Part shown: positions 1 through 64,000 of the stretch, one piece after another
How the letters are laid out: each line of letters opens with the position of its first letter
Position numbering within the stretch: position 1 is the first letter of the stretch
NCBI GenBank assembly: GCA_007376185.1
Contig: VMFS01000004.1
Coordinates: 165-64,164, forward strand
Direction: 5' to 3'
Source of the DNA: Parcubacteria group bacterium Gr01-1014_30
GTDB taxonomy: Bacteria; Patescibacteriota; Minisyncoccia; Minisyncoccales; 2-12-FULL-40-12
Length of the DNA stretch: 64,000 nt
The notes under the pieces: model-generated
What the model was told of the DNA's origin: nothing
The model's database searches: none
What the model saw: only the letters and a program-made list of their open reading frames with translations
Made by a program: the position numbers and the translations under genes

Positions 1-3
1 ATT

Positions 4-31
4 TGTCCGTTTTCCAGCGGACATTATTTTT
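4..31 (+). terminator. Intrinsic terminator of the gene lying upstream of the window
   Basis: Hairpin TGTCCG-ttttccag-CGGACA followed by TTATTTTT. Confidence 0.5.
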
Positions 32-78
32 ATAAAATGACTAATTAGGTAAATGAGAGCAATTAGAAATTTATTTTT

Positions 79-1275
79 ATGGATATAAAAAGTTTTACAT
101 CGGCTATTGCGCAGATTGCGGAAGAGCGGGGCATTTTGGCAGAGAAAGTCGTTGAGACCATAGAAAGCGCGGTTGCGGCGGCCTACAAAAAGGAATACAC
201 AAGCAGAGGCAAGGTAATCAAATGCAAGCTGGACCCCGTTTCTGGCGAGGCCAAGTTTTGGCAGGTTCTTTTGGTTGTTGATGATTCAATGATTTACAGC
301 GAGCTCGCAGAAGATAAATCTTCTTCTCCCCCAATCGCTAAAGCTCGGGAGGAAGAGCTGGCAAAGCTAAGAGAAAAAGAAAGTGAAGAAGGCGAAAAGA
401 AAATCCGCTTCAACCCGGAAAAACACATAATGATTGCTGAGGCAAAAAAAGCGAACCCCAAAGTTAAGCCGGGCGAGGAACTTGAAATACCTCTGAAAAC
501 AGAAAAGGATTTTGGGCGAATAGCCACGCAAACCGCCAAGCAGGTAATTTTGCAGAAGATAAAAGAAACCGAAAGAGAAACAATTTTGCAGGAGTACAAG
601 GCCAAAGAAGGGGAAATTGTTTCCGGTATAGTTCAGCGAGTTGAAGGCAGAAACGTTTATATGGACATCGGAAAGACCACTGGAGTGCTGGTGAAAGAAG
701 AGCAAATTCCCGGAGAGTTTTACAGGCCCGGGGCACGTCTCAAGGTTTTTGTGTTGAAAGCTGAAAGCACGCAAAAGGGGCCAGTGATATTTTTGTCGCG
801 TGCTTACCCTAAACTTATTTCCAAACTTTTTGAGCTGGAGGTACCCGAGGTGGCCTCGGGCGCAGTGCTTATTAAGTCAATTGCCCGAGAGCCGGGCTCG
901 CGCACCAAGATTGCCGTGGCTTCCAACATGGAGGGTGTTGATCCGATTGGTTCGGTTGTCGGCCAAAGAGGAACAAGGGTGCAGGCGGTGATACAGGAGT
1001 TGGGCGGCGAAAAAATTGACATTGTTGAGTGGTCCGATGACCCAGAAAAGTACATCACCAACTCTCTCTCCCCGGCAAAAGTTTTGGAAGTAAAAATTAT
1101 GCCAAAAAACAAAGCGCAGGCCGTGGTGCCAGAAGACCAGCTTTCCCTTGCCATTGGCAAGGACGGTCAAAACGTTCGTTTGGCTGCCAAGTTGACGGGC
1201 TGGAAAATAGACGTTAGGCCGCCTGAGGCAGAAGAAGCAAGATACGAGGAACAAGAAACAAACAAGAAACAATAA
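79..1275 (+). CDS. nusA: Transcription termination/antitermination factor NusA
   Basis: 398 aa. N-terminal NusA domain, an S1-like segment (GEIVSGIVQRVEGRNVYMDIG) and two KH repeats (GSRTKIAV...GVDPIGSVVGQRG; AIGKDGQNVRLAAKLTGWKIDV). Confidence 0.9.
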   Translation: MDIKSFTSAIAQIAEERGILAEKVVETIESAVAAAYKKEYTSRGKVIKCKLDPVSGEAKFWQVLLVVDDSMIYSELAEDKSSSPPIAKAREEELAKLREKESEEGEKKIRFNPEKHIMIAEAKKANPKVKPGEELEIPLKTEKDFGRIATQTAKQVILQKIKETERETILQEYKAKEGEIVSGIVQRVEGRNVYMDIGKTTGVLVKEEQIPGEFYRPGARLKVFVLKAESTQKGPVIFLSRAYPKLISKLFELEVPEVASGAVLIKSIAREPGSRTKIAVASNMEGVDPIGSVVGQRGTRVQAVIQELGGEKIDIVEWSDDPEKYITNSLSPAKVLEVKIMPKNKAQAVVPEDQLSLAIGKDGQNVRLAAKLTGWKIDVRPPEAEEARYEEQETNKKQ

Positions 1276-1365
1276 CCAAAATTCAAATTTCAAACCTTTG
1301 TTTTTTGGATATTGATATTTGAGATTTGTTTGCGTCTTGTATCTTGTTTTCTTGTATCTTATAAT

Positions 1366-1959
1366 ATGAGTATGAACTTGGCTCCAATGGTAATTGAGAA
1401 AAGTCAATACGGAGAGCGAGTTTACGATATTTACTCGCGGCTCTTGAAAGAAAGAATCATTTTTCTTGGGGCACCCATTATTGACCCTGTGGCAAACTCG
1501 GTTATTGCCCAGCTTCTTTTTTTGGCCTCGCAAGACCCGAAAAAAGACATTCAGCTCTACATCAACAGCCCCGGGGGAGTTTTAACTTCGGCCTTGGCGA
1601 TTTATGACACAATGCAGTATGTTAAGTGTCCGGTTTCAACCGTGTGCATTGGCCTCGCGGCTTCGGGGGCAGCTGTCTTGCTGGCTGCTGGCGAAAAAGG
1701 CAAAAGGTTTGCTTTGCCAAACTCAGAAATTTTACTGCACCAGGTGGCGGTTTCTGGAGTGGGCGGGCAGGCCGTGGAAATTGAGATAGCCGCAAAGCAG
1801 ATAGTAAAACTGAAAGACAGAGTCAATAAAATTTTGGTTTACCACACTGGGCAAGCATTGGAAAGGATTGAAAAGGACACGGACAGGGACTTTTATTTGG
1901 CATCGCAGGAAGCCATGGACTACGGCGTGATCGATGAGGTGATAAAAACAAAAAAGTAG
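1366..1959 (+). CDS. clpP: ATP-dependent Clp protease proteolytic subunit ClpP
   Basis: [26 protein letters not shown] and [14 protein letters not shown] are typical ClpP motifs. I moved the start from the ORF-track ATG at 1312 to the ATG at 1366, because the first 18 codons read through an intergenic hairpin region. Confidence 0.88.
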
Positions 1960-1970
1960 TCATTGCTACT

Positions 1971-2369
1971 ATGCCAAACTTGGACAAAAAAGTCATCTTA
2001 ACCCTGGCTGCTTTCCTAATTCTGGTAATAGGGCTTTGGTCCTTCTTTTACGTTAGACAGAAAGACCAGGCATACAAAAAAGCGCTGTCAGAAAACGAAG
2101 CCCTTTTGGTAGTTGACTACGGACGAGGCAAGGAAAGGTGGTTCAAAGGCGAGGTGGTGCAGGGAATGACCGTGAGAGATGTTTTGGAAACGTCGGGGTC
2201 AACGGGTAGTTTTGGCTTTGTCGCAAACGGAGCACTCTTGGAGCTTGACGGTCTTTCCAACGGAAAAGAAGGGAAATGGCGCTGCTACCTTAACAACCGC
2301 AAGTTAACAGGGGTTCTGAGTCAGAGGATAATTTCTCCGCAAGACAAGATCGTTTGCAAATATAGGTAG
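1971..2369 (+). CDS. Membrane-anchored hypothetical protein, DUF4430-like C-terminus
   Basis: 132 aa. N-terminal TM helix. The GKWRCYLNNRKL...ISPQDKIVCKY pattern resembles DUF4430 as I recall it. Confidence 0.45.
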   Translation: MPNLDKKVILTLAAFLILVIGLWSFFYVRQKDQAYKKALSENEALLVVDYGRGKERWFKGEVVQGMTVRDVLETSGSTGSFGFVANGALLELDGLSNGKEGKWRCYLNNRKLTGVLSQRIISPQDKIVCKYR

Positions 2370-2424
2370 GTTTGCTATTATGATATTGTAATTCGTAATA
2401 TGGTAGTAAATTGCCAAAAAACTT

Positions 2425-3921
2425 ATGAATGTATTTATACTGTTGTTCACAGGCGTTTTGGCGTTGTTTGCGGGTTCAATTCTGGGTTACTTTGCAAGGC
2501 AGTCAATAGCCAAAAAACAAGTAGGTACTGTAGAAGAGCGGCTTCACAAAAAAATCTCGCAAGCCCAAAAAGAGGCTGAGACAATTTTAGAAGGAGCCCA
2601 GCAACAAGCTGGTCAAAGGCGCAAAGAACTTTTGGAAACGGAGAAAGTGCTCTTTAAAAGAGAGCGCATTTTAGATGATAAACTCTCGCAGTTTGAACTA
2701 AAAGAAAAGGAGTTTCAAAGACGCGTTGACCAGTTAAAGAAAATAAAGCAAGACCTGGAGGCTTCGCGCAAGGAAACCCAGCAAAAGCTGGAAAAAATCG
2801 GCAAATTATCTAAGGAAGAAGCGAGAAAAGAGATATCGGCTTTAGCTGAAAAAGATTACCAAAAGGATTTAACCGACCGTTTGAAAAAACTTGAGGCAGA
2901 GGGCTGGCAGAGATTTGAGAAAAAAGCCAGAGAGTTGACTGCCCTGGCAATACAAAAGGTTGCCGTTTCTCAGGCGCAGGAACTGACCACAACGACCGTG
3001 TCCTTGCCTTCAGAAGACATCAAAGGAAGAATCATCGGTAAAGAAGGCAGAAACATCAGGACTTTGGAGCGTTTGACCGGCGTGGAATTCGTGGTTGACG
3101 AAAGTCCGGAAGCGGTTCTGATTTCGGGCTTTGACCCGATAAGGAGGCAAATTGCGAAAATAGCTCTGCAAAAGCTCATTGCCGACGGCAGGATTCAGCC
3201 CTCGCGAATTGAAGAGCAGGTGGAGCAGGCGAAAGCCGAAATCAGCACTCAAATAAAGGAAGCCGGAGAAACAGCGGTTTATGAAGCCGGCCTCTTGAAC
3301 ATTGACCCAAAGCTTGTTCAATTGCTGGGGCGTTTGCGTTTCAGAACTAGCTACAGTCAGAATGTTTTGGCGCACTCCCTGGAAGTGGCTTTTTTGGCTG
3401 AGGCCTTGGCTCAAGAGCTGGGAGCTGACGCAAAAGTCGCCAAAAAGGCGGGTTTGCTGCACGACATAGGAAAATCAATAGACCGGCAGGTTGAGGGTTC
3501 GCACATTGACATCGGAATCAAAATTCTGGAAAAGTTTGGTGTGGAAAAAGAAGTTATCTCAGCCATGAAATCGCACCACGAAGATTATCCCTACGAAAGT
3601 TTGGAGGCTACAATTGTGCAGGCCGCCGACGCCATCTCGGCCTCGCGCCCCGGAGCCAGAAGGGACAATTTGGAAAATTATCTTAAACGGTTGAGCGACC
3701 TGGAAAATGTTGCCACTTCTTTCTCGGGAGTGGAAAAGGCCTATGCCATACAGGCCGGGCGCGAAATAAGGGTTTTTGTTAGACCCGAGGAAATTGACGA
3801 ATGGGCCGCAAAAAAAATGGCTCGCGACATCGCCGACAAAATTCAGGAAGAATTGAGGTACCCCGGAGAAATAAAAGTCACTCTAATTAGAGAGAGCAGA
3901 GTGGTGGAGTATGCTAAGTAA
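2425..3921 (+). CDS. rny: Ribonuclease Y
   Basis: 498 aa. N-terminal TM helix, coiled-coil region, KH domain (IKGRIIGKEGRNIRTLE) and HD domain (LAHSLEVA...LLHDIGK). Confidence 0.9.
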   Translation: MNVFILLFTGVLALFAGSILGYFARQSIAKKQVGTVEERLHKKISQAQKEAETILEGAQQQAGQRRKELLETEKVLFKRERILDDKLSQFELKEKEFQRRVDQLKKIKQDLEASRKETQQKLEKIGKLSKEEARKEISALAEKDYQKDLTDRLKKLEAEGWQRFEKKARELTALAIQKVAVSQAQELTTTTVSLPSEDIKGRIIGKEGRNIRTLERLTGVEFVVDESPEAVLISGFDPIRRQIAKIALQKLIADGRIQPSRIEEQVEQAKAEISTQIKEAGETAVYEAGLLNIDPKLVQLLGRLRFRTSYSQNVLAHSLEVAFLAEALAQELGADAKVAKKAGLLHDIGKSIDRQVEGSHIDIGIKILEKFGVEKEVISAMKSHHEDYPYESLEATIVQAADAISASRPGARRDNLENYLKRLSDLENVATSFSGVEKAYAIQAGREIRVFVRPEEIDEWAAKKMARDIADKIQEELRYPGEIKVTLIRESRVVEYAK

Positions 3922-3987
3922 AAATTACCCCGACCCCCAGCTTTAAAAACCCTCGGTTTTTAATATTTTCCGACACGGGGTAATTTT
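3921..3987. ncRNA. Copy A of a tRNA-associated structured element (could also act as a bidirectional terminator)
   Basis: 12-bp closing stem AAAATTACCCCG/CGGGGTAATTTT, conserved ACCCCCAGCTT, and an inner hairpin TTAAAAACC-ctc-GGTTTTTAA. Homologous to 4092-4182 and 62031-62191. Confidence 0.55.
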
Positions 3988-3988
3988 A

Positions 3989-4013
3989 AAGAATAGCCCT
4001 TTGGGCTATTCTT
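3989..4013 (-). terminator. Hairpin directly downstream of tRNA-Gly(UCC)
   Basis: AAGAATAGCCC-ttt-GGGCTATTCTT, an 11-bp stem, 3 nt after the tRNA 3' end on the minus strand. Confidence 0.5.
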
Positions 4014-4016
4014 GCG

Positions 4017-4090
4017 TGGAGCGGGCAACGGGATTTGCGCCCGTGCTTAAACCTTGGAAGGGTTTCGTGCTGCTGCTACACCATGCCCGC
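4017..4090 (-). tRNA. tRNA-Gly(UCC), CCA encoded, non-canonical D and T loops
   Basis: Minus strand reads GCGGGCA TG GTGT AGCAGCA GCAC G AAACC CTTCCAA GGTTT AAGC ACGGG CGCAAAT CCCGT TGCCCGC T CCA. The cloverleaf folds fully. The T-loop is CGCAAAT rather than TTCRANY, and the D-loop lacks GG. Confidence 0.85.
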
Positions 4091-4091
4091 A

Positions 4092-4182
4092 TAAAATCCC
4101 CCGACCCCCGGCTTAAGAAACCTTCGGTTTCTTACGTCAGTCGCTATCGCTCTTTCCTATTTTTCCAACACGGGGGATTTTA
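4092..4182 (-). ncRNA. Copy B of the tRNA-associated structured element (5' leader of tRNA-Gly)
   Basis: Closing stem TAAAATCCCCCG/CGGGGGATTTTA and inner hairpin TAAGAAACC-ttc-GGTTTCTTA. It ends 1 nt before tRNA-Gly position +1. Confidence 0.6.
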
Positions 4183-4211
4183 CTCCTCCGCTAAAGCTGC
4201 GGAGGGCAAGT

Positions 4212-4240
4212 CGGGGTGCCGAGATTTGAACTCGGGCTAA
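4212..4240 (-). other. tRNA 3'-half-like fragment (T-arm plus acceptor strand)
   Basis: Minus strand reads TTAGC CCGAG TTCAAAT CTCGG CACCCCG A. This is a perfect T-arm with a Pro-type acceptor 3' strand, but no matching complete 5' half is present. Confidence 0.5.
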
Positions 4241-4258
4241 ACCCCGCCCATTTTGCTT

Positions 4259-4331
4259 TCGGGGCACTCGGACTCGAACCGAGAATCAGACGCTCCCAAA
4301 GCGCCTATGTTAACCATTACACTATGCCCCG
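4259..4331 (-). tRNA. tRNA-Pro(UGG)
   Basis: Minus strand reads CGGGGCA TA GTGT AATGGTTA ACAT A GGCGC TTTGGGA GCGTC TGATT CTCGG TTCGAGT CCGAG TGCCCCG A. No CCA is encoded. Confidence 0.9.
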
Positions 4332-4344
4332 ATAATGGGCGGGG

Positions 4345-4370
4345 CTATGCTGCCATTACACCACACCCGC
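4345..4370 (-). other. tRNA 5'-half-like fragment (acceptor strand plus D-arm)
   Basis: Minus strand reads GCGGGTG TG GTGT AATGGCA GCAT. It resembles the 5' half of the Gly tRNAs in this window, but no anticodon arm follows. Confidence 0.45.
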
Positions 4371-4422
4371 AGTTAATAATCCCTAAACCTAAACCCTATA
4401 TCCTAAACTCTATCATAGTTTT

Positions 4423-4500
4423 CCCCGTAATACAACTTCGACTCGCTTCGCGATTACAGGATTTTCTAAAAGAAAATCCTGTCGAAGATGATATATGGGG
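4423..4500 (+). promoter_or_regulatory. Candidate cis-regulatory RNA, copy 1 (leader of the HK-RR-pilB operon)
   Basis: The ends CCCCGTAATACAACTTC ... GAAGATGATATATGGGG are conserved with 43049-43128. The outer stem has a G-U pair only on the plus strand. The second stem covaries: CTTCGAC/GTCGAAG here versus CTTCCA/TGGAAG in copy 2. Confidence 0.5.
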
Positions 4501-4536
4501 TTTGCTTGTTTTTCAAACTGGTGTATAATACTTTTA

Positions 4537-5484
4537 ATGGTGCCGAAAAGAACGCCAGAGCAATCCAGCATTTTTGCTCAGTGCGAAAAGTACGGAATTC
4601 CTTTGGGGCAGTGTCCTTCTTTTTTGTTTTTGGTGATGGGGCTTATAATTATCGCCTCCTCTTTGATCGCCTGGGGAATAGGTACCCGTTACATTGCAGA
4701 CCCGGAAACAGTCGCTTTGGTCGTTCTGGCCTTGACCGCCACTTTACTGGTTATGACCTATATTATCACCAAGAGCTTTGAAAAGCTGGCAGAGGCCTCG
4801 CGCTTGAAGTCCGAGTTTATCAGCGTCGTTTCCCATCAGCTGAGATCCCCTCTTATCAACTTGAAATGGGCTACGGAGATATTGATGTCTGGTGAGTTGG
4901 GGCCGATTGCGGACAAGCAAACAGAGTACTTCAGAATTTTGAAGGAAAACTCAGTCAGAATGGCGGGACTTGTTTCCGACTTGCTGACCGTGTCCCGAAT
5001 TGAAACGGCCAATCTGCATTTGAAGAAGCAGAACTTGTCCTTGCCAGAATTGGTAGAAAGTTTAATCGCGGACTTTGCGCCGTTTTGCGAAGCGTCAAAC
5101 ATAGATATAGAGTTTAACAAGGAAAACCTTTTGCCCAGCGTTTTTGCTGATCCTTCCCAAGTGCGCCTGGCTGTGGAAAATCTCTTGGACAACGCCGTCC
5201 GTTACGTTAAAGCCAGCGGCAAGATAAAAATTTCCTTGGCCAGAAAAAGCAGCAACGTTCATTTTGCAATACAAGACAACGGCGTTGGAATCACGCAAGA
5301 AGACCATAAATATATTTTCCAAAAGTTTTTCAGATCTGAAAATGCTTTGAAGCACCAAACGCAGGGTTCGGGGCTCGGTCTTTACATTGCCAAATCAATC
5401 ATTGAAAGGTCGGGAGGCAAAATTGGCTTTGAAAGCCAAGAAGGCAAGGGTTCCACTTTCTGGTTCACCCTGCCGATTAAATAA
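4537..5484 (+). CDS. Sensor histidine kinase
   Basis: H-box SEFISVVSHQLRSPL and HATPase_c motifs DNAVRY, QDNGVGI, GSGLGLYIAKSIIE. Two N-terminal TM helices. The start is uncertain: the ORF-track ATG at 4495 lies inside the upstream RNA element, so the ATG at 4537 is preferred. Confidence 0.85.
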   Translation: MVPKRTPEQSSIFAQCEKYGIPLGQCPSFLFLVMGLIIIASSLIAWGIGTRYIADPETVALVVLALTATLLVMTYIITKSFEKLAEASRLKSEFISVVSHQLRSPLINLKWATEILMSGELGPIADKQTEYFRILKENSVRMAGLVSDLLTVSRIETANLHLKKQNLSLPELVESLIADFAPFCEASNIDIEFNKENLLPSVFADPSQVRLAVENLLDNAVRYVKASGKIKISLARKSSNVHFAIQDNGVGITQEDHKYIFQKFFRSENALKHQTQGSGLGLYIAKSIIERSGGKIGFESQEGKGSTFWFTLPIK

Positions 5485-5485
5485 T

Positions 5486-5854
5486 ATGAAAAAGATTTTG
5501 TTTATAGAAGACGAAGCGGTTATTCAAAAAACCATCGGCGACGTTTTGAGACAGAAAGGGTATGACATGGCGTCGTCCCTGGACGGGGAATCCGGTCTCA
5601 GAATTGCAAAAAGCATGAAGCCCGACTTAATTTTACTAGACCTTATTTTGCCGAAAATGAACGGCTTTGAAGTGCTCAAGGAATTAAAAGGGGACGAGGC
5701 GACTAGAGATATCCCTGTTATTGTTTTGACAAATCTTGAAGGAGTTGGCGACATTGACAGAGTCATTGAGCTGGGAGCTAAAACCTATTTGGTAAAAGCC
5801 GAATACTCTTTGGAAGAAGTGGTGGATAAAATAAAAAAAACTCTGGGAGAGTAA
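5486..5854 (+). CDS. Single-domain response regulator (CheY-like receiver)
   Basis: MKKILFIEDE...DLILLDLILPKMNGFEVL...PVIVLTN...KAEY. The start is placed at the ATG 1 nt after the kinase stop, because the ORF-track extension overlaps the kinase gene. Confidence 0.88.
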   Translation: MKKILFIEDEAVIQKTIGDVLRQKGYDMASSLDGESGLRIAKSMKPDLILLDLILPKMNGFEVLKELKGDEATRDIPVIVLTNLEGVGDIDRVIELGAKTYLVKAEYSLEEVVDKIKKTLGE

Positions 5855-5863
5855 ATCATACTC

Positions 5864-7615
5864 ATGAGAGTAGAGCCGCAGCAGTTAAAAGCGTTCTTGC
5901 TGGATGCTGGCTTAGTCAAGGAGGAACAGTTTAAAGAAGCTCTTAAAAAAGCCGAAAAAACAAAGCAGAAAGTCGGCGACGTTTTGGTTTCAGAAGGCAT
6001 AGTGTCTCAAGAAGAGCTTATTAGGCTGGAGGCGTATATTTTGGGAGTTCCTTTTGTCAACCTGGAAAAAGAAGTCGTCCCCAACGAAGTTTTAAAAGTC
6101 ATTCCAGAGCCTATAGCTAGAAAGCACAACATCGTCGCTTTCAGAAAGAAGGCAAACTCTCTGGAGGTGGCAATGCTGGATCCCGACGACCTGAGAACGG
6201 TTGAGTTCATCAAAAAGAAAGAACCCGGGTTGAAGGTGTTGCCACGCTTGACGACCCCTGAGTCAATAAAGAACGTTCTCCAGCAGTACCAAAAAACCTT
6301 GGAGGCGGAGTTTGGCGAAATAATCAGAAAAGAAGCCGGAGAAATCCGTTCCATTAAAGAAGAAGAGCATTTTGAGGAAAAAGCCGAGCTTCAAAAGGCG
6401 GCCGAAGAACTGCCCGTAATTAAAATAGTTGACACTTTGATGAAACACGCCATTTTGCAGAGGGCTTCTGACATTCACATTGAGCCGTTGGAAAAAGAAG
6501 TGGTGGTGAGATACAGGATTGACGGTATTCTGCACGACGCCATGGTTCTGCCAAAAGGCGTGGCCCCTGGTATTGTCGCCAGAATCAAAGTTCTTTCCAA
6601 CTTGAAGTTAGACGAACACCGTTTGCCTCAAGACGGTAGGTTCAAAATTGAAACGGAAGAGTACAAGTATTCGGTCAGGGTTTCGGTTTTGCCGATTTTT
6701 GACGGGGAGAAAATTGTAATGCGTTTGCTGTCAGAACAGTCCCACGCATTCACGCTGGAAGGGCTGGGTCTTAGAGATGAGTCCTTGGAAAAGGTTCAAA
6801 GCGCAATAAGAAAACCAGTGGGGATGATTTTGATTACCGGGCCCACGGGTTCTGGCAAAACCACGACTTTGTACGCGATGATGGAAATTTTGAACACTCC
6901 GGGAGTAAACATTGCCACGGTTGAGGATCCGGTTGAGTACAGAATGCCCAGAATAAACCAAACGCAAGTTAACCCCAAAACCGGATTAACTTTCGCTTCG
7001 GGATTGAGATCGTTGGTAAGGCAAGACCCGGATATAATCATGGTGGGCGAAGTCAGGGATTCAGAAACGGCGGATTTAGCTATTAACGCGGCTTTGACGG
7101 GACATATGGTTTTGTCCACACTGCACACAACCGACGCTTCAGGAGCCATACCGCGTATGGTTGACATGCAAGTTGAACCATTCTTGCTTTCATCAACTTT
7201 AAATGTTATTATAGCCCAGCGCTTGGTGCGGCGTCTCTGTAAAGAGAAAGAGAAGTATACTCTGCGAGAATCCGATTTAAAAAACTTGGCCAAGTACTGC
7301 AACTTGGAAAGAATCTTGAAGATTCTGCGAGAAGAGAAAATTATTAAGCCCAAAGACAAGTTCCAAGATATTGGGTTTTTCAGACCAAAGGCTTCCAAAG
7401 AGTGTCCCGAAGGATATTTGGGAAGGTTGGGCATTTACGAGGTCTTGCCCGTTACGGAAAGCATAAAAGAATTGATTGTCAAGAGAGCGACTTCAGGCCA
7501 CATTATGCAGCAGGCCCTTAGAGAAGGAATGCGCACGATGGTTGAGGACGGTTTTGTTAAAGCGGCTCAGGGAATAACCAGCATTGAAGAGGTGCTTAGA
7601 GTAATAGTTGAGTAA
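5864..7615 (+). CDS. pilB: Type IV pilus / type II secretion assembly ATPase (PilB/GspE family)
   Basis: 583 aa. N-terminal GSPII_E_N-like domain, Walker A GPTGSGKTTT, Asp box, Walker B IIMVGEVRD and His box TGHMVLSTLHT. Confidence 0.88.
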   Translation: MRVEPQQLKAFLLDAGLVKEEQFKEALKKAEKTKQKVGDVLVSEGIVSQEELIRLEAYILGVPFVNLEKEVVPNEVLKVIPEPIARKHNIVAFRKKANSLEVAMLDPDDLRTVEFIKKKEPGLKVLPRLTTPESIKNVLQQYQKTLEAEFGEIIRKEAGEIRSIKEEEHFEEKAELQKAAEELPVIKIVDTLMKHAILQRASDIHIEPLEKEVVVRYRIDGILHDAMVLPKGVAPGIVARIKVLSNLKLDEHRLPQDGRFKIETEEYKYSVRVSVLPIFDGEKIVMRLLSEQSHAFTLEGLGLRDESLEKVQSAIRKPVGMILITGPTGSGKTTTLYAMMEILNTPGVNIATVEDPVEYRMPRINQTQVNPKTGLTFASGLRSLVRQDPDIIMVGEVRDSETADLAINAALTGHMVLSTLHTTDASGAIPRMVDMQVEPFLLSSTLNVIIAQRLVRRLCKEKEKYTLRESDLKNLAKYCNLERILKILREEKIIKPKDKFQDIGFFRPKASKECPEGYLGRLGIYEVLPVTESIKELIVKRATSGHIMQQALREGMRTMVEDGFVKAAQGITSIEEVLRVIVE

Positions 7616-7650
7616 GAAGAAGGTTGTTTTATTGATTTTTAATTTTAATC

Positions 7651-10026
7651 GTGAAAGAGGAAATTTTTCTGAAAATATCAAAGGCGTCTTTTTACTTTTT
7701 GGCGTTTTTGCTGCCACTTTTCTTTCTGCCTTACACGCCAGACGTTTTTGAGTTCCAAAAGCAGACCTTACTGTTTGTCTTGCTTCTCACGACTCTCTTT
7801 GGCTGGGTGGCTTCCGTTTTGACTTCTTACAAGCTGGAGATTAACAAAAGTTTCGTTAATATTCCGGTTATCCTTTTGGTTTTATTCACTTCGCTCTCAA
7901 CTCTGTTTTCCGTTTTTAGGTACGGAAGTTTTTGGGGACTTCCTTTGTCGGTCGCCTCCAGTTTATTTACTCTTTTTTTGTTTTCGGCCATTTTTTTTAT
8001 AGTCGCCAACCTGTTCAACAGAAAAGAGCTTCCTTTTTTGCTTTTAACCCTTTTTTCTTCTGGGTTTCTAGTTGCCCTTGTTTTTATTCTTCACCTTTTT
8101 GAAATATTTATTATTCCGTTTGATTTCGCGAAGTTTTCTTCTTTCAATACAATAGGAACAGTCAATTCTTTAGCTCTGTACCTCGCATTTTTGCTTGTTT
8201 TAATGGTGCCGCTATTTTTTTCCGTTAAGCGTTTGCTTAAAATTACTTTTGGAATTTTCGGGATAACTTTTCTCCTTAGTTTGTTTTTGATTAACTTCAG
8301 AAGTGCCTGGATTGTTTTTCTGGCAGGCGTTGTTGTTTTGTTAACTTTTGGGACCGTGAGACAAGTAAGCTTAAAGAACGGCCAAAATGACGTCAAGGAA
8401 GCGCCAGGGCAAGCTGTGAGAATTAATAGAACAGGTTTTGTAGCGCTTTTGATGGCGTTTTTGATAATCGGCCTTTTCTTCACTTTTTTCCGGTTCTCTT
8501 TTCCTGGGGTTCCGGCTTTCCCCTTGGAAGTACTGCCCAGCCATAAGGCAAGTTTTGAGGTTTTGACAAAAATGCCTCCTTCTTCTTTGTTCTTGGGGTC
8601 TGGCCCGGGCACTTTTTTTTACAACTGGGCAAAGCAAAAGCCATTGCAGATTAACGAAACTATTTTTTGGGGATTCAGGTTTCCTCAGCCTTCTTCTGAA
8701 GTTATTGAAAGAGCAGTTGGAACAGGAATTTTGGGGCTTCTCGCTTTCTTCTTCCTGCTGATTGTTTGCTTAAAAACGATTTTCAGAGAGCTTTTGGACC
8801 CCGCCCTTGAAAACGTCAACGACGGGCCAGACAAGTTTTTGTTTTGGGGTGTTTTTGCGGCCTTCTTTTCGCTGACTGTGTCTTTTTTCCTTTATCCTGC
8901 CAATATTTCAAGCCAATTCTTACTCTGGCTGTTGGTGGGTTTCAGTTCTCTGCTTGGGAAAGAGAAAAGACAGAGCCTTGACTTGCAAAAGTCATCCTTG
9001 AGAGCAATGGCGGTTTCGTTTATCACGGTTTTGGTTTTGATAAGCGGAGTTGGTTTGGCGATCTGGCACGGTCAGAGATACTTTGCTGAAACGAGATACC
9101 TCAAAGGGGTCAGAGCTTTTGAGAAAGGGGAAGTAGAGCAGAGTTCAGACTATCTTTTGAGAGCCGTAAACCTTAACCCAAAAGTTGACCTTTACTGGCG
9201 GGATTTGGCGCAGGTTTTATTGTTCAGGCTTCAGGATCTGCTGACAAGAAAGGACTTGACCCAGGAAGAACTGAGTTCTCGAGGTCAGGTCTTGATAGCG
9301 GATGCGGTCAACTCCTCAACTCAAGCTACACAAGCTGACCCCAGAAACGTCGCCAATTGGAACATACGAGGGTTTGTCTATCGCAGTATGATAGGACTTT
9401 TAGGGGGAGCCGAGGACTGGGCTATTTCTTCTTACCAGAGAGCAAGAGAACTTGAGTCAGGCAACCCCTACATTTGGACGGAGATTGGCAGGGTTTATCT
9501 TTTAAAATCGGATCTCCTTGAGCGGCAGAGCAAGGAAACCGAAAGGCTTGATAGTTTGCGTCTGGCGCAAGAAAGTTTTGAAAAAGCGATTGAGTTGAAA
9601 CACGACTATGCTCCGGCTCACTTTCTAGTTGCCATGAGGCACATAAGACAAGGCCAGTTGGCTCAGGCCATTGAGCAGTTGGAAAACACAAAATTGGTGG
9701 TTCCCTTTGACTCGGGCTTGGCTTTCCAGCTCGGGCTCATTTACTACAACAACGGGCAGCTGCAAGAAGCCAAAGCTGAGCTTGAAAGAGCGGTTTTGAT
9801 AGACCAGAACTATTCCAACGCCCGCTACTTTTTGGGTTTGATTGCAGACAGGCAGGGAAACAGGCAGGAGGCAATCTTGCAGTTTGAAAAAATTCAGGCA
9901 TTGAATCCAGACAACGAAGAGGTGCGAAGAATCGTGGCCAATTTAAAAGCTCAGAGGCCGGCCTTGGAAGGAATAGTTCCGGGGGAACCGCCTATTGAGG
10001 AGAGGCCCGAGGAGCAGTTGGAGTAG
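7651..10026 (+). CDS. Polytopic membrane protein with an O-antigen ligase-like (Wzy_C) core and C-terminal TPR repeats
   Basis: 791 aa with a GTG start. More than 10 predicted TM helices, a FRSAWIVFLAG motif typical of Wzy_C/O-antigen ligase, and a C-terminal ~300 aa of TPR-like repeats (AxxxYxxAlxlxP). Confidence 0.7.
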   Translation: MKEEIFLKISKASFYFLAFLLPLFFLPYTPDVFEFQKQTLLFVLLLTTLFGWVASVLTSYKLEINKSFVNIPVILLVLFTSLSTLFSVFRYGSFWGLPLSVASSLFTLFLFSAIFFIVANLFNRKELPFLLLTLFSSGFLVALVFILHLFEIFIIPFDFAKFSSFNTIGTVNSLALYLAFLLVLMVPLFFSVKRLLKITFGIFGITFLLSLFLINFRSAWIVFLAGVVVLLTFGTVRQVSLKNGQNDVKEAPGQAVRINRTGFVALLMAFLIIGLFFTFFRFSFPGVPAFPLEVLPSHKASFEVLTKMPPSSLFLGSGPGTFFYNWAKQKPLQINETIFWGFRFPQPSSEVIERAVGTGILGLLAFFFLLIVCLKTIFRELLDPALENVNDGPDKFLFWGVFAAFFSLTVSFFLYPANISSQFLLWLLVGFSSLLGKEKRQSLDLQKSSLRAMAVSFITVLVLISGVGLAIWHGQRYFAETRYLKGVRAFEKGEVEQSSDYLLRAVNLNPKVDLYWRDLAQVLLFRLQDLLTRKDLTQEELSSRGQVLIADAVNSSTQATQADPRNVANWNIRGFVYRSMIGLLGGAEDWAISSYQRARELESGNPYIWTEIGRVYLLKSDLLERQSKETERLDSLRLAQESFEKAIELKHDYAPAHFLVAMRHIRQGQLAQAIEQLENTKLVVPFDSGLAFQLGLIYYNNGQLQEAKAELERAVLIDQNYSNARYFLGLIADRQGNRQEAILQFEKIQALNPDNEEVRRIVANLKAQRPALEGIVPGEPPIEERPEEQLE

Positions 10027-10030
10027 CACC

Positions 10031-10059
10031 TTGACTTTTTCTTGGCAGAGGATTATAAT
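10031..10059 (+). promoter_or_regulatory. Sigma-70-type promoter
   Basis: TTGACT, 17-nt spacer, TATAAT. Confidence 0.55.
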
Positions 10060-10123
10060 TAAAATACTAACTAATTTTTGATTTCTTTGATTTCCCGCTG
10101 GCGTTAAACCTTAATAGAAGCCC

Positions 10124-10157
10124 AAACCCTAAAATAATCCGCAATTTAGGGTTTTTT
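10124..10157 (+). terminator. Intrinsic terminator/attenuator about 90 nt downstream of the promoter
   Basis: AAACCCTAAA-ataatccgca-TTTAGGGTTT followed by TTT. Confidence 0.5.
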
Positions 10158-10169
10158 GTGGTGTTTACG

Positions 10170-10201
10170 CATACGAAATTACGAAACTTTTACGAAAGTA
10201 C
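10170..10201. repeat. Left inverted repeat flanking the GxxExxY pseudogene
   Basis: CATACGAAATTACGAAA (17/17) plus a partial extension is the reverse complement of 10626-10657. Confidence 0.8.
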
Positions 10202-10209
10202 TAAAAATT

Positions 10210-10608
10210 ATGGACCAAACCAGTATCAAAAGGAAAGATTTGGTTTACCCAGATTTATGTTATCAAATTATTGGAATTCTTTTTGAAATATAAAAGCAAC
10301 TTGGCAGTAATTACCAAGAAAGATATTATCAAAGAATCGTCGCCAGAGAGCTTAAGAATTGTAAATTAAAGTATAAAGAGCAAGTTTTAACACCGTTAAC
10401 TTATAAAGGAGAACGAGTAGGGAATTACTTCTTGGATTTTGTAATAGACAATAAAATAGTTCTAGAGCTTAAGAAAGGTGAGAGATTTTCTAAAAAACAT
10501 ATTGAGCAGGTATACGCATATTTAAAAGCCGCTAATTTGGAGCTGGGCATAATTGCTTATTTTACAAAGCAGGGAGTAAGATTTAAAAGAATTGTTAATA
10601 TTTCATAG
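10210..10608 (+). pseudogene. GxxExxY / PD-(D/E)XK-family protein gene interrupted by an in-frame TAA
   Basis: The frame reads MDQTSIKRKDLVYPDLCYQIIGILFEI*KQLGSNYQERYYQRIVARELK...YKGERVGNYFLDFVIDNKIVLELKKGE...YLKAANLELGIIAYFTKQGVRFKRIVN. The stop codon is at 10291-10293. The ORF is missing from the ORF track because no ATG follows the stop. Confidence 0.6.
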
Positions 10609-10625
10609 TAAAATAATTATTTTTC

Positions 10626-10657
10626 GTATTTTCGTACCTTTTTCGTAATTTCGTATG
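10626..10657. repeat. Right inverted repeat flanking the GxxExxY pseudogene; it contains the rpoB start codon
   Basis: TTTCGTAATTTCGTATG. The last 3 nt are the rpoB ATG. Confidence 0.8.
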
Positions 10658-13600
10658 ATAATAAAGAGTTTTGCCAAGTCAAAGATTTCTTTGAGATTGC
10701 CTTATTTGCTTTCTTCCCTTCATCAAAACTGGAGCACTTTTTGGCAGAAGGATTTGAAAGAACTTTTCCAAGAGGTATCTCCCCTACGCGATTACACAAA
10801 AAAGGAGTTGGAACTTTGGTTTTTGGACTATAAATTGGCAAGGAGTAAATACCGGGACGATTTTGACGCAAAAGACAACAACGACTCATACGAAGGGGCC
10901 TTAAGGGTGAGGACAAAACTGGTTAATCTCAAAACCAAAGAAACCAAAGAGCAGGAAGTTTTTTTGGCCGATTTTCCCCTGATGACCGAGCGGGGAACCT
11001 TTATTGTCAACGGTGTTGAAAGAGTTGCCATAGCTCAGCTGATAAGGTCGCCCGGCGCCTTTTTTACCTTGCAGCAAGCAGGAGGCAAAAATTGTTTTGG
11101 AGCGAAAGTTATTCCAAATAGAGGGGCTTGGTTGGAATTTGACACCGAGCCCACGGGTTTTATCGGAGTCAAGATTGACAGAAGAAGGAAAACCGCGGCA
11201 ACAACTTTACTTCGTGCTTTTGGCTTTGACAAGGATCAAGCAATCAGAGAACTTTTTAAAGATTTAGATATCGGGGAGATAAAGTATATTGAGGAAACCT
11301 TAAAAAGAGAACACTCCAAAGACCAGGCGGAAGCTTTGGTTGAAATTTACCGCGTGTTGAGGCCGGACGAGCTGGTTACTCCCGATACCGCTCGCGAATT
11401 TGTTGACAATGTTTTCTTTAACTTTGAAAGATACGATTTGAGCAAGGTTGGGAGGTGGAGAATGGGGCAGCGTTTGCCTGAATTGAAAGAGCAAAAAAAG
11501 GGTGAGGAAATCTCCCTTCAAGACAGAGTGTTAAAACCCCAAGATATTGTAGCTGTTTTAAGGGAAATCATTCGCTTGAACAACGACCCTAAAGGCCGGC
11601 CTGACCAAATAGACCATTTGGGGAACAGGAGAGCGCGCACTTTTAACGAGCTTTTGCAAAATCGGCTCAGGCTGGGTTTTGCCAGAATGGAAAGGATTAT
11701 TAAAGACAGAATGTCGACTTTGGACCCAGACATCTTGGCTCCTTCACAGCTTATCAACCCAAGGCCGGTTATGGCTGTAGTTAAGGAATTTTTTACCTCA
11801 TCTCAAATGTGCCAGTTTATGGACAACGAAAATCCTTTGGCTGAACTTGAACACAAAAGGAGGTTGTCGGCAACGGGACCCGGCGGTCTAACGCGGGAAA
11901 GGGCCGGTTTTGAGGTTAGAGACGTTCAGCCCAGCCACTACGGAAGAATTTGCCCGATTCAGACCCCTGAGGGGCCGAACGTGGGACTGGTTTCTCACCT
12001 AGCTTCTTTTGCGAAACTCAACCCTTACGGATTTATTGAGACGCCTTATTTTAAGGTGGAAAAAGGAAAGGTGACGTCTGAAGTTGTTTATCTTTCGGCA
12101 CACGAAGAAGAACGCTATAACATTGCGCATGCCGGAGTTCCGATTGACCAAGGAGGGAACTTAATCCCAGAAAAAATTGACGCCAGAGTAAAAGGAGAGC
12201 CCGGATTTTGCAAAAGAGATCAAATTGACTTTATTGACGTTTCCACCGAACAGTCAATTTCCGTGGCCACCTCGTTAATTCCCTTTTTGCAAAACGACGA
12301 CGCCAGCCGAGCGTTAATGGGTTCAAACATGCAGAGGCAATCGGCTCCCTTAATTAATCCTGAGCCTCCTTTGGTGTGCACCGGCGTGGAAGAAAGGGTA
12401 GCCAGGGATTCTGGACTGGAAGTTATCTCAGGGGAAGACGGACTTGTAACTGACGTGGACGCCAAACGAATTACGATTAAGCCAAAAGCCAAAAGCCAAA
12501 AGCAGAAAGTATACGATTTGCGGACTTTTATGAGAACCAACCAGTATACGTGTTTTCACCAAAGACCTCAGGTTAAAAAGGGTCAAACAGTGAAAAAGGG
12601 AGACGTTTTGACGGACGGCGGAGGAATTGCAGAAGAGCAGCTGGCTCTCGGCAGAAATATATTGGCCGCTTTTCTGCCCTGGCGTGGCTGGAACTTTGAG
12701 GACGCAATGTTGATTTCGGAACGGCTTGTGAAAGACGACGTTTACACCTCAATCCACATTGAAGAGTTTAGCTGCGACGTGCGGGAGACAAAGCTTGGGC
12801 CTGAAGTTACCACTTACGATATCCCAAATGTTTCGGAAGCCAAGTTAAAGGACTTGGACGAGGAAGGGATTGTCAGGGTGGGGGCCGAAGTGGGCCCCAA
12901 CGACATTCTGGTTGGTAAGATTTCGCCAAAAGGGGAAGCTGATTTGACGGCTGAAGAAAAACTGCTGAGAGCGATTTTTGGAGAAAAAGCAAAGGAAATA
13001 AAAGACACCTCCTTGCTTATGGAACACGGAAAGCGCGGGAGAGTGATTTCAGTCAAAGTTTTTTCCAGAGACGAGGGACACAAACTGGAACCCGGCGTTC
13101 TTAAGAAAATTCGTGTGGAAGTGGCTTCCAGCAGAAAAATGCAAGCCGGCGACAAGTTGGCCGGCCGCCACGGCAACAAAGGCGTGGTTTCCAGGGTTGT
13201 GCCCGAAGAAGAAATGCCTTTTTTGGAAGACGGCACGCCGGTTGACATTGTTTTGAATCCTCTTGGGGTCGTCTCGCGGATGAACTTGGGCCAGATTCTT
13301 GAGACCCACCTTGGCTGGGCAGCCAAGAAGTTGGGATACAGAGCTGTTTCCCCTCCTCTTTTGGGAGCTACCGAAAAAGATATAAAAGAGGAATTAAAAA
13401 GAGCCGGCCTGCCAGAAGACGGCAAAACAATTCTCTTTGACGGGAGAACCGGCCTTCCTTTTCCGGGGAGGGTAACGGTGGGCATGATATATATGATGAA
13501 GCTCATTCACATGGTTGAAGACAAAATCCACATGAGATCAATAGGGCCTTACTCTTTGATTACTCAGCAGCCTTTAGGAGGGAAAGCCCAGTTTGGCGGA

Positions 13601-13846
13601 CAGCGTTTCGGAGAAATGGAAGTGTGGGCTTTGGAGGGTTATGGTGCAGCTTTTACCTTGCAGGAAATGCTTACCATAAAGTCGGACGACGTTCCTGGAA
13701 GAGCGGCAACTTATGAGGCCATTTTGAAAGGAGAGGAAATTAAACCTCCTAATGTGCCGGCTTCCTTTAACTTGCTGGTTAACGAGTTAAAATCATTGGG
13801 GTTGGCGGTGGAAGTGAAGGAAAAACCAAAGGAACAAGAAAAGTAA
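10655..13846 (+). CDS. rpoB: DNA-directed RNA polymerase subunit beta
   Basis: 1063 aa with canonical RpoB blocks (GTFIVNGVERV, NRRARTF, SQFMDNENPL, GRHGNKGVVSR, MNLGQILETHLG, GGQRFGEMEVWALE). Confidence 0.97.
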   Translation: MIIKSFAKSKISLRLPYLLSSLHQNWSTFWQKDLKELFQEVSPLRDYTKKELELWFLDYKLARSKYRDDFDAKDNNDSYEGALRVRTKLVNLKTKETKEQEVFLADFPLMTERGTFIVNGVERVAIAQLIRSPGAFFTLQQAGGKNCFGAKVIPNRGAWLEFDTEPTGFIGVKIDRRRKTAATTLLRAFGFDKDQAIRELFKDLDIGEIKYIEETLKREHSKDQAEALVEIYRVLRPDELVTPDTAREFVDNVFFNFERYDLSKVGRWRMGQRLPELKEQKKGEEISLQDRVLKPQDIVAVLREIIRLNNDPKGRPDQIDHLGNRRARTFNELLQNRLRLGFARMERIIKDRMSTLDPDILAPSQLINPRPVMAVVKEFFTSSQMCQFMDNENPLAELEHKRRLSATGPGGLTRERAGFEVRDVQPSHYGRICPIQTPEGPNVGLVSHLASFAKLNPYGFIETPYFKVEKGKVTSEVVYLSAHEEERYNIAHAGVPIDQGGNLIPEKIDARVKGEPGFCKRDQIDFIDVSTEQSISVATSLIPFLQNDDASRALMGSNMQRQSAPLINPEPPLVCTGVEERVARDSGLEVISGEDGLVTDVDAKRITIKPKAKSQKQKVYDLRTFMRTNQYTCFHQRPQVKKGQTVKKGDVLTDGGGIAEEQLALGRNILAAFLPWRGWNFEDAMLISERLVKDDVYTSIHIEEFSCDVRETKLGPEVTTYDIPNVSEAKLKDLDEEGIVRVGAEVGPNDILVGKISPKGEADLTAEEKLLRAIFGEKAKEIKDTSLLMEHGKRGRVISVKVFSRDEGHKLEPGVLKKIRVEVASSRKMQAGDKLAGRHGNKGVVSRVVPEEEMPFLEDGTPVDIVLNPLGVVSRMNLGQILETHLGWAAKKLGYRAVSPPLLGATEKDIKEELKRAGLPEDGKTILFDGRTGLPFPGRVTVGMIYMMKLIHMVEDKIHMRSIGPYSLITQQPLGGKAQFGGQRFGEMEVWALEGYGAAFTLQEMLTIKSDDVPGRAATYEAILKGEEIKPPNVPASFNLLVNELKSLGLAVEVKEKPKEQEK

Positions 13847-13855
13847 ATCGTCTTT

Positions 13856-13962
13856 CGTTTAACGTTTAGCGCATCCCGTTTCGTTAGTCGCCAATCGGTT
13901 AGCGGCCGCTAACCGCTAAACCTTAAGCGATACGGGCATCGCTAACCGCTAAACTTTTAACG
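13856..13962. repeat. About 105-nt imperfect palindromic element centred on CGGTTAGCGGCCGCTAACCG (copy 1)
   Basis: Built from the words GTTTAGCG/CGCTAAAC. Homologous in inverted orientation to 26833-26936. Confidence 0.75.
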
Positions 13963-13969
13963 ATAATTT

Positions 13970-16900
13970 ATGCGCGTACAAGATTTAGAAGCAATCAGAA
14001 TTAAACTTGCCTCGCCAGACGACATTCTTTCGTGGTCTCATGGAGAGGTAACAAAGCCCGAAACCATAAATTACAGAACTCAGAGAGCCGAGAAAGACGG
14101 GCTTTTTTGCGAGAAAATTTTCGGGCCCGAAAAAGACTACGAATGTTACTGCGGCAAGTACAAGAGAATACGGTACAAAGGAGTGGTTTGCGACCGCTGC
14201 GGCGTTGAAGTAACCAAGGCCTCTGTAAGGCGGGAAAGAATGGGGCATATCAAGTTGGCTACTCCCTGCTCTCACATATGGTTTTTGAGAGGCGTTCCTT
14301 CCCGCATCAGCATGGTTTTAGACATACCGATGCAGCAGCTGGAAAGGGTTATTTACTTTGCGTCGTACATCGTGACTGGCGTCAAAGAGGAAGCAAAAAA
14401 GAAAGTTCTGGAAGAGATAGAGAAAGAGTACAAAGCGAAACTAAAAGCTAAAAGTTTAAAGGTGAAAGCTAACGAATTAAAGGCAGCCAGGGATAAAGCC
14501 AAACAAGAGCTTTTGGATTTGAAGCCTCTAAAGATTTTGTCAGAAGTTGAGTATCACGAGCTGGCTTCAAAGTACGGCGAAGTTTTCGAAGCCGGCACGG
14601 GAGCTGAAACCTTGAGAAAGGTTTTTGAAAAAGTTGACCTCAAAAAAGAAATAAGCGGTTTGCGTTCCAGAATTGAAGATATAACGCCGCCCAGCCGCAG
14701 AAAAGCCTTGAGGCGTCTCAAAACGCTTCAGGCGATGGAAAGGGCTAGGGTGCGTCCTGAGTGGATGTTTTTGACCCAACTTCCGGTTCTGCCCCCAGAG
14801 CTTAGGCCCATGGTTCAGCTGGACGGGGGAAGGTACGCTTCCTCTGACTTGAACGACCTTTACAGAAGAGTCATCAACAGAAACAACCGCTTAAAATACC
14901 TGTTGGAGATTGAGGCGCCCGAAGTCATCGTCAGAAACGAGAAGAGAATGCTGCAGGAAGCCGTGGACGCTTTGATTGATAACAGCATGAGAAAAGGAAC
15001 AATGACCCAGGCCACCACCGGAGGCAAGCGTCTTTTGAAGTCCCTTTCAGACATGCTCAAGGGGAAACAAGGAAGATTTCGTCAAAATCTTCTGGGCAAA
15101 AGAGTTGATTACTCAGGAAGGTCGGTCATTGTCGTGGGACCAAATCTGAAGGTTGACCAGTGCGGTTTGCCAAAAGTCATGGCTTTGGAGCTTTTCAAGC
15201 CGTTTATCATTAAAAAGATTTTGGAAAAGGAGCTGGCTTATAACGTCAGAGGGGCTTCGAGGGTGATTGAAGAGGGGTCTGACGAGGTTTGGGAGTCCTT
15301 GGAAGAAGTGGTTCAAGACAAGCTGGTGTTGTTGAACCGCGCCCCTACGCTTCATCGCCTCGGCATCCAGGCGTTTAAACCGGTTTTAATTGAGGGTTCA
15401 TCAATCCAGATGCATCCGATGGTTTGCAGGGCGTTTAACGCCGACTTTGATGGCGACCAAATGGCGGTTCACCTGCCTTTGTCTGAAGATGCCCAAAAAG
15501 AAGCCAGCTCTTTCATGCTTTCTTCGCTAAACCTTTTGAAACCGGCCACAGGTCAGCCCATAGTCACAATTTATCAAGACATGAGTTTGGGTTGTTACTG
15601 GCTCACCAAGATTGTGCCTGACGCTAAAGGCCAGGGAATGGTTTTCGGGTCCAGAGAAGAAGCGCTCCTGTATTATGAGTACGGACGAGTTGACTTGAAA
15701 GCAAAGATAAAAGTAAGAATAGAAATGAATGAGTTCATAGAGACCTCCGTGGGCCGCCTTATTTTCAACGAGGCGCTGCCCGAAGGTTTTCCTTTCCAGA
15801 ATTCGAACATCAGGGTGAACGACTTGGAAAGAATAGTCAAAGACGTTATTGAAAAGTACGATAGTTCAACTTTAATCGAGACCTTAGACAAAATTAAAGA
15901 GCTAGGATTTGAGTACTCCACCCTTTCTGGCCTTTCTTGGGGCATGGACGACTTAACCGTGCCTCCCGAGAAAAAACAAATCATTGTGGAGGCCGAAAAA
16001 GAAGCCAGTCAAGTTGAAGAGTATGCCAGAAAGGGACTTCTTTCTCAAGAAGAGAAGAAAGACAGAATAATTGAAGTATGGACTAGAGCCAAGTCAGCGG
16101 TGGAAAAACTTGTGCCCAAAACATTGCCAGAGCACGGCCCTGTTTTCTCTTTCATTGACGCGGGAGCTCGCGGTACCTGGTCTCAGCCTGTGCAGATGGC
16201 GGGCATGAAAGGGTTGGTGGCAAACCCCCTTGGGGAAACAATAGAGTTGCCAGTTAAGAACTCGTTCAAAGAGGGTTTTGACATCTTGGAGTACTTCATT
16301 TCCACTCACGGCGCTCGCAAGGGAACGGTTGACACGGCTCTGAGGACTTCAACGGCGGGCTATTTGACGAGACGACTAATTGATGTAGCTCACGAGGTAG
16401 TCGTTTCCCAGGAGGACTGCAAGGACGAAGACGGCATAGAACTTTTGCGCGAATACGCGGATTCCATAGCTCAGAGTTTTGTTTACAAGATTGTGGGCCG
16501 CCTGGCGCTGGATAAAATTCAGGACGCCGAGTCAAAATTACAAATCGTTAAGAAAGGAGAAATTATTGATTGGAAAAAAGCGGAAAAAATAGTTGAAGCC
16601 GGGGTTAAAAAGGTTAAAGTCCGCTCCATTTTGTCATGCAAGGCTCAAAGAGGCGTTTGCCGGCAATGCTACGGATGGGATTTGGGAAACAACAAATTAG
16701 TTAAATTGGGAGAGGCCGTTGGCATCGTGGCCGCTCAAGCCATAGGGGAACCCGGCACCCAGCTGACCATGAGGACTTTCCACCTTGGAGGCGTGGCCGG
16801 AGTAGGCGACATCACTTCGGGATTGCCTAGGATTCAGGAAATTTTTGAGGCAAGAGAGCCCGGCGGCAAGGCGGTTGTGTCGCACTTTGACGGGGAGGTT

Positions 16901-17518
16901 TTAGAGGTGACTCAGGATAGAGTAATTAAGATAAAGCCAAGGGGTGGCAAAAAAACCGACAAACAGGAAAATGTTGAGTACCGCTTGCTATCGCCGAAAA
17001 TGGCAGTATGGGTTAGCCCAGGACAAAAAGTGCAAAAAGGACAGCAGTTAACTGAGGGCAACATTGACTTGCGGGAGTTTTTCAAGCTGGTGGGAGAGCA
17101 GGAAACAAAAGCGCACATAGTCAGAGAAGTTCAGCGCATTTACGTTTTTCAGGGAGTCGCCATTCACGACAAGCACATTGAGGTGATTGTTCGCCAGATG
17201 TTTTCTCGCGTCAGAGTGAAGGACCCTGGCGACTCGTCTTTTGTGCCGGGAGAAGTTGTCAGCAGGTTGCGTCTTCACGAAACAAATGCCGCCCTTAAAA
17301 AAGAAGAGAAAAAGCCGGCCAAGGGCGTTCCTATTCTGCTGGGCATATCGCAAGCCGCTTTAACAACTGATTCTTTCTTGTCGGCTGCTTCCTTCCAGGA
17401 AACGTCCAGAGTGCTGATAAGAGCTGCCACCGAAGGCGCCCAAGATCAATTGAAAGGGCTGAAGGAGAATGTTATAATAGGTAAGCTGATACCGGTTGGC
17501 ACGGGATTTAGGAAGTAA
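13970..17518 (+). CDS. rpoC: DNA-directed RNA polymerase subunit beta'
   Basis: 1182 aa. Zn-finger [23 protein letters not shown], catalytic NADFDGDQM, and trigger-loop and bridge-helix blocks. Confidence 0.97.
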   Translation: [1182 protein letters not shown]

Positions 17519-17632
17519 ATCCCAAATCACAAATTACAAATCCCAAATAAATCACAATGACCAAAATCACAAATTCCAAACGTTTAGAATTTGGAATTTG
17601 TTTGTAATTTGGTGCTTGGAATTTGGAGTTTA
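17519..17632 (+). terminator. Long nested hairpin after rpoC
   Basis: CAAATTCCAAA-cgtttaga-TTTGGAATTTG is nested inside ACAAATTACAAA...TTTGTAATTTG. Confidence 0.5.
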
Positions 17633-17639
17633 CAAAAAA

Positions 17640-19841
17640 GTGTCTAAAAATAGGAAGAAAAACAAGAATTCTCGTTTCAAAAAGGAAAAGCAGCCGAGAG
17701 TTTGGTTGCCAGACGCCAGCAAAAAATACGTTTTCGGGACGGCCGTGATTCTTCTGGCCGTGATTGTTTCTTTGAGCTTTTTTGAGAGGTCGGGGCCAGC
17801 CGGGCAATGGTTAAAAAATGGACTTCTGTTTTTAATAGGTAATACTATTTTTGCGTTCCCTTTGCTTTTTTTGTTTTCCGGACTGATATCTTTCCGTCCC
17901 AGGTACAGAAATTTTTTTTACTCCCTTTTTTTGGCAAACTTCACTTTTGTTCTTGGGATCTCCGGAATCCTTGAGGGCTTGAACCCTGGGCAGATGCAGG
18001 GCGGCTGGCTTGGGTATTTGGCCGCCTGGCCTTTGCTGGCACTGTTTGACTTTTTGGTAACGCAAGTAATTTTTGTGGCTCTTGTTTGTTTGGGCTTTCT
18101 GATTTTTTGGCATCTTTTGCCTCCGACAAAAATTTTAGCCAGAATGAAAGAAAAAATAACACCTTCTGATTTGCCGGCCTCTGAAGGCAGAGAGCGACTT
18201 GAGTTTGGTGAAGCCGGCGGAAAGCCGTCTTTGGTCAGCAGAGTGCTTCAAAAAGTGACGAGAGCGCCTCGCTTTACAGTTAGAGAGGTCCCTTCCGGCC
18301 AGGGAAAACTGCCAGCTGAAAGCGCGACAAAAGAGGGTGTTTTACCCGCGGCGTTAAAGGCAAAAGTCGTTTTGCCTCAAGCCCTTTACTCTTTTCCGCC
18401 CAAGGACCTCTTGGAAAGAGACGGAGGCAAGGCGACTCCCGGGGATGTTAGGACTTCAGCAAGCATAATTAAGAAGACCCTGCAGAATTTTGGGATTGCA
18501 GTTGAAATGTCGGAAGTGAATGTCGGGCCGACGGTCACCCAGTACACGTTAAAGCCGGCAGAAGGCATAAAGCTATCAAAAATTACAGCTCTTTCAAACG
18601 ACCTGGCCCTGGCTTTGGCAGCCCATCCCATTAGGATTGAGGCGCCCATACCAGGCAAGTCACTAGTGGGCATTGAGGTGCCCAACAAGGTTAGAGCCCG
18701 GGTCGGGTTGCGGGAGATGGTTGAAAGCCAGGAGTTTCAAACCTCCCCACCTTTAACCGTTGTTTTGGGCAAAGACGTTTCCGGCAACCCCAAATTCGCC
18801 GATTTGGCTAAGATGCCTCACCTTTTGGTTGCCGGATCTACGGGTACGGGCAAGACCGTTTATCTTAACAACGTCCTTCTTTCTCTGATTTACAAGAACT
18901 CTCCGGAAGCCCTAAGGTTTATTTTAATTGACCCAAAAAGAGTGGAGTTTTCAATTTATGAAGGACTGCCCCACCTTTTGGCGCCAGTAATTTTTGACGC
19001 TAATCAAACCGTAAACGTCCTGAGGTGGTTAATCGGCGAGATGGAAAGAAGGTTTGACATGCTGTCGGTTTCAAAAACCAGGGATATTGCGAGCTTTAAC
19101 TCAAAAGCCGAGAACAGAGCAGACCTTCTGTCTTACATAGTTTTGGTTATTGACGAGCTGGCCGATTTGATGGCGGCAAAAGGCAGAGAGGTGGAGTCGG
19201 GCATCGTACGCTTGGCTCAAATGGCGAGGGCCGTGGGAATTCATCTGGTGGTTGCCACGCAAAGGCCTTCGGTTGAAGTTATTACTGGCTTGATTAAAGC
19301 CAACATTACTTCGAGGATCACTTTTCAGGTGGCCAGCCAAGTTGACAGCCGCACGGTGCTGGATTCCTCGGGAGCCGAAAAACTCTTGGGGTCAGGCGAT
19401 CTGCTTTACTTGTCTCCAGAAATCGGCAAACCAAAGCGAATTCAGTCGGCTTTTGTTTCTGAAAAAGAAGTAAAGAAAGTGGTGAACTGGCTAAAAACGC
19501 AAATCCCAAAGGCCAAAACAAAAAACTTAGAAGAAGAAATTTTAGAGAACCATTTGACCCAAGACCTTAGGAGGCAGATTGAGTCGCTCCCTGAAGAAAA
19601 CTCAGAAGGCAACGCCTTAAGCCAAGACCCTCTTTATGAGGAGGCGAAAAAGGAAGTTATTCTGGCGGGCAAGGCCTCGGCCTCTCTTTTGCAGAGGCGT
19701 TTGAGAATCGGATATGCCAGAGCCGCCAGGTTGATTGACATAATGGAAGAAAGAGGAGTGGTGGGACCCGGCGAAGGAGCGAAACCGAGAGAGGTGTACA
19801 TCAACGGCAATAAAGAAGATGACGAGTGGCAAAAAGTTTGA
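17640..19841 (+). CDS. ftsK: DNA translocase FtsK/SpoIIIE
   Basis: N-terminal TM helices, motor domain with Walker A GSTGTGKT and Walker B VLVIDELADL, and a C-terminal gamma winged helix (LYEEAKKEVILAGKASASLLQRRLRIGYARAARLIDIMEERGVV). The start is moved to an in-frame GTG at 17640, because the ORF-track start at 17496 overlaps rpoC and the terminator hairpin. Confidence 0.85.
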   Translation: MSKNRKKNKNSRFKKEKQPRVWLPDASKKYVFGTAVILLAVIVSLSFFERSGPAGQWLKNGLLFLIGNTIFAFPLLFLFSGLISFRPRYRNFFYSLFLANFTFVLGISGILEGLNPGQMQGGWLGYLAAWPLLALFDFLVTQVIFVALVCLGFLIFWHLLPPTKILARMKEKITPSDLPASEGRERLEFGEAGGKPSLVSRVLQKVTRAPRFTVREVPSGQGKLPAESATKEGVLPAALKAKVVLPQALYSFPPKDLLERDGGKATPGDVRTSASIIKKTLQNFGIAVEMSEVNVGPTVTQYTLKPAEGIKLSKITALSNDLALALAAHPIRIEAPIPGKSLVGIEVPNKVRARVGLREMVESQEFQTSPPLTVVLGKDVSGNPKFADLAKMPHLLVAGSTGTGKTVYLNNVLLSLIYKNSPEALRFILIDPKRVEFSIYEGLPHLLAPVIFDANQTVNVLRWLIGEMERRFDMLSVSKTRDIASFNSKAENRADLLSYIVLVIDELADLMAAKGREVESGIVRLAQMARAVGIHLVVATQRPSVEVITGLIKANITSRITFQVASQVDSRTVLDSSGAEKLLGSGDLLYLSPEIGKPKRIQSAFVSEKEVKKVVNWLKTQIPKAKTKNLEEEILENHLTQDLRRQIESLPEENSEGNALSQDPLYEEAKKEVILAGKASASLLQRRLRIGYARAARLIDIMEERGVVGPGEGAKPREVYINGNKEDDEWQKV

Positions 19842-19848
19842 GCAATAG

Positions 19849-19972
19849 CGAAAACCCCGCCCTCTATGCTGTTTGTTTTTTTCTAAAAAAGAATTAAAAT
19901 AGTCGTAGAGTTCAATAAGCCATCGGAGTAAAAATTACCGCTTAGAGGGCGGGGTGCTCACTACGTTCGCAT
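19849..19972 (+). promoter_or_regulatory. Conserved hairpin leader upstream of recA (shared with rpsF)
   Basis: A 22-nt block CGAAAACCCCGCCCTCTATGCT and a 31-nt block TTAGAGGGCGGGGTGCTCACTACGTTCGCAT are identical to 23510-23582 on the minus strand. The arms CCCCGCCCTCTA/TAGAGGGCGGGG pair. Confidence 0.6.
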
Positions 19973-22249
19973 ATGGCAAAGCAAAAAGACCAAGGTGAAA
20001 AAAAAGAGTTGCAAGAGGCGGTGGACGAAATCAAGCAGCGCTTCGGCGAGGGAGCGATTATGAAGTTGAAGGAAGTGAGGGCCGTTGACGTTGATGCTAT
20101 ACCGACAGGTTCCATATCTTTGGACTTGGCTTTGGGAGTGCTCGGAATTCCAAGAGGCAGGGTGGTTGAGGTTTTTGGTCCAGAGTCAGCCGGCAAGACG
20201 AGTTTAGCCCTTCATATTATCGCAGAGGCGCAAAAGCAAGGCGGAGTCGGTGCTTTCGTTGATGCTGAACACGCCTTGGATCCTGACTATGCCAAGAAAA
20301 TTGGCGTTAACGTTGACGATTTGTTAATTTCCCAGCCCGACTCCGGGGAACAAGCCCTGCAGATTGTCGAGACCTTGGTGCGATCTGCCCAGGTCGACGT
20401 GATAGTGATTGACTCCGTGGCGGCTCTAGTGCCCAAAGCCGAGATAGAAGGAGAGGCCGGAGAATTTCAAATAGGATTGCAGGCGCGGTTGATGAGCCAA
20501 GCATGCCTAGCCGAAGATACTGAATTACTCGACCCTCTTTCAGGCCAAACTTCTTTGATTAAAGAGATTGTGGAAAAAAGATTACCTTGGCATACCTTAA
20601 CTTATAATACAAAGAAAAGAAAATTTATTATGTCGAGGGTGATAGACTGGCTTCCCCAAGGCGAGAGAAACTGTTTTGAAATAAAGACAAAAGATGGTCA
20701 TGTTGTAAATCTTACTGATGATCATTTAGTCCTCACTTTGGGCGGCTGGAAAGAAGTAAAAAATTTAACTTTAGAGGATTGTTTAACTATTCCCAGGAAA
20801 GTTTCCGATTTGCCACCTAAGTATTTGGGGAAGAAATTAACTGACGATGAAATTAAAATAATTGCCTATATTATTGGTGACGGCAGCTGTACCCACTACC
20901 AGCTTACATTTGCCAACGTCGATCCAGAAATAATCGGTGACCTTAACGCATCATTGGCGAGTTTAAACTGCGAGCTTTATAAGAAAAATTATAAGGCGTA
21001 TTCGATAAGAAAGAATAAAAATTTACCGCGGGGCTCTTATCGCTCTCCTGCAAAGGAACTATTAAGACGGCAAAGAGTTTATGGGAAGAAAGGCCCGGAA
21101 AAAGATATCCCCTCAAAGATTTTTAAGCTTTCCAAAGAGCAACTTTCAGTTTTTATTTCAAGACTTTGGTCCTGCGACGGGCATGTTGACTTATCAGCAA
21201 GGGCTATTATCTATTCTTCCACTTCTCTTGAATTAATAAAGCAACTACAGTTTTTATTGCTTCACTTTGGCATTGTCAGCAGATGGTCTCAGAAGAAAGG
21301 TTCCTTTCCCCGGCCTCATCCACTTTATAAATTAATCATTCAGGGGAGACAAAATATTCAAGTTTTTGCCAATGAAATTGGTTTGGTTGGTGTAAAAGAA
21401 AGAAAATTAAAAGAACTTGTAAATGCGGTATGGAAATCAAAAGTTATGCCCTTTCAGGAAGTTATTCCTTACCAGTTGGTCCCGACAATAAAAGAAGCGG
21501 TTTATATATCTGGCCATACGGGCCAAGAAATCTCGCATCTCTTGGGATTATATAACCGAACTTCTTTCCCTGAATTTAAACCTACTCGTTTGCGAATTTC
21601 TCGAGAACATTTAGAGAAGATTTCAAATTTCATTGGTAATAAAGGATTAAAAGAAGTTGCTGAAGAGGGAGTTTACTGGAGCAACATTATTTCAATTTCT
21701 CCTATCGGGAAAAGAAAAGTTTATGATTTAACGGTTGAAGACAGACCTAATTTTGTTGCTAATGGCGTAGTAGTACATAATTGTCGCAAACTGTCCGGCA
21801 TCATTGCCAAGACAAAAACCGTGGTCATTTTCCTGAATCAAACCAGAATGAAAATAGGAATGCTTTTTGGCAATCCCGAAACGACCCCCGGGGGGCTTGC
21901 TCTGAAGTTTTACGCCTCTGTCAGAATTGATTTGCGGAGGTTAGCTCAAATCAAAAAAGGGGATGAGATAGTTGGCAACAGAGTTAGAGCAAAAATTGTC
22001 AAAAATAAAGTGGCTCCGCCTTTCAAGACCGCCGAGTTTGACATTTATTACAACGAAGGCATTTCATATTTTGCCGACATTCTGAACACGGGGCTGAAAT
22101 TGGAGCTGATAAAAAAAGCCGGCTCTTGGCTTCAATATGAAAATACGAAACTGGGACAAGGCATGGAGGGAAGCAAGGCGTTTTTGAAAGAAAATTCTAA
22201 CGTAACTGAACAAATAAAAAAGGCGATAGTCGGAAAAACTATTTCGTAG
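19973..22249 (+). CDS. recA: Recombinase RecA, interrupted by an intein
   Basis: The exteins total 332 aa: Walker A GPESAGKT, ...[10 protein letters not shown] | intein | [38 protein letters not shown]... Confidence 0.93.
20504..21781 (+). mobile_element. RecA intein (426 aa) with a LAGLIDADG homing endonuclease domain
   Basis: Starts [10 protein letters not shown], block [17 protein letters not shown] motifs [11 protein letters not shown] and [12 protein letters not shown], ends VVVHN with a +1 Cys. Confidence 0.9.
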
Positions 22250-22436
22250 TATGGGATAAAAGCCCCAGGTGCCTTGCTCTTTTTATGGCGCGAGCGAGCC
22301 TGCGCTGATGTTTTGAGCACACGCCGGTTCTTTTTTTTGCGCGGATCTTTCCCAAACCCGAAATAAATCTCAGCAAAAGACCGGTTTCTTTGAAGTCAAT
22401 TTCTTGAATGTTGCGTTGGCAGAAGAAACAAGCCAT
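22239..22436 (-). CDS. rpsR: 30S ribosomal protein S18
   Basis: 65 aa. [44 protein letters not shown]. Confidence 0.9.
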
Positions 22437-22438
22437 AT

Positions 22439-22873
22439 TTATAGCGGGATGTCTTTCACGTCTATTTCTTCTTCGTCAACCACCGGAATTTCTTCTTTGG
22501 CGCTTTCTTGCGCTTCTTGCTCCCGCGAGGGAAACACTTTGCCTGCTGTTTTCGGGCCCAACTGCATGCGTTCTGCCACAATTTCGGTTCTGTTTCTTTT
22601 TGCGCCCGAGGAGTCCTGCCAGCTTCTTGTTTGCAAGCGGCCTTCAATCATTGTCAGCGACCCTTTGGTCAAGTAACGGCCGGCAATGTCGGCCAGTTTT
22701 CCGAAAGCGACAACATTGTGAAACTCGGTTTTTTGCTGCTTTTGGCCCGATTTGTCCTGATAGTGTCTGTCGGTGGCCATGCCAAAAGAAACAACCTGTT
22801 GGCCAGATGGTAAAGACCTGATTTCCGGGTCGCGAGTAAGTCGCCCGATTAAGAAGACTTTGTTGAGGTTCAC
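22439..22873 (-). CDS. ssb: Single-stranded DNA-binding protein
   Basis: GTG start. NKVFLIGRLTRDPEIR...TEFHNVVAFGKLA..., an OB fold, and an acidic C-terminal tail DEEEIDVKDIPL. Confidence 0.9.
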   Translation of the reverse strand: MNLNKVFLIGRLTRDPEIRSLPSGQQVVSFGMATDRHYQDKSGQKQQKTEFHNVVAFGKLADIAGRYLTKGSLTMIEGRLQTRSWQDSSGAKRNRTEIVAERMQLGPKTAGKVFPSREQEAQESAKEEIPVVDEEEIDVKDIPL

Positions 22874-23052
22874 CCCGTTAGAAGTCTGCCCTTATATAGC
22901 GTGTGGCTAATTTCAGACAGATTATTGTTATTTGTTATACCCCGTTTATTTCCACGCCCCGTTAGAAAGCTCGCACCGCCGTCACCACAAAGTAAGTATA
23001 ATCTTTACGTGCTTGAAAAACAACTTTCTAACGGGGCCAAGGACTTCTAACG
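22873..23052 (-). repeat. Nested CCCCGTTAGA-type hairpins in the rpsF-ssb spacer
   Basis: The inner 14-bp stem is GCCCCGTTAGAAAG (22956-22969) with CTTTCTAACGGGGC (23024-23037). The outer stem is CCCCGTTAGAAGTC (22873-22886) with GACTTCTAACG (23042-23052). Confidence 0.7.
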
Positions 23053-23104
23053 CCGAGGACGAAATCCGAGGCGTGAGATGCAGCGGAGCTGCAGCGAACG
23101 GGGT

Positions 23105-23509
23105 TCATTCTCCTAGAATTTCTTCAAGTTTTTTTTCGATTTGGCTAATTTCAACCTTTCCCTTTTCCTCTTTTTTTCGCAGAGCAAAGGTCTCCTCTCT
23201 CGGCACTTTCTTGAAAGCTGAACGTGGTTTTGCCCCCAAGAGTGTGTAGCGCAGAATCTGGTTTTCAGCTGAAAGTTTTTGTTTTAAACTTTCCAGCAAA
23301 GTCGGCTCCAAAGAAAAGTCAAAAGACCATAAGAAAGCTTGCGCCTTCTTTTGAATAGGCGAAGGCAACTGTTTTCTGATAGGCCTTGATTTTTCACCTA
23401 AAACTCCGCCTTCTTGGTGTAAAAAGGAAATTATTTTTTCCTGTAGAGAATTTAATTCTTGTTCAGATAATTCAGGCGAAGTTAGGAAAGTTAATGCGTA
23501 GTGTTTCAT
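23105..23509 (-). CDS. rpsF: 30S ribosomal protein S6
   Basis: MKHYALTFLTSPELSEQE... matches the S6 N-terminus pattern MRHYEIVF..HPD.SE. The ORF-track start at 23542 reads through the conserved leader, so the ATG at 23509 is preferred. Confidence 0.8.
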   Translation of the reverse strand: MKHYALTFLTSPELSEQELNSLQEKIISFLHQEGGVLGEKSRPIRKQLPSPIQKKAQAFLWSFDFSLEPTLLESLKQKLSAENQILRYTLLGAKPRSAFKKVPREETFALRKKEEKGKVEISQIEKKLEEILGE

Positions 23510-23582
23510 GCGAACGTAGTGAGCACCCCGCCCTCTAAACATATGAAAGTTGATACATTTAGCATAGAGGGCGGGGTTTTCG
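23510..23582 (-). promoter_or_regulatory. Conserved hairpin leader upstream of rpsF (shared with recA)
   Basis: It carries the same 22-nt and 31-nt blocks as 19849-19972, but the central loop is only 22 nt. Confidence 0.6.
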
Positions 23583-23588
23583 TTTTAC

Positions 23589-24386
23589 TCAAATTTTAAA
23601 CTCAATCACGTCGCCGTCTTCAACTAGGTAGTCCTTGCCTACGGCTCTTATAAAACCCATCTGCTTGGCTTTTAACCAAGAGCCAGTTTGAATCAACTTT
23701 TGCCAGTTGGTGACCTGGGCTTTGATGAATTTTTCCACAAAATCGGAATGAACGATCCTGCCGGCTTCTAGAACCGAGGCCCCCTTCTTTAAAGTCCAGG
23801 CTTGGACTTGCTTTCCGCGCTTGACGGTGTAAAAAGTGATTAAGTCAAGCGCATTGTAGCACTCTGAAATAAGTTTGGCAAGTTCGTCTGGCTTGGGAGT
23901 TTTCAAGTTAATCCTTACCCCGTTAGAAACTTCACGTTGCGAGCCCTTGCTATTTCTAACGGGGTTTATATTGTAGACATAAACAATGGGTTTTGAGTTC
24001 AAGTCCTTCATTTCCAACTCTGTTTTTATCGTCTCAACGTCTGCATTGGGCGTGGAGTTTGCCCTAAAACAATCCACAATTTCCAAAATCGCGTCGCACC
24101 TGCTTATTTGGTCCAAAAACTGGTTGCCCAAGCCCTTGCCTTTGTGCGCGTCTTTGACAAGGCCGGCAATATCAACGAATTCAATTACAGTCGGGACGAC
24201 CCTTTCCGGCCTCACTACTTTTGCTATAGCTTCAAGCCGCGGGTCGGGCACGGCAACAACGCCGAAGTTCGGGTGTATTGTCGTGAAAGGGTAGTCAGCT
24301 ATCTCAACCTGTTTTTTGGTCAAGGCCTGAAAAAGCGTTGACTTGCCCACGTTGGGCAGTCCGACAATTCCGACTGAAAAAGACAT
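23589..24386 (-). CDS. ychF: Ribosome-binding ATPase YchF (short form)
   Basis: G1 GLPNVGKST, YPFTT, DIAGLV, GLGNQFL, and a C-terminal TGS-like GKDYLVEDGDVIEFKI. Only 265 aa. Confidence 0.85.
   Translation of the reverse strand: MSFSVGIVGLPNVGKSTLFQALTKKQVEIADYPFTTIHPNFGVVAVPDPRLEAIAKVVRPERVVPTVIEFVDIAGLVKDAHKGKGLGNQFLDQISRCDAILEIVDCFRANSTPNADVETIKTELEMKDLNSKPIVYVYNINPVRNSKGSQREVSNGVRINLKTPKPDELAKLISECYNALDLITFYTVKRGKQVQAWTLKKGASVLEAGRIVHSDFVEKFIKAQVTNWQKLIQTGSWLKAKQMGFIRAVGKDYLVEDGDVIEFKI
23917..23965. repeat. CCCCGTTAGA-type palindromic element embedded in frame in ychF
   Basis: ACCCCGTTAGAAA-23 nt-TTTCTAACGGGGT. It is translated as NPVRNSKGSQREVSNGV. Confidence 0.75.
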
Positions 24387-24410
24387 GATAATATGTTAGA
24401 ATACTTCTAT

Positions 24411-25832
24411 ATGAAAATCAATCCTTACATATTTCGAGGTTACGACGTTCGGGGACTTGTCGACAAGGACCTAAACCCTGAAATTTCAGAGCACTTAGGC
24501 AAAGCTTACGGCACCTTTTTAAGAAAGAGAAAAATTAAAAAGGTCGTGGTTGGCCACGACTGCCGCTTGAGTAGTCCTTCTTATAGCGAAGCAATAATTA
24601 GAGGGGTGCTTTCCACTGGCCTTGACGTCATTGACATAGGGTTGGCTTTGGCCGGCAACGTTTATTGGGCGCAGCATTATTTTAGAGCTTTAGGCTGCAT
24701 TTCAGTCTCTGGCTCTCACAACCCGGCCATTTATAACGGCTTTAAGTTTGGCACAGGGTTATCTTCTACTATGGTCGGCCAAGAGGTTCAAGAATTGCGT
24801 CAAATTGCTGAGAAGGGCAAGTTTTATGAAGGAAATGGGAAATTGGAAAGTGCAGATATCAAAGATGAGTATTTCAATGATTTAATCAATAGGTTCCCTT
24901 CTTTTTCAAAATTTAAGGTAGTTGTTGAGCCGAGTCATTCCACAGCCGGTGTTTTTGTGCCAGAGCTTTTGAAAAAAATCGGCTGCGAAGTTATTTGTAT
25001 GCATTGCGATATAGATGGTTCTTTTCCTCTCGGTACCCCAGACCCCACCGAAAAAAAAGTTGCAGAAAGAGTTTCAAAGAAGATATTAGAAACTGGCGCC
25101 GACATAGGTTTTACTTACGATTCAGACGCCGACCGTTTAGGAGTGGTTGATGAAAAAGGAAGCATAATGTGGAACGACATTCTGGTGGCTGTCTTTGCGG
25201 CTGACGCTCTGGAGAGAAACCCGGGCTCCAAAATTGTTTTTAACGCTCTTTGCTCAAATGCGGTTCAAGATGTTGTTTTGGAAAATGGCGGCAGGCCAGT
25301 GATTTGGCGTACTGGTCATTCTTTCATCAAAGCCAAAGCTAAAGCGGAAAAAGCGGTTTTTGCCGGCGAGCTGTCGGGCCACTTTTACTTTTTGGATAAC
25401 TTTTACCCGCACGATGATGGGTGTTATTCAACCTTGGCTCTTTTGAATTACCTGTCGCGCGTCAAGAAGCCTTTATCTGAAGTTGTGGAGGCTTTGCCAA
25501 AATACATTTCCAGCCCCGAGATTAAACTCTTTTGCCCAGACGACAAAAAAGTAGCCTTGATATCAAAACTGGCGCCAGTACTAAAAAAAGACTTTCCTGA
25601 CGCTCAAATTATTGACGACGAGCGGGTTGGCGATGGCGTTCGCTTGGAGTTGCCAGACGCCATGTTTATTATTCGCTACTCGCAGAACGGTCCCTATTTG
25701 ACGGTTAAGTTTGAGGCAAAGACGAAAGAAAGATACGACTACTTGAAAAATTACATAAAAAAACTTCTTCGAGGTTACGAAGAAATTGACTGGAAGTCAG
25801 ACATTAATGTCAACGTTGAAGCGCTCGATTAG
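24411..25832 (+). CDS. Phosphomannomutase/phosphoglucomutase family protein
   Basis: Active-site loop SVSGSHNPAIYNGFK, metal-binding FTYDSDADR and sugar-binding GELSGH. The ATG at 24411 (MKINPYIFRGYDVRG) is preferred over the start at 24393. Confidence 0.85.
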   Translation: MKINPYIFRGYDVRGLVDKDLNPEISEHLGKAYGTFLRKRKIKKVVVGHDCRLSSPSYSEAIIRGVLSTGLDVIDIGLALAGNVYWAQHYFRALGCISVSGSHNPAIYNGFKFGTGLSSTMVGQEVQELRQIAEKGKFYEGNGKLESADIKDEYFNDLINRFPSFSKFKVVVEPSHSTAGVFVPELLKKIGCEVICMHCDIDGSFPLGTPDPTEKKVAERVSKKILETGADIGFTYDSDADRLGVVDEKGSIMWNDILVAVFAADALERNPGSKIVFNALCSNAVQDVVLENGGRPVIWRTGHSFIKAKAKAEKAVFAGELSGHFYFLDNFYPHDDGCYSTLALLNYLSRVKKPLSEVVEALPKYISSPEIKLFCPDDKKVALISKLAPVLKKDFPDAQIIDDERVGDGVRLELPDAMFIIRYSQNGPYLTVKFEAKTKERYDYLKNYIKKLLRGYEEIDWKSDINVNVEALD

Positions 25833-25844
25833 GATTCTATTCTC

Positions 25845-26816
25845 TCAAGCCAGGCCCATTTTTTGGCGGACTTCGGCCATGGTGGAGGCGGCAATGACTT
25901 TTGCTCTTTTGGCGCCTTGTCGCAGCACTTCTCTCACGTAGACCTCGCGCGTCAAGAGTTCTTTCTTTTTTCGACGAAACGGCTCCAAGGAAACAATCAG
26001 CTGTTCTGCCAGCGATTTTTTAAAACTTGAATAATTTGAGTTCTTGAACTTTTTTTCCAGCTCTTTGATGGGTTTTCCGGAAAACAAAGAGTAAATCGTC
26101 AGAAGGTTTGATATACCGGGTTTTTTTTCTAAGTCGTATTTGACCTTTTTGCCGGAGTCGGTGACCGAAGCCATTACTTTCTTTTTGATGGCTTCGGGTT
26201 CTTCAAACAAGTAAAGACATCCCGACGGAGCGGTCTTTGACATTTTCTTTTTCGGGTTGTTCAAAGCCATAATTTTGTCGCCAGATTCTCTCAAGATGAC
26301 TCTAGGGACGGGAAAGGTTTCTCCAAACCGGCTGTTAAACGCCTTGGCGACTGTTCTTGTCAGTTCCAGGTGTTGTTTTTGGTCTTGGCCTACAGGCACC
26401 GCTTCAGCTTTATATAACAAAATGTCTGAGGCCATTAAAATGGGGTAGTTCAAAAGCCCCGCCTTCGCATCTCTTAATTGTTTTGACTTTTCTTTGTACT
26501 GAGTCATTCTTAGAAGGTCGCCCGTGGGCGTAACAGTTGACAGAAGCCAAGCAAGCTCCGTGTGTTCTTTAATCCAGGACTGTACAAACAAAATTGATTT
26601 TTCAGGGTCAATTCCAGAAGCCAGGTAGCAGACAGCTGCGTCAAATATGTTTTTTGACAGTTCTTGGGGGTTGTAGGGGACTGTTATAGCGTGTAGGTCA
26701 ACAATGGAAAAAATACACTCCGCTTTTTCTTGCAGTTGGACAAATTGCGAAATGGCCCCCAAATAGTTCCCTATGTGAATTTGGCCTGTGGGTTGAATGC
26801 CCGAGAATATCCGCAT
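25845..26816 (-). CDS. trpS: Tryptophan--tRNA ligase
   Basis: 323 aa. Class I HIGH region (GQIHIGNYLG), a KMSKT variant of KMSKS, and TrpRS-type sequence throughout. Confidence 0.9.
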   Translation of the reverse strand: MRIFSGIQPTGQIHIGNYLGAISQFVQLQEKAECIFSIVDLHAITVPYNPQELSKNIFDAAVCYLASGIDPEKSILFVQSWIKEHTELAWLLSTVTPTGDLLRMTQYKEKSKQLRDAKAGLLNYPILMASDILLYKAEAVPVGQDQKQHLELTRTVAKAFNSRFGETFPVPRVILRESGDKIMALNNPKKKMSKTAPSGCLYLFEEPEAIKKKVMASVTDSGKKVKYDLEKKPGISNLLTIYSLFSGKPIKELEKKFKNSNYSSFKKSLAEQLIVSLEPFRRKKKELLTREVYVREVLRQGAKRAKVIAASTMAEVRQKMGLA

Positions 26817-26832
26817 ATATTTGTCGGTAAAG

Positions 26833-26936
26833 AGTTTAGCGTTTAGAGTTTGGCGATGCCCGTATCGTTTAGTGTTTAACGTTTAGCGGCCGCTAACCGA
26901 CTGACGATTGACGAAACGGGACGCGCTAAACGATAA
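26833..26936. repeat. About 105-nt palindromic GTTTAGCG/GCGGCCGC element (copy 2)
   Basis: Reverse-complement homologue of 13856-13962. The core is GGTTAGCGGCCGCTAA. Confidence 0.75.
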
Positions 26937-26945
26937 ACTATTGAC

Positions 26946-28631
26946 CTAAACTTCAATAACTACCGGCAAAATCATTGGCCTTCTCTGCGTTTTGGCATAA
27001 AAGAAGGCGCCGATTTTGTTCCGTATTTCGTCTTTAATGTAGCTCCAGTTCACAGCTCCTCCTGAGCCCGCGGCCCTGTCGACTATTTCAATCACTTTTT
27101 TTCTGGTTTGGTGCAGCAGGTCTTTTGATTCCCTAAGGTAAATGAACCCTCTGGAGATTATGTCGGGAGAACCCTTAACTTTACCTGTCTGTCTGTCAAC
27201 CACCGCCACAATCACGAACATTCCGTCTTTTGCTAGAACCTGCCGGTCTCTTAAGACCACGTTGCCGATGTCCCCGACCCCCAAACCATCAACAAAAACG
27301 TACTGAACCGGCACTTTTTTATTTTCTACCCTGAACCCTTTTTTGTCCAGCAAGCCCAAGGACCCGTTGTCAAGAATAAAAATGTTTTCTTTTGGGAAAC
27401 CAATGCTCTCAGCCACCTTGCCGGCTTCTCGCAGAAGGTAGTGGTTGGCGTAAACAGGCAGAAGGTATTTGGGTTTGACCTGTCTTATTAAAAGCTTGAT
27501 GTCTTCAATCAAGGCGTGCCCGCCGCCATGAACATCCATTATTTCTTTGTGGAAGACGTTCGCGCCCTGCCGGTAAAGAGTGTCCTTTAAGCGCTGGACG
27601 GTTCTTTCGTTGCCGGGAATCACCGAGGAAGAAAAAATGACCGTGTCTGATTTCTCAATTTTTATTTGTCGGTGCTCTCCCGAAGCTATTCGCATTAGAG
27701 CGGCTCTGTCCTCTCCTTGGGCTCCGGTAGCAACTACAATAACTTTATTGGAAGGGTAATTCTGAATGTTTTTGATATCAATCAAGACGTCTTGTCTGAA
27801 TTTCAAGTATCCGACTTTTTTTGCGATTTCAATGTTAAGCTTCATTGAGTAGCCGTCAAGCGCCACTTTTTTCCCGAACTCCTCGGCTATGAAAACAATC
27901 TGGCCTACCCTTTCAACCATGGAAGCGAAAGTGGCCACGATAATGCGCCCCGGCGCCTCCCTGATGATGTTTTTGATGTTCATCAAAACTTCGGATTCAG
28001 ACAACTGGTGGCCTTCTTTGGTTGAACCTAAGGATTCCATCATCAGCAAAGACGGCTTTTTGTTGGTGTTGAGACCCGCCAAGTGTTTGAAATCCGTTGG
28101 CTTTCCTTTAACCGGGTCCAAGTCGTACCTCCAGTCGCCAAGGTGTATAACGTTGCCAAAAGGCGTTTGCAGCACCACTCCGAGAGCGTCCATAATGCTG
28201 TGAGCCACTTTGAAGAACTTAATGTTAAAGGAGCCGAGTTTCAGTTCTTCGTCCAGGGACTTGATTTCGTGCGCTTTCAAGTATTTTCCTAGGTTCACTT
28301 CTTCAAGCCGCCTCTTTAGCAAAAACAAAGTCAGCTTACTAGCAAAAACGTGAGGCCAGCCCAAGCGCGGCAAGAGATGGGGAACGGCTCCAATGTGGTC
28401 AAGGTGTCCGTGGGACAAGATTACTCCACGGATGTTTCTCTTTTTGTCATCAAGATAGCGGATGTCTGGAATTATGTAGTCAATTCCCGGCATGTCTTCT
28501 TCGGGAAACTGGAGCCCCATATCCAAGATAACTATGTCTTGCCCAAGCTCAAAAACCGTGAGGTTGCGGCCAACCTCCTCCTGGCCCCCGAGGGGGATAA
28601 TTTTTAATACTTGTTTTGTTTGCTTAACCAT
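26946..28631 (-). CDS. rnj: Ribonuclease J
   Basis: LKIIPLGGQEEVGRN, HGHLDHIG, the beta-CASP region and a C-terminal domain. The start is placed at ATG 28631, because the ORF-track start at 28661 overlaps tRNA-Leu. Confidence 0.9.
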   Translation of the reverse strand: MVKQTKQVLKIIPLGGQEEVGRNLTVFELGQDIVILDMGLQFPEEDMPGIDYIIPDIRYLDDKKRNIRGVILSHGHLDHIGAVPHLLPRLGWPHVFASKLTLFLLKRRLEEVNLGKYLKAHEIKSLDEELKLGSFNIKFFKVAHSIMDALGVVLQTPFGNVIHLGDWRYDLDPVKGKPTDFKHLAGLNTNKKPSLLMMESLGSTKEGHQLSESEVLMNIKNIIREAPGRIIVATFASMVERVGQIVFIAEEFGKKVALDGYSMKLNIEIAKKVGYLKFRQDVLIDIKNIQNYPSNKVIVVATGAQGEDRAALMRIASGEHRQIKIEKSDTVIFSSSVIPGNERTVQRLKDTLYRQGANVFHKEIMDVHGGGHALIEDIKLLIRQVKPKYLLPVYANHYLLREAGKVAESIGFPKENIFILDNGSLGLLDKKGFRVENKKVPVQYVFVDGLGVGDIGNVVLRDRQVLAKDGMFVIVAVVDRQTGKVKGSPDIISRGFIYLRESKDLLHQTRKKVIEIVDRAAGSGGAVNWSYIKDEIRNKIGAFFYAKTQRRPMILPVVIEV

Positions 28632-28636
28632 ATAGG

Positions 28637-28722
28637 TGCCGAGGGTGGGATTTGAACCCACATGGAGTTTCCTCCACTACGCCCTGAACGTAGCGTGTCT
28701 AGCCAAATTTCACCACCTCGGC
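28637..28722 (-). tRNA. tRNA-Leu(CAG)
   Basis: GCCGAGG...CTACG TTCAGGG CGTAG, long variable arm TGGAGGAAACTCCAT, and T-arm GTGGG TTCAAAT CCCAC. Confidence 0.88.
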
Positions 28723-28734
28723 GCAGGGGCACAT

Positions 28735-29610
28735 TTATAACTTCAAGTTTCGCAGATACTCTTTAAATTCTTTACCTACTTTTTGGTGCCTCAAGCCAAA
28801 CTCAACAACTGTTTTTAGGTATTCCAATTTATTCCCGGTGTCGTAATAATTGCCGTTTTTTATTTCGCAAGCGTAAACCGGAAAATTTTTTTCAATGAGT
28901 TTGTTGATGGCGTCCACCAGCCAGATTTCTCCGTTTTTGCCGGGTTTAAGTTTTTCAATTATGCCAAAGATATCTGGCGGCAGAATGTAAGCTCCATGAG
29001 TGGCCAGGTTTGAAGGAGCTTCAGAGGGCAGAGGTTTCTCAACGATTCTTTTGATTCTGGAGACGTTCTTGTCAACCTTTTTTATTTCGGCTATGCCGTA
29101 CCTGGAAAGATTGTCTTTCGTTTCAATGCGGACGGCCGATATCACGGCCCCTTTATGTTTCATATAAACCTTAATCATCTGAGCCAATCTTGGAGGGTTA
29201 GCCGTGATAAACTCGTCGCCCCACAAAACGGCAAAGGGTTCTTTGGCCACAACCGATTTGGCAGTTAAAATCGGCATTGCGTTTCCGTAGTATTCTCCAT
29301 TTTGCCTGATATAAATAAAATTTGCCAGCTTGGTTATTTTTTTGATTTCGTGCAGTTCTTTGATTTTGCCGTTTTCTTCCAAAAACCTTTCCAGTTCCTG
29401 GGAACGGTCAAAGTGGTCTTCAATGGCGCGCTTTTGCTTGCCGGTTATGATAATGACGTCTTTGATGCCAGAGGATGCGGCTTCCTCCACCACGTATTGT
29501 ATGACGGGTTTGTCCACAATGGGCAGCATTTCTTTGGGTATGGCTTTTGTTTGAGGCAAGAATCTTGTTCCCCAACCTGCCGCCGGAATGATTACTTTGC
29601 GAATTTCCAT
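28735..29610 (-). CDS. galU: UTP--glucose-1-phosphate uridylyltransferase
   Basis: KVIIPAAGWGTRFLPQTKAIPKEMLPIVDKPVIQYVVEEA. Start taken as MEIRK at 29610; the alternative is 29634. Confidence 0.88.
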   Translation of the reverse strand: MEIRKVIIPAAGWGTRFLPQTKAIPKEMLPIVDKPVIQYVVEEAASSGIKDVIIITGKQKRAIEDHFDRSQELERFLEENGKIKELHEIKKITKLANFIYIRQNGEYYGNAMPILTAKSVVAKEPFAVLWGDEFITANPPRLAQMIKVYMKHKGAVISAVRIETKDNLSRYGIAEIKKVDKNVSRIKRIVEKPLPSEAPSNLATHGAYILPPDIFGIIEKLKPGKNGEIWLVDAINKLIEKNFPVYACEIKNGNYYDTGNKLEYLKTVVEFGLRHQKVGKEFKEYLRNLKL

Positions 29611-31592
29611 AATCTTTTTGTTTTGACGTGCCAACTTTCAAGACCTGAGAACCTTTTTGATGGGTCAGGTATCAGTTTTGTATGAATTCCTTTGACCTCT
29701 TTCGACACAAAGTACAAATAGTCCGGGCTGTACAAAAACACGGCGGGGGCGGCTTCAAGCACAATATCCTGCAACTTTTCCAGCTTTTCTTTTCTGGCTT
29801 CAAGGTCTTCCGACTGGCGGTTTTCTTCCAGCAGTTTGTCAGCTTCTTTGCTTTTGAAAGTCGTCAAGTTCAAACCAGGGTCTTTTGTCTGACTTGAGTG
29901 CCAGAAAGCAAAAGGGTCGGGCGTATTTCCTAGAGCTTGCCCGAACAATAAAGCTTCGTAATTTCTCGGCTTGATTACTTCTTTTTCAAGATGAACTAAG
30001 TCAAAAGCCAGAATTTCAACCTGGATGCCGAGCTCGGCCCACTGCTCTTTCAGAACTTTTGCGGCTTCAAGGAGATCTGGTTGATTTAGGGTGGTCAAAG
30101 AAAAGCTCAGTGTTTGAGTTTCCGCAGATTGCGGAAAACAGAGCTGGTTCAGTTTGTCTCTCGTGGTCTTGGCGACCAAGCCGGTGCCGCTTTCAAACCC
30201 CCACGGTTCCAAAATCTCCTCGGCGTATTTTTCCTGAAATTTGATAACCGCCTGCTTTGTTTTTTCCCCGAAATAACCGGTTACTTCTCCTTCGGGGTAA
30301 ACCTCTTCGTTTTTTGCCAAACATTTTTGCATTTCTTCAACTTGACTGCCTTGGCTTCCTGTTTGCAAGTCGCTCGTGAACTGGAAAGAAGAATTTTTCG
30401 TGATTGTTTTGGCCAAAACGCCTCCTTCTTGTTCAACAAAGCCCGCTTCTTTCAAAAGGTCTTTTGCAGCTTCAAGGTTGAATTCATACGTTACTGATGG
30501 TCTTTCCAAGTCATACACGCCTGGCATAACAGGAGAGTCCACTGTTTTCCCTTGATTTTGGAGGACTTTTGCTACGAGCTCGTCTTTGTCGGTGCCGTGA
30601 TTTAGAGCTTGTCTCACTTTCTGGTCTGCCAAAATTTTTGACTTCTCGGGGTTAAAGAACACGGCAAAATAGCGTGGCAGAGTTAAAGAGTACTTATTTA
30701 GGTCCTCTGGCTGGCCGTTGGTAAAGTTTGGCAGGTTGCCAAGAGCGAATCCGTCAATTTGGCCGTCTTTGTAGCCAAAAAGTAAATCCTCTTGGGTGAC
30801 ATAAAACCTGAAAGAAATTTGAGAGAGCAAAGGCGACTCTCCAAAGTAAAGCTCGTTTCTGGCGAGGGTTAAGCTTGTTATGCCTCCTTGTCTGTTTTGG
30901 TTAAGCCCCCGCAGTTTATAGGAGCCCGAGCCCACAGGATTCAGATTGTAGACCGTCAGGGGGAAGTTTTCAGGAGGAATGTTTTGCCAGACGTGCTTGG
31001 GAATTATTTTTTGGGTCAAGTTTTCCAAAAAGGGGCCGTAAGGGCTTCTCAAAAGGAATAAGATCTCTAACTCTGAAACCTTTTCCACGTCAACCCCCAG
31101 CCACAGAACCTGCAAAGGGCTTTTGTATGACGAGTTTTGTATTGTTTCAATCGTGAAAATGACATCGTCGGCAGTGAGTGGTTCTCCGTCAGACCAAAAA
31201 ACATCTTTTTTTAAGCGCACTCTGTAGGCCTTTCCGTCTTGTTCAATTTCGTAACTCTCGGTCAAATCCGTCACTAACTCACCTTGAGCTGAGTACTTTA
31301 GCAAGCCTGAAAAGACAAGCTCGGTTATGTCGCGGTCAACGTCGGAAGCGGCCGCGTAAACAGGATTTATGAATCTTGGCTGACCTACGACTCCTTCCCT
31401 AAAAGTTCCGCCTTGAGCTGGCAAAACCTCGGTGTTTTTGAAGTAAAAGTTAACGGCCAGGAAAATTAAACTGCTAGAGAACAGAGACGTGAAAACAACG
31501 AACAAAACCTTTTCTAGCCGCGACAGGATTTTAAAAAATTGCCTCCACCCCGCAAGACGCGTAAGTTGTTTTAGTCCTTTACTATAATCCAT
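29592..31592 (-). CDS. Extracellular solute-binding protein (family 5, peptide/nickel type) with an inserted peptidoglycan-binding-like segment
   Basis: 666 aa. N-terminal TM anchor and SBP_bac_5-like sequence. The internal segment VEEMQKCLAKN...VTGYFGEKTKQAVIKFQEKY resembles PG_binding_1. Confidence 0.7.
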   Translation of the reverse strand: MDYSKGLKQLTRLAGWRQFFKILSRLEKVLFVVFTSLFSSSLIFLAVNFYFKNTEVLPAQGGTFREGVVGQPRFINPVYAAASDVDRDITELVFSGLLKYSAQGELVTDLTESYEIEQDGKAYRVRLKKDVFWSDGEPLTADDVIFTIETIQNSSYKSPLQVLWLGVDVEKVSELEILFLLRSPYGPFLENLTQKIIPKHVWQNIPPENFPLTVYNLNPVGSGSYKLRGLNQNRQGGITSLTLARNELYFGESPLLSQISFRFYVTQEDLLFGYKDGQIDGFALGNLPNFTNGQPEDLNKYSLTLPRYFAVFFNPEKSKILADQKVRQALNHGTDKDELVAKVLQNQGKTVDSPVMPGVYDLERPSVTYEFNLEAAKDLLKEAGFVEQEGGVLAKTITKNSSFQFTSDLQTGSQGSQVEEMQKCLAKNEEVYPEGEVTGYFGEKTKQAVIKFQEKYAEEILEPWGFESGTGLVAKTTRDKLNQLCFPQSAETQTLSFSLTTLNQPDLLEAAKVLKEQWAELGIQVEILAFDLVHLEKEVIKPRNYEALLFGQALGNTPDPFAFWHSSQTKDPGLNLTTFKSKEADKLLEENRQSEDLEARKEKLEKLQDIVLEAAPAVFLYSPDYLYFVSKEVKGIHTKLIPDPSKRFSGLESWHVKTKRLWKFAK

Positions 31593-31623
31593 AACTCATC
31601 GGTTTGGCTTTCTGCGCCTCCAA

Positions 31624-31839
31624 CTATATTACGAGATTCAACAAAGAGAGCAAGATGAACAGGGTTCCCAGAAAAACGGTTGCCCAAAAAAGCTTTTTCT
31701 CAAAGCCTCGTTTGGTGGCGTAAAATCCGCCGCCTTCTCCCCCTCCGCCAAAGGCAGAACCCAAGGCCTGACCTTTTTGCTGCAAAAGAATGGCGACAAT
31801 AAGCAAAACCGCAACAACAAGTTGAATATAGATTAACAT
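31624..31839 (-). CDS. secG: Preprotein translocase subunit SecG
   Basis: 71 aa, two TM helices, LLQQKGQALGSAFGGGG. Confidence 0.8.
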   Translation of the reverse strand: MLIYIQLVVAVLLIVAILLQQKGQALGSAFGGGGEGGGFYATKRGFEKKLFWATVFLGTLFILLSLLNLVI

Positions 31840-31846
31840 TTGAGGG

Positions 31847-32278
31847 TTAAAACTTGGATTTTTCTGGCAGCCACCTCGTCAGAATGAAGTTTATGCCCCA
31901 GACAATAAGGGCTGTGAGAAAAAGCGAGGAGAAGCCTTCAATTACGAGTTCTGGCGAGAAAACTTTTGTCAGCCACACCAAGAACATTAATATTACCAAG
32001 CTGAAAAGGTCAAGGGTGATAATGCGCAAAGGCAGGGTGATTTTTTTGAGCAGGGGTTTGACAAAATGGTTCAAGATACCCAACAAGGCGCCTACAAAGA
32101 CCAGAGATCTTAGAAATTCACTCAAGGTGGCGGCGTTTTTTGGGAGGATGAAAAATGGTCCTGTGAAATCAACTCCGGGAACGTATTTTTGCGCTAGAAA
32201 AAGACCCAGTACTCCAGAAACAATTTGCAAAAACAATCTCCACAACACTCTTTGATGATAGCATAGTTGTAAAGTCAA
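31847..32278 (-). CDS. Phage-holin-4_2/DUF360 family membrane protein
   Basis: 143 aa, 4 TM helices, ILNHFVKPLLKKITLPLRIITLDLFSLVI. The ORF-track start is TTG, so the true start is uncertain. Confidence 0.6.
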   Translation of the reverse strand: MTLQLCYHQRVLWRLFLQIVSGVLGLFLAQKYVPGVDFTGPFFILPKNAATLSEFLRSLVFVGALLGILNHFVKPLLKKITLPLRIITLDLFSLVILMFLVWLTKVFSPELVIEGFSSLFLTALIVWGINFILTRWLPEKSKF

Positions 32279-32290
32279 GTCAATAAGAGG

Positions 32291-32328
32291 AAAAGCCCGG
32301 TGAAGGATTGGACCTCTACCGGGCTTTT
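32291..32328 (-). terminator. Strong hairpin terminator at the left edge of the GC-rich island
   Basis: AAAAGCCCGGT-16 nt-ACCGGGCTTTT. Confidence 0.65.
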
Positions 32329-32395
32329 GTTGATAGGTGGGTAGCTTTTTGGCGGGGCAGGATGCCCCTCCAGGCGGGATTTCGGAGCGGCATGA

Positions 32396-33139
32396 CTACT
32401 CCTTCATGCGGGGACTGTTGATGCCGCCACCGCCGGTGGAGTAGATCGTGGTCTGTTCCTCGCGCCGCTCGCGGCGCGGGCTCCCGTTGCGGTAGTACCG
32501 CGACGAGAAGTTTTTTTCAACCAGAGCCCAGGTGCGCAGGAGTTTCTGCGCAGGGCCCTCGCCCTTTAGAGAGGCGTAAGAGAGAACTGTTTCTTCCCCT
32601 GGGACGTTCGCGAGCCGCTCGGGATTGTACACCTTTGCGACTCGGAATTTTTCAAGCCCCGTCTCCTCGAGAACGATCCCGAGGGGGACCTCGGGGTCCC
32701 CGCTCCGGTAACGGAACCGGAGCATCCCGAGCACGAGGACCCCTTTGATGCGGCCATAGTTTAAGGTCCATAGCGCGGCCTCGCGCTCCCAGGGCGTGGG
32801 GGAATATCCCAGCTCTTGGGCGAGGACTGTCCAGGCACTCATGGCCTGACGGACCCTTTCGTCAAGGTCCGTCACGCTTTTGGGCAGGTTGCCCAAGCCA
32901 CGGGCGAACTCTCCGGGTTCCGCGTCCACCACCTCACCGTTCACGGTGAGGAGTGCCGGCCCGGGGATGAACCCCAAGGGCCAGAACGTGGCTCTGCCGC
33001 CTGACTGGACCGCCGTCGCGTAGAGGCGGCAGAAGTCGTTCCAGTCGCGGGCGCCGGCTTTGGTGTCGCCGGCAGAGATGCGGGATTGGCTTCTGTCTGG
33101 CGCTGGCGGCGGGGGAAGACTGAATTTTTTGCTACCCAT
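32396..33139 (-). CDS. Hypothetical protein, GC-rich, with no motif I recognise
   Basis: 247 aa. Canonical SD (TAAGGAGGTATT-ATG). The long shadow ORFs in other frames are typical of high-GC coding DNA. Confidence 0.7.
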   Translation of the reverse strand: MGSKKFSLPPPPAPDRSQSRISAGDTKAGARDWNDFCRLYATAVQSGGRATFWPLGFIPGPALLTVNGEVVDAEPGEFARGLGNLPKSVTDLDERVRQAMSAWTVLAQELGYSPTPWEREAALWTLNYGRIKGVLVLGMLRFRYRSGDPEVPLGIVLEETGLEKFRVAKVYNPERLANVPGEETVLSYASLKGEGPAQKLLRTWALVEKNFSSRYYRNGSPRRERREEQTTIYSTGGGGINSPRMKE

Positions 33140-33345
33140 AATACCTCCTTATGAGTTTTATGCTGGCCTCTTTGGTTATCATAACCTCGGAGTTTAAGGG
33201 GGATCCTTACCTGCATAAATATGGGTTGAGCTAACTGGTAAACATAATGCGAATCTACGAATGCATGCGATATGTCAGCCAAGTAGCTCCACCCATCTAA
33301 GGAGGACTGAACTAACTTTCAAAGAGCAATATTGCATTATATCAC

Positions 33346-33374
33346 TTGACATTTAATTTGTCAAGTGTTAGACT
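33346..33374 (+). promoter_or_regulatory. Promoter with a palindromic -35 (possible operator)
   Basis: TTGACA, 17-nt spacer, TAGACT. The -35 is part of TTGACAtttaattTGTCAA, and a further TGTCAATTAAAT lies at 33391-33402. Confidence 0.5.
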
Positions 33375-33445
33375 ACCACATCACGCACATTGTCAATTAA
33401 ATTATACTGAATTACTGAATTTCAAGCGAAGAAAGGAGGAACTTA

Positions 33446-34942
33446 GTGGAGACCACTCAGCTTTTGTTTCAACCGGGCCGGCGGCCGGGGAGTTGGTCCT
33501 CAGGTTATCAAGGAAGACCGGTGCAGCTTTGCATGCAGAGGTTTTGCAACCTTTGCGACTTAAAGGAAAGAGAACAGCTCCGTTCATTCAGCGGAGGCAA
33601 GCTTGAAGTTAAGCTCACTGCGCATCGCCGTCCAGCTTTCTGGGAGTGGGAGGAGAGGCCGTTTTACCGTGCACACATTGTTAAGGTTTTACCGCCAGAA
33701 TTTCCAACTGGCAAAGTTGTTGACGAGGGCTTTGAGATTGACGGTTCACGTCTTAACCTCGTTGTCTACAGGACGCCTCAAGGCGTCATCCTGGTTGACC
33801 CGGGCTATGTAGGCTTTGAACAGGGATACGACCCCTACGTTGGCCGCTTAATGGCAGACCATAAGATTATTGCTTCTGTGGTCACGCACGGTCATTTGGA
33901 CCACTGGAACGCGCTTGGCCAGACAACGGGCCCCGTTTTTATGCCAAGAACAGCTTACAGGTTAGCATCAATGCATGCGTCCTGGACCAGTGAGTCACAG
34001 CCGCCACAGCTTGACAGTGCGTTGAGAAACGCCAGAGATAATCTTATTTTCCCCGGGAAGCCGGTTCTTTTGGACGAGCTGCCGGTTAACATTGACACGT
34101 TTCATTTGCCCCATTCCATTCCTGAAACAATGGGTTTGGTGATTAGAGGCGAGAGGGGCAGAGCCGTGCACCTTGGCGACTTTAAGTTCAACGGCTTTGG
34201 CGCCAAAGCCAAAGCTGAAACCATTGCAAGGCTCCAGCAGATTGCCAAAGAACCAGTTGATTTTCTGGCTTTGACAATCTACAACGCCCACGTTCCGGGC
34301 TTTGTGCCCATTGAGGACTTGGTTGTGGATGCTTTGACCGACATTATGGTTAAAGCAGAAGGCAGAGTTGTCATTACCTGTTTCTCCACAAACCTTGACA
34401 GAGTTCTTCGCTTGGCTAAAATTGCCAGGATTTTGGGCAGGCAGGTCAGTTTTACCGGAGCCGGAATGCAGAATTGTCGGGAAATGATCGGTTTTGAGGA
34501 AACCGGTTACTCAGGCAAAGAGGTTGCGTTTGTCACCGGTTGCCAGGCCGAAGAAAGATCATTTCTTTGGAACATTGCGCAAGGCACTGCGGCGATGGAC
34601 CGAAGCGACACCTTGGTTTTCTCTTCTCGCTGCATTCCAGGTAACGAGGAAAGGTTAAGAGAACATTACACTCGCCTTAGGCCAAAAGTTGGCCGGTTGA
34701 TTGTTACCAGAGGCGAAGTTTCGCAACTCGGCCTGCAGGGCCTTGGGACTGAAGAGGTTTTCACTCATGTCTCTGGACATGAGTATGGAGATGGCATTCG
34801 CTTGGCCTTGGAAATCTTGCGGCCCAAGAAAGTTATTGCCTGGCCGCAGACATCGCCTCAAATCGAGGCGTTCCGCAAGATTTGCGAGGAGGTCGGGGGC
34901 ATTGAGATTCTTTCCGAAGACGAAAGAGTGATTGACATTTAA
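33446..34942 (+). CDS. Divergent RNase J-like / beta-CASP metallo-beta-lactamase-fold protein
   Basis: 498 aa. GTG start preceded by AAAGGAGG. HxHxDH motif VTHGHLDHW, a later FHLPHS, a beta-CASP-like region, HVSGH near the C-terminus, and a ~115-aa N-terminal extension containing CMQRFCNLC. Confidence 0.75.
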   Translation: METTQLLFQPGRRPGSWSSGYQGRPVQLCMQRFCNLCDLKEREQLRSFSGGKLEVKLTAHRRPAFWEWEERPFYRAHIVKVLPPEFPTGKVVDEGFEIDGSRLNLVVYRTPQGVILVDPGYVGFEQGYDPYVGRLMADHKIIASVVTHGHLDHWNALGQTTGPVFMPRTAYRLASMHASWTSESQPPQLDSALRNARDNLIFPGKPVLLDELPVNIDTFHLPHSIPETMGLVIRGERGRAVHLGDFKFNGFGAKAKAETIARLQQIAKEPVDFLALTIYNAHVPGFVPIEDLVVDALTDIMVKAEGRVVITCFSTNLDRVLRLAKIARILGRQVSFTGAGMQNCREMIGFEETGYSGKEVAFVTGCQAEERSFLWNIAQGTAAMDRSDTLVFSSRCIPGNEERLREHYTRLRPKVGRLIVTRGEVSQLGLQGLGTEEVFTHVSGHEYGDGIRLALEILRPKKVIAWPQTSPQIEAFRKICEEVGGIEILSEDERVIDI

Positions 34943-34953
34943 GATTAAAGTAT

Positions 34954-34991
34954 AAGGCGTCAGCTATAGCTGACGCCTTAATTATTTTTTA
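34954..34991 (+). terminator. Intrinsic terminator at the right edge of the island
   Basis: AAGGCGTCAGC-tata-GCTGACGCCTT followed by AATTATTTTTT. A second hairpin, TGGGCTTGTGC...GCACAAGCCCA, lies at 34994-35028. Confidence 0.7.
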
Positions 34992-35032
34992 TTTGGGCTT
35001 GTGCGAGGACGAACTTAGCACAAGCCCATCCT

Positions 35033-36469
35033 TTAGTATATGCGCCAGAGGAAACGCCAAGAGGGTTCTTTCACAACGTCAATGAACTTGTTCAAAACTT
35101 CTTCCAGAGACGGCAGTTTTAAGCTTGCTTTTGTGTCAATGGGGATGCCTGAAAACTTTGGCGGCATTGTGCCTGAAGCCAGCGTGAACATATGCGACAA
35201 AAAAGTGGTTGCATAACATCCCTTTGGCAAAACAAAGTTTATTACCGCTCCTTCTGGCACAATAGTGTAATTTAAGACCTGGGCGTGTTCCACGGTTTTT
35301 TGTTCTCTTTTTCTGGGGTTTATAAAAGGAAACGGCTCAACGTTTTTCAAAACAAAAGTTTGTGAGAAAAGTTCCAGGGGCTTTAGAAACTTTTCGTAAA
35401 GCCGCCAGGTTTTGGGGTCTTTTTCCAAAACCAGAGGAATAGTTTTTGGCGGCACCTTTCCTTCTTTTAAGTGGAAAGAAAGCATTTGGTTGAAAAGAAG
35501 CGCCGTGAAAGAAGTCAGCCACAACTGGGTTACTCTTGGAATTTGATTGAGCGCTCCCACAAAATCGTTGGGGTGTTCAACTAAATAGCCGGTCATTTGC
35601 AGTTCGTCCTGAAAGGTTGCCGGGAAAAACTCTATAATTTGAGCTATCTCTTCCCAGTTTCCCCATAGCTTTTCTATGTCTTTTCGCATTTGGCTAAAGT
35701 ATAAAGATTCCCGCTCTCCTGGAAAGCAGAAAGCGGCTTTGACCGCGCTTTCGTAGTCGCCCTTTAATATCAAAAGTCCTGAAAGGGCGTTTGTTAAGCG
35801 CGGAATGCCAAACCTCTGCAAATAATAGTAGTTGTAAAAGCCGCTTTTTTGCACTTTTGCCAAGCGAGCCAAAAACTCGTCTTTTTTGAAGTTGGCGCTG
35901 GTTCTCACCAAGATTGTAAACTGGTTAGCGCGAAGACCGCCAAGAAAGAGCTCTCTTTTTGAGGAAAAAACGTTTTTTATAAAAAAGTATTCGCTTGAGG
36001 CGTCATAGAGTTTCTCTATGTCAACGCCTTTCAGAGAAATCAGCTGGCTGGTTATGGCGTGTTTGTCTTTGATGCCGGCAAGTTTAATTTTGGTTTCAAC
36101 ATCTTCAGGTTTTATGCGGAGTTTTTGCGCCAGTTCTCCCACAGCTTCAATGGTTGACAGGCCGCATTTGACCAAGGTGGCGTACAAGACCGGGTCCTCG
36201 GGCAGGTAGTCCCGCTTTTTGTGCATAAACTTGTCCGGGAAAACATTGGTCCATTCACCGTCCGGAGTGATTTCTTCCACGATGAAGTCCTGGGGCCAAA
36301 GTTTCAAATACCCCTGGGGCAGGGGCTTGTCAGACGGAATAAAAATCCCGTACTTTTTCAAAAAGTCGGGAGAGTCAAGGGTATTTTTAATTCCGAAAAG
36401 GTGCGAATGGAGGCGGGCCGCTTCCCTGAAGTTTTTTCTTTCAATCGCTTTCGCTTCCCATATAGTCAT
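35033..36469 (-). CDS. truD: tRNA pseudouridine synthase TruD/Pus7 family
   Basis: LWPQDFIVEEI N-terminal motif and the catalytic GIKDKHAITSQ. Confidence 0.8.
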   Translation of the reverse strand: MTIWEAKAIERKNFREAARLHSHLFGIKNTLDSPDFLKKYGIFIPSDKPLPQGYLKLWPQDFIVEEITPDGEWTNVFPDKFMHKKRDYLPEDPVLYATLVKCGLSTIEAVGELAQKLRIKPEDVETKIKLAGIKDKHAITSQLISLKGVDIEKLYDASSEYFFIKNVFSSKRELFLGGLRANQFTILVRTSANFKKDEFLARLAKVQKSGFYNYYYLQRFGIPRLTNALSGLLILKGDYESAVKAAFCFPGERESLYFSQMRKDIEKLWGNWEEIAQIIEFFPATFQDELQMTGYLVEHPNDFVGALNQIPRVTQLWLTSFTALLFNQMLSFHLKEGKVPPKTIPLVLEKDPKTWRLYEKFLKPLELFSQTFVLKNVEPFPFINPRKREQKTVEHAQVLNYTIVPEGAVINFVLPKGCYATTFLSHMFTLASGTMPPKFSGIPIDTKASLKLPSLEEVLNKFIDVVKEPSWRFLWRIY

Positions 36470-36482
36470 AATGCGGGGAGTA

Positions 36483-37535
36483 TTACTCGACTAACTTTAA
36501 GCTCATTTTGTGCTCTGCTGGGCGCATTTCCAGGATTTCAAAGTTGTAAATTTTATCCACTTTCAGCTTTTCTTCCATCAGGGTCTGTGAGCCAAATTCA
36601 GAGATGTGACATAGTCCCTGGATTTCATCGGCTATCTGCACAAAAGCGCCAAAAGGATTTAGCTTTGTTACTTTGCCAGCAACTTTATCTCCTTTTTTGT
36701 ACACATCTTCAATTCCTTCCCAAGGGTCTTTTTTGAGAGCTTTTAGCGATAGAAAAACCTTGTCGTCTGAAATTCCGATTATTTTGGCTTTGACTTTTTG
36801 GCCGACTTTCACTATTTGCAGTGGGTCTTCAATGATTTTCCAGTCAAGCTCCGAAATGTGAATTAGGCCTTCCAAACCATCATCGCCGAACTTAATGAAA
36901 GCGCCAAACTCCACAATGCCCGTAATTTTCCCTTCAACAATCTGGCCGACTTCGTATTTTTTAAGAAGCTCTCTTATTTTGCCAGACTCCTTTGATTTTT
37001 CAGACAAAATAAGTTTCCCGGCCTTTGGGGCGAGGTCCAGCACCTGAACTTGGAGCTCTTTGCCCAAGAACTTTTGCAGTTCTTTCAAGATTTTGCCAGA
37101 GTCGGCGTCTTTAACTTTGGGGTAGTTTGCCGCTGCAAGCTGGGAGACAGGTAAAAAAGCGGGAATGCCCGAAACCTCTGCCAATAGTCCTCCTTTGTTG
37201 GCTCCTGTGATTTTAACTTGAATCACGTCTCCTTTTTCTTTCTTTTGCCTCAGTTGTTCCCAGGTTAACTCTTTGCCAGCTTGATTTGGGGACAGCTCAA
37301 TGTATCCCTGTTCGTTTTTCAGCTCAACTATTTTAGCAAGCAGTTTATCACTTACTTTAAGGTTGCGCAAAGTGTCCTTTGCTTCTTTCAGTTCCCGGCC
37401 GTAGATTATGCCAGAACCCCACGGCCCGAGGTCCAAAAAAACAGCGCCCCTTTCCTTGGCAATAACCTTGCCCTCAACAATGTCGCCGGCTTTTGGAGGT
37501 TTCAAAAAATTGTTCTGATCAAGCAAAGCTTTCAT
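36483..37535 (-). CDS. rpsA: 30S ribosomal protein S1 (four S1 domains)
   Basis: Repeated S1 motifs (GDIVEGKVI, GDVIQVKITG, GQIVEGKITGIVEFGAFIKF, GDKVAGKVTKLNPFGAFVQI). The ATG at 37535 is preferred over the ORF-track TTG at 37571. Confidence 0.85.
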   Translation of the reverse strand: MKALLDQNNFLKPPKAGDIVEGKVIAKERGAVFLDLGPWGSGIIYGRELKEAKDTLRNLKVSDKLLAKIVELKNEQGYIELSPNQAGKELTWEQLRQKKEKGDVIQVKITGANKGGLLAEVSGIPAFLPVSQLAAANYPKVKDADSGKILKELQKFLGKELQVQVLDLAPKAGKLILSEKSKESGKIRELLKKYEVGQIVEGKITGIVEFGAFIKFGDDGLEGLIHISELDWKIIEDPLQIVKVGQKVKAKIIGISDDKVFLSLKALKKDPWEGIEDVYKKGDKVAGKVTKLNPFGAFVQIADEIQGLCHISEFGSQTLMEEKLKVDKIYNFEILEMRPAEHKMSLKLVE

Positions 37536-37722
37536 ACTGCTTAATATTACATAATCCTTTAATTTTTTCAAGAGACGTGGTATAATAAAACAAGAATCCA
37601 GAATACAGAATCTGGAATCTGGAATTGGAATAAAGAAGATAGAATAAAGGGGAGTTCCCTGAATTCTGAATTCAAAATTCCCATTCTATATTCTATATTC
37701 AAGATTCTGAATTCTTCGACTT

Positions 37723-38421
37723 ATGCAGATAACTTGGAAAGGTCAGGCGTGTTTTCAAATAACGGCAGTACCCGATAAAAACAGCCAGGTTAAAATTGTT
37801 ATTGATCCTTATTCCGAAGAGATCGGCTTAAGATTGCCCAAATTGGAAGCCGACATTGTTTTGAGCACTCATAACCACTACGACCACAACAACGTGAAAG
37901 CGATAAGCCCTTCGGCAGGGGCTTTAACTGAGCTCAGCCGAACGTCCTCAGGGCAAGCGCATTTTTTGGTTGAAGGACCTGGCGAGTATGAAGCCAAAGG
38001 AGTGATTATTCAGGGCATTCACTCCTGGCATGACGAAAAAGAAGGAGCCGAAAGGGGAAGTAACACCATTTACACCCTTGAGGCTGAAGACCTGCGTCTT
38101 TGCCACTTAGGAGATCTTGGCCAAAAGGAGCTGACATCTGAACAGTTGGAAAAAATCGGTCAAGTGGATATTTTAATGATTCCTGTGGGAGGAGTTTACA
38201 CCATCGACGCCAAAGGGGCCTTGAAAGTAATGTCACAGATTGAACCCAAAATTGCCATACCGATGCACTACGCTTTGCCCAAATTAAAAGTTAAACTGGA
38301 TGGAATTGATAAGTTTCTGAAAGAAGTGGGCCTAAAGCGCATTACGCCCGAAGCCAAACTTGTGGTCAAGAAAAAAGACCTTTCCGAGGAGGAAGCAAAG
38401 ATAGTTTTGCTGCAGCCTTAA
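37723..38421 (+). CDS. MBL-fold metal-dependent hydrolase (UPF0173-like)
   Basis: MQITWKGQACFQI..., STHNHYDHN, HLGDLG. Confidence 0.75.
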   Translation: MQITWKGQACFQITAVPDKNSQVKIVIDPYSEEIGLRLPKLEADIVLSTHNHYDHNNVKAISPSAGALTELSRTSSGQAHFLVEGPGEYEAKGVIIQGIHSWHDEKEGAERGSNTIYTLEAEDLRLCHLGDLGQKELTSEQLEKIGQVDILMIPVGGVYTIDAKGALKVMSQIEPKIAIPMHYALPKLKVKLDGIDKFLKEVGLKRITPEAKLVVKKKDLSEEEAKIVLLQP

Positions 38422-38690
38422 TGGATTTTCTAAAGAGAGTTCAAAACCTTCCCTTGTCAAAAAGGAAAATAATTCTGTGGTCTGCTACTTTGATCTTGGC
38501 TGCAACTCTTTTTATTTGGTGGGTAAGGCAAGTTAGAGAGCAGCTGGAAAGTTTCCCGAGACAAGAGTTCAAAGAGCGGCTTCAAATCCCTGAATTGCCT
38601 CAGATGGAGCAGCCCTCATTTGACTTGCCCGAAATTAGTGAGGAAGAGTTGCGACAGTTAGAAGAGATGATTGAAGAAAGTAATCAATAA
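38421..38690 (+). CDS. Small membrane-anchored hypothetical protein
   Basis: 89 aa, one TM helix, an acidic C-terminus, and a start that overlaps the upstream stop (TAATG). Confidence 0.5.
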   Translation: MDFLKRVQNLPLSKRKIILWSATLILAATLFIWWVRQVREQLESFPRQEFKERLQIPELPQMEQPSFDLPEISEEELRQLEEMIEESNQ

Positions 38691-38705
38691 TTAAATAATT
38701 ATTCC

Positions 38706-38745
38706 ATTACGAATTGCGAATTAATTCGTAATAAATTATTTTTAA
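38706..38745 (+). terminator. Hairpin terminator upstream of gyrA
   Basis: ATTACGAATT-gcgaatt-AATTCGTAAT followed by AAATTATTTTT. Confidence 0.5.
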
Positions 38746-38746
38746 A

Positions 38747-41700
38747 ATGCCTGATAAGGCTAACAAATTAAATACGGCGGTCGGCCAGATAAAGCCCAGA
38801 GAAATCACCCAGGAGATGCGCGAGTCCTACATTGACTACGCAATGTCGGTGATTGTTGCTCGCGCCCTGCCCGACGTCAGAGACGGCTTAAAGCCCGTTC
38901 ACCGCAGGATTTTGTACGCGATGCGCGAAATGGGGCTGACTCACTCTGCTAAATATAGGAAGTCAGCCACAGTTGTGGGAGAGTGTTTTGTTAAGGACAC
39001 ATTAGTGTTAACCAGTAAAGGATTGGTGCCGATTCAAGATGTTGATATTGGAGACCGAGTTTATACCCAAAGCGGGTTGAAAAAAGTAATTCAAGTTTAT
39101 GAAATGCCGGCAAGGCCGTTACTAAGGGTTTCTTTAGACAACGGAGTGTCAAATATAGTTACATACTCGCAAAAGTTCAAGGTTTTAACTGAGGATTGGA
39201 AATTTCAATGGAAGGAAGCAGAAGATTTATCCGCAAATGATTATCTTTTAATAAAAACAGAATACCCCAAAATAAAAAAACCGGCGTCCCTTCGTGGAAT
39301 AATAGATAAACAACCCGGATACTTTAACGAAGCCATTGCTTATTTTCTCGGTTTGTTTATTTCCGAGGGAGCAATATCGCGCGATTACAGCGCAAAGAAA
39401 CTCCCGCGAATATCCATTTTCAATAATGATTACAAAACGATTGCGGTGCTGGCTAAGATTCTTAGGCAGGAATTTGGCTATCAGCCCGCCATTGAGAGCA
39501 GGAGTTACAACTTTAACGGCGCTGACGGGAAAGCCGTTGTTGGAACGAAATATGCCATAAGAGTAAATAGAAAAGAGATAAATGATTTCTTTGTCTCTAA
39601 TTTCAGCATTGCTGACAAGTGGGCTTTGAATAAAGAAATTCCAAGCCAGATTTTTATATCTCCTGAAAAAGTGGCCTTCGCTTTTATAGGCGGTTTAATT
39701 GACGGCGATGGCTCCATACATAAAAAAAGAAATGTTATTCATTACGGCTCTATCTCCGAGAAGTTAATTCAGCAATTACAAGTTCTTCTTCAACATTACG
39801 GCATTTTTACGCATAGATACACCGACGCAGCTCTTAAAAGTCATTACATAGGTGGCCGAAGAGTTGTAAAACGTCACCAGTTTTATTATCTAGAGGCAAA
39901 AGGGGAAAATGCGTCCAGATTAGCTTCTCGGATTTACCTGGTCAATGAAGAAAAGCGCGAGCGGGCTGCAAGGTTAGCTAATAAAAAATTCACTAGCCAT
40001 GAGCGTAAAGGTTTGAATACATACGACTTAATTCCCTACGCCGGGAAAATGCTTTTTCAAGAATTGAGCCGAAATCACATCGGAAGCGGCTGGTACCGCG
40101 ATGACAGCGGGATTAAGTTTAGAATGGGGATAAAGTATCCAACAGGATGCAAGATAAGATACTCTTCCAATCTGCAAGAAAAGCCTTTACGTCGAAATCA
40201 AATAGTTGATTGGGGAATTAAGGAGAAACTTAGTAGAATAAAATCTCCGTTTTTCGCTTTTCTTAGCGATATCGTTGAAAATAAAATTTATTTCTCAAGA
40301 GTTGCCAAGATAGAGCCAGTTTCTCCGGAAATTACATACGATCTTGAGGTGGAGGACGACCACGAGTTTATCGCGAATGGCGTTATCTCTCATAACTGCC
40401 TCGGAAAATATCATCCCCACGGAGACCAGGCGGTTTATGACACTCTGGCAAGAATGGCGCAGGATTTTTCTTTGAGATATCCTTTAATTGACGGGCAGGG
40501 CAATTTCGGATCGATCGACGGGGATCCCCCAGCTGCCATGAGATACACTGAGGCAAAGCTATCCAAAGTCGGCGAGGAAATGTTAAAAGACATTGAGAAA
40601 GAAACCGTTGACTTTATTGACAACTACGACGGCACCAGAAAAGAGCCGACTGTTTTGCCAAGCCCTCTGCCCCAGCTTTTGCTCAATGGCTCTTTGGGGA
40701 TAGCGGTGGGCATGGCAACCAACATTCCTCCGCACAACTTAACTGAGGTTACAGACGCTCTGCTGCACTTGATAGACAACCCCAAAGCCGACACCGAAGA
40801 CCTTTTCAAGTTCATCAAAGGGCCCGATTTCCCAACAGCTGGCTCCATTTTTGACAAAAAAGAGATACTGGCGGCTTACACGCAGGGCAAAGGGCCTATT
40901 GTCACCCGAGGCAAAGCCGAAGTTATTGACGGAGAAAAAGGCAAAAATCAGATAATAATCACCGAAATCCCTTTTCAGGTGCAAAAGTCCTCCCTCATTG
41001 AGAAGTTCGCCAACTTGGTTCAGGAAAAAAAGATTGAAGGCGTAAAAGACATTAGAGACGAGTCGGACAAAGAAGGAATGAGAATCGTGCTTGAGCTCGC
41101 GAGAGAAGCCTACCCGCAAAAGGTTTTGAACCGGCTTTACAAGTTTTCCGATTTGCAAAGAACTTTCCACTTGAATATGCTGGCTCTTGTTGAAGGGCTT
41201 CAGCCCAAGGTGCTCAACTTGCCAGAATTGCTTACTTTTTTCATTGAGCACAGAAAAGAAGTCGTTTTCCGTAGAACAAAGTACGACCTTGATAAAGCCA
41301 AAGAAAGGGCTCACATTTTGGAAGGTTTAGCTATTGCTCTTTCAAAAATAGACGCTGTCATTTCAACCATCAAAAAGTCAAAAGACCGAGAGGACGCCAA
41401 AAACAACTTGATCAAGAAGTTCAAACTTACCGAAATTCAAGTCAACGCCATACTGGAGATTCGTCTGCAGCAGTTGGCTAAGCTTGAAAGGCAAAAAATT
41501 GAACAGGAATTAAGAGAGATTTTGGCAAAAATAAAAGAGTTAACGGCCATCTTGAAAAGCCCGCAAAAAATAAAAGACATCGTCAAAAAAGAACTCATTT
41601 CTTTGAAAGAAACTTTCGGCGGCCAAAGGAGAACCCGCGTGGTGGCTCAAAAAATAGGCGAAATAGCCGAAGAGGACCTGGTTCCTTTGGAAGAGACAAT

Positions 41701-42634
41701 CATAACCTTAACCCAGGGAGGCTACATCAAAAGAATTAACCCCAAGACCTACAAGATTCAAAAAAGAGGAGGCAAAGGAATTATGGGAATGAAAACCCTG
41801 CAAGACGACATTGTAGAGCACTTTTTGTCTTCTCAAACTCACGACAACCTCTTTTTCTTTACGGACTCTGGCAAAGTGTTCAAGACCCCGATTTACGAGA
41901 TACCGGAGGGTCAGAGAGTTGCAAGAGGCCGCGGGCTTTTGAACTTTTTGGAAATTTCGCCGCAAGATAAGATTTTATCTCTCTTAGCTTTGGGTAAGGA
42001 AGACAAGGACTCGGGCGTAAAATATCTAGTAATGGCAACCAGCCGCGGTATAATCAAAAAAACGGCTTTACCTGCTTTTGACAATGTTCGCCGCTCGGGT
42101 CTGATTGCCATAACTCTGAAAAAAGGCGATTTGCTGAGAAAGGTTCAAAAGAGCACGGGTTCTGACGAAATTATTTTGGTTACAAAAAAAGGCCAGGCAG
42201 TGCACTTCAAAGAGCAAAACGTCAGGGAAATGGGACGACAAGCATCTGGCATTAGAGGAATTCGTTTGAAGCCGGGCGACGAGGTGATGGGAATGGAAAT
42301 AGTTAAAACTACAAACTACAAACTACAAACTACAAACTACTTATTGGTGGTTATGGAAAACGGGTATGGCAAGCGCACCGCTTTGGACGAGTACCGGCTG
42401 CAGAGCAGAGGGGGTTCTGGCATCAAGACAGCGAATATAACTCCAAAAACAGGCCAAATTGTTTTTTCGCGCCTTTTGACAGGGGAGGAAGAAGATTTAA
42501 TCGTCATATCCCGAAAAGGCCAGGTTATCAGGACGGCTGTTGATACCATTCCCAAACTCGGCAGGTCAACCCAGGGTGTAAGAATTATGCGGTTGGAACC
42601 TAACGACAAGGTGGCGTCGGCCACTTGCATATGA
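38747..42634 (+). CDS. gyrA: DNA gyrase subunit A, interrupted by an intein
   Basis: The exteins total 824 aa: ...RKSATVVGE | intein | CLGKYHPHGDQAVYDTLARMAQDFSLRYPLIDGQGNFGS...AMRYTEAKL, plus the C-terminal beta-pinwheel repeats. Confidence 0.93.
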   Translation: MPDKANKLNTAVGQIKPREITQEMRESYIDYAMSVIVARALPDVRDGLKPVHRRILYAMREMGLTHSAKYRKSATVVGECFVKDTLVLTSKGLVPIQDVDIGDRVYTQSGLKKVIQVYEMPARPLLRVSLDNGVSNIVTYSQKFKVLTEDWKFQWKEAEDLSANDYLLIKTEYPKIKKPASLRGIIDKQPGYFNEAIAYFLGLFISEGAISRDYSAKKLPRISIFNNDYKTIAVLAKILRQEFGYQPAIESRSYNFNGADGKAVVGTKYAIRVNRKEINDFFVSNFSIADKWALNKEIPSQIFISPEKVAFAFIGGLIDGDGSIHKKRNVIHYGSISEKLIQQLQVLLQHYGIFTHRYTDAALKSHYIGGRRVVKRHQFYYLEAKGENASRLASRIYLVNEEKRERAARLANKKFTSHERKGLNTYDLIPYAGKMLFQELSRNHIGSGWYRDDSGIKFRMGIKYPTGCKIRYSSNLQEKPLRRNQIVDWGIKEKLSRIKSPFFAFLSDIVENKIYFSRVAKIEPVSPEITYDLEVEDDHEFIANGVISHNCLGKYHPHGDQAVYDTLARMAQDFSLRYPLIDGQGNFGSIDGDPPAAMRYTEAKLSKVGEEMLKDIEKETVDFIDNYDGTRKEPTVLPSPLPQLLLNGSLGIAVGMATNIPPHNLTEVTDALLHLIDNPKADTEDLFKFIKGPDFPTAGSIFDKKEILAAYTQGKGPIVTRGKAEVIDGEKGKNQIIITEIPFQVQKSSLIEKFANLVQEKKIEGVKDIRDESDKEGMRIVLELAREAYPQKVLNRLYKFSDLQRTFHLNMLALVEGLQPKVLNLPELLTFFIEHRKEVVFRRTKYDLDKAKERAHILEGLAIALSKIDAVISTIKKSKDREDAKNNLIKKFKLTEIQVNAILEIRLQQLAKLERQKIEQELREILAKIKELTAILKSPQKIKDIVKKELISLKETFGGQRRTRVVAQKIGEIAEEDLVPLEETIITLTQGGYIKRINPKTYKIQKRGGKGIMGMKTLQDDIVEHFLSSQTHDNLFFFTDSGKVFKTPIYEIPEGQRVARGRGLLNFLEISPQDKILSLLALGKEDKDSGVKYLVMATSRGIIKKTALPAFDNVRRSGLIAITLKKGDLLRKVQKSTGSDEIILVTKKGQAVHFKEQNVREMGRQASGIRGIRLKPGDEVMGMEIVKTTNYKLQTTNYLLVVMENGYGKRTALDEYRLQSRGGSGIKTANITPKTGQIVFSRLLTGEEEDLIVISRKGQVIRTAVDTIPKLGRSTQGVRIMRLEPNDKVASATCI
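38984..40396 (+). mobile_element. GyrA intein (471 aa) with a LAGLIDADG homing endonuclease domain
   Basis: Starts CFVKDTLVLT, LAGLIDADG motifs LGLFISEGAIS and FIGGLIDGDGSI, ends VISHN with a +1 Cys. Confidence 0.88.
42306..42340 (+). repeat. Perfect heptanucleotide tandem repeat (AAACTAC x5) inside the gyrA coding sequence
   Basis: Five exact 7-nt units, 35 nt in total, translated as KTTNYKLQTTNY in the GyrA C-terminal domain. Confidence 0.9.
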
Positions 42635-42686
42635 TAAGATGAAACAAGGCCTTGATTTTTTGCGAATAATATGCTACCATAAAAGA

Positions 42687-43016
42687 ATGGGGAGAGTATT
42701 TATTGCTTTATTTGCCGTAGCTCTTTTTGCGGTTTTGCCCTTTTTCGCACAGGCCATTCAGCTGCAAAACCCTTTGCAATACGACACCATAGAAGAGTTA
42801 ATAGCCGCGATTCTCGCTTTTTTGCGGAACCTTGCTTTGGTGGTAACTGCCTTGGTTATTGTGATTGCAGGTTATTTCTTTGTTACGTCTGGTGGAGACC
42901 CGCAGAAAGTGACAAACGCGAGAATGATGGTGATTTACGCTATGGTCGGTTTGGCGATTATTCTGATTGCCGAAGGCATAGTGGCTTTAATAAGACGGGT
43001 TATTGGAGTACAATAA
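42687..43016 (+). CDS. Small secreted two-TM protein, TrbC/VirB2-type pilin-like
   Basis: Signal peptide MGRVFIALFAVALFAVLPFFAQA, then two hydrophobic helices separated by SGGDPQKVTNARM. Paralogue of 43139-43465. An alternative ATG lies at 42639. Confidence 0.65.
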   Translation: MGRVFIALFAVALFAVLPFFAQAIQLQNPLQYDTIEELIAAILAFLRNLALVVTALVIVIAGYFFVTSGGDPQKVTNARMMVIYAMVGLAIILIAEGIVALIRRVIGVQ

Positions 43017-43048
43017 CACAAAAGGTCGAGTTTGTTGAAAAAAACAAA

Positions 43049-43128
43049 CCCCGTAATACAACTTCCAATGCGTTCTTTTTCAAAAGAACGCAAAGCGGCC
43101 AAAGGCCGCTGGAAGATGATATACGGGG
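43049..43128 (+). promoter_or_regulatory. Candidate cis-regulatory RNA, copy 2 (leader of the second pilin-like gene)
   Basis: CCCCGTAATACAACTTC ... GAAGATGATATACGGGG with two variable inner hairpins (GCGTTCTTTT/AAAGAACGC, GCGGCC/GGCCGC). Confidence 0.5.
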
Positions 43129-43138
43129 AAATAGCGAG

Positions 43139-43465
43139 ATGAAAAAGATTTTACTGGGATTAACTTTATTTTCGCTTTTGGCCGCAACAGTTGTGTTTGC
43201 TCAACAGCCGGCTCCAACCTTTCCGCCGATTGATATTGACGTGATAGAGGTGCTGGAAAACATCGTTGACTGGCTTTTTACGATTTTACTGATTGTTTCC
43301 GCCATAGCCATTATTGTGGCCGCATTCTTGTTTGTTACGGCAGCCGGTGACCCCGAGAAAACGTCTAAAGCTAGAAACTTTGTCATATACGCTTTAATCG
43401 GAGTGGCCGTGGCAATAGCAGCCAGAGGGTTGGTGGCTCTTGTGCGTAGGATTGTCGCGGGATAG
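43139..43465 (+). CDS. Small secreted two-TM protein, TrbC/VirB2-type pilin-like
   Basis: 108 aa. Signal peptide ending VFAQQ, and the motif AAGDPEKTSKARN between two TM helices. Confidence 0.65.
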   Translation: MKKILLGLTLFSLLAATVVFAQQPAPTFPPIDIDVIEVLENIVDWLFTILLIVSAIAIIVAAFLFVTAAGDPEKTSKARNFVIYALIGVAVAIAARGLVALVRRIVAG

Positions 43466-43475
43466 TTTTGGTAAT

Positions 43476-43562
43476 GCCGAGGTGGCGAAACTTGGCAACC
43501 GCGATAGGTTTAGGACCTATTACCTTTTAGGTTTGTGGGTTCAAATCCCACCCTCGGCACCA
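43476..43562 (+). tRNA. tRNA-Leu(UAG), CCA encoded
   Basis: GCCGAGG...ATAGG TTTAGGA CCTAT, a long variable arm, and GTGGG TTCAAAT CCCAC CCTCGGC A CCA. Confidence 0.88.
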
Positions 43563-43590
43563 AAAAAACCGCGCCTGGCGCGGTTTTTTT
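43562..43590. terminator. Bidirectional terminator between tRNA-Leu and hsp20
   Basis: AAAAAAACCGCG-cctgg-CGCGGTTTTTTT. Confidence 0.7.
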
Positions 43591-43604
43591 GGTGCAGGAC
43601 AACT

Positions 43605-44180
43605 CTAACTTTTCACCTCTATTTTCCTTTTTTTGTCGCGCTCAATTTTTGGAATTCTTACTATGAGAACTCCGTTTTTTATTGAGGCCTGGGCACGGCC
43701 CGGGTCGGTTTCAGATGGCAGAATTATTTCTCTTGAAAAACGTCCCCAGTAGCACTCTTGGTAAAAGTAGTTTTTCCCGCCTTCTTCAGTTTGTTCAGCC
43801 CTTTGGCCCTTAATTAAAACTCTGTCTGCTTCAATTGAAATGTCTAAGTCCTCGGGTTTGACTCCGGCAACGGTTGATTGAACGACCAGTTCTCCAGGCG
43901 TCTCGTAAAAGTCAACTGCCAACTGGCCTTCTTGTTCAAACCACTTTTCCTTGGCCGCCGTAACTCCTTTGGGAGCTAAGGCGGGTTTTTCATCTTTTTC
44001 TCCCAGCTCTTTCACTTCAAGCTCCTCCGCTTTTATCTCAAACTTCTTTGACTTCTTTCTTTTCTGAACCGGCCTTTCTCTCTCTTCCGGTTGAGTTTCT
44101 GGTGCTACTGCCGGCTCCTCTTGCCTTGTTTCTTCTTCCACGTTCATACCCTTTTTAAGTTTGTCCAAAAATGATGGCAT
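43605..44180 (-). CDS. Small heat-shock protein (Hsp20/alpha-crystallin) with a charged N-terminal extension
   Basis: The alpha-crystallin domain runs from LAVDFYETPGELVVQSTVAGVKPEDLDISIE to GVLIVRIPK. Confidence 0.8.
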   Translation of the reverse strand: MPSFLDKLKKGMNVEEETRQEEPAVAPETQPEERERPVQKRKKSKKFEIKAEELEVKELGEKDEKPALAPKGVTAAKEKWFEQEGQLAVDFYETPGELVVQSTVAGVKPEDLDISIEADRVLIKGQRAEQTEEGGKNYFYQECYWGRFSREIILPSETDPGRAQASIKNGVLIVRIPKIERDKKRKIEVKS

Positions 44181-44192
44181 ATTTATATCTTA

Positions 44193-44270
44193 CCCCGTTA
44201 GAGAGTATTTTGGCAAGCACCACAAATTTTGAACCATTGTTGTGTTAATAATGCGAGCTCTCTAACGGGG
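44193..44270. repeat. CCCCGTTAGA-type palindromic element between hsp20 and prsW
   Basis: CCCCGTTAGAGAG-52 nt-CTCTCTAACGGGG. The right arm supplies the last codons and the TAG stop of prsW. Confidence 0.75.
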
Positions 44271-44957
44271 CAGGCATACGCTTGGCATTTTTTTCAACTT
44301 CCTGAAAGCCCACAACACGAATACGGCCGAGGCCGCAATGAGTAAGGCGGTAACCGAAAACGCTGTATATATGTCTTCAATCATTATAGCTCGGTTGTAG
44401 AGCCCGTGTAACAACACAGCTGTGAAAAATCCCGCAGAGGTAAACAATGTTCTTTTTTTCATTTCAGAGTAGCTCAATGCCAGGAAAAATCCAAGCACTC
44501 CCGAAGCCAAAGCGTGCAAAAAAGTGGCTGAAATAAATCGGAAGGAGGCAAGAGCAAAGGTGTCGCGCAAGCCCAGGGTAAGCACGTCTGGCGACAGAAA
44601 AAGCAGCATATTCTCAAGAGTGGCAAAACCCAAAGCCGCAATGACAAAGTAGAGCATTATATCCAAAGGTTCGTCCAGTTCGCGAATTGATAAAAAGAAA
44701 ACTCTTACTTTTACGACAATGTATTTTAATACCTCTTCAACCAAAGCCACACCCGCAAAAATGTTGATTAAAGTGGGCAAGGAAAATTCAAAAAACCCAA
44801 GTTCAATAAAAACGGCTGGAATGGCTGAAAGCGCTCCCCAAATGAACACTTTCAGAATCATTCTGTTTGATTCCGGATGGGCGTCTTTTCTAAGGAAGAA
44901 CAACAGCCAGATTACGCCCGGCAGGAAAGCAAGCGGGGTTAGAAGAAAATAATTCAT
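44262..44957 (-). CDS. PrsW-family intramembrane protease
   Basis: 231 aa, polytopic, with the EEVLKY (ExxxK) motif and a later HGLYN motif. Confidence 0.7.
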   Translation of the reverse strand: MNYFLLTPLAFLPGVIWLLFFLRKDAHPESNRMILKVFIWGALSAIPAVFIELGFFEFSLPTLINIFAGVALVEEVLKYIVVKVRVFFLSIRELDEPLDIMLYFVIAALGFATLENMLLFLSPDVLTLGLRDTFALASFRFISATFLHALASGVLGFFLALSYSEMKKRTLFTSAGFFTAVLLHGLYNRAIMIEDIYTAFSVTALLIAASAVFVLWAFRKLKKMPSVCLPR

Positions 44958-45003
44958 TATAACTTTACTACACTAAAAAACCATGGTTGAAAACTGTAGC
45001 ACA

Positions 45004-47154
45004 TTATTTTGGCCAATTTTCCACCATTAGACACGTTTTTTTATTCTTTATCGGTAATTTTTGGTAGATTTCCTCTGTGATAAAAGGCATAAAAGGATGG
45101 AGGAGTTTTATCAAGGTTTCGTGGAACTTAAAAAGCAGGGCTTTGGAGACAAGTCCTTTTTTGTAATCTTCAATAACCTTGTCTGCGTAGTAATGCCAGA
45201 AAAAGTGGTACAAACGCTCGGCGGCGCGGTGGAATCTGAAACTTTCAAGGTCGCGGGTAATTTCTTTAACAAGTTTTTTAAGCTTTTGAAGGTTCGTTTT
45301 GTCTTTGGAGCTTGTTTTATATTTTGGGTTTTGTGTTTTGGATTTTGTGTTTTGTAGGACAAACCGCGTAGCATTCCACACTTTGTTGGCGAAGTTTCTC
45401 ATTCCTTTAATTTTCTCTTCAGAGATGGTTGAATCAGCTCCAGGAGCAGTATTGAAAATCAAAGCGAATCGAAGAGCGTCCGTACCGTATTTTGCGGTCA
45501 TATCAAGTGGATCTATAACGTTTCCTAGAGATTTGGACATTTTCCGGCGTTGTTCATCTCGCACCAATCCATGAAGATAAACGGTTTTAAAGGGAATTTC
45601 TCCAAGCAAAAATTGGCTCATCAATATCATTCTTGCAACCCAAAAGAAAATAATATCGTAGCCGGTTTCGAGCACATAGGTTGGATGATATTTCTTTAAA
45701 TCTTTAGTCTTCCCTGGCCAGCCTAAGGTAGAAAAGGTCCAAAGTCCAGATGAGAACCAAGTGTCTAAAGTATCTTTAAATTGCTCATATCCTTGCCCAG
45801 GCTTAGTTCTACTAACAATATAATCCAAATCATCGCCAGTAGGAGCTGGTGGTACATACCAAACAGGAAACCTATGTCCATACCAAATTTGCCTTGAAAT
45901 ACTCCAATCTCGAAGATTTTTAACCCAATTTAAATAAACTTTTTCAAAGCGTTTTGGAAATATCTTTATTTTTCCTGATTTAACAGCATCGCTTAGTAAT
46001 TCCTTAAGCGTTTTAGTTTTCCTTTCTGGAATAGGTTTGCTTACACTGACAAAAAACTGATTCCTATGAGGAAGGTACTCAATTTTTCCTCCTGATCGTT
46101 GCGATTTTGGCTTGTTATGTTCAATTTCCTCTGGTTCTTTTTCTAGCAACTCGTTACTGCGAAGCCATTCTACGACTCTCTCCTTTGCCTCATCCACCTT
46201 AAGACCTTCTAATATACCCGCGTTATGGTTCATGCGATCGACCCCGTTGATTACTTGTATTTTTCTAAGGCCGTGCCTATCGGCAATTTCTTCATCAACT
46301 TTACTATGATATGGCGTAATTCCCACTGCGCCTGTTCCAAATTGCATATCGATAGAAGGATCTCCTATAATTTCTATAGACAAATTTACTCCAACAAATT
46401 TAATATTTTCATATTTCTTACCTATATATTGCCTATAACGCTTATCTCTAGGATTTACAGCTACTGCTGTATCTCCGACCTTCGTCTCGGGACGAGTTGT
46501 AGATATAGATATAGGGAAATCCTTTGAGTAACGGAAGGTATATAGCTTATCCTTACAAACTTCATACTCAACCTCTTGATCATCCACGGCAGTTTGATTT
46601 TTAACATCCCAATTAACAACCTTACCAAGACCTATGTAAATAATGCCTTCTCCTTTTTTAGGATGCATTTTAATAAAGGCCTCTTCAACCGCATTAATAC
46701 GTTTTTTATCAAGAGTGAATGCTAGACGAGACCAATCAAGTGAAGCTCCCAGAGAACGTAGTTGTTTCAAAATGGCGTCTTTATTTTTCAAAGCAAAATC
46801 ATTAACAAGATCGATGAATTCTTGACGTTTTTCACCATAATCGCTTTTCCGTACGCCGCTTTCCTTAAGAAACTTTGTTTCTGTAGCTATGGAAGCGTGG
46901 TCGGTTCCGGGAATCCAGAGAGTTTTTCTTCCCAGCATCCGTTGATAACGGATAATTATGTCTTCTATGGTTACGGTAAGGGCATGTCCCATATGGAGTG
47001 TTCCGGTAACGTTGGGCGGGGGGAGAACCATTGAGAATGGTTTTTTATGGCGCTTTGGCAGCTTATCGGGATTAAAAAAGCCCGACTTTTCCCAGAGCTT
47101 GTAGATTTTTCCTTCAACTTCTTTTGGATTATAGGTCTTTCGCAGTTCTTCCAT
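45004..47154 (-). CDS. valS: Valine--tRNA ligase (short form)
   Basis: PPPNVTGTLHMGHAL (HIGH) and KMSKSLGN (KMSKS), with a ValRS-type editing domain. 716 aa with no C-terminal coiled coil. A low-complexity insert TKSKTQNPKYKTSSKD is encoded by TTTTGTGTTTTGG-type words at about 45310-45360. Confidence 0.85.
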   Translation of the reverse strand: MEELRKTYNPKEVEGKIYKLWEKSGFFNPDKLPKRHKKPFSMVLPPPNVTGTLHMGHALTVTIEDIIIRYQRMLGRKTLWIPGTDHASIATETKFLKESGVRKSDYGEKRQEFIDLVNDFALKNKDAILKQLRSLGASLDWSRLAFTLDKKRINAVEEAFIKMHPKKGEGIIYIGLGKVVNWDVKNQTAVDDQEVEYEVCKDKLYTFRYSKDFPISISTTRPETKVGDTAVAVNPRDKRYRQYIGKKYENIKFVGVNLSIEIIGDPSIDMQFGTGAVGITPYHSKVDEEIADRHGLRKIQVINGVDRMNHNAGILEGLKVDEAKERVVEWLRSNELLEKEPEEIEHNKPKSQRSGGKIEYLPHRNQFFVSVSKPIPERKTKTLKELLSDAVKSGKIKIFPKRFEKVYLNWVKNLRDWSISRQIWYGHRFPVWYVPPAPTGDDLDYIVSRTKPGQGYEQFKDTLDTWFSSGLWTFSTLGWPGKTKDLKKYHPTYVLETGYDIIFFWVARMILMSQFLLGEIPFKTVYLHGLVRDEQRRKMSKSLGNVIDPLDMTAKYGTDALRFALIFNTAPGADSTISEEKIKGMRNFANKVWNATRFVLQNTKSKTQNPKYKTSSKDKTNLQKLKKLVKEITRDLESFRFHRAAERLYHFFWHYYADKVIEDYKKGLVSKALLFKFHETLIKLLHPFMPFITEEIYQKLPIKNKKTCLMVENWPK

Positions 47155-47164
47155 TTTATATTTA

Positions 47165-48154
47165 TTATAACCCTAAATCTGGTTGAGACGTAAGTTTGTA
47201 TTTTCTGCCAGTTAAAAAGTTGATATACGCAGAAACTGCAATTATAACAGCGTTGTCGGTTTGGTATTTTGGGAGAGCCGAAATGAATTTAATTTTTTGT
47301 TTTCTGCTGGCTGCTGCGAGTTCTCTGCGCAAAAATTTGTTTGCCGCCACGCCGCCAGATAAAATTATCGTTTTTGCGCCAAATTCTTTTGAGGCTCTCA
47401 TAGTTTTTTGGACTAAAACATCCACAACAGCTTTTTGAAAACTCGCTGCGACATCCGCTTTTTCCGCCGTTTCGTTTTCTTTAAGATAATAAAGCACCGC
47501 GGTTTTAAGCCCGGAAAAACTGAAGTCGTAATTTTTTGAGTTAAGCATTGGCCGCGGGAAACCGACGGCTTTGGCATTTGCTTTTTGGGCTAATTTTTCA
47601 ATTTCCGGGCCGCCAGGATACAACAGTTTAAGCATTCTCGCGACTTTATCAAATGACTCTCCGGCCGCGTCGTCTCTGGTTTCACCAATTTTTTTTCTTT
47701 CTCTAATTGATTTCATCAGAACCAAAATAGTGTGCCCGCCCGAGACCACCAGTTGGACGGCCGGAAAATTTATCTCTTTTTGAGTCAGCAAAAAACTGTA
47801 AATATGGCCTTCTAAGTGATTTGCGCCGACAAGTTTTGTTTTTAACTTTTTGTTTATTTCTTTGGCGAATTCAATGCCCGACCAAAGGCATGGGTCAAGG
47901 CCGGGGCCAACGGTAACGGCGATTAAGTCAATATGGGTGGGATTGGAAACTTGCCGAAAAATTATCGGCAGATTTTTTTCGTGTTCCCGGCGTGCCAGAT
48001 GCGGTACTACTCCGCCCCAGGGCCGGTGGATTTCAATCTGGGAGGCAACAACTTCTTTCAGTATTTTAAAAACCGGCTTTTTCAAGCCACTTTTTGCTTC
48101 AATTAAAGCCAATGCGGTTTCATCACACGATGTTTCAATCCCTAAAATTCGCAT
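47165..48154 (-). CDS. tsaD: tRNA N6-adenosine threonylcarbamoyltransferase TsaD
   Basis: MRILGIETSCDETA..., HLEGH, and a Kae1/Gcp-type sequence. Confidence 0.9.
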   Translation of the reverse strand: MRILGIETSCDETALALIEAKSGLKKPVFKILKEVVASQIEIHRPWGGVVPHLARREHEKNLPIIFRQVSNPTHIDLIAVTVGPGLDPCLWSGIEFAKEINKKLKTKLVGANHLEGHIYSFLLTQKEINFPAVQLVVSGGHTILVLMKSIRERKKIGETRDDAAGESFDKVARMLKLLYPGGPEIEKLAQKANAKAVGFPRPMLNSKNYDFSFSGLKTAVLYYLKENETAEKADVAASFQKAVVDVLVQKTMRASKEFGAKTIILSGGVAANKFLRRELAAASRKQKIKFISALPKYQTDNAVIIAVSAYINFLTGRKYKLTSQPDLGL

Positions 48155-48216
48155 ACTTTACATTTATCACAACTTAATATAAGATAAAAGGGAAATTTAA
48201 TTTGATATTGCCACAA

Positions 48217-48291
48217 GGTCCCATCGTCTAGTCCGGTCTAGGACATTGGGTTTTCATCCCAAAAACACCGGTTCAAATCCGGTTGGGACCG
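48217..48291 (+). tRNA. tRNA-Glu(UUC)
   Basis: GGTCCCA TC GTCT...TTGGG TTTTCAT CCCAA...ACCGG TTCAAAT CCGGT TGGGACC G. Confidence 0.9.
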
Positions 48292-48292
48292 C

Positions 48293-48366
48293 GGGCCCAT
48301 AGTATAGTGGTAAAATGCCGCAATGGCATTGCGGAGTCGGGAGTTCGACTCTCCCTGGGTCCACCA
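48293..48366 (+). tRNA. tRNA-Ala(GGC), CCA encoded
   Basis: GGGCCCA...CCGCA ATGGCAT TGCGG...GGGAG TTCGACT CTCCC TGGGTCC A CCA, with the G3:U70 identity pair. It starts 1 nt after tRNA-Glu. Confidence 0.88.
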
Positions 48367-48387
48367 AAAACTTGCATTTTCCTCTGT

Positions 48388-48477
48388 GGTGGTCTATATT
48401 GGAGATAGTTCGGACGCATTTCGCCGCCTGCGGCGGCGAGGGTTTGGCCAAAAATTCCGAACCAAAATCCTGAACTT
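48388..48477. repeat. Left copy of a ~90-nt inverted repeat flanking the SH3-protein cassette
   Basis: A 58-nt perfect core TAGTTCGGACGCATTTCGCCGCCTGCGGCGGCGAGGGTTTGGCCAAAAATTCCGAACC is the reverse complement of the core in 49338-49427. Confidence 0.85.
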
Positions 48478-48563
48478 AAAAACTGCCAAAGAACCTGATA
48501 AAAATATCGGCTCGAACTGCATTTTAATTTTGGGAAAAGAAAATTTTTAATCATAATACGTAT

Positions 48564-49175
48564 ATGAAATATCCGCACTTCAAATATAGTAAATGCATTC
48601 TTAATATTTTTGTTTTCGCCCTGTTTATATTTCTAGGTACTTCTTTTATTGCTCATGCGGGTGATTCTGCCCTCACCATCACCACCTCTTCACTATTGCC
48701 AAACGGACAAGTGAACAGTCCCTATTCCGCTCAAGTTTCCGCCACTGGAGGAACCGGCTCATATGCTTGGAGAATATCTTCCGGTTATTTGCCTTCTGGC
48801 CTTTCTTTAATCGCGGCTCAATGTTTTACCGCCCCCTGCCAAGCACCCGTAACGATTTCCGGCACCCCCACCACAGCCGGAACATATATCTTCACGGTTG
48901 AGGTCAGCTCCAGCCCATTGGTAGGATACGGCCCAACGCTGGTGGCAAGCAAAGAATTCAGTTTGACCGTGGCGGCTGCAACTTCTGCCCTCACCACATT
49001 AAAAGTCACGGCTTGGATCTTAAACGTCAGAAGTGGTCCGGGGACTAATTACAAAATAATTACCCGAGTTCGACGGAACAATGTTCTGGAAAGTATCGGA
49101 AATAAGAATGGATGGTTCAGGATTAATTTACCTCAAGGTCGGGACGGCTGGGTTTACGGAAAATTCGTAAGGTAA
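48564..49175 (+). CDS. Secreted protein with Ig-like (He_PIG-type) repeats and a C-terminal bacterial SH3 domain
   Basis: Signal/TM at the N-terminus, LPNGQVNSPYSAQVSATGGTGSYAW...LPSGLSL...ISGTPTTAGTYIFTVEV, and SH3b-like LNVRSGPGTNYKIITRVRRNNVLESIGNKNGWFRINLPQGRDGWVYGKFV. Confidence 0.7.
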   Translation: MKYPHFKYSKCILNIFVFALFIFLGTSFIAHAGDSALTITTSSLLPNGQVNSPYSAQVSATGGTGSYAWRISSGYLPSGLSLIAAQCFTAPCQAPVTISGTPTTAGTYIFTVEVSSSPLVGYGPTLVASKEFSLTVAAATSALTTLKVTAWILNVRSGPGTNYKIITRVRRNNVLESIGNKNGWFRINLPQGRDGWVYGKFVR

Positions 49176-49337
49176 TGAGAAAATCTGGGTTGCAAATAAG
49201 TTCGTCGCCAGTTTTTGCTCAAACGAAAATCGTTAGGAAAACTTCCGCCAGCTCCCGCGTTAATCACGGCTAATGGTTAATTTTTCTGAAGCAGGTACTA
49301 ATTGAAAATTTACCGCCAAAAAAACTTTAAATTGTCA

Positions 49338-49427
49338 AAGTTCAGAATTTCGGTTCGGAATTTTTGGCCAAACCCTCGCCGCCGCAGGCGGCGAAATGCG
49401 TCCGAACTACTTTAAGAATAGACCACC
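49338..49427. repeat. Right copy of the ~90-nt inverted repeat
   Basis: Reverse complement of 48388-48477. The core is identical and the ends are diverged. Confidence 0.85.
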
Positions 49428-49433
49428 AAAGAT

Positions 49434-49664
49434 ATGAATGTTAGAACCAAAAAATATATTATCATTGGGATAATTGTTTACTTATTGTTGGGTATTGCCT
49501 ACGAAATGACTGGCGAAATGCGTTTATCAAAAAAATATACCGACAATCCATTCAATGCCTTCAAAGACACCTATTCATATTTGCGAGCGGTCACCTTTTC
49601 ACCTTTCTGGCCAAACAATTTGTTCTGGACAATATATCATTGTGGTAATCCGTTCGGTTGTTAG
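49434..49664 (+). CDS. Small hypothetical membrane protein
   Basis: 76 aa with one TM helix. ORF evidence only. Confidence 0.35.
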   Translation: MNVRTKKYIIIGIIVYLLLGIAYEMTGEMRLSKKYTDNPFNAFKDTYSYLRAVTFSPFWPNNLFWTIYHCGNPFGC

Positions 49665-49728
49665 ATCCCAGATAGTTAGGTCTCGAATGACTTGGTTCCA
49701 ATTGGCACGGATATAGCCCACAAGCTCC

Positions 49729-49805
49729 GCACGCGTAGCTCAGTTGGTTAGAGCGTCTGCTCGACACGCAGGAGGCCCCCCGTTCAATTCGGGGCGCGTG
49801 CACCA
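49729..49805 (+). tRNA. tRNA-Val(GAC), CCA encoded, with C at position 33
   Basis: GCACGCG TA GCTC AGTTGGTTA GAGC G TCTGC TCGACAC GCAGG AGGCC CCCCG TTCAATT CGGGG CGCGTGC A CCA. Confidence 0.8.
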
Positions 49806-49815
49806 AGTAAAACTT

Positions 49816-50166
49816 ATGACAACAAAAACCACAAAATTTTTACAGATATATATGAAAAAAGATTTGCCAGATGTCCGTCCGGGAGATACTGTTCGCGTTT
49901 ACCAAAAAATACCCGCCTCAGCTTTAGCTAAGGCGGGCAAGAAAGAAGGCGACAAAGAAAGGACACAGATGTTTGAGGGCTTAATCATTGCCAGAAAGCA
50001 TGGCAGGGAAGCCGGCGCTACAATTACTGTTCGGCGCGTTGTTTTGGGCGTGGGGGTTGAAAGGATTTTCCCTTTACACTCTCCTAATATAGAGAAAATA
50101 GAGATTGTTAGGAGGGAAAAAGTAAGAAGGGCTAAGCTTTATTATTTGAGAAGTGCTAAGAGGTAG
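49816..50166 (+). CDS. rplS: 50S ribosomal protein L19
   Basis: [19 protein letters not shown]...[16 protein letters not shown]...TVRR...[19 protein letters not shown]. The ATG lies 10 nt after tRNA-Val, and the ORF-track start at 49744 is inside the tRNA. Confidence 0.88.
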
Positions 50167-50171
50167 TTTAA

Positions 50172-50253
50172 GCGCGGGTGGTGAAACTGGCAACCACGCT
50201 ACCTTGAGGTGGTAGTGCCGCAAGGCTTGGAGGTTCGAATCCTCTCCCGCGCA
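50172..50253 (+). tRNA. tRNA-Leu(GAG)
   Basis: GCGCGGG...CTACC TTGAGGT GGTAG, variable arm TGCCGCAAGGCT, and TTCGAAT T-loop. Confidence 0.88.
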
Positions 50254-50256
50254 TTT

Positions 50257-50329
50257 GGGCGACTAGCTCAGCGATTAGAGCGTCCGCCTTACACGCGGAA
50301 GGCCTCAGGTTTGAATCCTGAGTCGCCCA
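50257..50329 (+). tRNA. tRNA-Val(UAC)
   Basis: GGGCGAC TA GCTC AGCGATTA GAGC G TCCGC CTTACAC GCGGA ... GTCGCCC A. Confidence 0.9.
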
Positions 50330-50361
50330 CAAAAGTGAACTTTGATAAAATATTTATATAC

Positions 50362-50649
50362 GCCGCGGTAGCTCAATGGTAGAGCGCGTCCCTAAAGAAC
50401 TGCTCTTTGGGGCCTTCTATAGAAATATAGATTGAATAACTGGGTTAACTCGGGGAAACTTCTTTTAGAGAACAATCCCGAGCCAAGTCCCGAGATTTTA
50501 ATCGAGGGAAAGGTGTAGAGACTATCCCGAAAGGGAGTACTCTGATAAAAGTCAGGGGAAACGCCCAGCATCCAATATTTCCGGATGGTGATATAGTCCA
50601 AAATAAACGGAAGAGGACGGCGTTGGGTGTTCGATTCACCCCCGCGGCA
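50362..50649 (+). tRNA. Intron-containing tRNA, read as tRNA-Phe(GAA)
   Basis: Exon 1 (50362-50393) is GCCGCGG TA GCTC AATGGTA GAGC G CGTCC CT. Exon 2 (50610-50649) is GAAGA GGACG GCGTT GGGTG TTCGATT CACCC CCGCGGC A. The spliced product is a normal 72-nt cloverleaf. Confidence 0.75.
50394..50609 (+). ncRNA. Group I intron (216 nt) in the anticodon loop
   Basis: In P1, CCCT|AAAG pairs with CTTTGGGG, giving a U-G wobble at the 5' splice site. P2 is TCTATA-GAAA-TATAGA. The core string AAAGGTGTAGAGACTA followed by TCCC-GAAA-GGGA resembles the Azoarcus/IC3 catalytic core. The intron ends in G. Confidence 0.75.
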
Positions 50650-50654
50650 CATTT

Positions 50655-50726
50655 GCGGGTGTAGTATAACGGCCATTATGCGATCTTGCCAAGATCGAGA
50701 AGAGGGTTCGACTCCCTTCACCCGCT
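50655..50726 (+). tRNA. tRNA-Gly(GCC)
   Basis: GCGGGTG...CGATC TTGCCAA GATCG...TTCGACT...CACCCGC T. Confidence 0.88.
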
Positions 50727-50738
50727 TTGCGCAAACCC

Positions 50739-50768
50739 TTGACACACTCCCCCTGGATATGCTATTAT
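50739..50768 (+). promoter_or_regulatory. Sigma-70-type promoter for the 3D-domain gene
   Basis: TTGACA, 18-nt spacer, TATTAT. It is followed by the hairpins AACCCCC-gaaa-GGGGGTT and ATGCCCT...AGGGCAT. Confidence 0.5.
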
Positions 50769-50838
50769 GCTAGAACCCCCGAAAGGGGGTTTTAAGATGC
50801 CCTTCGACAAGTTCAGGGCATACTGAGTTTATCGAAGT

Positions 50839-51447
50839 ATGGATATAAGCATAGTAAACCCTCTCTTGCTGGTGAGTTTTCTCAGATATCTGGCCCAAAA
50901 ATGGGCTTCAAGAGGAGGAAAAGCATATTTTGCGGCCTTTGCAGTTACTCTTTTTGCCGCGGGAATAGTGTCAGTTTATGACTTTTTTGCCTCCAAAACC
51001 GGAGAGGATTTTGGTGCAAACCTTTCAACTCAACGACTCGTTGTTTTTCAGGGAAACTCCCTAACTCAGATGTCCAACCCCTTTGCTAATTCTTACATAA
51101 CCCTTGGCACAAGCTCGGGTTTGTCAGAAGGCGGCCAGGGGTTTGACCTGGTTCGTAAAGTGAACGTGGTTGTTACGGCTTATTCTTCCACTCCTTGGGA
51201 GACCGACGGCAACCCATACGTTACGGCTTCCGGAGAATGGGTTAAAGACGGGATTGTTGCCATTAACTATTTGCCTTTTGGCACAAAAGTCAGGATACCT
51301 GAAGTATTCGGCGACAAAGTGTTCGTTGTTCAAGACCGCATGCACTGGAGAAAGGGAAATTACCACGTTGACGTGTGGTTTCCTTCTTACAAAGAGGCCT
51401 TGAACTTCGGAGCAAAGAGAACTCACATAGAAATATTGGAGAGTTAG
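50839..51447 (+). CDS. 3D-domain (MltA/RlpA-like double-psi barrel) cell-wall protein
   Basis: N-terminal TM helices and C-terminal VTAYSSTPWETDGNPYVTASGEWVKDGIVAIN.LPFGTKVRIPE..GDKVFVVQDRMHWR. Confidence 0.75.
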   Translation: MDISIVNPLLLVSFLRYLAQKWASRGGKAYFAAFAVTLFAAGIVSVYDFFASKTGEDFGANLSTQRLVVFQGNSLTQMSNPFANSYITLGTSSGLSEGGQGFDLVRKVNVVVTAYSSTPWETDGNPYVTASGEWVKDGIVAINYLPFGTKVRIPEVFGDKVFVVQDRMHWRKGNYHVDVWFPSYKEALNFGAKRTHIEILES

Positions 51448-51454
51448 AAAGCTT

Positions 51455-51484
51455 GCCCCCACACCTGTGCACAGGTGTGGGGGC
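51455..51484 (+). terminator. Perfect 30-nt palindrome after the 3D-domain gene
   Basis: GCCCCCACACCTGTG/CACAGGTGTGGGGGC. There is no strong T-tract, so its function as a terminator is uncertain. Confidence 0.45.
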
Positions 51485-51491
51485 TTGGGGC

Positions 51492-51521
51492 TTGACCGAA
51501 CTTTTCGTGCCTTGGTATAAT
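51492..51521 (+). promoter_or_regulatory. Extended -10 promoter of nrdAB
   Basis: TTGACC, 18-nt spacer, TGgTATAAT. Confidence 0.6.
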
Positions 51522-51566
51522 GCCATAACGGCCATACCAAGGCGATTTTATTTCCTAAAAATTTTC

Positions 51567-54146
51567 ATGCAGATCTCAATCACAAAAAGAGACGGCAAAA
51601 AAGAACTCTTCAATGCCGACAGAATCAACAAATCCATAGAAAGGGCTTGCCAAGGCATTGAAGATCCCATCAGCAAGGTTGTGGAAATAGCTATTGACAC
51701 GCGGCTGATGCTGTACGACGGCATGACCACGGAAGAAATGGACTATGCCACCATTAACGCGGCCTTGCAGAACGTGCAGGAAGACCCCTTATACGATAAG
51801 ATAGCTGCTCGCTTGCTTCTCAAAACAATTTATAAGAAGATTCTGGGCGACTGGAGCGAAGACGCCGCCATTTTAAAACAAAAACACGCAGATTACTTCC
51901 CTTCATATATAAAAGAATTCGTCAAAGCCGGTCTTTTTGACTCCAGAATGGCTGAAAGTTTTGACCTTGAAAAGTTAGCTCAAGCTTTAGACCTCGCAAG
52001 AGACGAACTTTTGCAGTTTGCCGGCCTTTCCACTTTGCTCGACCGCTACGCGATGCGCGACAAAGATCAAAAACCGGTAGAAACCCCCCAGTACTTTTTC
52101 ATGAGAGTGGCAATGGGTTTGTCTTTTAACGAAAAGGATCCAGCAGAGCAGGCCATAAAATTTTACGACAAAATGTCTCGTTTGGATTATATCGCAGGCG
52201 GCTCCACCAACATTGGAGCCGGCACCGTGAGGCCTTCTTTGTCAAACTGTTTCTTGCTGGAAATTCAAGACGACATGGACCACATAGCCAAGTCAGTTGC
52301 CGATATAATTAAAATTTCAAAAGCCACCGGAGGAATTGGCGCTTCAATAACAAAACTTCGTGCTTCGGGTTCTCCGCTTTCTTCCAACAACACGGTTTCT
52401 TCTGGACCCACGCCTTTTGCCAAAATCATTGACACAACCATACGGGCCGTGCAGAGAGGAGGCAAGAAAAAGGGCGCTCTGTGTTTTTACATGGAAAACT
52501 GGCACATTGATTTTCCGGACTTCCTAATGTGGAAGCACAACGCCGGCGACGACTACTTGCGCATGAGGACAGCCAACACGGCCGTTTATCTTTCAGACGA
52601 GTTCATGCGCCGAGTTGAAAAAGACGAGCCCTGGTATATGTTTGACCCAAAAGAAACGCCAGACCTTCCGGAACTTTACGGCAAGGATTTTGCCAAGAGG
52701 TATCAAGAATATGTTGAAATGGCAGAAGCCGGAAAACTAAGGGTGTTTAAGAAGGTTTCCTCTGAAAATCTGTTCAGGCAAATTCTGGTTTCTCTGCAAA
52801 CCACTTCTCACCCGTGGCTCACTTTCAAAGACACCATTAACTTGCGGGCCCTCAACAACAACAAGGGCACAATACATATGTCAAACTTGTGCACGGAAAT
52901 ATGTCTGCCCCAGGACAGAGACAACATCGCGGTTTGCAACCTTGCTTCTTTGAACCTGGCCCGCCACATTGAAGCTGGAATCGTAAACTACAAAAAACTG
53001 GAAGAAACCGTAAGGACGGCTGTTCGCCATCTGGACAACTTAATTGACATTAACGTTCTTCCTCTGCCAGAAGCCGCAAGGTCGGACAAAGAAAACAGAG
53101 CCATAGGCTTGGGCGTTATGGGTTTTGCCGAGGCTGCCGAACTCTTGGGTTTTCCCTACGACGACGAAAGAACGTACGAGTTGGCCGACAAAGTTTTTGA
53201 GTTCATAAGTTTTGTTGCCATTGACGAGAGCTGCAACTTGGCAAAAGCAAGAGGTTCTTACAAGAATTTTGAAGGCTCTAGCTGGTCAAAAGGGCAGGTT
53301 CCTTTTGACACCATTGAAAAACTGGAAAAAAGCAGGGGAGAGAAAATAACGGTTGAAAAAAAGAGCCACGCAAAAGAGCTTGGCATTGACTGGAACGTTT
53401 TAAGGAAAAAAGTGAAAGAAGGCGTGAGAAACGCAACTCTCTTGGCCGTGGCTCCCAACGCAAACATCGGCCTTTTGGCAGGCACCACTCCTGGCATTGA
53501 CCCGAGGTTTGCCCAGATTTTTTCCCGCAACAAAATTTCCGGGAAATACCTGGACATTAACCGCAACCTGGCAAAAGAGTTGAAAGAACTCGGCCTTTGG
53601 GAAAAAGTTCGCTCAAAAATAATTGAAAGGCAGGGCGACATATCTCAAATTGGCGAGATTCCAGACCAGATTAAAGCCAGATACAAAACGGCTTTCACGG
53701 TTTCCCCTTTGGCTTTTACTGAGGTTGCCGCGCGTGCCCAAAAATGGGTTGACCAATCCTTGTCCAGAAATATGTATCTTGCCACTAGAGACATTGAAGA
53801 GATCTTGCGCATTTACTCCACGGCTTGGCAAAAGGGTTTAAAAACCACCTACTACCTGCATATGAAACCGCGGCATACGGCAGAGCAAAGCATGGTTTTG
53901 GTGAATAAGCGTGAACAGCTGGGCAAGGCTGGTTTTGGAGCTTTAGAAGACGGAGTCGGCGCAGCGGATACTTCTCCGCCAGAGGGTATTCCTTTGGGAA
54001 ATCCGATGCCGGCTGCAGAGGGAGTTGCTGTTATGGAAGATTCAGCGGAGTTCTTGGCGGTCAAAAGGGGTAGTGAAAGTTCTCTTTCTCCAAATATCTG
54101 TCCGGTTGATCCTCAAGAGCGTTTGCAGTGCGATTCCTGCCAGTAA
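51567..54146 (+). CDS. nrdA: Ribonucleoside-diphosphate reductase alpha subunit (class I, with ATP-cone)
   Basis: ATP-cone MQISITKRDGKKELFNADRI, active-site blocks NLCTEI and PNANIG, and a C-terminal Cys pair CDSCQ. The ORF-track start at 51375 reads through the terminator and promoter, so the ATG at 51567 is used. Confidence 0.9.
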   Translation: MQISITKRDGKKELFNADRINKSIERACQGIEDPISKVVEIAIDTRLMLYDGMTTEEMDYATINAALQNVQEDPLYDKIAARLLLKTIYKKILGDWSEDAAILKQKHADYFPSYIKEFVKAGLFDSRMAESFDLEKLAQALDLARDELLQFAGLSTLLDRYAMRDKDQKPVETPQYFFMRVAMGLSFNEKDPAEQAIKFYDKMSRLDYIAGGSTNIGAGTVRPSLSNCFLLEIQDDMDHIAKSVADIIKISKATGGIGASITKLRASGSPLSSNNTVSSGPTPFAKIIDTTIRAVQRGGKKKGALCFYMENWHIDFPDFLMWKHNAGDDYLRMRTANTAVYLSDEFMRRVEKDEPWYMFDPKETPDLPELYGKDFAKRYQEYVEMAEAGKLRVFKKVSSENLFRQILVSLQTTSHPWLTFKDTINLRALNNNKGTIHMSNLCTEICLPQDRDNIAVCNLASLNLARHIEAGIVNYKKLEETVRTAVRHLDNLIDINVLPLPEAARSDKENRAIGLGVMGFAEAAELLGFPYDDERTYELADKVFEFISFVAIDESCNLAKARGSYKNFEGSSWSKGQVPFDTIEKLEKSRGEKITVEKKSHAKELGIDWNVLRKKVKEGVRNATLLAVAPNANIGLLAGTTPGIDPRFAQIFSRNKISGKYLDINRNLAKELKELGLWEKVRSKIIERQGDISQIGEIPDQIKARYKTAFTVSPLAFTEVAARAQKWVDQSLSRNMYLATRDIEEILRIYSTAWQKGLKTTYYLHMKPRHTAEQSMVLVNKREQLGKAGFGALEDGVGAADTSPPEGIPLGNPMPAAEGVAVMEDSAEFLAVKRGSESSLSPNICPVDPQERLQCDSCQ

Positions 54147-54181
54147 AAAACGTAAAGCGAAAAACGTAAAGCGAAAAACTT

Positions 54182-55162
54182 ATGCCTTTAATAGGAAAGG
54201 CCTCGCCAGAGGACTACAATCTTCATCCTTCTCTTTACCCTTGGGCACGCCAGCTGTATGAGCAGGCCGTTGCCAACACTTGGTTTCCGCACGAAATCGC
54301 CTTAAAAGAGGATTTGGAGGACTGGGCGCAAATGACCGACGACGAAAAACACGCGGTCCAGTTTGTTTTGTCTTTTTTCAACCCAGCTGAGCTTGTGGTC
54401 AACCGCGTGCTGGCTCTGGGGGTTTATCCTTATCTCAAATCCGCGGAGTGCCACCTTTACTTGGCCAAACAAATGTGGGAAGAGGCCAACCACTGCGTGG
54501 CTTTTGAATATGTTTTAGAGACCCTTCCCGTTGACAGAAGCAAGGTATACGAAAAGCACATTGAAACGCCGTCAATGAAAGCCAAAGAAGAGTTCGTGAA
54601 CCGCTATATGAAGCGAATGACCGAAGAAAATTACGACGTGTCAACTCCCGAAGGAAAAAAGGACTTTATTCGCAACCTCATCGCCTACAACATTGTTATG
54701 GAAGGCGTGTGGTTTTATTCAGGATTTATGGTTATGCTGTCTTTCCGCCAGCGCAACAAACTGCGTAACTTCGGGTCAATGGTTAACTGGGTTTTGAGAG
54801 ATGAGAGTTTGCACTTGAAATTCGGCATAAACTTAGTTTTAACCATACTTGAGGAAAACAAAGACCTTTTGACCAAAGAGTTTGCCCAGGAGATCAAAAG
54901 CATTATCATAGAAGGCGTGGAACTGGAAACCAACTACAACAGAGACCTTTTCCCCAAGGGCATTTTGGGCTTGAACGCCGACTACGTAAACCAATACGTA
55001 AAATATGTGGCCGACCGCCGTTTGGAAGAGCTGGGCCTGCCGGCTTTTTACAAAGCCACCAACCCGGCCAAGTGGATGAGCACGGCCACTGACGTTTACG
55101 AACTCGTCAACTTTTTTGAAGCTCAAAACACCAGCTACGAAGTTGACTCCAGGGGAACTTAA
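54182..55162 (+). CDS. nrdB: Ribonucleoside-diphosphate reductase beta subunit
   Basis: 326 aa, ferritin-like, with EEANH and RDESLH iron ligand motifs. Confidence 0.9.
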   Translation: MPLIGKASPEDYNLHPSLYPWARQLYEQAVANTWFPHEIALKEDLEDWAQMTDDEKHAVQFVLSFFNPAELVVNRVLALGVYPYLKSAECHLYLAKQMWEEANHCVAFEYVLETLPVDRSKVYEKHIETPSMKAKEEFVNRYMKRMTEENYDVSTPEGKKDFIRNLIAYNIVMEGVWFYSGFMVMLSFRQRNKLRNFGSMVNWVLRDESLHLKFGINLVLTILEENKDLLTKEFAQEIKSIIIEGVELETNYNRDLFPKGILGLNADYVNQYVKYVADRRLEELGLPAFYKATNPAKWMSTATDVYELVNFFEAQNTSYEVDSRGT

Positions 55163-55167
55163 TTTAC

Positions 55168-55425
55168 ATGAAATCAAAAATAGGACTTGCTTTAGTTATT
55201 TTATACGCAATTTTTGTTGCTTTTATGCTTTGGCAAGAGACTACCTGTGAGAGCTGGGGTTGCGGCTATTCAATAGGTATAACTACGCTTCCTTGGCCGT
55301 TTATTTTTGGTGGCAATTCATCATTGCTTGATGTAGGTTTATACATTATTTTGAATTTTTTAATTTTTTATTTCATAGGTTTAGGTATTACTAAACTATT
55401 GGCACTGATAAAGTCTAAAACATGA
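55168..55425 (+). CDS. Small hypothetical membrane protein
   Basis: 85 aa, 3 hydrophobic helices. Confidence 0.4.
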   Translation: MKSKIGLALVILYAIFVAFMLWQETTCESWGCGYSIGITTLPWPFIFGGNSSLLDVGLYIILNFLIFYFIGLGITKLLALIKSKT

Positions 55426-55529
55426 TTAAAAAAATAATTCTAACTTTAGTTGCTATTTACTTAGGTGTAGGAATATATTTTGCAATGCAGTTTTCTTACC
55501 CAGTTGATGTGGGCACTTTTTTAGTGTAG
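55422..55529 (+). CDS. Possible 35-aa membrane peptide, translationally coupled (ATGA overlap)
   Basis: MIKKIILTLVAIYLGVGIYFAMQFSYPVDVGTFLV. Not in the ORF track, which lists only ORFs of 60 aa or more. Confidence 0.3.
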   Translation: MIKKIILTLVAIYLGVGIYFAMQFSYPVDVGTFLV

Positions 55530-55571
55530 TAGGTTGGCCATTATTGTTCTTTTGGCCAGTTAACTAGTTTT

Positions 55572-55658
55572 TGGTGCCCGGGGGGAGATTTGAACTCCCA
55601 CGCTCTTAAGAGCACAACATTTTAAGTGTTGATTGTCTACCTATTCCAACACCCGGGC
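55572..55658 (-). tRNA. tRNA-Leu(UAA), CCA encoded, no intron
   Basis: GCCCGGG...CAACA CTTAAAA TGTTG, variable arm TGCTCTTAAGAGCG, and GGGAG TTCAAAT CTCCC CCCGGGC A CCA. Confidence 0.88.
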
Positions 55659-56147
55659 ATGCTTTCTTTTACCCTTTCCTGAACGACCTCTGTGGTTTGG
55701 AGTCAAACTGTGACAATTTGGACATAGTATTCTCAAGTTTTCTAATCTATTATCATGCCTGTCGCCGTTTATGTGATCAAGTTCTAAGGGTAGATAACCA
55801 TTGACTGTTCTTTGTGCCCAACCGCACTGTTCGCAGTGCTCTGGTTTTAACCCTGTCTTGAACAATCTTTTCTTTAGCTTAAAACTTTGGAAATAGCTGT
55901 TCTCTACTAAAATTTTCTCTAGGGGAATTCTTGGTTTTCCAATACCGTGCATTCCCGCATTCCAACCCCGCCCCTTAAAGTGACGATTATCCAAGCCGTA
56001 TTCTTTAATATATTTTTTAATTTGTTCGTAGTTTCCTCCTGACTCGCGTAGACCCAATCTAGCTAAAACTTGGCGGTAACTGAATGAATCTTTAACAGCT
56101 TCAATTAGATGTTCTTTCGTCCAAGACCTATTATTTTTTCCCTTCAT
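55641..56147 (-). CDS. Free-standing HNH endonuclease
   Basis: CEQCGW...LELDHINGDRHDNRLENLRILCPNCH. The last 18 nt overlap tRNA-Leu(UAA). Confidence 0.85.
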   Translation of the reverse strand: MKGKNNRSWTKEHLIEAVKDSFSYRQVLARLGLRESGGNYEQIKKYIKEYGLDNRHFKGRGWNAGMHGIGKPRIPLEKILVENSYFQSFKLKKRLFKTGLKPEHCEQCGWAQRTVNGYLPLELDHINGDRHDNRLENLRILCPNCHSLTPNHRGRSGKGKRKHARVLE

Positions 56148-56264
56148 TACTAAATTGTATCAAGAAGTAGACGTATAGTCAACAAAGTTCAAATACGTAT
56201 ACCTTACAGATGTGACATAGTTGAGGCCAGGATGAGATGTAAACTCGCTGCGCGAGTTCTCCAT

Positions 56265-56447
56265 CACCCCTCCTTTCAGGAGGGGTTCAGGAGCCCTGGG
56301 CTTTTTATATAACCTCCCCAAGGTAAGCCCGCGAAATAAATTTTGTTAATTAACCAGCTTCACTGGTTCTCACTTCCCCCTCCTACGAGGAGGGGGAAGT
56401 GAGCCCTGGGTCTTTCATATAACCACCCCAATGTAGACCCGCGAAAT
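56265..56447. repeat. Two tandem ~75-nt copies of a two-hairpin element
   Basis: Copy 1 is 56265-56337 and copy 2 is 56371-56447. Hairpin 1 is CCCCTCC/GGAGGGG versus CACTTCCCCCTCC/GGAGGGGGAAGTG. Hairpin 2 is GGGCTT/AAGCCC versus GGGTCT/AGACCC, with a conserved loop ATATAACC(T/A)CCCCAA. Confidence 0.7.
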
Positions 56448-56495
56448 TACTTCGTAATTTCGCCCCACGTATAGCGGTTTTGCATTCAGTCGCCT

Positions 56496-56571
56496 TGGAG
56501 GCCTGGGGGAGAGTTGAACTCCCGTATAAGTGTTTTGCAGACACTTCCCTTAACCTCTTGGGTACCAGGCC
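56496..56571 (-). tRNA. tRNA-Cys(GCA), CCA encoded
   Basis: GGCCTGG...AGTGT CTGCAAA ACACT...GGGAG TTCAACT CTCCC CCAGGCC T CCA. Confidence 0.88.
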
Positions 56572-56587
56572 GCTTTTCAACTTTATC

Positions 56588-56932
56588 TCATTTTTTGCCT
56601 TTTTTCAACGTTTCCAGCAATTCTTCAACTTTGCCCGCTTTTTCGGCTTCTTTCTCCAGGACAAAGATTATTTTTGGAGTCGGCCGCATTTTGAGGCGGC
56701 GGTTCAGCTTTTGCTGAAGAAAATAGACCTGTTTTTGCAAAACGCCCAAGGCCTCTTTTTCCTTGCCTTCTGGAAGAAAGGAAACGTAAACTTTGCTCTG
56801 GATTAAGTTGGGCGAAGTGTCAACTCTGGTAACTGTTGCCAAAACGCCGCCGGGGAATTCGGCCTCCTTCAGCAGAAGCTGAGCCACTTCCTGTTTTATC
56901 AAGGCGTTGACTTTTTTAATCCTGTCGTTCAC
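56588..56932 (-). CDS. rbfA: Ribosome-binding factor A
   Basis: 114 aa with an RbfA-like N-terminus RIKKVNALIKQEVAQLL. The GTG start overlaps the infB stop. Confidence 0.8.
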   Translation of the reverse strand: MNDRIKKVNALIKQEVAQLLLKEAEFPGGVLATVTRVDTSPNLIQSKVYVSFLPEGKEKEALGVLQKQVYFLQQKLNRRLKMRPTPKIIFVLEKEAEKAGKVEELLETLKKGKK

Positions 56933-58434
56933 AGTTCAGCTTTTGTTCTTTCTTCAACGTATATTGCCAAAATGTCGCCAACTTCTATTGTTCCTTGCCC
57001 TTCGTAGAGGATGCCGACTTCTTCTCCTTTTGAGGCCTGAGCAATGTCTTTTTTATTCTTTTGCAGGTTGATTATTTTCCCTTTGCCTTTGAGTTCTTTT
57101 TCCCTTGAAAGAACTTCAAGCTGAGCGCCTTTTTTAACCTGGCCTTCGGTTATTCTGCCTCCAACAATTTGCCTGTTTTTTTCCGTGGTGAAAACCACCA
57201 GAACCTTCATTTTGCCCAAGGTGACTTTGACTATTTCCGGCTTCAGCGTTTTTTCCATAAGCTTTCTTACCTCTTCCACCAAGTCGTAGATAACGTCAAA
57301 TCGCAAAACTTTAGCTTTCGTCCTTTGCAATAAAGCTTTGGCCGTGGCGTTTTCTTTGACTCGAAAGGCGAGGATAACGGCTTTCGTGTGCGAGGCCAGC
57401 TTTACGTCTGTTTCTGAAATTTGGCCGACTTCCGAGCGCAGTATTTTTAGACCGACTTTTTCTTGGGGAAGATTTTTCAAGACCTCTTCAACGGCCTCCA
57501 GGGAGCCCAGCGCGTCAGCTTTCAATACTAAGTTAAGTTGCTTTTCTTCCGATTCCTGAATCGTCCTTGCTATCTGCACTTTCTTGGCTTTCTCTAGTGT
57601 TGCTCTAAGGCCTGCTTTGGCCTCCTCTATACTTGCAAAAACGCGGATTTGGTCGCCAACGTTGGGAGGTGTTTCAAAACCAAGAACCAATACTGGCTGG
57701 CTGGGCTGAGCTTCCTTTAGGGTTTTTCCCTGAAAGTCCTGCAAACTTTTGACTTTTCCAAAAGTGGATTCAGTGCCGACAATCTGCCTCGGTTTTAGTC
57801 GTCCCTGACTAAGAATTAAAGTCGCGGTGGCGCCTCTTTTTGCATCCAAGAATGATTCGATCACAACTCCTTTTGCAGAGTCCTCAAGGTTGGTTTGTAA
57901 ATTTTCCATTTCAGCCACCAAAAAAATTATTTCCAGGAGTTCTTCAATACCTTTGCCAGTCGCCGCGGACAAGGAAACCGCGGGAACTTTGCCGCCCATT
58001 GATTCTGTCAGTACGTCTTCTTTTGCTACCTCTCTCATCACTCTTTGGGGGTCCGAGGAGGGTTTGTCGATTTTGTTGAGGGCTACTACAAAAGGTATTT
58101 GGGCTTGCTTGATGTGAGTTATCGCTTCTTTTGTCTGCTGTTTTACGCCTTCATCTGAGGCCACTACCAAAACCGCTAGGTCGGCCACTTTGGCCCCTCT
58201 TGAGCGCATCAAAGAAAATGCCTCGTGCCCCGGCGTGTCAATGAAAGTGATTTTGCGGCCGTCTTTTTCTATTTCGTAAGCGCCTACGTGCTGGGTGATG
58301 GCGCCACCCGGCTTGCCCGAAGGGACTTTGAGTTTGCGAATCGCCAGGAGCAAAGACGTTTTTCCATGGTCAATGTGCCCCATTACTACCACTATTGGCG
58401 GCCTCTGAACCGTTTTTTGATTTTTTGTTTCCAT
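56929..58434 (-). CDS. infB: Translation initiation factor IF-2 (N-terminally short)
   Basis: [31 protein letters not shown], and C-terminal IF-2 domains. Confidence 0.92.
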
Positions 58435-58789
58435 TTTTAGCTTCGGCTATTGCTTGTTTTTCTTCTTCGGACAAGGCGTGGCTTGGCTGTCCATTTTTTA
58501 TTTGTTTTCCGTAAACGCGGTTTCCTTCCCTTGTGTACAAACTCGTGATGACAATCCCTGAGTCCCTTGAGTCAAGCAGAGCCAAAGAAAAACTCTGGTC
58601 GCCGCCAACTTCTGAAAAAGGGTTGAATCTGACCAGCCCCACTTTTTGCACGAAAAACTCGCTGTTTTTTTTGAGCGCTTCCAGTTGGCGCGATATTCTC
58701 TCAAAACTATCTTGCAGTTCCCTGAATTGCGCCAAAACCTCTTTTAAGTTTTTGGGTTCTGTTTTCTTTTTTTTGAAAAGGTTTAACAT
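58370..58789 (-). CDS. DUF4446-like protein
   Basis: 139 aa. VGLVRFNPFSEVGGDQSFSLALLD..GIVITSLY.REG.RVYGK. The 3' end overlaps infB by 65 nt. Confidence 0.6.
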   Translation of the reverse strand: MLNLFKKKKTEPKNLKEVLAQFRELQDSFERISRQLEALKKNSEFFVQKVGLVRFNPFSEVGGDQSFSLALLDSRDSGIVITSLYTREGNRVYGKQIKNGQPSHALSEEEKQAIAEAKNGNKKSKNGSEAANSGSNGAH

Positions 58790-58843
58790 TAATTACGCTG
58801 GTGTGTATCTTGAAAATTGTTTGAACTGAATTTCCTCTAGTTG

Positions 58844-59509
58844 TTAAGAAGTAAACTTCTTCAACAGCGCTTCAACAAATGCTTTAGTATTTGGAATAAG
58901 TCCCTCATCGTTGTATTTTACCAAACCTGCGTGTGCTGGGCGTAGTCGCGGTCCAGATGATCCATAGCCAAAGGAGTAGAGGGCGTGATTATCTTCTACG
59001 TGCTCTATTAAATCATTTCTGCATCTGGTTATTGGACAACATTCAAAACCTTTACCACCCGGTAGCTTTTGAATCAATTTCCGCACACGGTGGGCGACGT
59101 TGTAATAATGCTCCAGCCTTCTTTCCATTTCCAATCGCAGTCCCTTTTCTTCTTTGGTCTCAGTAGAATCAGCACCGCTCAAGTAGCCAACCCCGTTTGT
59201 TATTTCACGGAAACTAATTGGTATTTTCTGATCGGCGCGCTTAAGTTTGGTCGAGAGCGTTAGTTCACCAGCGCTCACAGTAAATGTGTCAGTTTCTGGG
59301 TCGAAGTCAGTGCTCATTCGAATGGTATTAGCCAACACTAATTTCTCATTGAGTATTACGAGCTTTTTAAAAGTAGTGTTTAACTGCTCAATAAGCCGAC
59401 GTATTTCCGCAGTTTGTTGGAGGTTGACTTTAGATAGAGAGGAATGGTTTATTGTCCATGTCTCAAGAGCCTTAGTCACTCCTACATAAGTTGGTGTATT
59501 TTCATCCAT
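58844..59509 (-). CDS. Hypothetical protein (orphan)
   Basis: 221 aa. No recognisable motif except a Cys/His cluster ECCPITRCRNDLIEHVEDNH. Confidence 0.5.
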   Translation of the reverse strand: MDENTPTYVGVTKALETWTINHSSLSKVNLQQTAEIRRLIEQLNTTFKKLVILNEKLVLANTIRMSTDFDPETDTFTVSAGELTLSTKLKRADQKIPISFREITNGVGYLSGADSTETKEEKGLRLEMERRLEHYYNVAHRVRKLIQKLPGGKGFECCPITRCRNDLIEHVEDNHALYSFGYGSSGPRLRPAHAGLVKYNDEGLIPNTKAFVEALLKKFTS

Positions 59510-59575
59510 GTTATATTTTGAATTAAAACTTATCTTTGTAATTATATCACTGAGCAGCTGGCCTTACTGCCTAAC

Positions 59576-59666
59576 TGGCGGAGAGGGTGGGATTCGAACC
59601 CACGTACCTCTTGCGAGGTTAATCGCTTTCGAGGCGATCCCGTTTTGACCACTTCGGTACCTCTCC
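59576..59666 (-). tRNA. tRNA-Ser(CGA), CCA encoded
   Basis: GGAGAGG...ATCGC CTCGAAA GCGAT, a long variable arm, and GTGGG TTCGAAT CCCAC CCTCTCC G CCA. Confidence 0.88.
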
Positions 59667-60710
59667 GTATTTGTTTGTAAAATACGCTTTAAATTTATTA
59701 AAATGTTTAGGGTTAGATGAGCCTATTTCTTGGAAGTACCTCATAATCTCGTTTTCTTTTCTAAGAAATACGCTGAATTCTGTTTTTTGGGTAGGGTGTA
59801 AACCGAGCCTTTCCAGACTATTTTTAAAAAAACTTAGAATCGGTAAAGATCTATTTGTGAAATTCATGCCGCAGTTCAGATAGATTTTATCCTTATTTCG
59901 GTGGTAGTGTTTGTCAACGTAGAAACACCCGTCGGTATCGAATAGTCCTCTTAAACAATCTTTTATGAATTTCTCCGTTTGTTTTATCCATACAGGAACA
60001 TCTACTTGTTGCTTAACTTTCCCCCCTATTTTTAATCCGTTTTCTACGAGAAACCTAACCAATTCTGTACGTGATATCACAACTGCGATAGTAGAATCGT
60101 TCTTCTTGCCGTAATAAACCGAGGGCGTAACTCTAAAAAGTTTTACGAAAAGAGCTTCAACGTATTCTGAGTACTCTTTATCGTCATACTTATTCAGTGT
60201 AACGGTAACCTGGCTTTTCGTAATACCGCCGTCACCCAAAAGAATACCTATTAGTTCTGCAAGTCTGGTCGAAAGGATGGGTCGTTTGATAGGCTTTGTA
60301 ATCCCGATGACCAGGTTTTTTCGATATCTTCCTTCGTTTTCCCACCATTCATACCACCTTTTTTTGCGATACTCTGGGTCACCTCCAATCCTTCCATATT
60401 TTCTCACAACTGCCATCCATCCCTTTTTTGCTCCTTTGTTAACGTACCAGAAAGGTTCTTTGATTTGTATGTTTTCCGGAAAGGGTATCTTTGCCCTCCT
60501 ACATATTCGCTCAAGAGCGGGTAATGACATCAGAACTTTTTCTCTTCTCCAATCAGTCAACGATCTCATATGTACCCCAGCAAGTTTGGCAAATTCTTTT
60601 AACCTTAAATTTAACCTAGTTTGAGCATCTTTAAGGAACTTACTTTGCTCGCCTTCGGGAAACGCAATCCGCTTAAAGTACCCGTATTTTTTCTTATTCA
60701 GCTCAGGCAT
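59619..60710 (-). CDS. Free-standing LAGLIDADG homing-endonuclease-like protein with an N-terminal HTH
   Basis: Motifs LIGILLGDGGI and LRGLFDTDGCF, with an N-terminal HTH-like LKEFAKLAGVHMRSLTDWRR. The last 48 nt overlap tRNA-Ser(CGA). Confidence 0.85.
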   Translation of the reverse strand: MPELNKKKYGYFKRIAFPEGEQSKFLKDAQTRLNLRLKEFAKLAGVHMRSLTDWRREKVLMSLPALERICRRAKIPFPENIQIKEPFWYVNKGAKKGWMAVVRKYGRIGGDPEYRKKRWYEWWENEGRYRKNLVIGITKPIKRPILSTRLAELIGILLGDGGITKSQVTVTLNKYDDKEYSEYVEALFVKLFRVTPSVYYGKKNDSTIAVVISRTELVRFLVENGLKIGGKVKQQVDVPVWIKQTEKFIKDCLRGLFDTDGCFYVDKHYHRNKDKIYLNCGMNFTNRSLPILSFFKNSLERLGLHPTQKTEFSVFLRKENEIMRYFQEIGSSNPKHFNKFKAYFTNKYGEVPKWSKRDRLESD

Positions 60711-60806
60711 ACTTCTATGATATCATGTCGATGTTAGCTAAGCAACCTGTATTAAGTTTTACCGTTCATGGCAATTACATACTTTACCACAGTTTTTTAA
60801 AAAAGA

Positions 60807-60832
60807 AAAGCCGCGGCGCGCCGCGGCTTTTC
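60807..60832 (-). terminator. Terminator downstream of htrA
   Basis: The palindrome AAAAGCCGCGGCG/CGCCGCGGCTTTT, followed on the minus strand by CTTTTTT. Confidence 0.65.
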
Positions 60833-60867
60833 ACATTACTAAATTTGTGTTAAAGTTAGTGAGATAC

Positions 60868-60939
60868 GGCGGCTATGGTGTAACAGCAGCACAAGAGTTT
60901 GTGGAACTCTCAGAGGCGGTGCAAATCCGCTTAGCCGCC
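60868..60939 (+). tRNA. tRNA-His(GUG) with encoded G-1 and non-canonical D and T loops
   Basis: G GCGGCTA TG GTGT AACAGCA GCAC A AGAGT TTGTGGA ACTCT CAGA GGCGG TGCAAAT CCGCT TAGCCGC C. G-1 pairs with C73. The T-loop is TGCAAAT and the D-loop lacks GG. Confidence 0.8.
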
Positions 60940-60943
60940 CAAA

Positions 60944-61966
60944 TCATTTCTTCTCCTCTAACCGAACTTTGAGAGTTATCTCTTTTTTGTCGCGCAGGAC
61001 TTTCATTGATATTTCGTCGTTGATTTTGTATTTTTGCAAAATGTTGCCAAGCGGGTTTTCTTCGGTTATTTTTTCGCCGTTCAACTCTTCAATTATATCG
61101 TACTCTTTGAGCCCGGCTTTGTCGGCAGAAGACCTTGGCACCACCGCTCCTTCTCCCAAGCTCTCCCTTACAACCAAAGCTCCTTGGCTCAAGGGCAGTT
61201 TGTGAACTTTGGCTATTTCTTTGTTCAAGATAATATATCTGACTCCCAGAAAAGGCCTTTTTATTTTCCCGTATTTGACAACTTCTTCCAAGTCCCTCTT
61301 GGCGTAGTTTATTGGAATGGCAAAGCCGATGTTTTGAGCGCCCATAACCATTGCCGTGTTAATGCCTATGACTTTGCCGTCCATATCCACCAAAGGCCCT
61401 CCCGAGTTGCCGGGATTTATTGCCGCGTCAGTTTGAATAAGGCCTCGCAGTTGTGCCCCCTGTCCGTCAAGCCCAGAAAACGCCGTAATGGCTCGGCTCA
61501 TTCCCGAAATGATGCCCGAGCTGACCGTGTCGTGAAACTCGCCCAGAGCGTTGCCCACGGCCACCACTTCTTGGCCGAGTTCAATTTTATCCGAATCGCC
61601 GAGTTCCAAAAAAGGGAAACTCTTGTCTTTAATTTGCAAAATGGCGATGTCTGAAATTGGGTCTCTGGAAATCACTTTGGCCGGGTACTTTTTCGCGGGC
61701 TCCAAAACCACGGCGTAGTCGGCTTCCGTGTCGGCCACCACGTGCTGGCTGGTTAAAACGTAGCCGTCTTTAGAAACAATGAAGCCAGAACCTCCGCCCA
61801 CTTTTGTTTTTTCTTTTTGTTTGTCAAACTTGGGCACCACAAACTCCCTGCCGCCAAAAGGCATATAGTAAAAACCCTCCACTTTGGGCAGGTCTTTGGA
61901 AACCACAATCGTAATCACAGAAGGGCAAACCTTTTTGGCGATTTCAACTATTTGTGATTTTGGCAT
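60944..61966 (-). CDS. htrA: HtrA/DegP-family serine protease with a PDZ domain
   Basis: Catalytic triad context TSQHVV...DIAIL...GNSGGPL, and a C-terminal PDZ domain. The ATG at 61966 is preferred over the ORF-track TTG at 62002. Confidence 0.88.
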   Translation of the reverse strand: MPKSQIVEIAKKVCPSVITIVVSKDLPKVEGFYYMPFGGREFVVPKFDKQKEKTKVGGGSGFIVSKDGYVLTSQHVVADTEADYAVVLEPAKKYPAKVISRDPISDIAILQIKDKSFPFLELGDSDKIELGQEVVAVGNALGEFHDTVSSGIISGMSRAITAFSGLDGQGAQLRGLIQTDAAINPGNSGGPLVDMDGKVIGINTAMVMGAQNIGFAIPINYAKRDLEEVVKYGKIKRPFLGVRYIILNKEIAKVHKLPLSQGALVVRESLGEGAVVPRSSADKAGLKEYDIIEELNGEKITEENPLGNILQKYKINDEISMKVLRDKKEITLKVRLEEKK

Positions 61967-62030
61967 TTGGTTTATTTTATCAGTTTTAAGCGTTGTCAAC
62001 AAGCAAAAGTTTTGTTAGCATGTAAATGCT

Positions 62031-62191
62031 GAAAGTCCCCCGTGGTGCCTGCCTGCCGCAGGCAGGGAAAAATAGGAGCCCGGAGGGCGACGTAAGAGTC
62101 AGATGAAACAGAGTTTCATCTTCACCTTTGTTTTTGCTCCGCAAAAACTCGGTAACCGAAGGTTTCTTAAGCCGGTGGTCGGGGGACTTTC
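62031..62191 (+). ncRNA. Copy C of the tRNA-associated structured element (5' leader of tRNA-Arg)
   Basis: Closing stem GAAAGTCCCCCG/CGGGGGACTTTC. The conserved blocks AAAAATAGGA, GACGTAAGA and ACCGAAGGTTTCTTAAGCCGG are shared with the reverse complement of 4092-4182. Extra inserted hairpins are present. It ends 1 nt before tRNA-Arg +1. Confidence 0.6.
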
Positions 62192-62192
62192 T

Positions 62193-62269
62193 GCCCTCGT
62201 AGCTCAATGGATTAGAGCAGTCCCGTCCTAAGGGAAAGATTGGGGGTTCGAGTCCTCCCGAGGGCACCA
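62193..62269 (+). tRNA. tRNA-Arg(CCU), CCA encoded
   Basis: GCCCTCG TA GCTC AATGGATTA GAGC A GTCCC GTCCTAA GGGAA AGATT GGGGG TTCGAGT CCTCC CGAGGGC A CCA. Confidence 0.85.
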
Positions 62270-62402
62270 GAAAGGAAAAATCAAGCGGTTTTGGTTCGCC
62301 TCGCTTCGCTCGGCGACTCATTCGTATTGGATTTTCGGGGCAAAAACGAATTGGCGGTTTCGTTTGGGGGAAAGAAAATTTTTAATTCTGAATTTTAATA
62401 AA

Positions 62403-62816
62403 ATGGAAAACCAAATCAAAAACCAATTAATGCCTGACGAAAAGATTATTTGGGAAGGAAAACCAGATAAAAAATCTTTCCTTTTTATGGGGCCCTCTTG
62501 GTTCATTATTCCCTTCACTTTTTTGTGGTTTGGGTTTGCGCTATTTTGGGAAATAACAGCCTGGGCAAGCGGCGCACCTGTCTTCTTTTTGCTTTTTGGT
62601 GGATTATTTGTTGCCATGGGTTTTTATATTACGATTGGTAGATTTTTTGTCGCCAGTAGAGAATACGATAATCTCTATTATGTTCTTACAGATAAACGAG
62701 CTGTTATCCAACAAGGTATTTCTAATCTCGAGTTCCAGTCTGTTGATTTGAAAAAACTTAGCGACATTGAACTTCATTTCAAGTCTTTAACATCTTTGAA
62801 GGTATTCTCTCGATAG
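62403..62816 (+). pseudogene. PH-domain (bPH_2/YdbS-like) membrane protein, with a 3' end apparently replaced by the IS insertion
   Basis: MENQIKNQLMPDEKIIWEGKPD, two TM helices, and YYVLTDKRAVIQQG. The reading frame then runs into the IS end and stops at 62816. Confidence 0.5.
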
Positions 62817-63613
62817 AATTTCTTCTCATCTTCCCTGTGGCTTCTCTCCACGGCATCATTCTGAGCCGGTTTACCGGGATCGATCAGGTAGTGGATAATA
62901 CCTTGCTCAGCGCAAAACTTGTCCAAAGAATGTATCGTCTTCACCGTCATATCACTTCTTTTATTGGAACCCGTGTAGTAGTTGGTAAACGTGGAATGGT
63001 TATCCGTCTTAATGGCACGGACGCGATGGGGGAAAATCCCCAGCACTTCTTTCAGGAACAGTATTGAACGATAATTGGCCTGCTCATCATACACGGCCAT
63101 ATATCTCCATCTGGAAGCCGTATCAATGGCGGTATATCGGTAATATTGGCGTCTGGCAGCAGGTCCAGGCACGTATTTAACGTCTATCTCGATTAATTCA
63201 CCCGGCCTCCTCTCAGCTCTGATATATTTGTATTTGATTCTTTTAACCCTGTACTTACGGACCAGGCCCTCTTTCTTCAATATTTTGCCAATGGTTCGGG
63301 CGTGGATCTTAATACCTTCTTTCTCCAATTGCCAATGTATCTTCAGGGCGCATTTCTTTGTTTTCTCCCTGATCTCGACAACACGCTCTTTAAGCCAGAT
63401 CGGGGTTTCTACTCTGTAGGTTTTTGGTTCTGTGGATTTAGGCTCAAGGCCGGCTTCGCCATGCTTTCTGTATTCAGATACCCACCTTTCTAAACTCCTC
63501 TTGCCATAGGGACACACTCTTGCCGCATCAACCAGTTTGATCTCCTTATTGATTATCGGGAGCACCCACCTTAAACGCTCCTCTTTGATTGTTTTAGCCA
63601 TACATATTGCCAT
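62774..63613 (-). CDS. IS481-like DDE transposase (HTH plus rve integrase core)
   Basis: 279 aa. IDVKYVP...YTAIDTASRW...DNHSTFTN...PGKPAQNDAVERSHRE, with a GGAGAA SD. Confidence 0.85.
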   Translation of the reverse strand: MAICMAKTIKEERLRWVLPIINKEIKLVDAARVCPYGKRSLERWVSEYRKHGEAGLEPKSTEPKTYRVETPIWLKERVVEIREKTKKCALKIHWQLEKEGIKIHARTIGKILKKEGLVRKYRVKRIKYKYIRAERRPGELIEIDVKYVPGPAARRQYYRYTAIDTASRWRYMAVYDEQANYRSILFLKEVLGIFPHRVRAIKTDNHSTFTNYYTGSNKRSDMTVKTIHSLDKFCAEQGIIHYLIDPGKPAQNDAVERSHREDEKKFYRENTFKDVKDLK

Positions 63614-63672
63614 TTCTCCAGTTTAGGAGAAAACCGCCATATGTGTGTACACATTACCCGTAGTACTTGACA
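62778..63672 (-). mobile_element. IS481-family insertion sequence (boundaries approximate)
   Basis: Weak terminal inverted repeat TTTCAAGT (62777-62784) versus ACTTGACA (63665-63672). I could not find target duplications. Confidence 0.4.
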
Positions 63673-63777
63673 ATATAATCCATATATGCTATTCTTATAC
63701 AAGAATCAGAATAGTTTGTGAAATCCCTACCGCGAGGGCTTCGCGGAACAGTACCTTAACTTGATGAGGTGAGAACA

Positions 63778-64000
63778 ATGGCTAGGATGATAAGAGTTTT
63801 TTTGTATCTTTTCAGCGTGGGGGTTTTCTTCTTCCTCTGGTACTCAGGGGACCTGGGGGTTGGGCACGATCATGGGATCGGTGATCTCATCGCGGCGTTC
63901 GAGGAGGATAACAGAGGAGGGGAACACAATGAGGTACTCGAGAAACTGCGAGCACTTCAGAAGTACTTCGAGAACGCCGGGCGCGACGAGTATGGCTGGA
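63778..64000 (+). CDS. Partial ORF running off the window; hypothetical membrane-anchored protein
   Basis: The ATG is preceded by GAGGTGA. MARMIRVFLYLFSVGVFFFLWYSG... Visibly more GC-rich than the core genome. No stop codon before position 64000. Confidence 0.45.
   Translation, partial: MARMIRVFLYLFSVGVFFFLWYSGDLGVGHDHGIGDLIAAFEEDNRGGEHNEVLEKLRALQKYFENAGRDEYGW

Follow-up and report, generated by a model that had tools for sequence, protein, structure and literature searches.

The window (the whole 64-kb stretch of DNA that was analyzed) contains three related elements, A, B, and C, which belong to a previously undescribed family that is widespread in Patescibacteria (CPR). The element is a three-helix junction folded from a single strand, with a conserved and covarying secondary structure. 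Copies of the family show a preference for the edges of tRNA genes, are present in some genomes and absent from the same site in others, are in many cases flanked by duplications of their target, and can be nested. With slightly better than even confidence, we explain these observations by a small non-autonomous mobile element specific to Patescibacteria, which would encode a structured RNA, sit mainly at tRNA gene edges, be co-transcribed with the tRNAs, and be released by RNase P. The functional single strand would then be RNA in the tRNA sense, and the element would be selfish rather than useful to its host.

Three copies in the window

The closing stem P1 consists of 12 bp, of which the inner CCCCG/CGGGG is conserved and the outer 7 bp are variable and A/U-rich. 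P2 is an optional hairpin, often a GCGAAGC mini-hairpin or a longer form with tandem G·A pairs, and P3 reads UAAGAAACC/GGUUUCUUA, next to which the variants UUAAAAACC/GGUUUUUAA, UUAGGAACC/GGUUCCUAA, UAAGAGGGC/GCCCUCUUA, and UCGGAAACC/GGUGUCCGA occur. The junction strands (UGnnGGAAAAUAGGA and AGCYGGGGGU) are purine-rich and nearly invariant, and most copies carry an additional hairpin, P0, directly 5' of P1. The size of the element ranges from 67 to 161 nt. The copies in the window and their neighbors are the following.

3921–3987, minus strand: copy A, short form, 67 nt; P1 of 12 bp, no P2, P3 UUAAAAACC/GGUUUUUAA
3989–4013, no strand assigned: perfect hairpin AAGAATAGCCC-AAA-GGGCTATTCTT between tRNA-Gly and copy A
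4017–4090, minus strand: tRNA-Gly(UCC), called by ARAGORN and Rfam; 5' end 1 nt downstream of copy B
4092–4182, minus strand: copy B, long form, 91 nt, filling the space that separates tRNA-Gly from the tRNA-Pro cluster; P1 of 12 bp, P2 with a G·A-containing internal loop, P3 UAAGAAACC/GGUUUCUUA
4185–4205, minus strand: P0 hairpin of copy B, CCTCCGC-AGCTTTA-GCGGAGG (tRNA sense), 2 nt 5' of P1
61993–62021, plus strand: promoter-like site TTGTCA-17 nt-(TG)TAGCAT, 9 of 12 matches and an extended –10 TG, a consensus match only
62017–62030, plus strand: short hairpin AGCAT-GTAA-ATGCT in the P0 position, directly adjoining copy C and overlapping the –10 box
62031–62191, plus strand: copy C, expanded long form, 161 nt; P2 is GCCC-GGA-GGGC
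62193–62269, plus strand: tRNA-Arg(CCU); 5' end 1 nt downstream of copy C

The sequence-only reading of this DNA had located all three copies correctly, and the 12-bp closing stems that it proposed (AAAATTACCCCG/CGGGGTAATTTT, TAAAATCCCCCG/CGGGGGATTTTA, and GAAAGTCCCCCG/CGGGGGACTTTC) are indeed fully paired. Of all inverted repeats of the type CCCCG...CGGGG in the window, only A, B, and C extend the pairing by 4 or more bases. The conserved block CCGACCMCCRGCTT that it had recognized has exactly three exact matches in the window, one per copy; two more matches with up to 2 mismatches (24234 and 34888) lie within coding sequence and were rejected as copies. The two compensated pairs described in the inner hairpin were also recovered (TTAAAAACC/GGTTTTTAA in A versus TAAGAAACC/GGTTTCTTA in B). 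A covariance model derived from copies in other genomes gives 89 bits for B (E ~1e-22) and 74 bits for A (E ~1e-17), and matches copy C only in its core segment (22 bits) because of the large inserts in C. This copy consists of the common core enlarged by hairpins in J1/2 (19 nt) and in the 5' arm of P3 (57 nt), the latter arm being interrupted as TAAGA[57-nt insert]AACC, a split absent from the earlier description. No copy beyond these three was found in the window by motif, inverted-repeat, and filter-free covariance-model searches.

Both ARAGORN and Rfam place the tRNA 5' ends at 4090 (Gly) and 62193 (Arg), so that B and C each stop 1 nt before tRNA position +1, just as had been claimed. 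Copy A, said to follow directly on rny, overlaps the rny stop codon (3919–3921) by one base and is bordered on its other side by the terminator-like hairpin downstream of tRNA-Gly. This hairpin (3989–4013) resembles a bidirectional terminator and stands where P0 is found in most copies; relatives that lack the element have a comparable hairpin separating the rny stop from tRNA-Gly. The core of copy A has the same sequence as short-form copies at the unrelated loci L004 and L092. The promoter-like site near copy C ends 9 nt before it and its predicted start approximately coincides with the first base of the copy, which makes a leader role in the transcript plausible. A second promoter-like site lies upstream of the Pro/B/Gly/A cluster. 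An internal promoter for the downstream tRNA was rejected by eye, as spacing and hexamers are unfit, and so was a small ORF in the element, since the AGGAG in J1/2 has no start codon after it and is missing from the short form.

A covarying fold in Patescibacteria

The earlier reading had called for an extension to other genomes, and this yielded many additional copies with covarying stems. Scans of public genomes and metagenomes gave 64 distinct copies, and all attributable genome matches are Patescibacteria. A 19-base core pattern matched 24 loci among 185,579 species genomes; 22 of these are genuine, and each belongs to a Patescibacteria MAG (Azam-, Jorgensen-, Staskawicz-, and Wildermuthbacteria and the Parcubacteria group), and the 2 non-CPR matches lack the 5' half and were discarded. 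A second, looser pattern matched 71 metagenome loci, about 47 of which were confirmed by the covariance model. The copy number is low, with 3 copies in 64 kb and 1–2 strict matches per species genome.

The proposal that the element belongs to no known Rfam family has stood up, as no gathering score was reached and no meaningful match was obtained at E ≤ 10. With Rfam 15, whose models include tRNA-like, ribozyme, RtT, RNase P, and SRP families, the whole window at the gathering threshold gave only tRNAs and one group I intron, and permissive scans (E ≤ 10) of 3850–4450, 61950–62400, and L058:2000–2400 gave only chance matches far below threshold. On the element itself, RtT scores highest among them, with 13.7 bits where the gathering score is 45. 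IMG/VR contains no true copy (its 2 pattern matches are due to chance, one overlapping a tRNA-Asn), and the T-loop box GGTTCTAGCGAAGCGGA was not found there either. INPHARED and PLSDB gave no match to the element, and full-text searches of the literature yielded no description of it.

Among 67 distinct aligned copies, standard pairs occupy 98.0% of the cells, compared with 82.8% after shuffling and 40–59% when the partners are slid. Changes on both sides were observed for 18 of the 23 pairs, a count that takes in related copies and is thus not one of independent events; the observed values were reached in none of 500 shuffles. P1 and P3 were independently predicted by RNAalifold. A compensated pair in P1 distinguishes orthologous copies upstream of tRNA-Trp, which read AAUUUUA/UAAAAUU in L037 and L083 and AGUUUUA/UAAAACU in L091. 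In a joint fold, element and tRNA stay separate domains, copy B folding independently of tRNA-Gly. An alternative pairing of J1/2 (nnGGAAA) with the 3' strand of P3 (UUUCUnn) is compensated in the second copies of L006 and L049 and in L054, shows a register shift in L034 and one L018 copy, and extends over only 5 bp in most copies; the alignments are suggestive of this pairing and do not establish it. A pairing of the "nn" of UGnnGG with the Y of AGCY, taken from the minimum-free-energy fold of copy A, was rejected, as it does not covary.

The sequence-only reading took the covariation as an argument for a function at the RNA level. The covarying fold is upheld, whereas its assignment to RNA in particular is not: covariation of the closing stem by itself cannot tell selection on RNA from selection on single-stranded DNA, and the count of G·U versus A·C mismatches in P1 and P3 (about 15 to 6) only weakly favors the tRNA-sense strand. 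This bears directly on an alternative that we regard as unlikely, namely a DNA-level palindromic repeat (compare REP/BIME, MITE, or integron attC). A recombinase or HUH transposase would then recognize the folded single-stranded DNA, the fold would have no other importance, and any transcripts would be incidental. DNA hairpins tolerate G·T wobble, and the G·U bias is therefore compatible with this alternative. The conserved part of the element, however, is no simple palindrome but a three-way junction with long, invariant, non-complementary purine-rich strands, and independent covariation of P2 and P3, tandem G·A motifs, and growth by added hairpins form the usual pattern of structured RNA.

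Position at tRNA genes and signs of mobility

Placement just 5' of tRNA position +1 recurs in the family: 16 of the 64 copies, B and C among them, lie 1–9 nt 5' of a same-sense tRNA (ten different isoacceptors), and the base at –1 is commonly U. For about 13 copies, a tRNA of the same sense lies 52–77 nt upstream, and about 25 of the 64 have no tRNA nearby. Orientation toward tRNAs is strongly polar (29 same-sense copies versus 3 abutting an antisense tRNA), which argues against a repeat acting at the DNA level. Relative to local transcription both orientations occur with a bias of 21 to 9, nine copies being antisense to both flanking ORFs and some lying antisense inside operons (L049); a function in the RNA sense therefore cannot hold for every copy. 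The occurrence of both orientations agrees with the DNA-level alternative, under which the replication strand might explain the bias just as well.

A leader or spacer position, with a promoter or tRNA upstream and the +1 of a same-sense tRNA downstream, is occupied by B, C, and 14 others; it does not apply to copy A and about 45 more, so that this position describes some copies and does not define the family. It is highly improbable that the element is a host-beneficial, vertically inherited module of the tRNA precursor, in which the leader or spacer would insulate tRNA folding, protect the 5' end, or tune processing by RNase P, RNase Y, or RNase J. Such a module would suit the copies ending 1–9 nt before +1, the beginning of copy C at the predicted transcription start, the independent folding of element and tRNA, and the same-site copies upstream of tRNA-Trp and tRNA-Asp that persist with compensated stems in several diverged genomes. 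Nevertheless, only 2 of the 15 tRNAs called by ARAGORN in the window carry the element, no tRNA follows copy A and about 25 others, some copies stand beside antisense tRNAs or antisense in operons, and same sites are empty in close relatives. Of the three suggestions made from the sequence (a structured tRNA 5' leader, a processing or insulator module, or a mobile hairpin), a conserved leader or processing module is thus contradicted by the absence of A and B from the orthologous locus and by nested, decayed, target-flanked, and tRNA-less copies, and the mobile hairpin fits best with the empty sites, nesting, and target duplications.

Relatives with the same rny/tRNA-Gly/tRNA-Pro/HisKA locus, whose RNase Y is 70–83% identical, were found to lack A and B. 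The site of copy A is empty in L101, L102, and L104, and that of copy B in L024 and L103, where the Pro and Gly genes are separated by an 8-nt spacer; L046 has a diverged copy at the latter site. In the Met-Met-Asp operon, spacer and orientation of the element differ between L010 and both L074 and L079. Two copies are inserted within a third in L018, decayed copies and clusters of them exist, and the cores of short-form copies are the same in unrelated contexts.

Direct target repeats of 13, 14, 18, 19, 20, 22, 27, 34, 40, and 86 nt flank many copies; the duplicated targets are tRNA 3' ends (beginning in the T loop), the 5' end of yebC, and the 3' ends of rpsI and one other gene. In these loci an inverted copy of the intact target, 5–14 nt long, is located directly 5' of the element. 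No flanking repeat of at least 10 nt was found at A, B, C, or most copies. About 13 loci share the order intact tRNA, hairpin, antisense T arm, element, GGTTC-UAG-hairpin-CG-GARTCC, and acceptor 3' strand, with direct repeats of 18–34 nt starting at G57, and L089 and L077 contain tandem arrays of the unit. The tRNA 3'-end direct repeats flank units of about 170 nt and match the local tRNA or gene. Within the window, neither the GCGAAGC hairpin nor the split T-loop box is enriched above chance level. To our knowledge, the combination of a target duplication of variable length with an inverted target copy is the product of no well-known bacterial transposition mechanism, so that "mobile" refers to the outcomes and not to a known pathway. 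Snap-back of a nascent strand was rejected as the sole source of the inverted target copy, as a 3–5-nt linker is left uncopied and the inverted copy extends across the uninterrupted target junction.

Target duplications, nested copies, and clusters of decayed copies would also be expected of a DNA-level repeat. The same applies to a semi-conserved A/T palindrome, (C)AAATTTT-loop-AAAATTT(G), which abuts P1 and looks like a protein-binding site. At the ends of IS200/IS605 elements a guide pairs with the cleavage site, and a target-complementary 5' flank at the hairpin foot of some loci recalls this pairing. On the other hand, an unsystematic look noticed no RAYT or TnpA gene near any copy. The twenty window ORFs that were scanned include no transposase, integrase, or reverse transcriptase linked to the element; the only transposase among them is rve (62774–63613), 500 nt from copy C, and the element was rejected as its MITE, since no inverted repeat or end similarity is shared. 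Least probable of all is an origin as attL/attR remnants of islands integrating in the T loop, with the element as the attP-arm part of a minimal unit mobilized in trans: the T-arm loci with their repeats from G57 and the tandem arrays agree with it, as crossover in the T loop is a known class of integrase site, but the repeats follow whichever tRNA is local (Leu, Arg, Ser, Lys, or Ile) or elsewhere a protein-gene end and hence cannot be explained by an attP carried on the element, no integrase lies beside any inspected copy, A, B, and C have no flanking repeats, and phage, plasmid, and IMG/VR collections gave no match.

Proposed life cycle and known systems

According to the explanation that we favor, the element would prefer as landing sites the 1–9 nt before +1 and the neighborhood of a tRNA 3' end duplicated from the T loop onward, and would also insert next to gene ends and terminators. 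By landing at tRNA gene edges it would join tRNA precursor transcripts. Copy B would be transcribed as the spacer of the tRNA-Pro/tRNA-Gly operon and copy C, from its first base, as the entire 5' leader of tRNA-Arg(CCU), and an RNase P cut at +1 would free both as discrete RNAs with stem-protected ends. Copy A would represent a third, short-form insertion in the interval between the rny stop codon and the terminator. From what is known of leader recognition by bacterial RNase P (e.g., PMC7897497), a 12-bp stem that ends at –2 could hinder rather than help this enzyme.

A bolder version, which we consider quite unlikely, is an element mobilized through RNA, comparable to a bacterial SINE or a guide-like RNA. 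Master copies 5' of tRNAs would be excised from the precursors by RNase P as hairpin-closed RNAs with a defined 3' end. Template-switching synthesis or an unknown RNA-dependent enzyme would copy these RNAs or join them at new targets (tRNA +1, T loop, or gene ends), leaving the triplet of direct target repeat, short inverted target copy, and element. In a variant, the conserved junction itself would be catalytic (self-cleaving or self-ligating).

The 64-kb window also holds inteins, a group I intron (50384–50609), and one transposase, even though the tiny genomes of Patescibacteria leave little space for selfish DNA. If the family spreads across many CPR lineages and homes to tRNA edges, it would represent a new class of bacterial mobile RNA-like element. 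It would also account for duplicated 3' fragments of tRNAs and peculiar arrangements of tRNA genes, both of which confuse the annotation of these genomes, and for a structured leader set right against the RNase P cleavage site. Should the intermediate be RNA, an unrecognized pathway of retro-mobility or RNA-guided insertion in bacteria would be indicated. The Infernal model is ready for the annotation of CPR MAGs.

Several known systems resemble the element in part. An intrinsic terminator is a simple GC-rich hairpin with a short loop and a U tract, whereas P1 closes a branched domain of 43–137 nt, and a scan for terminators picks up no more than a fragment of copy A (plus strand) and an internal hairpin of C (minus strand). 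The group I introns in tRNAs of Patescibacteria (PMC13011429) are likewise selfish, structured, tRNA-associated RNAs of the same phylum; the element, however, is not part of the mature tRNA, has a third of the size, and shows neither a group I core nor an Rfam match. Integron attC sites share hairpins folded from a single strand, a variable length (about 57–141 nt), conserved boxes near the stem, complementary but variable arms, bulged bases, and a variable terminal structure. In place of their RYYYAAC...GTTRRRY (R''/R'), the stem bases of the element are NAAATYACCCCG...CGGGGTRATTTN, and GAAC...GTTC is present only in the subset flanked by T-arm copies. Moreover, the element lacks cassette ORFs, a cassette array, and an integron integrase context, and its center is conserved where that of attC is variable.

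Correia elements of Neisseria, ERIC, REP/BIME, and MITEs, small structured repeats that are co-transcribed and processed, are likewise non-coding and occur between genes in multiple copies. Their terminal inverted repeats, too, give a long stem in transcripts, and relatives differ in the presence or absence of copies. In contrast to these, the terminal stem of the element is variable in sequence yet complementary, its interior is a conserved three-way junction, its target duplications measure 13–86 nt with an inverted copy instead of a fixed 2–10 bp, and it is strongly polar toward tRNA edges. REP/BIME sequences are imperfect palindromes of 20–40 nt with a conserved 5' tetranucleotide and a high copy number, which differs from branched elements of 67–161 nt in few copies. 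MITEs carry the terminal repeats of a parent IS and a short target duplication of fixed length; here, the P1 arms vary among copies and none is shared with rve, no parent IS was identified within the window, and most copies have no repeat of at least 10 nt.

RtT RNA with its 178-bp repeats in the E. coli tyrT operon (RF00391) is also non-coding, lies distal to or between tRNAs, and is co-transcribed with them. Its unit contains a copy of the 3'-terminal about 19 nt of the tRNA, can be repeated in tandem, and is freed by tRNA processing, and L004, L058, and L089 show exactly this layout. There is no homology in sequence or structure (the 13.7 bits given above), and whereas RtT is confined to one enterobacterial operon, the element is dispersed over many tRNAs and protein-gene ends and has a closed three-helix fold.

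Structure and distribution of the element family

Three related elements with 12-bp complementary stems, which had been picked out from the sequence alone, were confirmed in the window, together with two neighboring tRNAs identified by both ARAGORN and Rfam.

Copies of the element (read in the sense of the neighboring tRNAs, here called tRNA sense) and those tRNAs
3987 to 3921, minus strand: copy A, 67 nt
4182 to 4092, minus strand: copy B, 91 nt
62031 to 62191, plus strand: copy C, 161 nt
4017-4090, minus strand: tRNA-Gly(UCC)
62193-62269, plus strand: tRNA-Arg(CCU)

Given these tRNA positions, copies B and C stop one base short of +1, as the sequence-only reading had it, and position 3921 of copy A is the last base of the stop codon of rny (RNase Y). 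The closing stem is perfect over 12 bp in all three copies, its inner five pairs being CCCCG/CGGGG and its outer seven varying among them. Copies A, B, and C are the sole CCCCG...CGGGG inverted repeats with at least four extra pairs in the 64 kb, and the conserved block CCGACCMCCRGCTT, likewise claimed for each copy, has exactly three perfect matches there. Folded singly, the copies show the closing stem and inner hairpin on both strands (z-scores -2.9 to -6.7). Copy C consists of the common core and two large inserts, one of 19 nt after CCCCCGUGGUG and one of 57 nt that splits the inner hairpin in its 5' arm. No Rfam family matches the element even at E<=10, in agreement with the earlier impression, and the family was not described in the literature searched.

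A scan of one genome per species (GTDB) with the query GTTTNTNAAGCNGGNGGTCGGGG returned 24 loci, of which 22 are complete elements, every one in Patescibacteria MAGs; the source MAG of the window is 'Parcubacteria group bacterium Gr01-1014_30'. The other two (Nitrospira and Thermodesulfobacteriota) lack the 5' half and were rejected as chance matches. A looser two-part pattern yielded 71 loci in JGI metagenomes, and a covariance model based on 22 copies upheld about 47 of them. After pooling and de-replication, 64 copies with context were available from genomes and metagenomes. The family is widespread. The element was not found in IMG/VR, INPHARED, or PLSDB.

Consensus structure, in order in tRNA sense
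P1: closing stem, 12 bp
J1/2: junction strand, UGnnGGAAAA(A)UAGGA
P2: optional hairpin, missing from the 67-nt short form; the commonest version is a GCGAAGC mini-hairpin
ACG
P3: inner hairpin, UAAGAAACC-loop-GGUUUCUUA
J3/1: junction strand, AGCYGGGGGU
P1': closing stem, 3' strand

Size variation stems from extra hairpins in J1/2, P2, the P3 arm, or the P3 loop. When 67 distinct copies were aligned to the model, 98.0% of the cells held standard pairs (82.8% with partners shuffled, 40-59% with partners slid) and 18 of the 23 pairs showed two-sided changes, counts that are to be read with the kinship of the copies and the fitting of the alignment to the model in mind. None of 500 shuffles reached the observed values on any of five measures, and RNAalifold returned P1 and P3 independently from a MAFFT alignment. 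The covarying stems proposed from the sequence are thus borne out. P3 occurs in at least five compensated versions, the P2 variant ACGAAGU is GCGAAGC with a G-C changed to A-U, and longer P2 versions contain tandem G.A pairs. At one genomic position upstream of tRNA-Trp, a compensated P1 pair differs between two loci from other genomes or metagenomes (L037 and L083; further L-handles likewise) and a third (L091), and complementarity was therefore kept after insertion.

Mobility and insertion footprints

The sequence-only reading, which is borne out in part, had offered a structured tRNA 5' leader, a processing or insulator module, and a mobile hairpin, of which the last is the best supported. 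Relatives' loci were reached through RNase Y homologues (70-83% identity). L101 preserves the order rny, tRNA-Gly, tRNA-Pro, HisKA and lacks the element; only 8 nt separate tRNA-Pro from tRNA-Gly in L103 and L024, and the interval from the rny stop to tRNA-Gly holds only a terminator hairpin in L101, L102, and L104. In L046 the B site is occupied, but by a copy that has diverged: P1 and P0 (the hairpin just 5' of P1) differ and the 3' arm of P3 is replaced. In a Met-Met-Asp operon the element lies in sense between Met and Asp (L074, L079) or antisense between the two Met genes (L010), and in L018 a third copy contains two others. Short-form cores are identical across unrelated contexts, the outer P1 differing with compensation. 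The empty orthologous sites, the shifting positions and orientations, and the nesting indicate an element that moves and not a conserved tRNA leader.

To judge from the two L101 entries below, the tRNA-Pro/tRNA-Gly spacer is apparently a mobile-DNA hotspot; the window entries describe a nested tRNA-Pro nearby.

L101, 2985-3340, minus strand: HNH endonuclease-like ORF in the spacer, at the site of copy B
L101, 2830-2900: 3' fragment of a tRNA-Gly-like gene after the intact tRNA-Gly
Window, 4211-4370, minus strand: intact tRNA-Pro(TGG) (4259-4331, the type present in L103) nested in a second, disrupted tRNA-Pro
Window, 4370-4334 and 4252-4211: halves of the disrupted gene, orthologous to the L101/L024 tRNA-Pro (CGGGGTG...CACCCCGA type); in the disrupted gene a 13-bp inverted repeat (AGCCCCGCCCATT/AATGGGCGGGGTT) that encloses the intact gene takes the place of the anticodon arm

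At 15 loci the target appears as a direct repeat, 13 to 86 nt long, on either side of the insert. The repeated targets include tRNA 3' ends from G57 of the T loop (for example Leu in L004, 34 nt, 15 of them trailer; Arg in L005, L015, and L056; Ser in L029 and L058; Lys in L055), the last codons of rpsI (L007) or another gene (L082), and the initial codons of a yebC-like gene (L041, L075, L017); L089 and L077 hold tandem arrays of the unit. The start of the repeat is also present, inverted and 5-14 nt long, directly 5' of the element; this inverted copy covers the uninterrupted target junction in several loci, forms hairpin P0 with the upstream repeat, and extends P1 with the downstream one. 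The tRNA class has a split downstream T-loop copy (GGUUC-UAG-[hairpin]-CG-GARUCC), and in one lineage the opposing strand reads GAGAACC instead of UCGAACC, giving tandem G.A pairs in what would be a k-turn-like arrangement. No repeat of 10 nt or more flanks copy A, B, or C.

These footprints suggest that insertion was replicative or involved template switching. As the sole mechanism, a simple snap-back of the nascent strand conflicts with the 3-5-nt linker, which is left uncopied. A repeat carried in on an attP does not fit because the repeat is whatever sequence is local, and the long variable direct repeats with their inverted copy are unlike the fixed short duplications that DDE transposons make.

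An unrelated second insert of 45-55 nt occupies the element's socket in L022 (1590-1700) and in L071 (upstream of the element), reading GGCGAGAACCT ... TTCGAGTCC followed by the acceptor 3' strand; this family is thus not alone in showing duplicated and inverted tRNA 3' ends. In the window, 25 nt past tRNA-Arg(CCU), lies a split T-loop-like box (62293-62325, plus strand; GGTTC-GCCTCGCTTCGCTCGGC-GACTC), the insert of which forms on the minus strand a GCGAAGC-type hairpin with tandem G.A pairs. Judging from its likeness to T-loop boxes beside the element in other genomes, it may be a relic.

Strand, and proposed transcription and release

The orientation relative to tRNAs is strongly polar: a same-sense tRNA lies immediately 3' of 16 copies and 52-77 nt upstream of about 13, and an antisense tRNA adjoins 3. 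In tRNA sense there are about 15 G.U pairs to 6 A.C mismatches (P1 pairs 2-12 and P3), which weakly favors that strand. Flanking ORFs are co-oriented with 21 copies and anti-oriented with 9, and some copies lie antisense within operons. It is therefore plausible that copies linked to tRNAs, B and C among them, function as RNA in tRNA sense, but this cannot hold for every copy.

Transcription of copy C is predicted to start at about its first base, given the promoter-like site (TTGTCA-17-TGnTAGCAT) that ends at 62021; another such site (4516-4488, minus strand) precedes the tRNA-Pro/B/tRNA-Gly/A cluster. Jointly folded, P0, copy B, and tRNA-Gly stay apart as three domains, and one U lies between P1 and +1. 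RNase P cleavage would set the element free as an RNA whose two ends lie buried in the 12-bp helix, though that helix, which abuts position -2 relative to the tRNA, might hinder RNase P. We are highly confident that the element is mobile and that its structure is selected in a single strand, and moderately confident that this strand is RNA, with B and C released by RNase P.

Comparison with known systems

The window holds further mobile and tRNA features.

19973-22249 and 38747-42634, plus strand: RecA and GyrA, each containing an intein with a LAGLIDADG homing-endonuclease domain (Pfam Intein_splicing and LAGLIDADG_3)
48217-48366, plus strand: tRNA-Glu(UUC) abutting tRNA-Ala(GGC) with zero spacer (48292/48293)
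50384-50609, within 50363-50650, plus strand: group I intron (Rfam), whose host tRNA was missed by ARAGORN
59619-60710, minus strand: free-standing LAGLIDADG-domain ORF, its 3' end overlapping the annotated tRNA-Ser(CGA) region
62774-63613, minus strand: transposase of the rve (DDE) family that has HTH domains, located about 500 nt 3' of tRNA-Arg(CCU)

The exons of the group I intron (GCCGCGG...CGTCC-CU and GAAGA-GGACG...CCGCGGCA) make up tRNA-Phe(GAA) with the intron after U33, which appears to differ from the 35/36 site of the introns in Patescibacteria tRNA-Asn/Asp (PMC13011429). The rve transposase and the element show no end similarity.

We place the element with the small non-autonomous mobile or structured intergenic repeats, as a Patescibacteria-specific family with an unexplained insertion signature. 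It is distinct from the group I introns of Patescibacteria tRNAs (PMC13011429). The logic of a folded strand is common to it and attC sites, whose consensus boxes it does not have. In architecture the E. coli tyrT operon comes closest: each of its distal 178-bp repeats contains 19 nt from the 3' end of tRNA-Tyr, and the repeats give rise to RtT RNA. On L058 the score of the Rfam RtT model is only 13.7 bits, so this likeness is one of analogy and not of homology. A co-transcribed terminal stem and insertion polymorphism are common to the element and to Correia, ERIC, REP, and MITE sequences, which, however, lack its branched conserved interior, its long variable target copies, and its tRNA polarity.

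Follow-up and report, generated by a model that had tools for sequence, protein, structure and literature searches.

Interrupted tRNA genes and the elements that invade them

Bacterial tRNA genes for tRNA-Leu(UAA), fMet, Arg, and Ile can harbor group I introns in their anticodon loops (PMC3984707), and such introns can home into intron-less alleles. Disrupted tRNAs of Archaea include genes with bulge-helix-bulge introns, some of which contain a box C/D RNA, as well as split and tri-split tRNAs, whose parts are joined via helices of 12 to 14 bp (PMC4090602, PMC4390854, PMC3218864). Homing can also proceed without an intron: the free-standing endonuclease SegB acts in the tRNA gene cluster of phage T4, and tRNA regions are preferentially replaced between related genomes (PMC2330249). 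Also comparable are the integrative elements that hit tRNA genes (often in the anticodon-loop region), repair them with a replacement tRNA part borne at their attachment site, and leave tRNA-fragment scars; the REP/REPIN, Correia-like, and MITE families of inverted repeats; and the intervening sequences in rRNA genes of the bacterial group studied here, over half of which are group-I-like and many of which encode LAGLIDADG proteins. The published account of these rRNA insertions does not contain the word "tRNA" in its full text, and our searches of the accessible literature for CPR tRNAs that are nested, disrupted, or interrupted by introns returned nothing relevant.

The locus that we describe lies in a 64,000-nucleotide stretch of Parcubacteria DNA (hereafter, the window). 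Here, a cassette that is bracketed by a hairpin and carries a tRNA-Pro gene of a different type has probably interrupted the anticodon arm of an original tRNA-Pro(UGG) gene, such that the inner gene works and the outer one is a non-functional relic. As in group I tRNA introns (PMC3984707), the insert lies in the anticodon loop and would be transcribed from the host promoter; in L097, L157, and L117, it also follows a 5′ flank ending in U33 and itself ends in G, a combination that chance alone would give about once in 16 cases. The ability to home into intron-less alleles is a further trait in common with the spread proposed below. Unlike those introns, the cassettes have no match to RF00028, consist of 95 to 130 nt that are mostly tRNA, bear no sign of splicing, and offset the damage that they cause with a gene copy instead of removing themselves; nothing is left of the host anticodon loop in the window. 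Like the archaeal disrupted tRNAs, the locus has tRNA halves joined by a G+C-rich helix of comparable length and a functional small RNA nested in the insert, and some relics have small extra hairpin insertions at other tRNA positions. In contrast to the archaeal cases, the host is bacterial, there is no bulge-helix-bulge, and the nested RNA, itself a whole tRNA, shares the specificity of the gene around it; moreover, because the outer gene is decayed in most lineages, it is unlikely to be an expressed split gene.

The remaining systems also resemble the locus in part. Rapid allele turnover, a GIY-YIG gene at one related locus (L062), and a weak HNH-like open reading frame (ORF) at another (L084) are reminiscent of intronless homing, but the window's cassette neither contains nor adjoins an endonuclease gene, and homing normally replaces an allele rather than nesting a copy within it. 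The site, the repair by imported sequence, and the tRNA-fragment scars resemble those of tRNA-targeting integrative elements, whereas the cassette has no integrase and no direct repeat, measures ~100 nt rather than kilobases, brings a whole tRNA gene within inverted repeats, and leaves both old halves around it. Genome-specific families of G+C-clamped inverted repeats at many intergenic sites are typical of REP/REPIN, Correia-like elements, and MITEs, from which the present family differs by its variable loops, the tRNA genes inside cassettes, the lack of a clear target-site duplication, and the lack of any associated transposase that we could find. As for the rRNA insertions, they too are unusual invasions of stable-RNA genes in this bacterial group, often with a link to homing endonucleases, but they reside in rRNA genes.

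The nested tRNA-Pro genes of the window

Read on the minus strand from 4370 to 4211, the locus consists of a tRNA 5′ half, a 12- to 13-bp arm, an intact tRNA-Pro(UGG), the complementary arm, and a tRNA 3′ half; when reread from the sequence (minus strand, 4372..4205), both the letters and the order of the pieces proved identical to those listed in the initial annotation. The outer 5′ half (4370..4346; GCGGGTG TG GTGT AATGGCA GCAT A) is a relic of the resident tRNA-Pro(UGG) and retains its 5′ acceptor strand, nt 8 and 9, the whole D-arm, and nt 26. There follow the 5′ arm of the bracketing helix (4345..4334; GCCCCGCCCATT, a member of a CCCCG...CGGGG hairpin family), a 2-nt spacer AT (4333..4332), the inner tRNA-Pro(UGG) (4331..4259), a 6-nt spacer AAGCAA (4258..4253) after discriminator A4259, and the 3′ arm (4252..4241; AATGGGCGGGGT), which pairs with the 5′ arm. 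The outer 3′ half (4240..4211; TTAGC CCGAG TTCAAAT CTCGG CACCCCG A) comprises the variable loop TTAGC, a complete T-arm, the 3′ acceptor strand CACCCCG, and a discriminator A. An independent ENA assembly (L081) is identical to the window over the whole locus; the nested structure is therefore not an assembly chimera.

Only the inner of the two nested genes is called by ARAGORN, as tRNA-Pro(tgg), and by Rfam, where it scores 61.2 bits with RF00005 (gathering score 29). It has C1-G72, A73, and the anticodon loop UUUGGGA but no encoded CCA. In sequence, it is of another type than the relic, one that occurs as an un-nested resident gene at loci L122, L112, and L039; the nearest sequences are the resident genes of L122 (67/73) and L039 (64/73), with 62/73 for the inner gene of L117.

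The identity of the outer gene emerges from the nearest relatives that keep the locus, L168 (RNase Y 79% identical) and L084/L085 (77%), in all of which the tRNA-Pro(UGG) gene at this position is uninterrupted (contigs of other near relatives, namely P0002 [83%], P0122 [93% to L157], and P0015, stop before the tRNA locus or lack it). The outer 5′ half matches the intact tRNA-Pro of L084/L085 at 24/25 positions and that of L168 at 23/25 (blastn, 23/23), and the outer 3′ half matches all three at 30/31 (blastn, 32/33). On sequence evidence, both halves are those of a single gene, the lineage's own tRNA-Pro(UGG). The initial annotation had viewed the outer pieces as a tRNA whose anticodon region had been replaced by a helix bearing a second tRNA, which agrees with the comparative data, and had offered several origins for them: the uninterrupted orthologues in L084, L085, and L168, for which it had advised searching related genomes, support a decayed tRNA disrupted by a hairpin-bounded tRNA-Pro cassette and refute remnants of two different tRNAs. 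A MAFFT alignment of the window with its un-nested relatives placed their tRNA-Pro on the inner gene and was uninformative.

In the register first proposed, the outer acceptor strands indeed form 5 of 7 pairs (GCGGGTG versus CACCCCG); comparison with L168 (tattGCGGGGTG) adds that one G has been lost from the G-run of the 5′ strand, giving a stem of 6 pairs and a bulged C, so that the gene falls short of a seven-pair acceptor stem by either count. No anticodon can be read, as had been stated: the cassette takes the place of approximately positions 30 to 40, and with them of the entire anticodon loop. ARAGORN did not call the outer tRNA when introns of up to 200 nt (a check that had been recommended) and a lowered threshold were allowed; Rfam returned no match to it at the locus at E ≤ 10; and after removal in silico of either the cassette or the inner tRNA, ARAGORN calls nothing in the window. 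We interpret the outer gene as a dead, non-functional relic and take the inner one to be the tRNA-Pro(UGG) gene now in use. That the flanks merely resemble tRNA by chance, are pieces of two unrelated tRNAs, or reflect an assembly artefact has a negligible probability in our estimation: the 5/7 acceptor pairing and the silence of the tRNA detectors on the outer gene would fit such an origin, but both halves match the same orthologous tRNA-Pro (24/25 and 30/31), the independent assembly is identical, and the same architecture is found in other lineages.

The perfect pairing of the two 12-nt arms noted at the outset extends further: all 12 pairs form, with a terminal G·U, and A4346-T4240 constitutes a 13th pair. 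At minimum free energy (−74.7 kcal/mol; z = −4.2), the locus folds into one cloverleaf nested in another, and 0 of 200 shuffles fold as well. The G·U pair had been taken as a pointer to a minus-strand RNA, an argument that holds beyond the window in that the flank duplex formed by the sense strand is more stable than that formed by the antisense strand in 5/5 loci, although this is suggestive only. At present, the arms may possibly serve as a processing stem. Two further readings of the arms were discarded. TGGG in the window's 3′ arm is not the old anticodon, given that in L125 a loop remnant, TGAAGAA, lies separately after a related arm (TTGGCGGGG); and an attC-like or operator-like reading of GTTAGAA...TTCTAAC arms, judged by eye, has the wrong half-site order for attC and a spacing of 23 to 106 nt.

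Nested genes and relics at other Parcubacteria loci

Across about 170 Parcubacteria loci with the arrangement RNase Y–tRNA-Pro–tRNA-Gly, further nested cases occur in L097, in a group from one species (L157, L158, and L159), and in L117, along with partial relics or remnants in L125, L133, L048, and L041 and a relic of a different build in L062. Nesting or flanking relics affect 8 of ~105 tRNA-Pro genes versus 0 of ~110 tRNA-Gly genes (Fisher p = 0.003; the counts are approximate and omit one tRNA-Gly 5′-half relic in L041). Among the 259 tRNAs of the fetched loci, all G+C-rich flank-to-flank helices of at least 13 bp belong to nested or relic-flanked tRNA-Pro genes, and three other 13-bp flank helices are A+T-rich and look like chance. 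Rfam searches of window positions 3800-4800 (E ≤ 10) and of L097, L117, L157, L125, L133, and L048 (E ≤ 1) recovered ordinary tRNAs only, with no ribozyme or intron; a YrlA match in L133 fell below threshold (29 bits; gathering score, 69) and was disregarded.

The cassette follows U33 of the anticodon loop in L097, L157, L117, and L133. In L097, subtraction of the cassette and of a second, 36-nt hairpin leaves an exact tRNA-Pro(tgg) with a 7/7 acceptor stem, so the cassette site lies between U33 and U34 and involves no duplication. Its outer gene matches the resident tRNA-Pro genes of L088 (23/24) and L034 (39/39), and its inner gene is identical to the resident gene of L006 (71/71). In the well-preserved nested cases, the outer gene resembles the resident tRNA-Pro of other loci, including the nearest available relative, and the match to the inner gene is a resident gene located elsewhere; un-nested nearest relatives are L088 for L097, L006 for L117, and L293 and L296 for L157.

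If the outer gene were still made as an intron-containing tRNA-Pro, the cassette would be an intron, and a protein pathway (a bulge-helix-bulge-type endonuclease with RtcB, or an RNA ligase together with RNase P and RNase Z) would remove it and rejoin the exons. RNase P and RNase Z cuts leave a 3′-OH and a 5′-phosphate, which a classical RNA ligase can join. The perfect tRNA-Pro(UGG) that excision of the cassette and the 36-nt hairpin yields from L097 favors this reading, as does the presence, at 33/34, of a 5′ exon ending in U and an insertion ending in G, a combination seen in L097, L157, and L117 (TT/CTTG...GGGG/T, with slashes at the junctions; chance, ~1/16), the junctions of the window being trimmed. 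The group I intron in the window's tRNA-Phe likewise has its boundary at 33/34 by manual reading. However, with no anticodon loop in the window's outer gene, no excision can yield a decoding tRNA there; L097 requires removal of a second insertion, and excision in silico restores the tRNA of L157 only after three edits. The 3′ junction is TGAAGRA rather than TGGGA in L157 (TGAAGGA), L125, and L041 (both TGAAGAA). Where a bulge-helix-bulge consists of two 3-nt bulges and a 4-bp helix, the flank helices of the window (13 bp) and L097 (22 bp) are continuous, and an attempt to read the L097 junctions in this manner found no bulges. Rfam detects no group I intron or ribozyme in the nested regions, and since the inserts are 95 to 130 nt and mostly tRNA, they have no room for a catalytic core. 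Outer halves are also decayed or absent in L117, L125, L133, L048, and L041. No tRNA-splicing endonuclease is known to us from bacteria, and our literature searches turned up none for the CPR. As such, we regard splicing as highly improbable and return to the reading of the outer gene as a relic.

Relics across loci show all stages of decay. In the window, L097, and L157, the acceptor, D-arm, and T-arm of the outer gene have hardly changed, and the outer halves are decayed or missing in five further lineages (L117, L125, L133, L048, and L041), each of which has an intact inner gene. Extra insertions occur at sites that the fold tolerates, at position 25/26 in L097 and in the variable region in L157.

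Selection for a tRNA-like shape would yield the same near-pristine outer stems and tolerated insertions, and the outer halves and long helix could therefore have been kept as a functional scaffold that aids the recognition, stability, or excision of the inner tRNA (for example, by RNase III entry), a natural counterpart of the engineered tRNA scaffold. Several properties of the helix point the same way: the arms co-vary (at 8 of 11 pairs), the sense helix is the more stable one in all five loci compared, an AA insertion in the old anticodon loop lengthens the helix in L157, L125, and L041, and the flank helix of L097, at 22 bp, suffices for RNase III. Arm covariation and helix extension together imply that part of the structure is under selection of some kind, but inverted-repeat DNA elements would give the same covariation. 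Most tRNA-Pro genes at the locus need no scaffold in order to work, and the closest relatives' genes are among them; the outer parts decay or vanish in five lineages in which the inner gene is intact; and the window's outer acceptor has suffered a deletion. Deleting the arms in silico leaves the predicted folding of the inner tRNA unreduced, with an acceptor-stem pairing probability of 0.975 both with and without them, a result that likewise lends no support to a folding-insulator role. A retained scaffold is, on balance, unlikely.

Within pairs of loci whose RNase Y is at least 90% identical, tRNA-Pro falls below 85% identity in 8/57 and tRNA-Gly in 10/56; judging from these comparisons, tRNA alleles turn over rapidly at the RNase Y–tRNA-Pro–tRNA-Gly locus. 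The TGAAG 3′ junction is common to L125, L041, and L157 despite their different outer types, and, with the allele turnover, is consistent with homing-type replacement accompanied by co-conversion, which is a fit and not a proof. Two loci encode candidate proteins: L062 has a GIY-YIG ORF (Pfam E = 4.6e-17) between the tRNA-Pro relic and an intact tRNA-Pro, and L084 has a Cys-rich ORF between the Pro and Gly genes, with only a weak HNH match (phrog_1985, E = 0.0045) and no match in Pfam or NCBIfam. At the window's locus, the neighboring genes encode NusA, ClpP, RNase Y, a histidine kinase, a response regulator, and a T2SSE-family ATPase; we found no endonuclease, integrase, or transposase gene there, and its small ORFs have no Pfam match.

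Proposed entry and expression of the cassette

The recurrence of nesting or of its remnants in several other Parcubacteria lineages suggests a mode of tRNA gene replacement that has not been described before. Under the reading that we favor, a promoter-less cassette of ~105 nt, with a different-type tRNA-Pro(UGG) inside an 11- to 13-bp G+C-clamped inverted repeat, would have entered between U33 and U34 of the anticodon loop, a state still intact in L097, and the rest of the host anticodon stem-loop would have been trimmed later. Such an insertion could be tolerated without splicing because the cassette brings a functional copy of the gene that it interrupts. The most likely route of entry would be homing-like recombination, with conserved tRNA-Pro sequence on both sides serving as homology arms.

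An alternative route would be transposition of a member of the CCCCG...CGGGG palindromic repeat family. In the window, CCCCGCCC is present in 9 copies versus 2.0 expected and CCCCGTTAGA in 7 copies versus 0.13 expected; the arm core had been described as common to the leader hairpins of recA and rpsF, and CCCCGCCC does recur in the paired hairpins at 23526/23569 and 19855/19947 in those leaders. A hairpin spacer with 12-nt arms (TAAAATCCCCCG/CGGGGGATTTTA; 4092..4182) separates the relic 3′ half from tRNA-Gly and is homologous to another hairpin at 3921-3987, and the L097 cassette arm (CCCCGTTAGAAATT) recurs in a second hairpin of its own locus (2416-2494). The cassette arms start with CCCYG and end with CRGGG. 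As in MITEs and REPINs, terminal inverted repeats are shared by several copies per genome, and the repeats around the window's cassette are inverted, not direct. The loops of the family, at 23 to 106 nt, are unrelated in sequence, with no conserved internal sequence among them, and the L097 cassette has no target-site duplication. Insertion of a palindrome at the DNA level is shown by one filled-versus-empty site pair: a 78-nt CCCC...GGGG palindromic insertion (4423..4500) splits the ancestral promoter-to-tRNA spacer in the window, and the site is empty in L084 and L168. Cassettes of common arm families carry different inner tRNA types, so a simple single mobile element does not fit. A scan of viral contigs for TTCTTGCCCCG-N(8-38)-CGGGG gave only chance matches, in G+C-rich phage contigs and outside any tRNA-Pro context.

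The arm-to-inner-tRNA spacer is only 2 to 4 nt in the window, L097, and L157, which is too short for a promoter; the inner tRNA thus has no internal promoter before it. L097 retains an intact host promoter (TTGACC-17-TAGAAT), which immediately precedes the outer gene. The window has a promoter-like site, TTGAAA-17-TATCAT, on the minus strand (4488..4516), ~110 nt upstream of the outer 5′ half. The -35 region of this site has homology to the promoters that immediately precede the un-nested tRNA-Pro genes of L084 and L168; the site is presumed to start the transcript that carries the relic, the cassette, and tRNA-Gly(UCC) (4017..4090, minus strand), a downstream, co-oriented gene that is the conserved partner of tRNA-Pro at the locus. 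A single RNA made from this old promoter would span the relic 5′ half, the cassette, the relic 3′ half, and tRNA-Gly; its arms would pair and present the inner tRNA at the end of a helix. The inner tRNA would then be freed by RNase P and RNase Z and finished by the CCA-adding enzyme, and the paired relic halves would be left as a by-product.

More tentatively, the cassette may be a new type of self-propagating, promoter-less, non-splicing intron that homes into U33/U34 of the resident tRNA-Pro(UGG) across Parcubacteria, uses the tRNA flanks as homology arms, takes over the host promoter, and persists by means of its working gene copy, an extension of the favored reading that we would not presently bet on. 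If it were true, the host would depend on its invader, and repeated rounds would explain both the varied combinations of outer and inner types and the rapid turnover of tRNA alleles at the locus. If nesting is an active process, it would represent a new way for mobile DNA to occupy an essential gene, by replacing its function rather than by splicing out, and a route to fast horizontal turnover of single tRNA genes in CPR bacteria, a group already known for heavily invaded rRNA genes; it would also account for tRNA alleles at one locus that are uncoupled from host phylogeny.

For annotation, tRNA finders report the inner gene only and miss both the relics and the window's intron-bearing tRNA-Phe gene. 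The latter (50362-50650) contains a group I intron that scores 65 bits with RF00028 and whose boundary, by manual reading, falls at 33/34.

Anatomy of the nested tRNA-Pro locus

The locus belongs to a CPR/Patescibacteria genome whose RNase Y shows 100% identity to that from Parcubacteria group bacterium Gr01-1014_30. Nearby genes encode NusA, ClpP, RNase Y, a histidine kinase, a response regulator, a T2SSE-family ATPase, and RpoB. It is flanked on one side by RNase Y (2425-3921, + strand) and on the other by the histidine kinase (4495-5484, + strand), and two minus-strand tRNAs, tRNA-Pro(UGG) and tRNA-Gly(UCC), are called between them. Re-reading of the minus strand from 4372 to 4205 agrees exactly with the order and sequence of pieces in the initial annotation, and the 12-nt arms described there as perfectly paired with a terminal G.U are so, with A4346-T4240 forming a 13th pair of the helix. 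The minimum free energy fold of these 168 nt is a cloverleaf within a cloverleaf (-74.7 kcal/mol, z = -4.2). Only the inner gene, an intact tRNA-Pro(UGG) at 4331..4259, is recognised; the outer tRNA is called neither by ARAGORN with introns allowed nor by Rfam (E<=10). An independent ENA assembly (L081) is identical throughout the locus.

The comparison drew on RNase Y loci (L-numbers) of 80 species genomes in GTDB and 80 metagenome contigs in JGI, plus a few found by exact-protein look-up. Among these, RNase Y followed by a convergent tRNA-Pro(UGG)-tRNA-Gly(UCC) pair is widely conserved in Parcubacteria. The initial annotation had suggested looking in relatives for an uninterrupted outer gene, and the closest relatives retaining the locus, L168 (RNase Y 79% identical) and L084/L085 (77%), have one: an ordinary tRNA-Pro(UGG) of sequence CGGGGTGTGGTGTAATGG(C/T)AGCATAAGCGCTTTGGGAGCGTTTAGCCCGAGTTCGAATCTCGGCACCCCGA. 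The window's outer 5' half matches it at 24 of 25 positions (blastn 23/23) and the outer 3' half at 30 of 31 (blastn 32/33); the flanks are therefore the two parts of a single split tRNA-Pro(UGG), the resident gene, in support of the earlier suggestion of a decayed tRNA disrupted by a hairpin-bounded tRNA-Pro cassette. The acceptor G-run is one G shorter in the window (aactGCGGGTG) than in L168 (tattGCGGGGTG), and the cassette (arm, AT, inner tRNA, AAGCAA, arm) takes the place of the old gene's positions 30-40 or so, its entire anticodon loop among them. The inner tRNA is of a different sequence type (D-loop AATGGTTAACAT, variable loop TGATT), its nearest matches being the resident, un-nested genes of L122 (67/73) and L039 (64/73), together with L117's inner gene (62/73). 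Because the window's outer gene lacks the loop and cannot decode, and because all stages of decay occur elsewhere, we treat the outer gene as a relic; the window most likely holds a resident tRNA-Pro gene that is dead and encloses the gene replacing it.

Recurrence in other Parcubacteria

Further cases were sought by scanning for T-arm, acceptor, and D-arm pieces enclosing a called tRNA and by blastn for tRNA-Pro halves outside called tRNAs; both searches gave more cases, nearly all tRNA-Pro around tRNA-Pro. In L097, the nested locus has an outer acceptor paired at 7/7 positions and reads AGTCC TT / CTTG CCCCGTTAGAAATT GC, inner tRNA, AAAATT AATTTCTAATGGGG / TGGGA GGATT. When the cassette is taken out in silico along with another hairpin of 36 nt, an exact tRNA-Pro(tgg) is left; this sets the point of insertion at U33/U34 and shows no duplicated target. 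L157/158/159, which represent one species (98% DNA identity), are likewise nested, with 7/7 outer acceptor pairing and arms CCCCGTTAAAT / ATTTAACGGGG, and nested L117 combines partly decayed outer halves with an inner gene of the window's inner type and arms CCCTGCACTAAATTTT / AAAATTTTAGTGAGGGG. Other loci are less complete: L125, whose inner gene is cut by the contig end, shows only a 3' arm and a decayed 3' relic; L133 has lost the 3' arm and keeps only the relic and arm on the 5' side; and in L048 a decayed 3' relic accompanies a bracketing helix (12-13 bp, G.U pairs included). L041 has 3' relics and an "empty" cassette hairpin with no tRNA inside (CCCTCCCAAGTTTTC-TGAG-GAAAATTTAGGAGGG, then TGAAGAA, then the tRNA-Pro 3' relic), and L062 is differently built, with a 5' relic, a GIY-YIG ORF, and an intact tRNA-Pro, in that order. 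The 5' junction TT|CTT(C/T..)G CCCYG is also present in L157, L117, and L133 (L048 has TT TG CCTG), and the insert ends in CRGGG. Extra small hairpins occur in the relics of L097 (at 25/26), L157 (variable region), L117, and L125 (T-arm).

In the well-preserved cases, the outer gene resembles the resident tRNA-Pro of other loci, the nearest available relative included (L097 versus L088, 23/24; versus L034, 39/39), and the inner gene matches one resident elsewhere (that of L097 equals the L006 resident, 71/71). The nearest relatives of nested genomes are all un-nested (L088 for L097; L168 and L084 for the window; for L117, L006, whose RNase Y is 89% identical; and for L157, L293 and L296, at 82%), so nesting is derived and sporadic and, apparently, short-lived. 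Nesting or relics are much commoner at tRNA-Pro than at tRNA-Gly in this sample (8/~105 versus 0/~110; Fisher p = 0.003, on approximate counts that leave out one tRNA-Gly 5'-half relic in L041). That relic, on the minus strand at ~5290..5083, is a tRNA-Gly(UCC) 5' half (…CTCCCTTCT) ending in the anticodon loop ~95 nt upstream of a complete tRNA-Gly; relics ending in the anticodon loop are thus not strictly confined to tRNA-Pro. Some contigs with the typical Parcubacteria RNase Y-tRNA-Pro-tRNA-Gly synteny (L037, L056, L048, L050, L062) carry other names (Bathyarchaeia, Pacearchaeota, Bdellovibrionales) and are probably mis-binned or mislabelled.

Origin and possible role of the arms

The arms are members of G+C-clamped palindrome families, each specific to a genome. 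The arm core CCCCGCCC, which the initial annotation had linked to the recA and rpsF leader hairpins, is found in both (19855/19947 and 23526/23569) and has 9 copies in the window versus 2.0 expected; the 10-mer CCCCGTTAGA has 7 versus 0.13 expected, all but one in inverted pairs with loops of 23-54 nt. Hairpins of the family CCCCGTTAGA(A/G)..., with unrelated loops of 23-106 nt, lie at window positions 22957-23036, 23918-23964, and 44193-44270 (single copy at 22873), at L006 3951-4084, and at L097 2416-2494. The L097 cassette arms match a second hairpin ~60 nt upstream in the same locus, plus one L006 hairpin. One CCCCGTTAGA-family hairpin sits within the ychF ORF with the frame unbroken, and two (one ahead of ssb, one ahead of the ORF that ends at 44180) have promoter-like hexamers in or across the loop (by eye); candidate natures for the family are REPIN-like, uptake-sequence-like, or read-through insulator.

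In the window, the spacer that ancestrally lay between the tRNA-Pro promoter and the tRNA is split by a 78-nt CCCC...GGGG palindrome (4423-4500), which itself contains a perfect 12-bp hairpin (4456-4482). The site is empty in L084 and L168, so such palindromes do insert at the DNA level. The recA (+) and rpsF (-) leaders (19846-19972 and 23508-23582) are near-identical, reading CGAAAA CCCCGCCCTCTA, loop, TAGAGGGCGGGG TGCTCACTACGTTCGCAT, ATG; in inverted orientation the flanks (31 nt and 22 nt) match at 100%, with loops of 76 nt versus 27 nt, and the hairpin could be a shared regulatory or processing element for recA and the rpsF-ssb operon. Homologous hairpin spacers follow tRNA-Gly (3921-3987) and the relic 3' half (4092-4182), with 12-nt arms AAAATTACCCCG and TAAAATCCCCCG, and of the 25 perfect inverted repeats of at least 11 bp in the window, 5 fall within this 0.6-kb tRNA locus.

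In the nested cases, 5' arm and inner tRNA lie only 2-4 nt apart, which leaves these cassettes without a promoter. In front of the outer gene, L097 has an intact host promoter (TTGACC-17-TAGAAT, directly adjacent) and the window a promoter-like site (TTGAAA-17-TATCAT, 4516..4488), whose -10 hexamer is now supplied by the 78-nt insert. Given a promoterless cassette and these upstream sites, the inner tRNA is most probably transcribed from the old gene's promoter. RNase P and RNase Z, by their general activities, would then cut it free of the transcript, and CCA, which is not encoded, would be added.

Arm positions covary (97.7% of cells paired; both sides changed in 8/11 pairs), the sense-strand RNA duplex is stabler than the antisense at 5/5 loci, and an AA insertion in L157, L125, and L041 turns the old loop into TGAAGRA and lengthens the helix against TTCTT. 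These features are compatible with an RNA processing stem; the same covariation is expected from inverted-repeat DNA elements. With the arms deleted in silico, the inner tRNA is predicted to fold no less well.

Route of entry and relation to known elements

We considered two routes by which the cassette may have entered. Under homing-like gene conversion, conserved tRNA-Pro sequence on either side would serve as homology arms, as suggested by the TGAAG junction common to L125, L041 (TGAAGAA), and L157 (TGAAGGA) despite their different outer types. Rapid turnover of tRNA-Pro and tRNA-Gly alleles, independent of phylogeny, points the same way: over loci L001-L170 and L291-L296, among pairs with RNase Y at least 90% identical, identity falls below 85% in 8/57 (tRNA-Pro) and 10/56 (tRNA-Gly), and this uncoupling from the neighbouring RNase Y indicates that single tRNA genes are often replaced. 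Examples are L043/L119 (RNase Y 97%, tRNA-Pro 66%), L140/L296 (94% versus 68%), and L118/L134 (99%, tRNA-Gly 74%). Endonuclease-like ORFs also occur at the RNase Y-tRNA locus of relatives: the GIY-YIG ORF of L062 (5250-5507, +; Pfam E = 4.6e-17) between tRNA-Pro relic and intact tRNA-Pro, a Cys-rich HNH-like ORF in L084 (2985-3335, -; weak match only) between Pro and Gly, and, next to tRNA-Gly in L167, a degenerate GIY-YIG-like ORF broken by an internal stop (~2400-2640, -; by eye). Against this route, no endonuclease gene was found at the window locus. The other route, transposition of a palindromic element with the tRNA as cargo, is at odds with the different inner tRNA types in cassettes of common arm families and with the absence of target duplication, and no transposase was identified. 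In the Portnoybacteria-like L292-L295, an ORF of the "23S rRNA intervening sequence protein" family (PF05635; 3073-3441, +) lies directly downstream of RNase Y, in L293 between RNase Y and the tRNA locus.

Several known systems were rejected: a group I intron, as the cassette has no catalytic core by Rfam (the tRNA-Phe intron elsewhere in the window reaches 65 bits); a bulge-helix-bulge intron or split tRNA, as the helices are continuous and excision in the window yields no tRNA; and an integrase attachment-site scar, as integrase and direct repeats are both absent. In its mode of working the cassette comes closest to integrative elements that repair the tRNA gene in which they insert, or to intronless homing (T4 SegB, PMC2330249); it differs from both in being tiny, holding a complete gene, and being hairpin-bracketed. 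The rRNA genes of CPR bacteria are massively invaded (PMC11270868), in a paper whose full text does not contain "tRNA," and no account of nested tRNA genes turned up in literature searches. Recurring as it does behind U33 in several lineages, always bounded by the conserved CCCYG...CRGGG bracket, the architecture amounts to a new variation on how tRNA genes are disrupted and replaced; that it is a new kind of self-compensating mobile cassette is a tentative reading, toward which we are somewhat sceptical.

A group I intron (50384-50609; Rfam RF00028, 65 bits) interrupts the anticodon loop of the window's tRNA-Phe(GAA) (50362-50650, +). Manual reading sets the boundary at U33|G34, the same inter-nucleotide position as in the tRNA-Pro cassettes, and splicing by hand yields the anticodon GAA; when introns are allowed, ARAGORN calls the gene as tRNA-Phe but places a 216-nt intron differently (anticodon aaa), and default ARAGORN and the Rfam tRNA model miss it. 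Another mobile element, an intein with a LAGLIDADG homing-endonuclease domain, resides in recA (19973-22249, +; Pfam RecA, Intein_splicing, LAGLIDADG_3).

Follow-up and report, generated by a model that had tools for sequence, protein, structure and literature searches.

A resident RNase J paralogue and its GC-rich partner gene, preceded by a structured leader RNA, in a subgroup of Parcubacteria

The DNA analysed here, a stretch of 64,000 nt from contig VMFS01000004.1 of Parcubacteria group bacterium Gr01-1014_30 (hereafter the window), contains a block of about 2.7 kb (32291-35028) in which two genes lie head-to-head, one coding for a 498-aa paralogue of RNase J and the other for a 247-aa partner protein. 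Comparison with related sequences indicates a resident module whose occurrence is restricted to one lineage, a subgroup of Parcubacteria, and a reading of the block as an insertion is unsupported. In related Parcubacteria, the same divergent pair has been detected adjoining truD at about 20 distinct loci, protein identity descending to 27-42%, with the shared order S1-truD, nuclease and partner, then ftsH or DUF360/secG, and both slot and orientation are kept in 13 loci. These loci were recovered by searching for the pair, and its spread within the clade is read from pair-bearing loci. The preliminary description of this DNA had taken the two genes for a possible module, and a genuine functional pair is borne out by their co-occurrence in the same head-to-head arrangement. 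The genes found in the neighbourhood of the module include S1, truD, a PseudoU_synth_2 pseudouridine synthase, L19, rbfA and infB. Among the relatives sharing this slot, the module proteins are 27-55% identical, so that synonymous sites are saturated and a foreign GC signal would have decayed long ago.

The preliminary description raised two readings, a foreign island acquired from elsewhere and a chimeric assembly. A recent event of this kind would account for the outlying composition of the partner gene and its alien codons, for the sharp GC boundaries and for the hairpins that flank the block on both sides. It is extremely improbable and is contradicted by several lines of evidence. Positions 26913-37937 (11,025 nt, both junctions included) are 100% identical in an independent assembly, and about 20 further contigs, each assembled from other samples, show the same architecture, which argues against a chimera. 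Acquisition is disfavoured by the shared slot in such distant relatives, where the GC excess of the partner recurs. Searches of the block and its neighbour genes have found no flanking direct or att-like repeats, no integrase or other mobile-element genes and no phage or plasmid similarity, and no tRNA is present at the junctions, the nearest being located at 28637-28722. The hairpins are real, as had been described, but they are ordinary terminators rather than island boundaries. The partner gene ends in an intrinsic terminator (32291..32329, minus strand; an 11+4-bp hairpin followed by UUUUCC, -23.8 kcal/mol, z -7.3), the nuclease gene in another (34953..34980, plus strand; a 12-bp stem followed by a T run, -21.3 kcal/mol, z -7.1), while a third hairpin (34994..35028, minus strand; -19.9 kcal/mol, z -4.7) lies just past the truD stop codon and is part of the convergent truD gene, not of the module.

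The compositional anomaly is also narrower than the two-gene foreign signature first proposed. The partner gene (32396..33139, minus strand) has a GC content of 0.637 and a GC3 of 0.77, making it an extreme outlier, 4.4 sd above the mean, among the 45 window genes (mean GC 0.452, sd 0.042; GC3 0.487). GC steps up sharply at about 32330, where a GC-rich 3' UTR begins (32330..32395, minus strand; its local hairpin, z -1.7, is not significant), reaches 0.63 in 32300-32499 and steps down at the partner start codon (33139). Codon fractions in this gene depart strongly from native values, with CTC at 0.50 vs 0.08, ATC at 1.0 vs 0.20, TTC at 1.0 vs 0.33 and CGC at 0.48 vs 0.16. In the nuclease gene, on the other hand, GC is only mildly raised (0.512, +1.4 sd; GC3 0.55) and codon usage is native-like, with TTG, AGA, ATT and TTT favoured. 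Since only the partner has alien codons, the island in the window is essentially one gene, and the nuclease half of the earlier proposal falls away. Across loci, GC ranges from 0.42 to 0.69 in the partner, 0.41 to 0.52 in the nuclease and 0.32 to 0.44 in the flanks. At almost all loci the partner exceeds the AT-rich flanks in GC, although at one of them only marginally, and the excess is small in some members (0.42 vs 0.38 in one of them). No GC-rich donor genome has been seen among the loci found. A relic of foreign origin is thus not supported, and the recurrence of the excess suggests that GC richness is a maintained property of the partner gene.

The nuclease gene (33446-34942, plus strand) starts with GTG and encodes two distinct parts. 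The larger is a metallo-beta-lactamase/beta-CASP catalytic body (33746..34942), recognised by profile, alignment, structural model and Foldseek. It matches PF22505 with E = 3e-14 (53.2 bits vs a cut-off of 27), and every one of the best Foldseek matches of its model is an RNase J (E from 1e-25 to 1e-17), in agreement with the preliminary assignment as a second RNase J-type nuclease. The catalytic motifs are intact (D118, H148xH150xD152H153, H223, D245 and H441xxG444H445), including the THGHLDHW and HVSGH strings that had been pointed out earlier. An alignment of 22 family members shows no variation at D118, H148/H150/D152/H153, H223, H441 and H445 and hardly any at D245. The HxSGH pocket motif is also visible there, and ribonuclease activity, both 5'-to-3' exonucleolytic and endonucleolytic, is putative. 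By motifs and modelled fold, the protein is therefore a catalytically intact RNase J paralogue. The catalytic body is preceded by a beta-rich N-terminal extension of about 100 aa (33446..33745), defined from the same alignment and the model. The cysteines already noted there are invariant in the family, with C29, C34, C37 and H77 conserved in all 22 sequences, a pattern which suggests that the three-Cys/one-His extension probably forms a zinc site.

When compared to bacterial RNase J (RNase J1/J2; TIGR00649; 3bk1, 3zq4, 4xww), the paralogue shares the metallo-beta-lactamase and beta-CASP fold (TM about 0.6 and E 1e-25 by Foldseek), the complete set of metal-binding motifs and the 5'-phosphate pocket motif HxSGH. 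It nonetheless falls far under the curated family cut-offs, with 111 bits vs 400 for TIGR00649 and 108 bits vs 820 for NF047419, and it differs in adding the Cys/His extension and in lacking PF07521 and the C-terminal dimerisation domain PF17770. The latter is absent from all close homologues too, but present in the canonical rnj of the window, a full-length gene confirmed at 26946-28661, 5 kb from the paralogue. According to PMC12641178, rnc, rnj and pnp are generally kept in CPR genomes. Archaeal RNase J (mpy-RNase J; 5haa, 5ws2) is likewise about 450-500 aa long and without the bacterial-type C-terminal domain; however, the sequence of the paralogue is nearer to bacterial RNase J (E 1e-23 vs 5e-13), and the archaeal matches obtained contain no counterpart of its N-terminal extension. 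An RNase J paralogue would thus have gained an N-terminal three-Cys/one-His domain and lost the C-terminal dimerisation domain.

The partner protein is an orphan, its family amounting to about 36 clusters in 1.84 billion. Sequence, family and fold searches have returned no match, in keeping with the earlier remark that it resembles nothing known. Close homologues show an excess of third-position substitutions, which indicates that the frame is coding, and conserved motifs are present across homologues, many of which carry basic N-terminal tails. Its AlphaFold model is a confident alpha/beta structure (core pLDDT about 95). Together these features point to a real protein whose predicted fold is of unknown, possibly new, type.

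Expression of the two genes starts from a control region of 306 nt. The partner promoter (TTGACA-17-TGnTATAAT, 33364-33336, minus strand) matches the consensus at 12 of 12 positions and has a TG-extended -10 box; most of the other full-length intergenic regions contain an equally perfect counterpart. On the plus strand lies the nuclease promoter reported previously (TTGACA, a 17-nt spacer and TAGACT; 33346..33374), with its -35 box face-to-face with that of the partner. The supposed palindromic operator is explained by these two overlapping divergent -35 boxes, which are conserved across loci in two geometries, and the closest relative has not conserved the third half-site, TGTCAA. A 5' UTR without structure (33375..33445, plus strand; MFE -5.7 kcal/mol, z +1.25) leads to the nuclease Shine-Dalgarno (SD) sequence GGAGG (33435-33439), 6 nt ahead of the GTG start, and the partner SD TAAGGAGG can be read at 33144-33151 (minus strand). 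The contrast drawn earlier between these SD-led genes and their surroundings stands for nearly all genes of the window, given that an SD-like core of even 4 nt occurs near any candidate start in only 8 of 39; two of the eight belong to the module, where for one gene the score refers to a non-canonical start, and the remainder lie mostly at doubtful internal starts.

Upstream of the partner, the mRNA begins with a structured 5' leader (33140..33329, minus strand, with a putative transcription start at about 33329), which has a length of 193 nt here and about 110-240 nt across loci. Within it, the anti-SD CCUCCUUA (33298-33305) pairs with the SD UAAGGAGG (33144-33151) and thereby closes a three-way junction around the long hairpin P2 (33221-33296), a near-perfect duplex of 15-20 bp, and the hairpin P1 (33157-33219), which contains a UUAAAC bulge. 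The fold has an MFE of -57.7 kcal/mol here (z -3.4), and the same pairing of the SD with an upstream CCUCY around P2 and P1 has been obtained in all 14 leaders folded independently. In the leader alignment 96.5% of cells are paired, and double changes occur at 11 pairs, against 5.0 in shuffled alignments, none of 500 reaching 11; slid controls score no higher than 0.125, against 0.389, and the G.U pairs have the sense orientation. A covariance model, R1, finds exactly one sense match per locus, including loci outside its training set. Among these is the window sequence itself (33159-33306, minus strand, E about 1e-3), where no second copy has been found in the 64 kb, and the model places the leader in front of the partner gene family only. 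Against Rfam 15, positions 32200-35100 have no relevant match with E <= 1, and the window as a whole yields none at gathering scores. On this comparative evidence, the leader is a previously undescribed cis-regulatory structured RNA predicted to hide the partner ribosome-binding site.

As in translational riboswitches and RNA thermometers, a conserved complement further upstream pairs with the SD in the ground state, here with covariation support, but the leader has no known aptamer class and precedes only one gene family. Another parallel may be offered by ribonuclease leaders subject to autoregulation, such as the E. coli pnp leader cut by RNase III and the 5' UTRs of rne and rnc. These likewise combine a long structured leader with a gene of an RNA-decay module, and P2 is of the type that RNase III would be predicted to cleave; a similar logic of feedback through RNA processing can be envisaged, with putative processing of the partner leader. 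The differences are that the leader sits on the partner gene, not on that of the nuclease, and that the closing SD:anti-SD helix with its two hairpins is distinctive, matching nothing in Rfam.

An alternative reading that draws on both leader and neighbourhood is that of a housekeeping RNA maturation pair, in which the paralogue would process a specific stable RNA (rRNA or tRNA) and the partner would be an RNA-binding cofactor repressing its own translation through the leader. Ribosomal-protein and RNase leaders are known in which the product binds the leader and represses its own synthesis, and a structured leader covering the ribosome-binding site is in line with them, as are the conserved neighbours (S1, truD, PseudoU_synth_2, L19, rbfA, infB), the basic tails of many partner homologues and the strong constitutive promoters on both genes. 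This reading is nevertheless rather unlikely, as fast and mosaic evolution is unusual in core maturation factors, a canonical rnj is already present, the leader resembles no Rfam family, and the gene-wide GC and folding excess would be left unexplained.

This folding excess concerns the partner coding sequence, which has an MFE of -360.8 kcal/mol. Against shuffles of synonymous codons z ranges from -5.6, with 60 shuffles, to -6.9, with 16, and against dinucleotide shuffles from -6.1 to -8.5. Under synonymous-codon permutation nine partner genes reach z -4.3 to -12.1, six genes from outside the module range from +0.2 to -3.5, and segments of the nuclease gene fall in between (-0.9 to -6.3). The shuffles were modest in number (12-60) and, with control genes reaching -3.5, the separation is real without being enormous. 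Some hairpins in the partner gene are positionally conserved with compensatory synonymous changes. The excess is strand-symmetric, the antisense MFE being about equal to that of the sense strand, which leaves a role of the sense RNA unproven and a cause at the level of DNA or of an antisense RNA possible.

Such symmetry would also be expected if GC-biased gene conversion at a hotspot of recombination had enriched the gene passively and the coding sequence had no function at the level of RNA. Mosaic recombination tracts inside the partner coding sequence, a module history decoupled from the flanks and a GC excess that is graded (partner, then nuclease, then flanks) and variable between lineages are all compatible with this explanation. 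It does not, however, predict folding beyond that of synonymous permutations or positionally conserved hairpins with compensatory changes; the leader and promoter region between the two GC-enriched genes stays AT-rich, and the GC3 shift of the partner (+0.3 to +0.45) is far above the effect commonly attributed to gene conversion in bacteria. Gene conversion on its own is thus considered improbable.

The two proteins have evolved together, with pairwise identities of partner and nuclease correlated at r 0.77-0.88. Between nuclease and flanks the correlation is only 0.20-0.58, against 0.84-0.85 between the flanks themselves, which shows that the history of the module is partly decoupled from that of the genes on both sides. 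The partner also evolves faster than the flanks, with a mean identity of 45% vs 65% for truD. In four loci from one population only (L011, L020, L022 and L023), discrete mosaic blocks are seen that do not extend beyond the partner coding sequence, which differs by 3.4-12%, compared with 0.2-0.9% in the leader and neighbour genes and 2.1% in one short intergenic stretch of 140 nt; other close strain pairs have identical partner coding sequences. Metagenome assembly may also yield chimeric consensus sequences.

Such patterns are reminiscent of loci under diversifying or balancing selection and have been weighed in favour of a conflict module fixed in a chromosomal hotspot, with the paralogue as toxic or defensive effector and the partner as antidote or sensor, engaged in an arms race against phage or the host organism. 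The co-evolution of a nuclease with a fast-evolving orphan, the decoupled history and the elaborately gated translation of the partner all fit, the last if tight control at the RNA level serves to keep the antidote available. Nuclease-immunity and toxin-antitoxin pairs such as RnlA-RnlB and the colicin nucleases with their immunity proteins share with the module a small, fast co-evolving partner with mosaic alleles; any toxicity would here be putative, and the divergent promoters, the fixed core-genome slot and the lack of mobility set the module apart. In addition, neither protein matches any family in PADLOC-DB v2 (zero at E <= 1) or PHROG, mobile-element genes, repeats and phage or plasmid similarity are missing, the slot among housekeeping RNA and ribosome genes is the same across deep divergence, divergent transcription is unlike the usual toxin-antitoxin operon, and many close strain pairs lack partner variation. 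A conflict role is possible but doubtful. A type II toxin-antitoxin module, in which two small genes share an operon under autoregulation by the antitoxin, was rejected as a candidate, given divergent genes that each have their own promoter and terminator and a nuclease of 498 aa.

The interpretation tentatively preferred, although it falls short of being probable, is that of a self-regulated nuclease-modulator module with a leader-gated partner, in which GC richness is kept by selection for stable stems. The partner would act as a cognate modulator of the nuclease, either inhibitor or adaptor. The strong consensus promoter would drive the leader, whose three-way junction would lock the partner SD against the upstream CCUCC, so that translation would be off by default. 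Opening or processing of the leader would turn it on, as might happen through a cut between the anti-SD and P2 or inside the long P2 duplex. Either the paralogue itself or RNase III may make this cut, and the supply of partner would then follow ribonuclease activity, resulting in negative feedback. The heavily folded partner mRNA may in turn resist the neighbouring nuclease; selection for stable stems would drive the GC richness, probably reinforced by recombination-associated GC-biased gene conversion. The divergent rather than operonic layout is unusual for a nuclease-inhibitor pair and counts against a modulator role.

A more specific and quite improbable version is a dedicated circuit that couples the RNase J paralogue, together with its modulator, to the condition of the ribosome 3' end or to a specialised form of translation initiation, with GC-rich structure evolved along the whole partner mRNA to evade the nuclease. 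If this is true, protection against a cognate RNase would for the first time be seen to have shaped the composition of an entire gene. Loss of the 16S anti-SD has been reported for about half of Parcubacteria, and the only two clearly SD-led genes of the window are those of the nuclease and the partner, whose leader carries a copy of the ribosomal anti-SD, CCUCCU. In the SD-poor Bacteroidia, rpsU (bS21) is subject to SD-dependent autoregulation. The parallel lies in a genome where hardly any gene has an SD while strong SDs are kept on very few regulated genes (for background, PMC9297842). The module differs from that case in its genes and lineage, and in that one of its SDs is paired in cis to the anti-SD of a leader.

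The two divergent genes constitute an RNase J-family module. Its leader RNA is undescribed, its second protein is an orphan for which no fold match was obtained, and its composition and structure bear an unusual signature that is maintained. In the preliminary description, the block had been taken for a horizontally acquired island or an assembly chimera. A chimera is contradicted by an independent Logan assembly of run SRR8863434, which is 100% identical to window 26913-37937 over 11,025 nt and spans both junctions. The nuclease gene (33446-34942, plus strand) and the partner gene (32396-33139, minus strand) lie head to head in every locus found, on contigs from many samples and pipelines, including a Nealsonbacteria MAG (L009), and the proposed association of a nuclease with an unknown partner is thus a real and recurrent one. 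Eight of the 15 partner homologues are on contigs of equal nucleotide size to contigs with nuclease homologues. On the nuclease side, truD adjoins the pair with S1 beyond it, while the partner side holds ftsH, a PseudoU_synth_2 gene and L19 or, alternatively, DUF360/secG as in the window. This arrangement is common to the related contigs L001/L002, L004, L005/L006, L007/L008, L009, L017-L024, L027 and L029, and to the distant L031. The neighbours previously named (secG, the DUF360 gene, which is holin-like, and truD) are all present, together with an S1-domain gene, and the three hairpins at the described boundaries all fold well. No flanking direct repeats or integrase were found at the module, nor any phage or plasmid similarity. 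With the synteny conserved, the GC anomaly recurring and the hallmarks of mobility lacking, the original reading of a foreign island or chimera is very improbable.

Some variation in gene content has been detected around the module. In the closest relative, contig L004, S1 and truD are separated by a PDDEXK_3 gene, with a HicA toxin gene on the far side of the secG/DUF360 pair (1173-1568/6727-6951); both are absent from the window. The ftsH gene of the Nealsonbacteria contig L009 (3465-6737, 1090 aa) is interrupted by an intein (PF14890). Just past S1 in the window, a Lactamase_B_3 gene (37723-38421, plus strand), syntenic in L005, L007 and L031, makes three metallo-beta-lactamase-fold genes in the neighbourhood, together with the nuclease and the canonical rnj.

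The 498-aa product had been described as a second RNase J-like nuclease in addition to a canonical rnj, and both are borne out, the latter at 26946-28661. RNase J is the best family match, with the expected motifs present and PF22505 above its cut-off, while the TIGR00649 score is 111 bits against a cut-off of 400. Among solved structures, bacterial RNase J enzymes are the closest (3bk1, E 1e-23), and the AlphaFold model (pLDDT 85) can be superposed on those of RNase J (Foldseek E 1e-25), with CPSF73-type enzymes next in the ranking (E 1e-14). The metal ligands and the HxSGH motif are all conserved in a 22-member alignment, and the active site is, judged from sequence, of intact RNase J type. 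An N-terminal extension of about 100 aa, rich in beta structure, has C29, C34, C37 and H77 invariant in the same alignment, residues which may form a zinc site, and the RNase J C-terminal domain is absent across the whole subfamily. No description of this paralogue was found in the literature; it belongs to a new RNase J subfamily, distinguished by the N-terminal Cys/His domain, from the Candidate Phyla Radiation, a poorly understood group. A more distant branch (35% identity), on contig L030, retains the Cys/His extension in another context, with the partner absent. There (4837-7539), the paralogue adjoins an ornithine carbamoyltransferase gene, each gene having a GC content of about 0.56 vs 0.39 for the neighbouring aaRS gene.

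The 247-aa partner, which had matched nothing recognised, retains its orphan status. Searches of Pfam, NCBIfam, PADLOC and PHROGs gave no match, nor did sequence and profile searches of the PDB even at E <= 10, nor tblastn against phages and plasmids, and the best TM-score of its model against the PDB and BFVD (Foldseek) was at most 0.18. The family is tiny: of 1.84 billion cluster representatives, 36 match at E <= 1e-3. Its homologues share the sharply conserved motifs LGFIPGPA, MPRFRYRxGDPE and GPxQKLLRTWALME, and have a variable, often basic N-terminus. Close homologues differ mainly at third codon positions (e.g., 21, 19, and 54 differences at first, second, and third positions), which shows that the partner is a translated gene. 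The structure of this orphan Candidate Phyla Radiation protein is predicted with confidence (core pLDDT ~95) and has no fold match.

The foreign composition attributed to both genes applies to the partner gene and not to the nuclease gene. The former has a GC content of 0.637 and a GC3 of 0.77, compared to averages of 0.452 (sd 0.042) and 0.487 for the 45 window genes, and the GC-rich block extends with sharp edges from about 32330 to the partner start codon at 33139. The nuclease gene is only mildly raised (GC 0.512, GC3 0.55) and its codon tables show native codons. Alien codon usage is confined to the partner, with CTC at 0.50 vs 0.08, ATC at 1.0 vs 0.20, TTC at 1.0 vs 0.33, and CGC at 0.48 vs 0.16. 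Across loci the same order of partner gene (GC 0.42-0.69), nuclease gene (0.41-0.52) and flanks (0.32-0.44) is observed, with GC at four-fold sites reaching 0.85 in L004 and L010 and only 0.33 in L009. At protein identities of only 27-55%, silent sites must have been replaced many times over; the idea of a residual foreign signal is therefore untenable, and the GC excess must be under active maintenance. Slow amelioration following an ancient transfer fails likewise, as silent sites are saturated and GC3 is still 0.6-0.86 in many lineages. No homologue was found in any GC-rich genome. The one apparent donor of this kind, a homologue labelled 'Desulfobacca sp.' (L028; GCA_013824495.1, contig PNNX01001003.1), lies on a contig of 1.26 kb in which the flanks are AT-rich (0.285-0.42) and the leader is again of Parcubacteria type, and this contig is therefore probably mis-binned. 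Translational selection for NNC codons was also rejected, as the EF-Tu-like and other probable high-expression genes have a GC3 of about 0.50, and so was gene conversion from a silent cassette, as there is no second partner-like or GC-rich segment within the 64 kb. A GC-rich, codon-alien gene in an AT-rich genome thus need not be foreign. Stretches of low GC (0.35-0.39 vs a window mean of 0.45) also occur, at 10001-11000 and at 45004-47154 (minus strand), the latter being a 716-aa gene with a GC3 of 0.34.

The partner coding sequence is also unusually prone to folding. In the window, its minimum free energy is -360.8 kcal/mol, which corresponds to z from -6.1 (16 shuffles) to -8.5 (20 shuffles) against dinucleotide shuffles and from -5.6 (60 permutations) to -6.9 (16 permutations) against synonymous-codon permutations. 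Under the latter permutation, nine partner genes gave z from -4.3 to -12.1, all lower than the values of six non-module genes (truD, S1, canonical rnj, EF-Tu-like, ftsH, and OTCase; +0.2 to -3.5), and segments of the nuclease gene gave -0.9 to -6.3. Several of the hairpins are found again in equivalent alignment columns and show synonymous changes that compensate one another, such as GCCAC...GTGGC to GCTAC...GTAGC and CCGGA...TCCGG to CCGCA...TGCGG. The excess is strand-symmetric, with the antisense folding about equally well, so that action in the sense RNA cannot be proved. The most direct explanation offered for the GC enrichment is that stable stems are selected for against an AT-rich background.

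Both module genes carry the strong Shine-Dalgarno sequences reported for them, and neighbouring genes are almost wholly without. Even a 4-nt SD-like core occurs in just eight of 39 window genes, two of these being the module genes and most of the others having doubtful starts. This near-absence fits a survey in which about half of Parcubacteria lacked the 16S anti-SD motif (PMC9297842). A canonical GGAGG at canonical spacing precedes both module genes in essentially every locus read, and these elements are best regarded as putative ribosome-binding sites.

In the partner mRNA, the leader supplies its own CCUCC. The plus-strand promoter proposed for the control region is present, and a perfect TTGACA-17-TGnTATAAT promoter lies on the minus strand at 33364-33336. 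The supposed palindromic operator resolves into the -35 boxes of these two promoters facing each other; a divergent pair of -35 boxes is kept in relatives, face-to-face or back-to-back, and the third TGTCAA half-site is not conserved. Downstream, the partner 5' UTR (about 110-240 nt, 193 nt in the window) has a conserved layout: GCUCUUUnAAA at the 5' end, a CCUCY segment, a long hairpin (P2), a second hairpin (P1) with UUAAAY on its 3' side, and GGAGG followed by the start codon. Each of the 14 leaders, when folded on its own, has as its minimum-energy structure the same three-way junction, which the SD closes by pairing with CCUCY (helix P0); the window leader (33140-33329, minus strand) reaches -57.7 kcal/mol (z -3.4). 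In an 11-sequence alignment, 96.5% of the cells in the leader are paired, and both sides have changed in 11 of 24 pairs vs 5.0 in shuffles, none of 500 shuffles reaching 11. The leader structure gives 0.389 vs at most 0.125 for slid controls, and its G.U pairs are in the sense orientation. A covariance model built from these sequences finds one sense match per locus (in the window at 33159-33306, E ~1e-3), including the window, L004, L005, L007, L021, L027, L028, and L031, which lie outside its training set, and no second copy within the 64 kb. As the SD and anti-SD columns were left unaligned by MAFFT, P0 rests on the 14 separate folds and on changes from GGAGG/CCUCC to GGAGA/UCUCC, read by eye, and not on the covariance model. 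A pairing of the conserved 5' GCUCUUUUAAA element with the UUAAAC bulge of P1 fails in the window sequence. With this closure, the putative ribosome-binding site of the partner is masked in the predicted ground state. The 5' UTR of the nuclease gene is unstructured (z +1.25). There is no Rfam family for the leader, no Rfam match in the island, and no description found in the literature. It is thus an undescribed, covariation-supported leader RNA that masks a putative ribosome-binding site, in a genome where sites of this kind are otherwise scarcely used.

The nuclease and its partner form a resident, co-evolving pair in which the GC and folding excess is maintained. Their pairwise identities correlate at r 0.77-0.88, and those of the flanking genes among themselves at 0.84-0.85, while correlations with the flanks are 0.20-0.58 for the nuclease and 0.45-0.76 for the partner. 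Between contigs L005 and L021, truD is 90% identical and the module proteins only 68% and 54%. Within one population (L011 1497-2315 against L020, L022, and L023), divergence is 0.2-0.9% in the leader and neighbouring genes and 3.4-12% in the partner coding sequence, where it falls into three discrete blocks (nt 1-150, 416-670, and 682-745), one having its nearest relative in another lineage and another being identical in contig L026. These are metagenome consensus sequences, and the blocks are possibly consensus artefacts; variation of this kind was not found in the partner in other close pairs. A diversity-generating retroelement was rejected, since substitutions are of all types and not adenine-specific, and the blocks span the whole gene. 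The pair's own correlation and the mosaic pattern point to a module with its own history at a fixed site. This history fits allelic exchange inside the clade, which could add GC-biased gene conversion to the GC picture. The GC anomaly is thus repeated clade-wide at one locus, where it coincides with excess nucleic-acid folding and local recombination.

Tentatively, the pair may be a self-regulated nuclease-modulator module. In such a module the partner would bind and modulate the nuclease, opening or cleavage of the leader would switch partner synthesis on, and the folded partner mRNA would be shielded from the nuclease. RNase III could plausibly cut within the long P2 duplex, and rnc and rnj are retained in CPR genomes (PMC12641178). 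The conflict module suggested in the preliminary description seems rather unlikely, and a housekeeping maturation factor under autogenous control is doubtful as well; both readings overlap with the modulator model and are not exclusive of it. If the proposed feedback is true, the modulator module would be a compact example of a cell restraining a second, potentially dangerous ribonuclease, and of an mRNA sequence evolving to escape a specific nuclease.

Elsewhere in the window, a group I intron (Rfam RF00028) was detected at 50384-50609 (plus strand), with 65 bits where the gathering score is 50. The surroundings are a tRNA cluster, and its position between the tRNA matches 50257-50329 and 50655-50726 indicates that this may be an intron-bearing tRNA gene.
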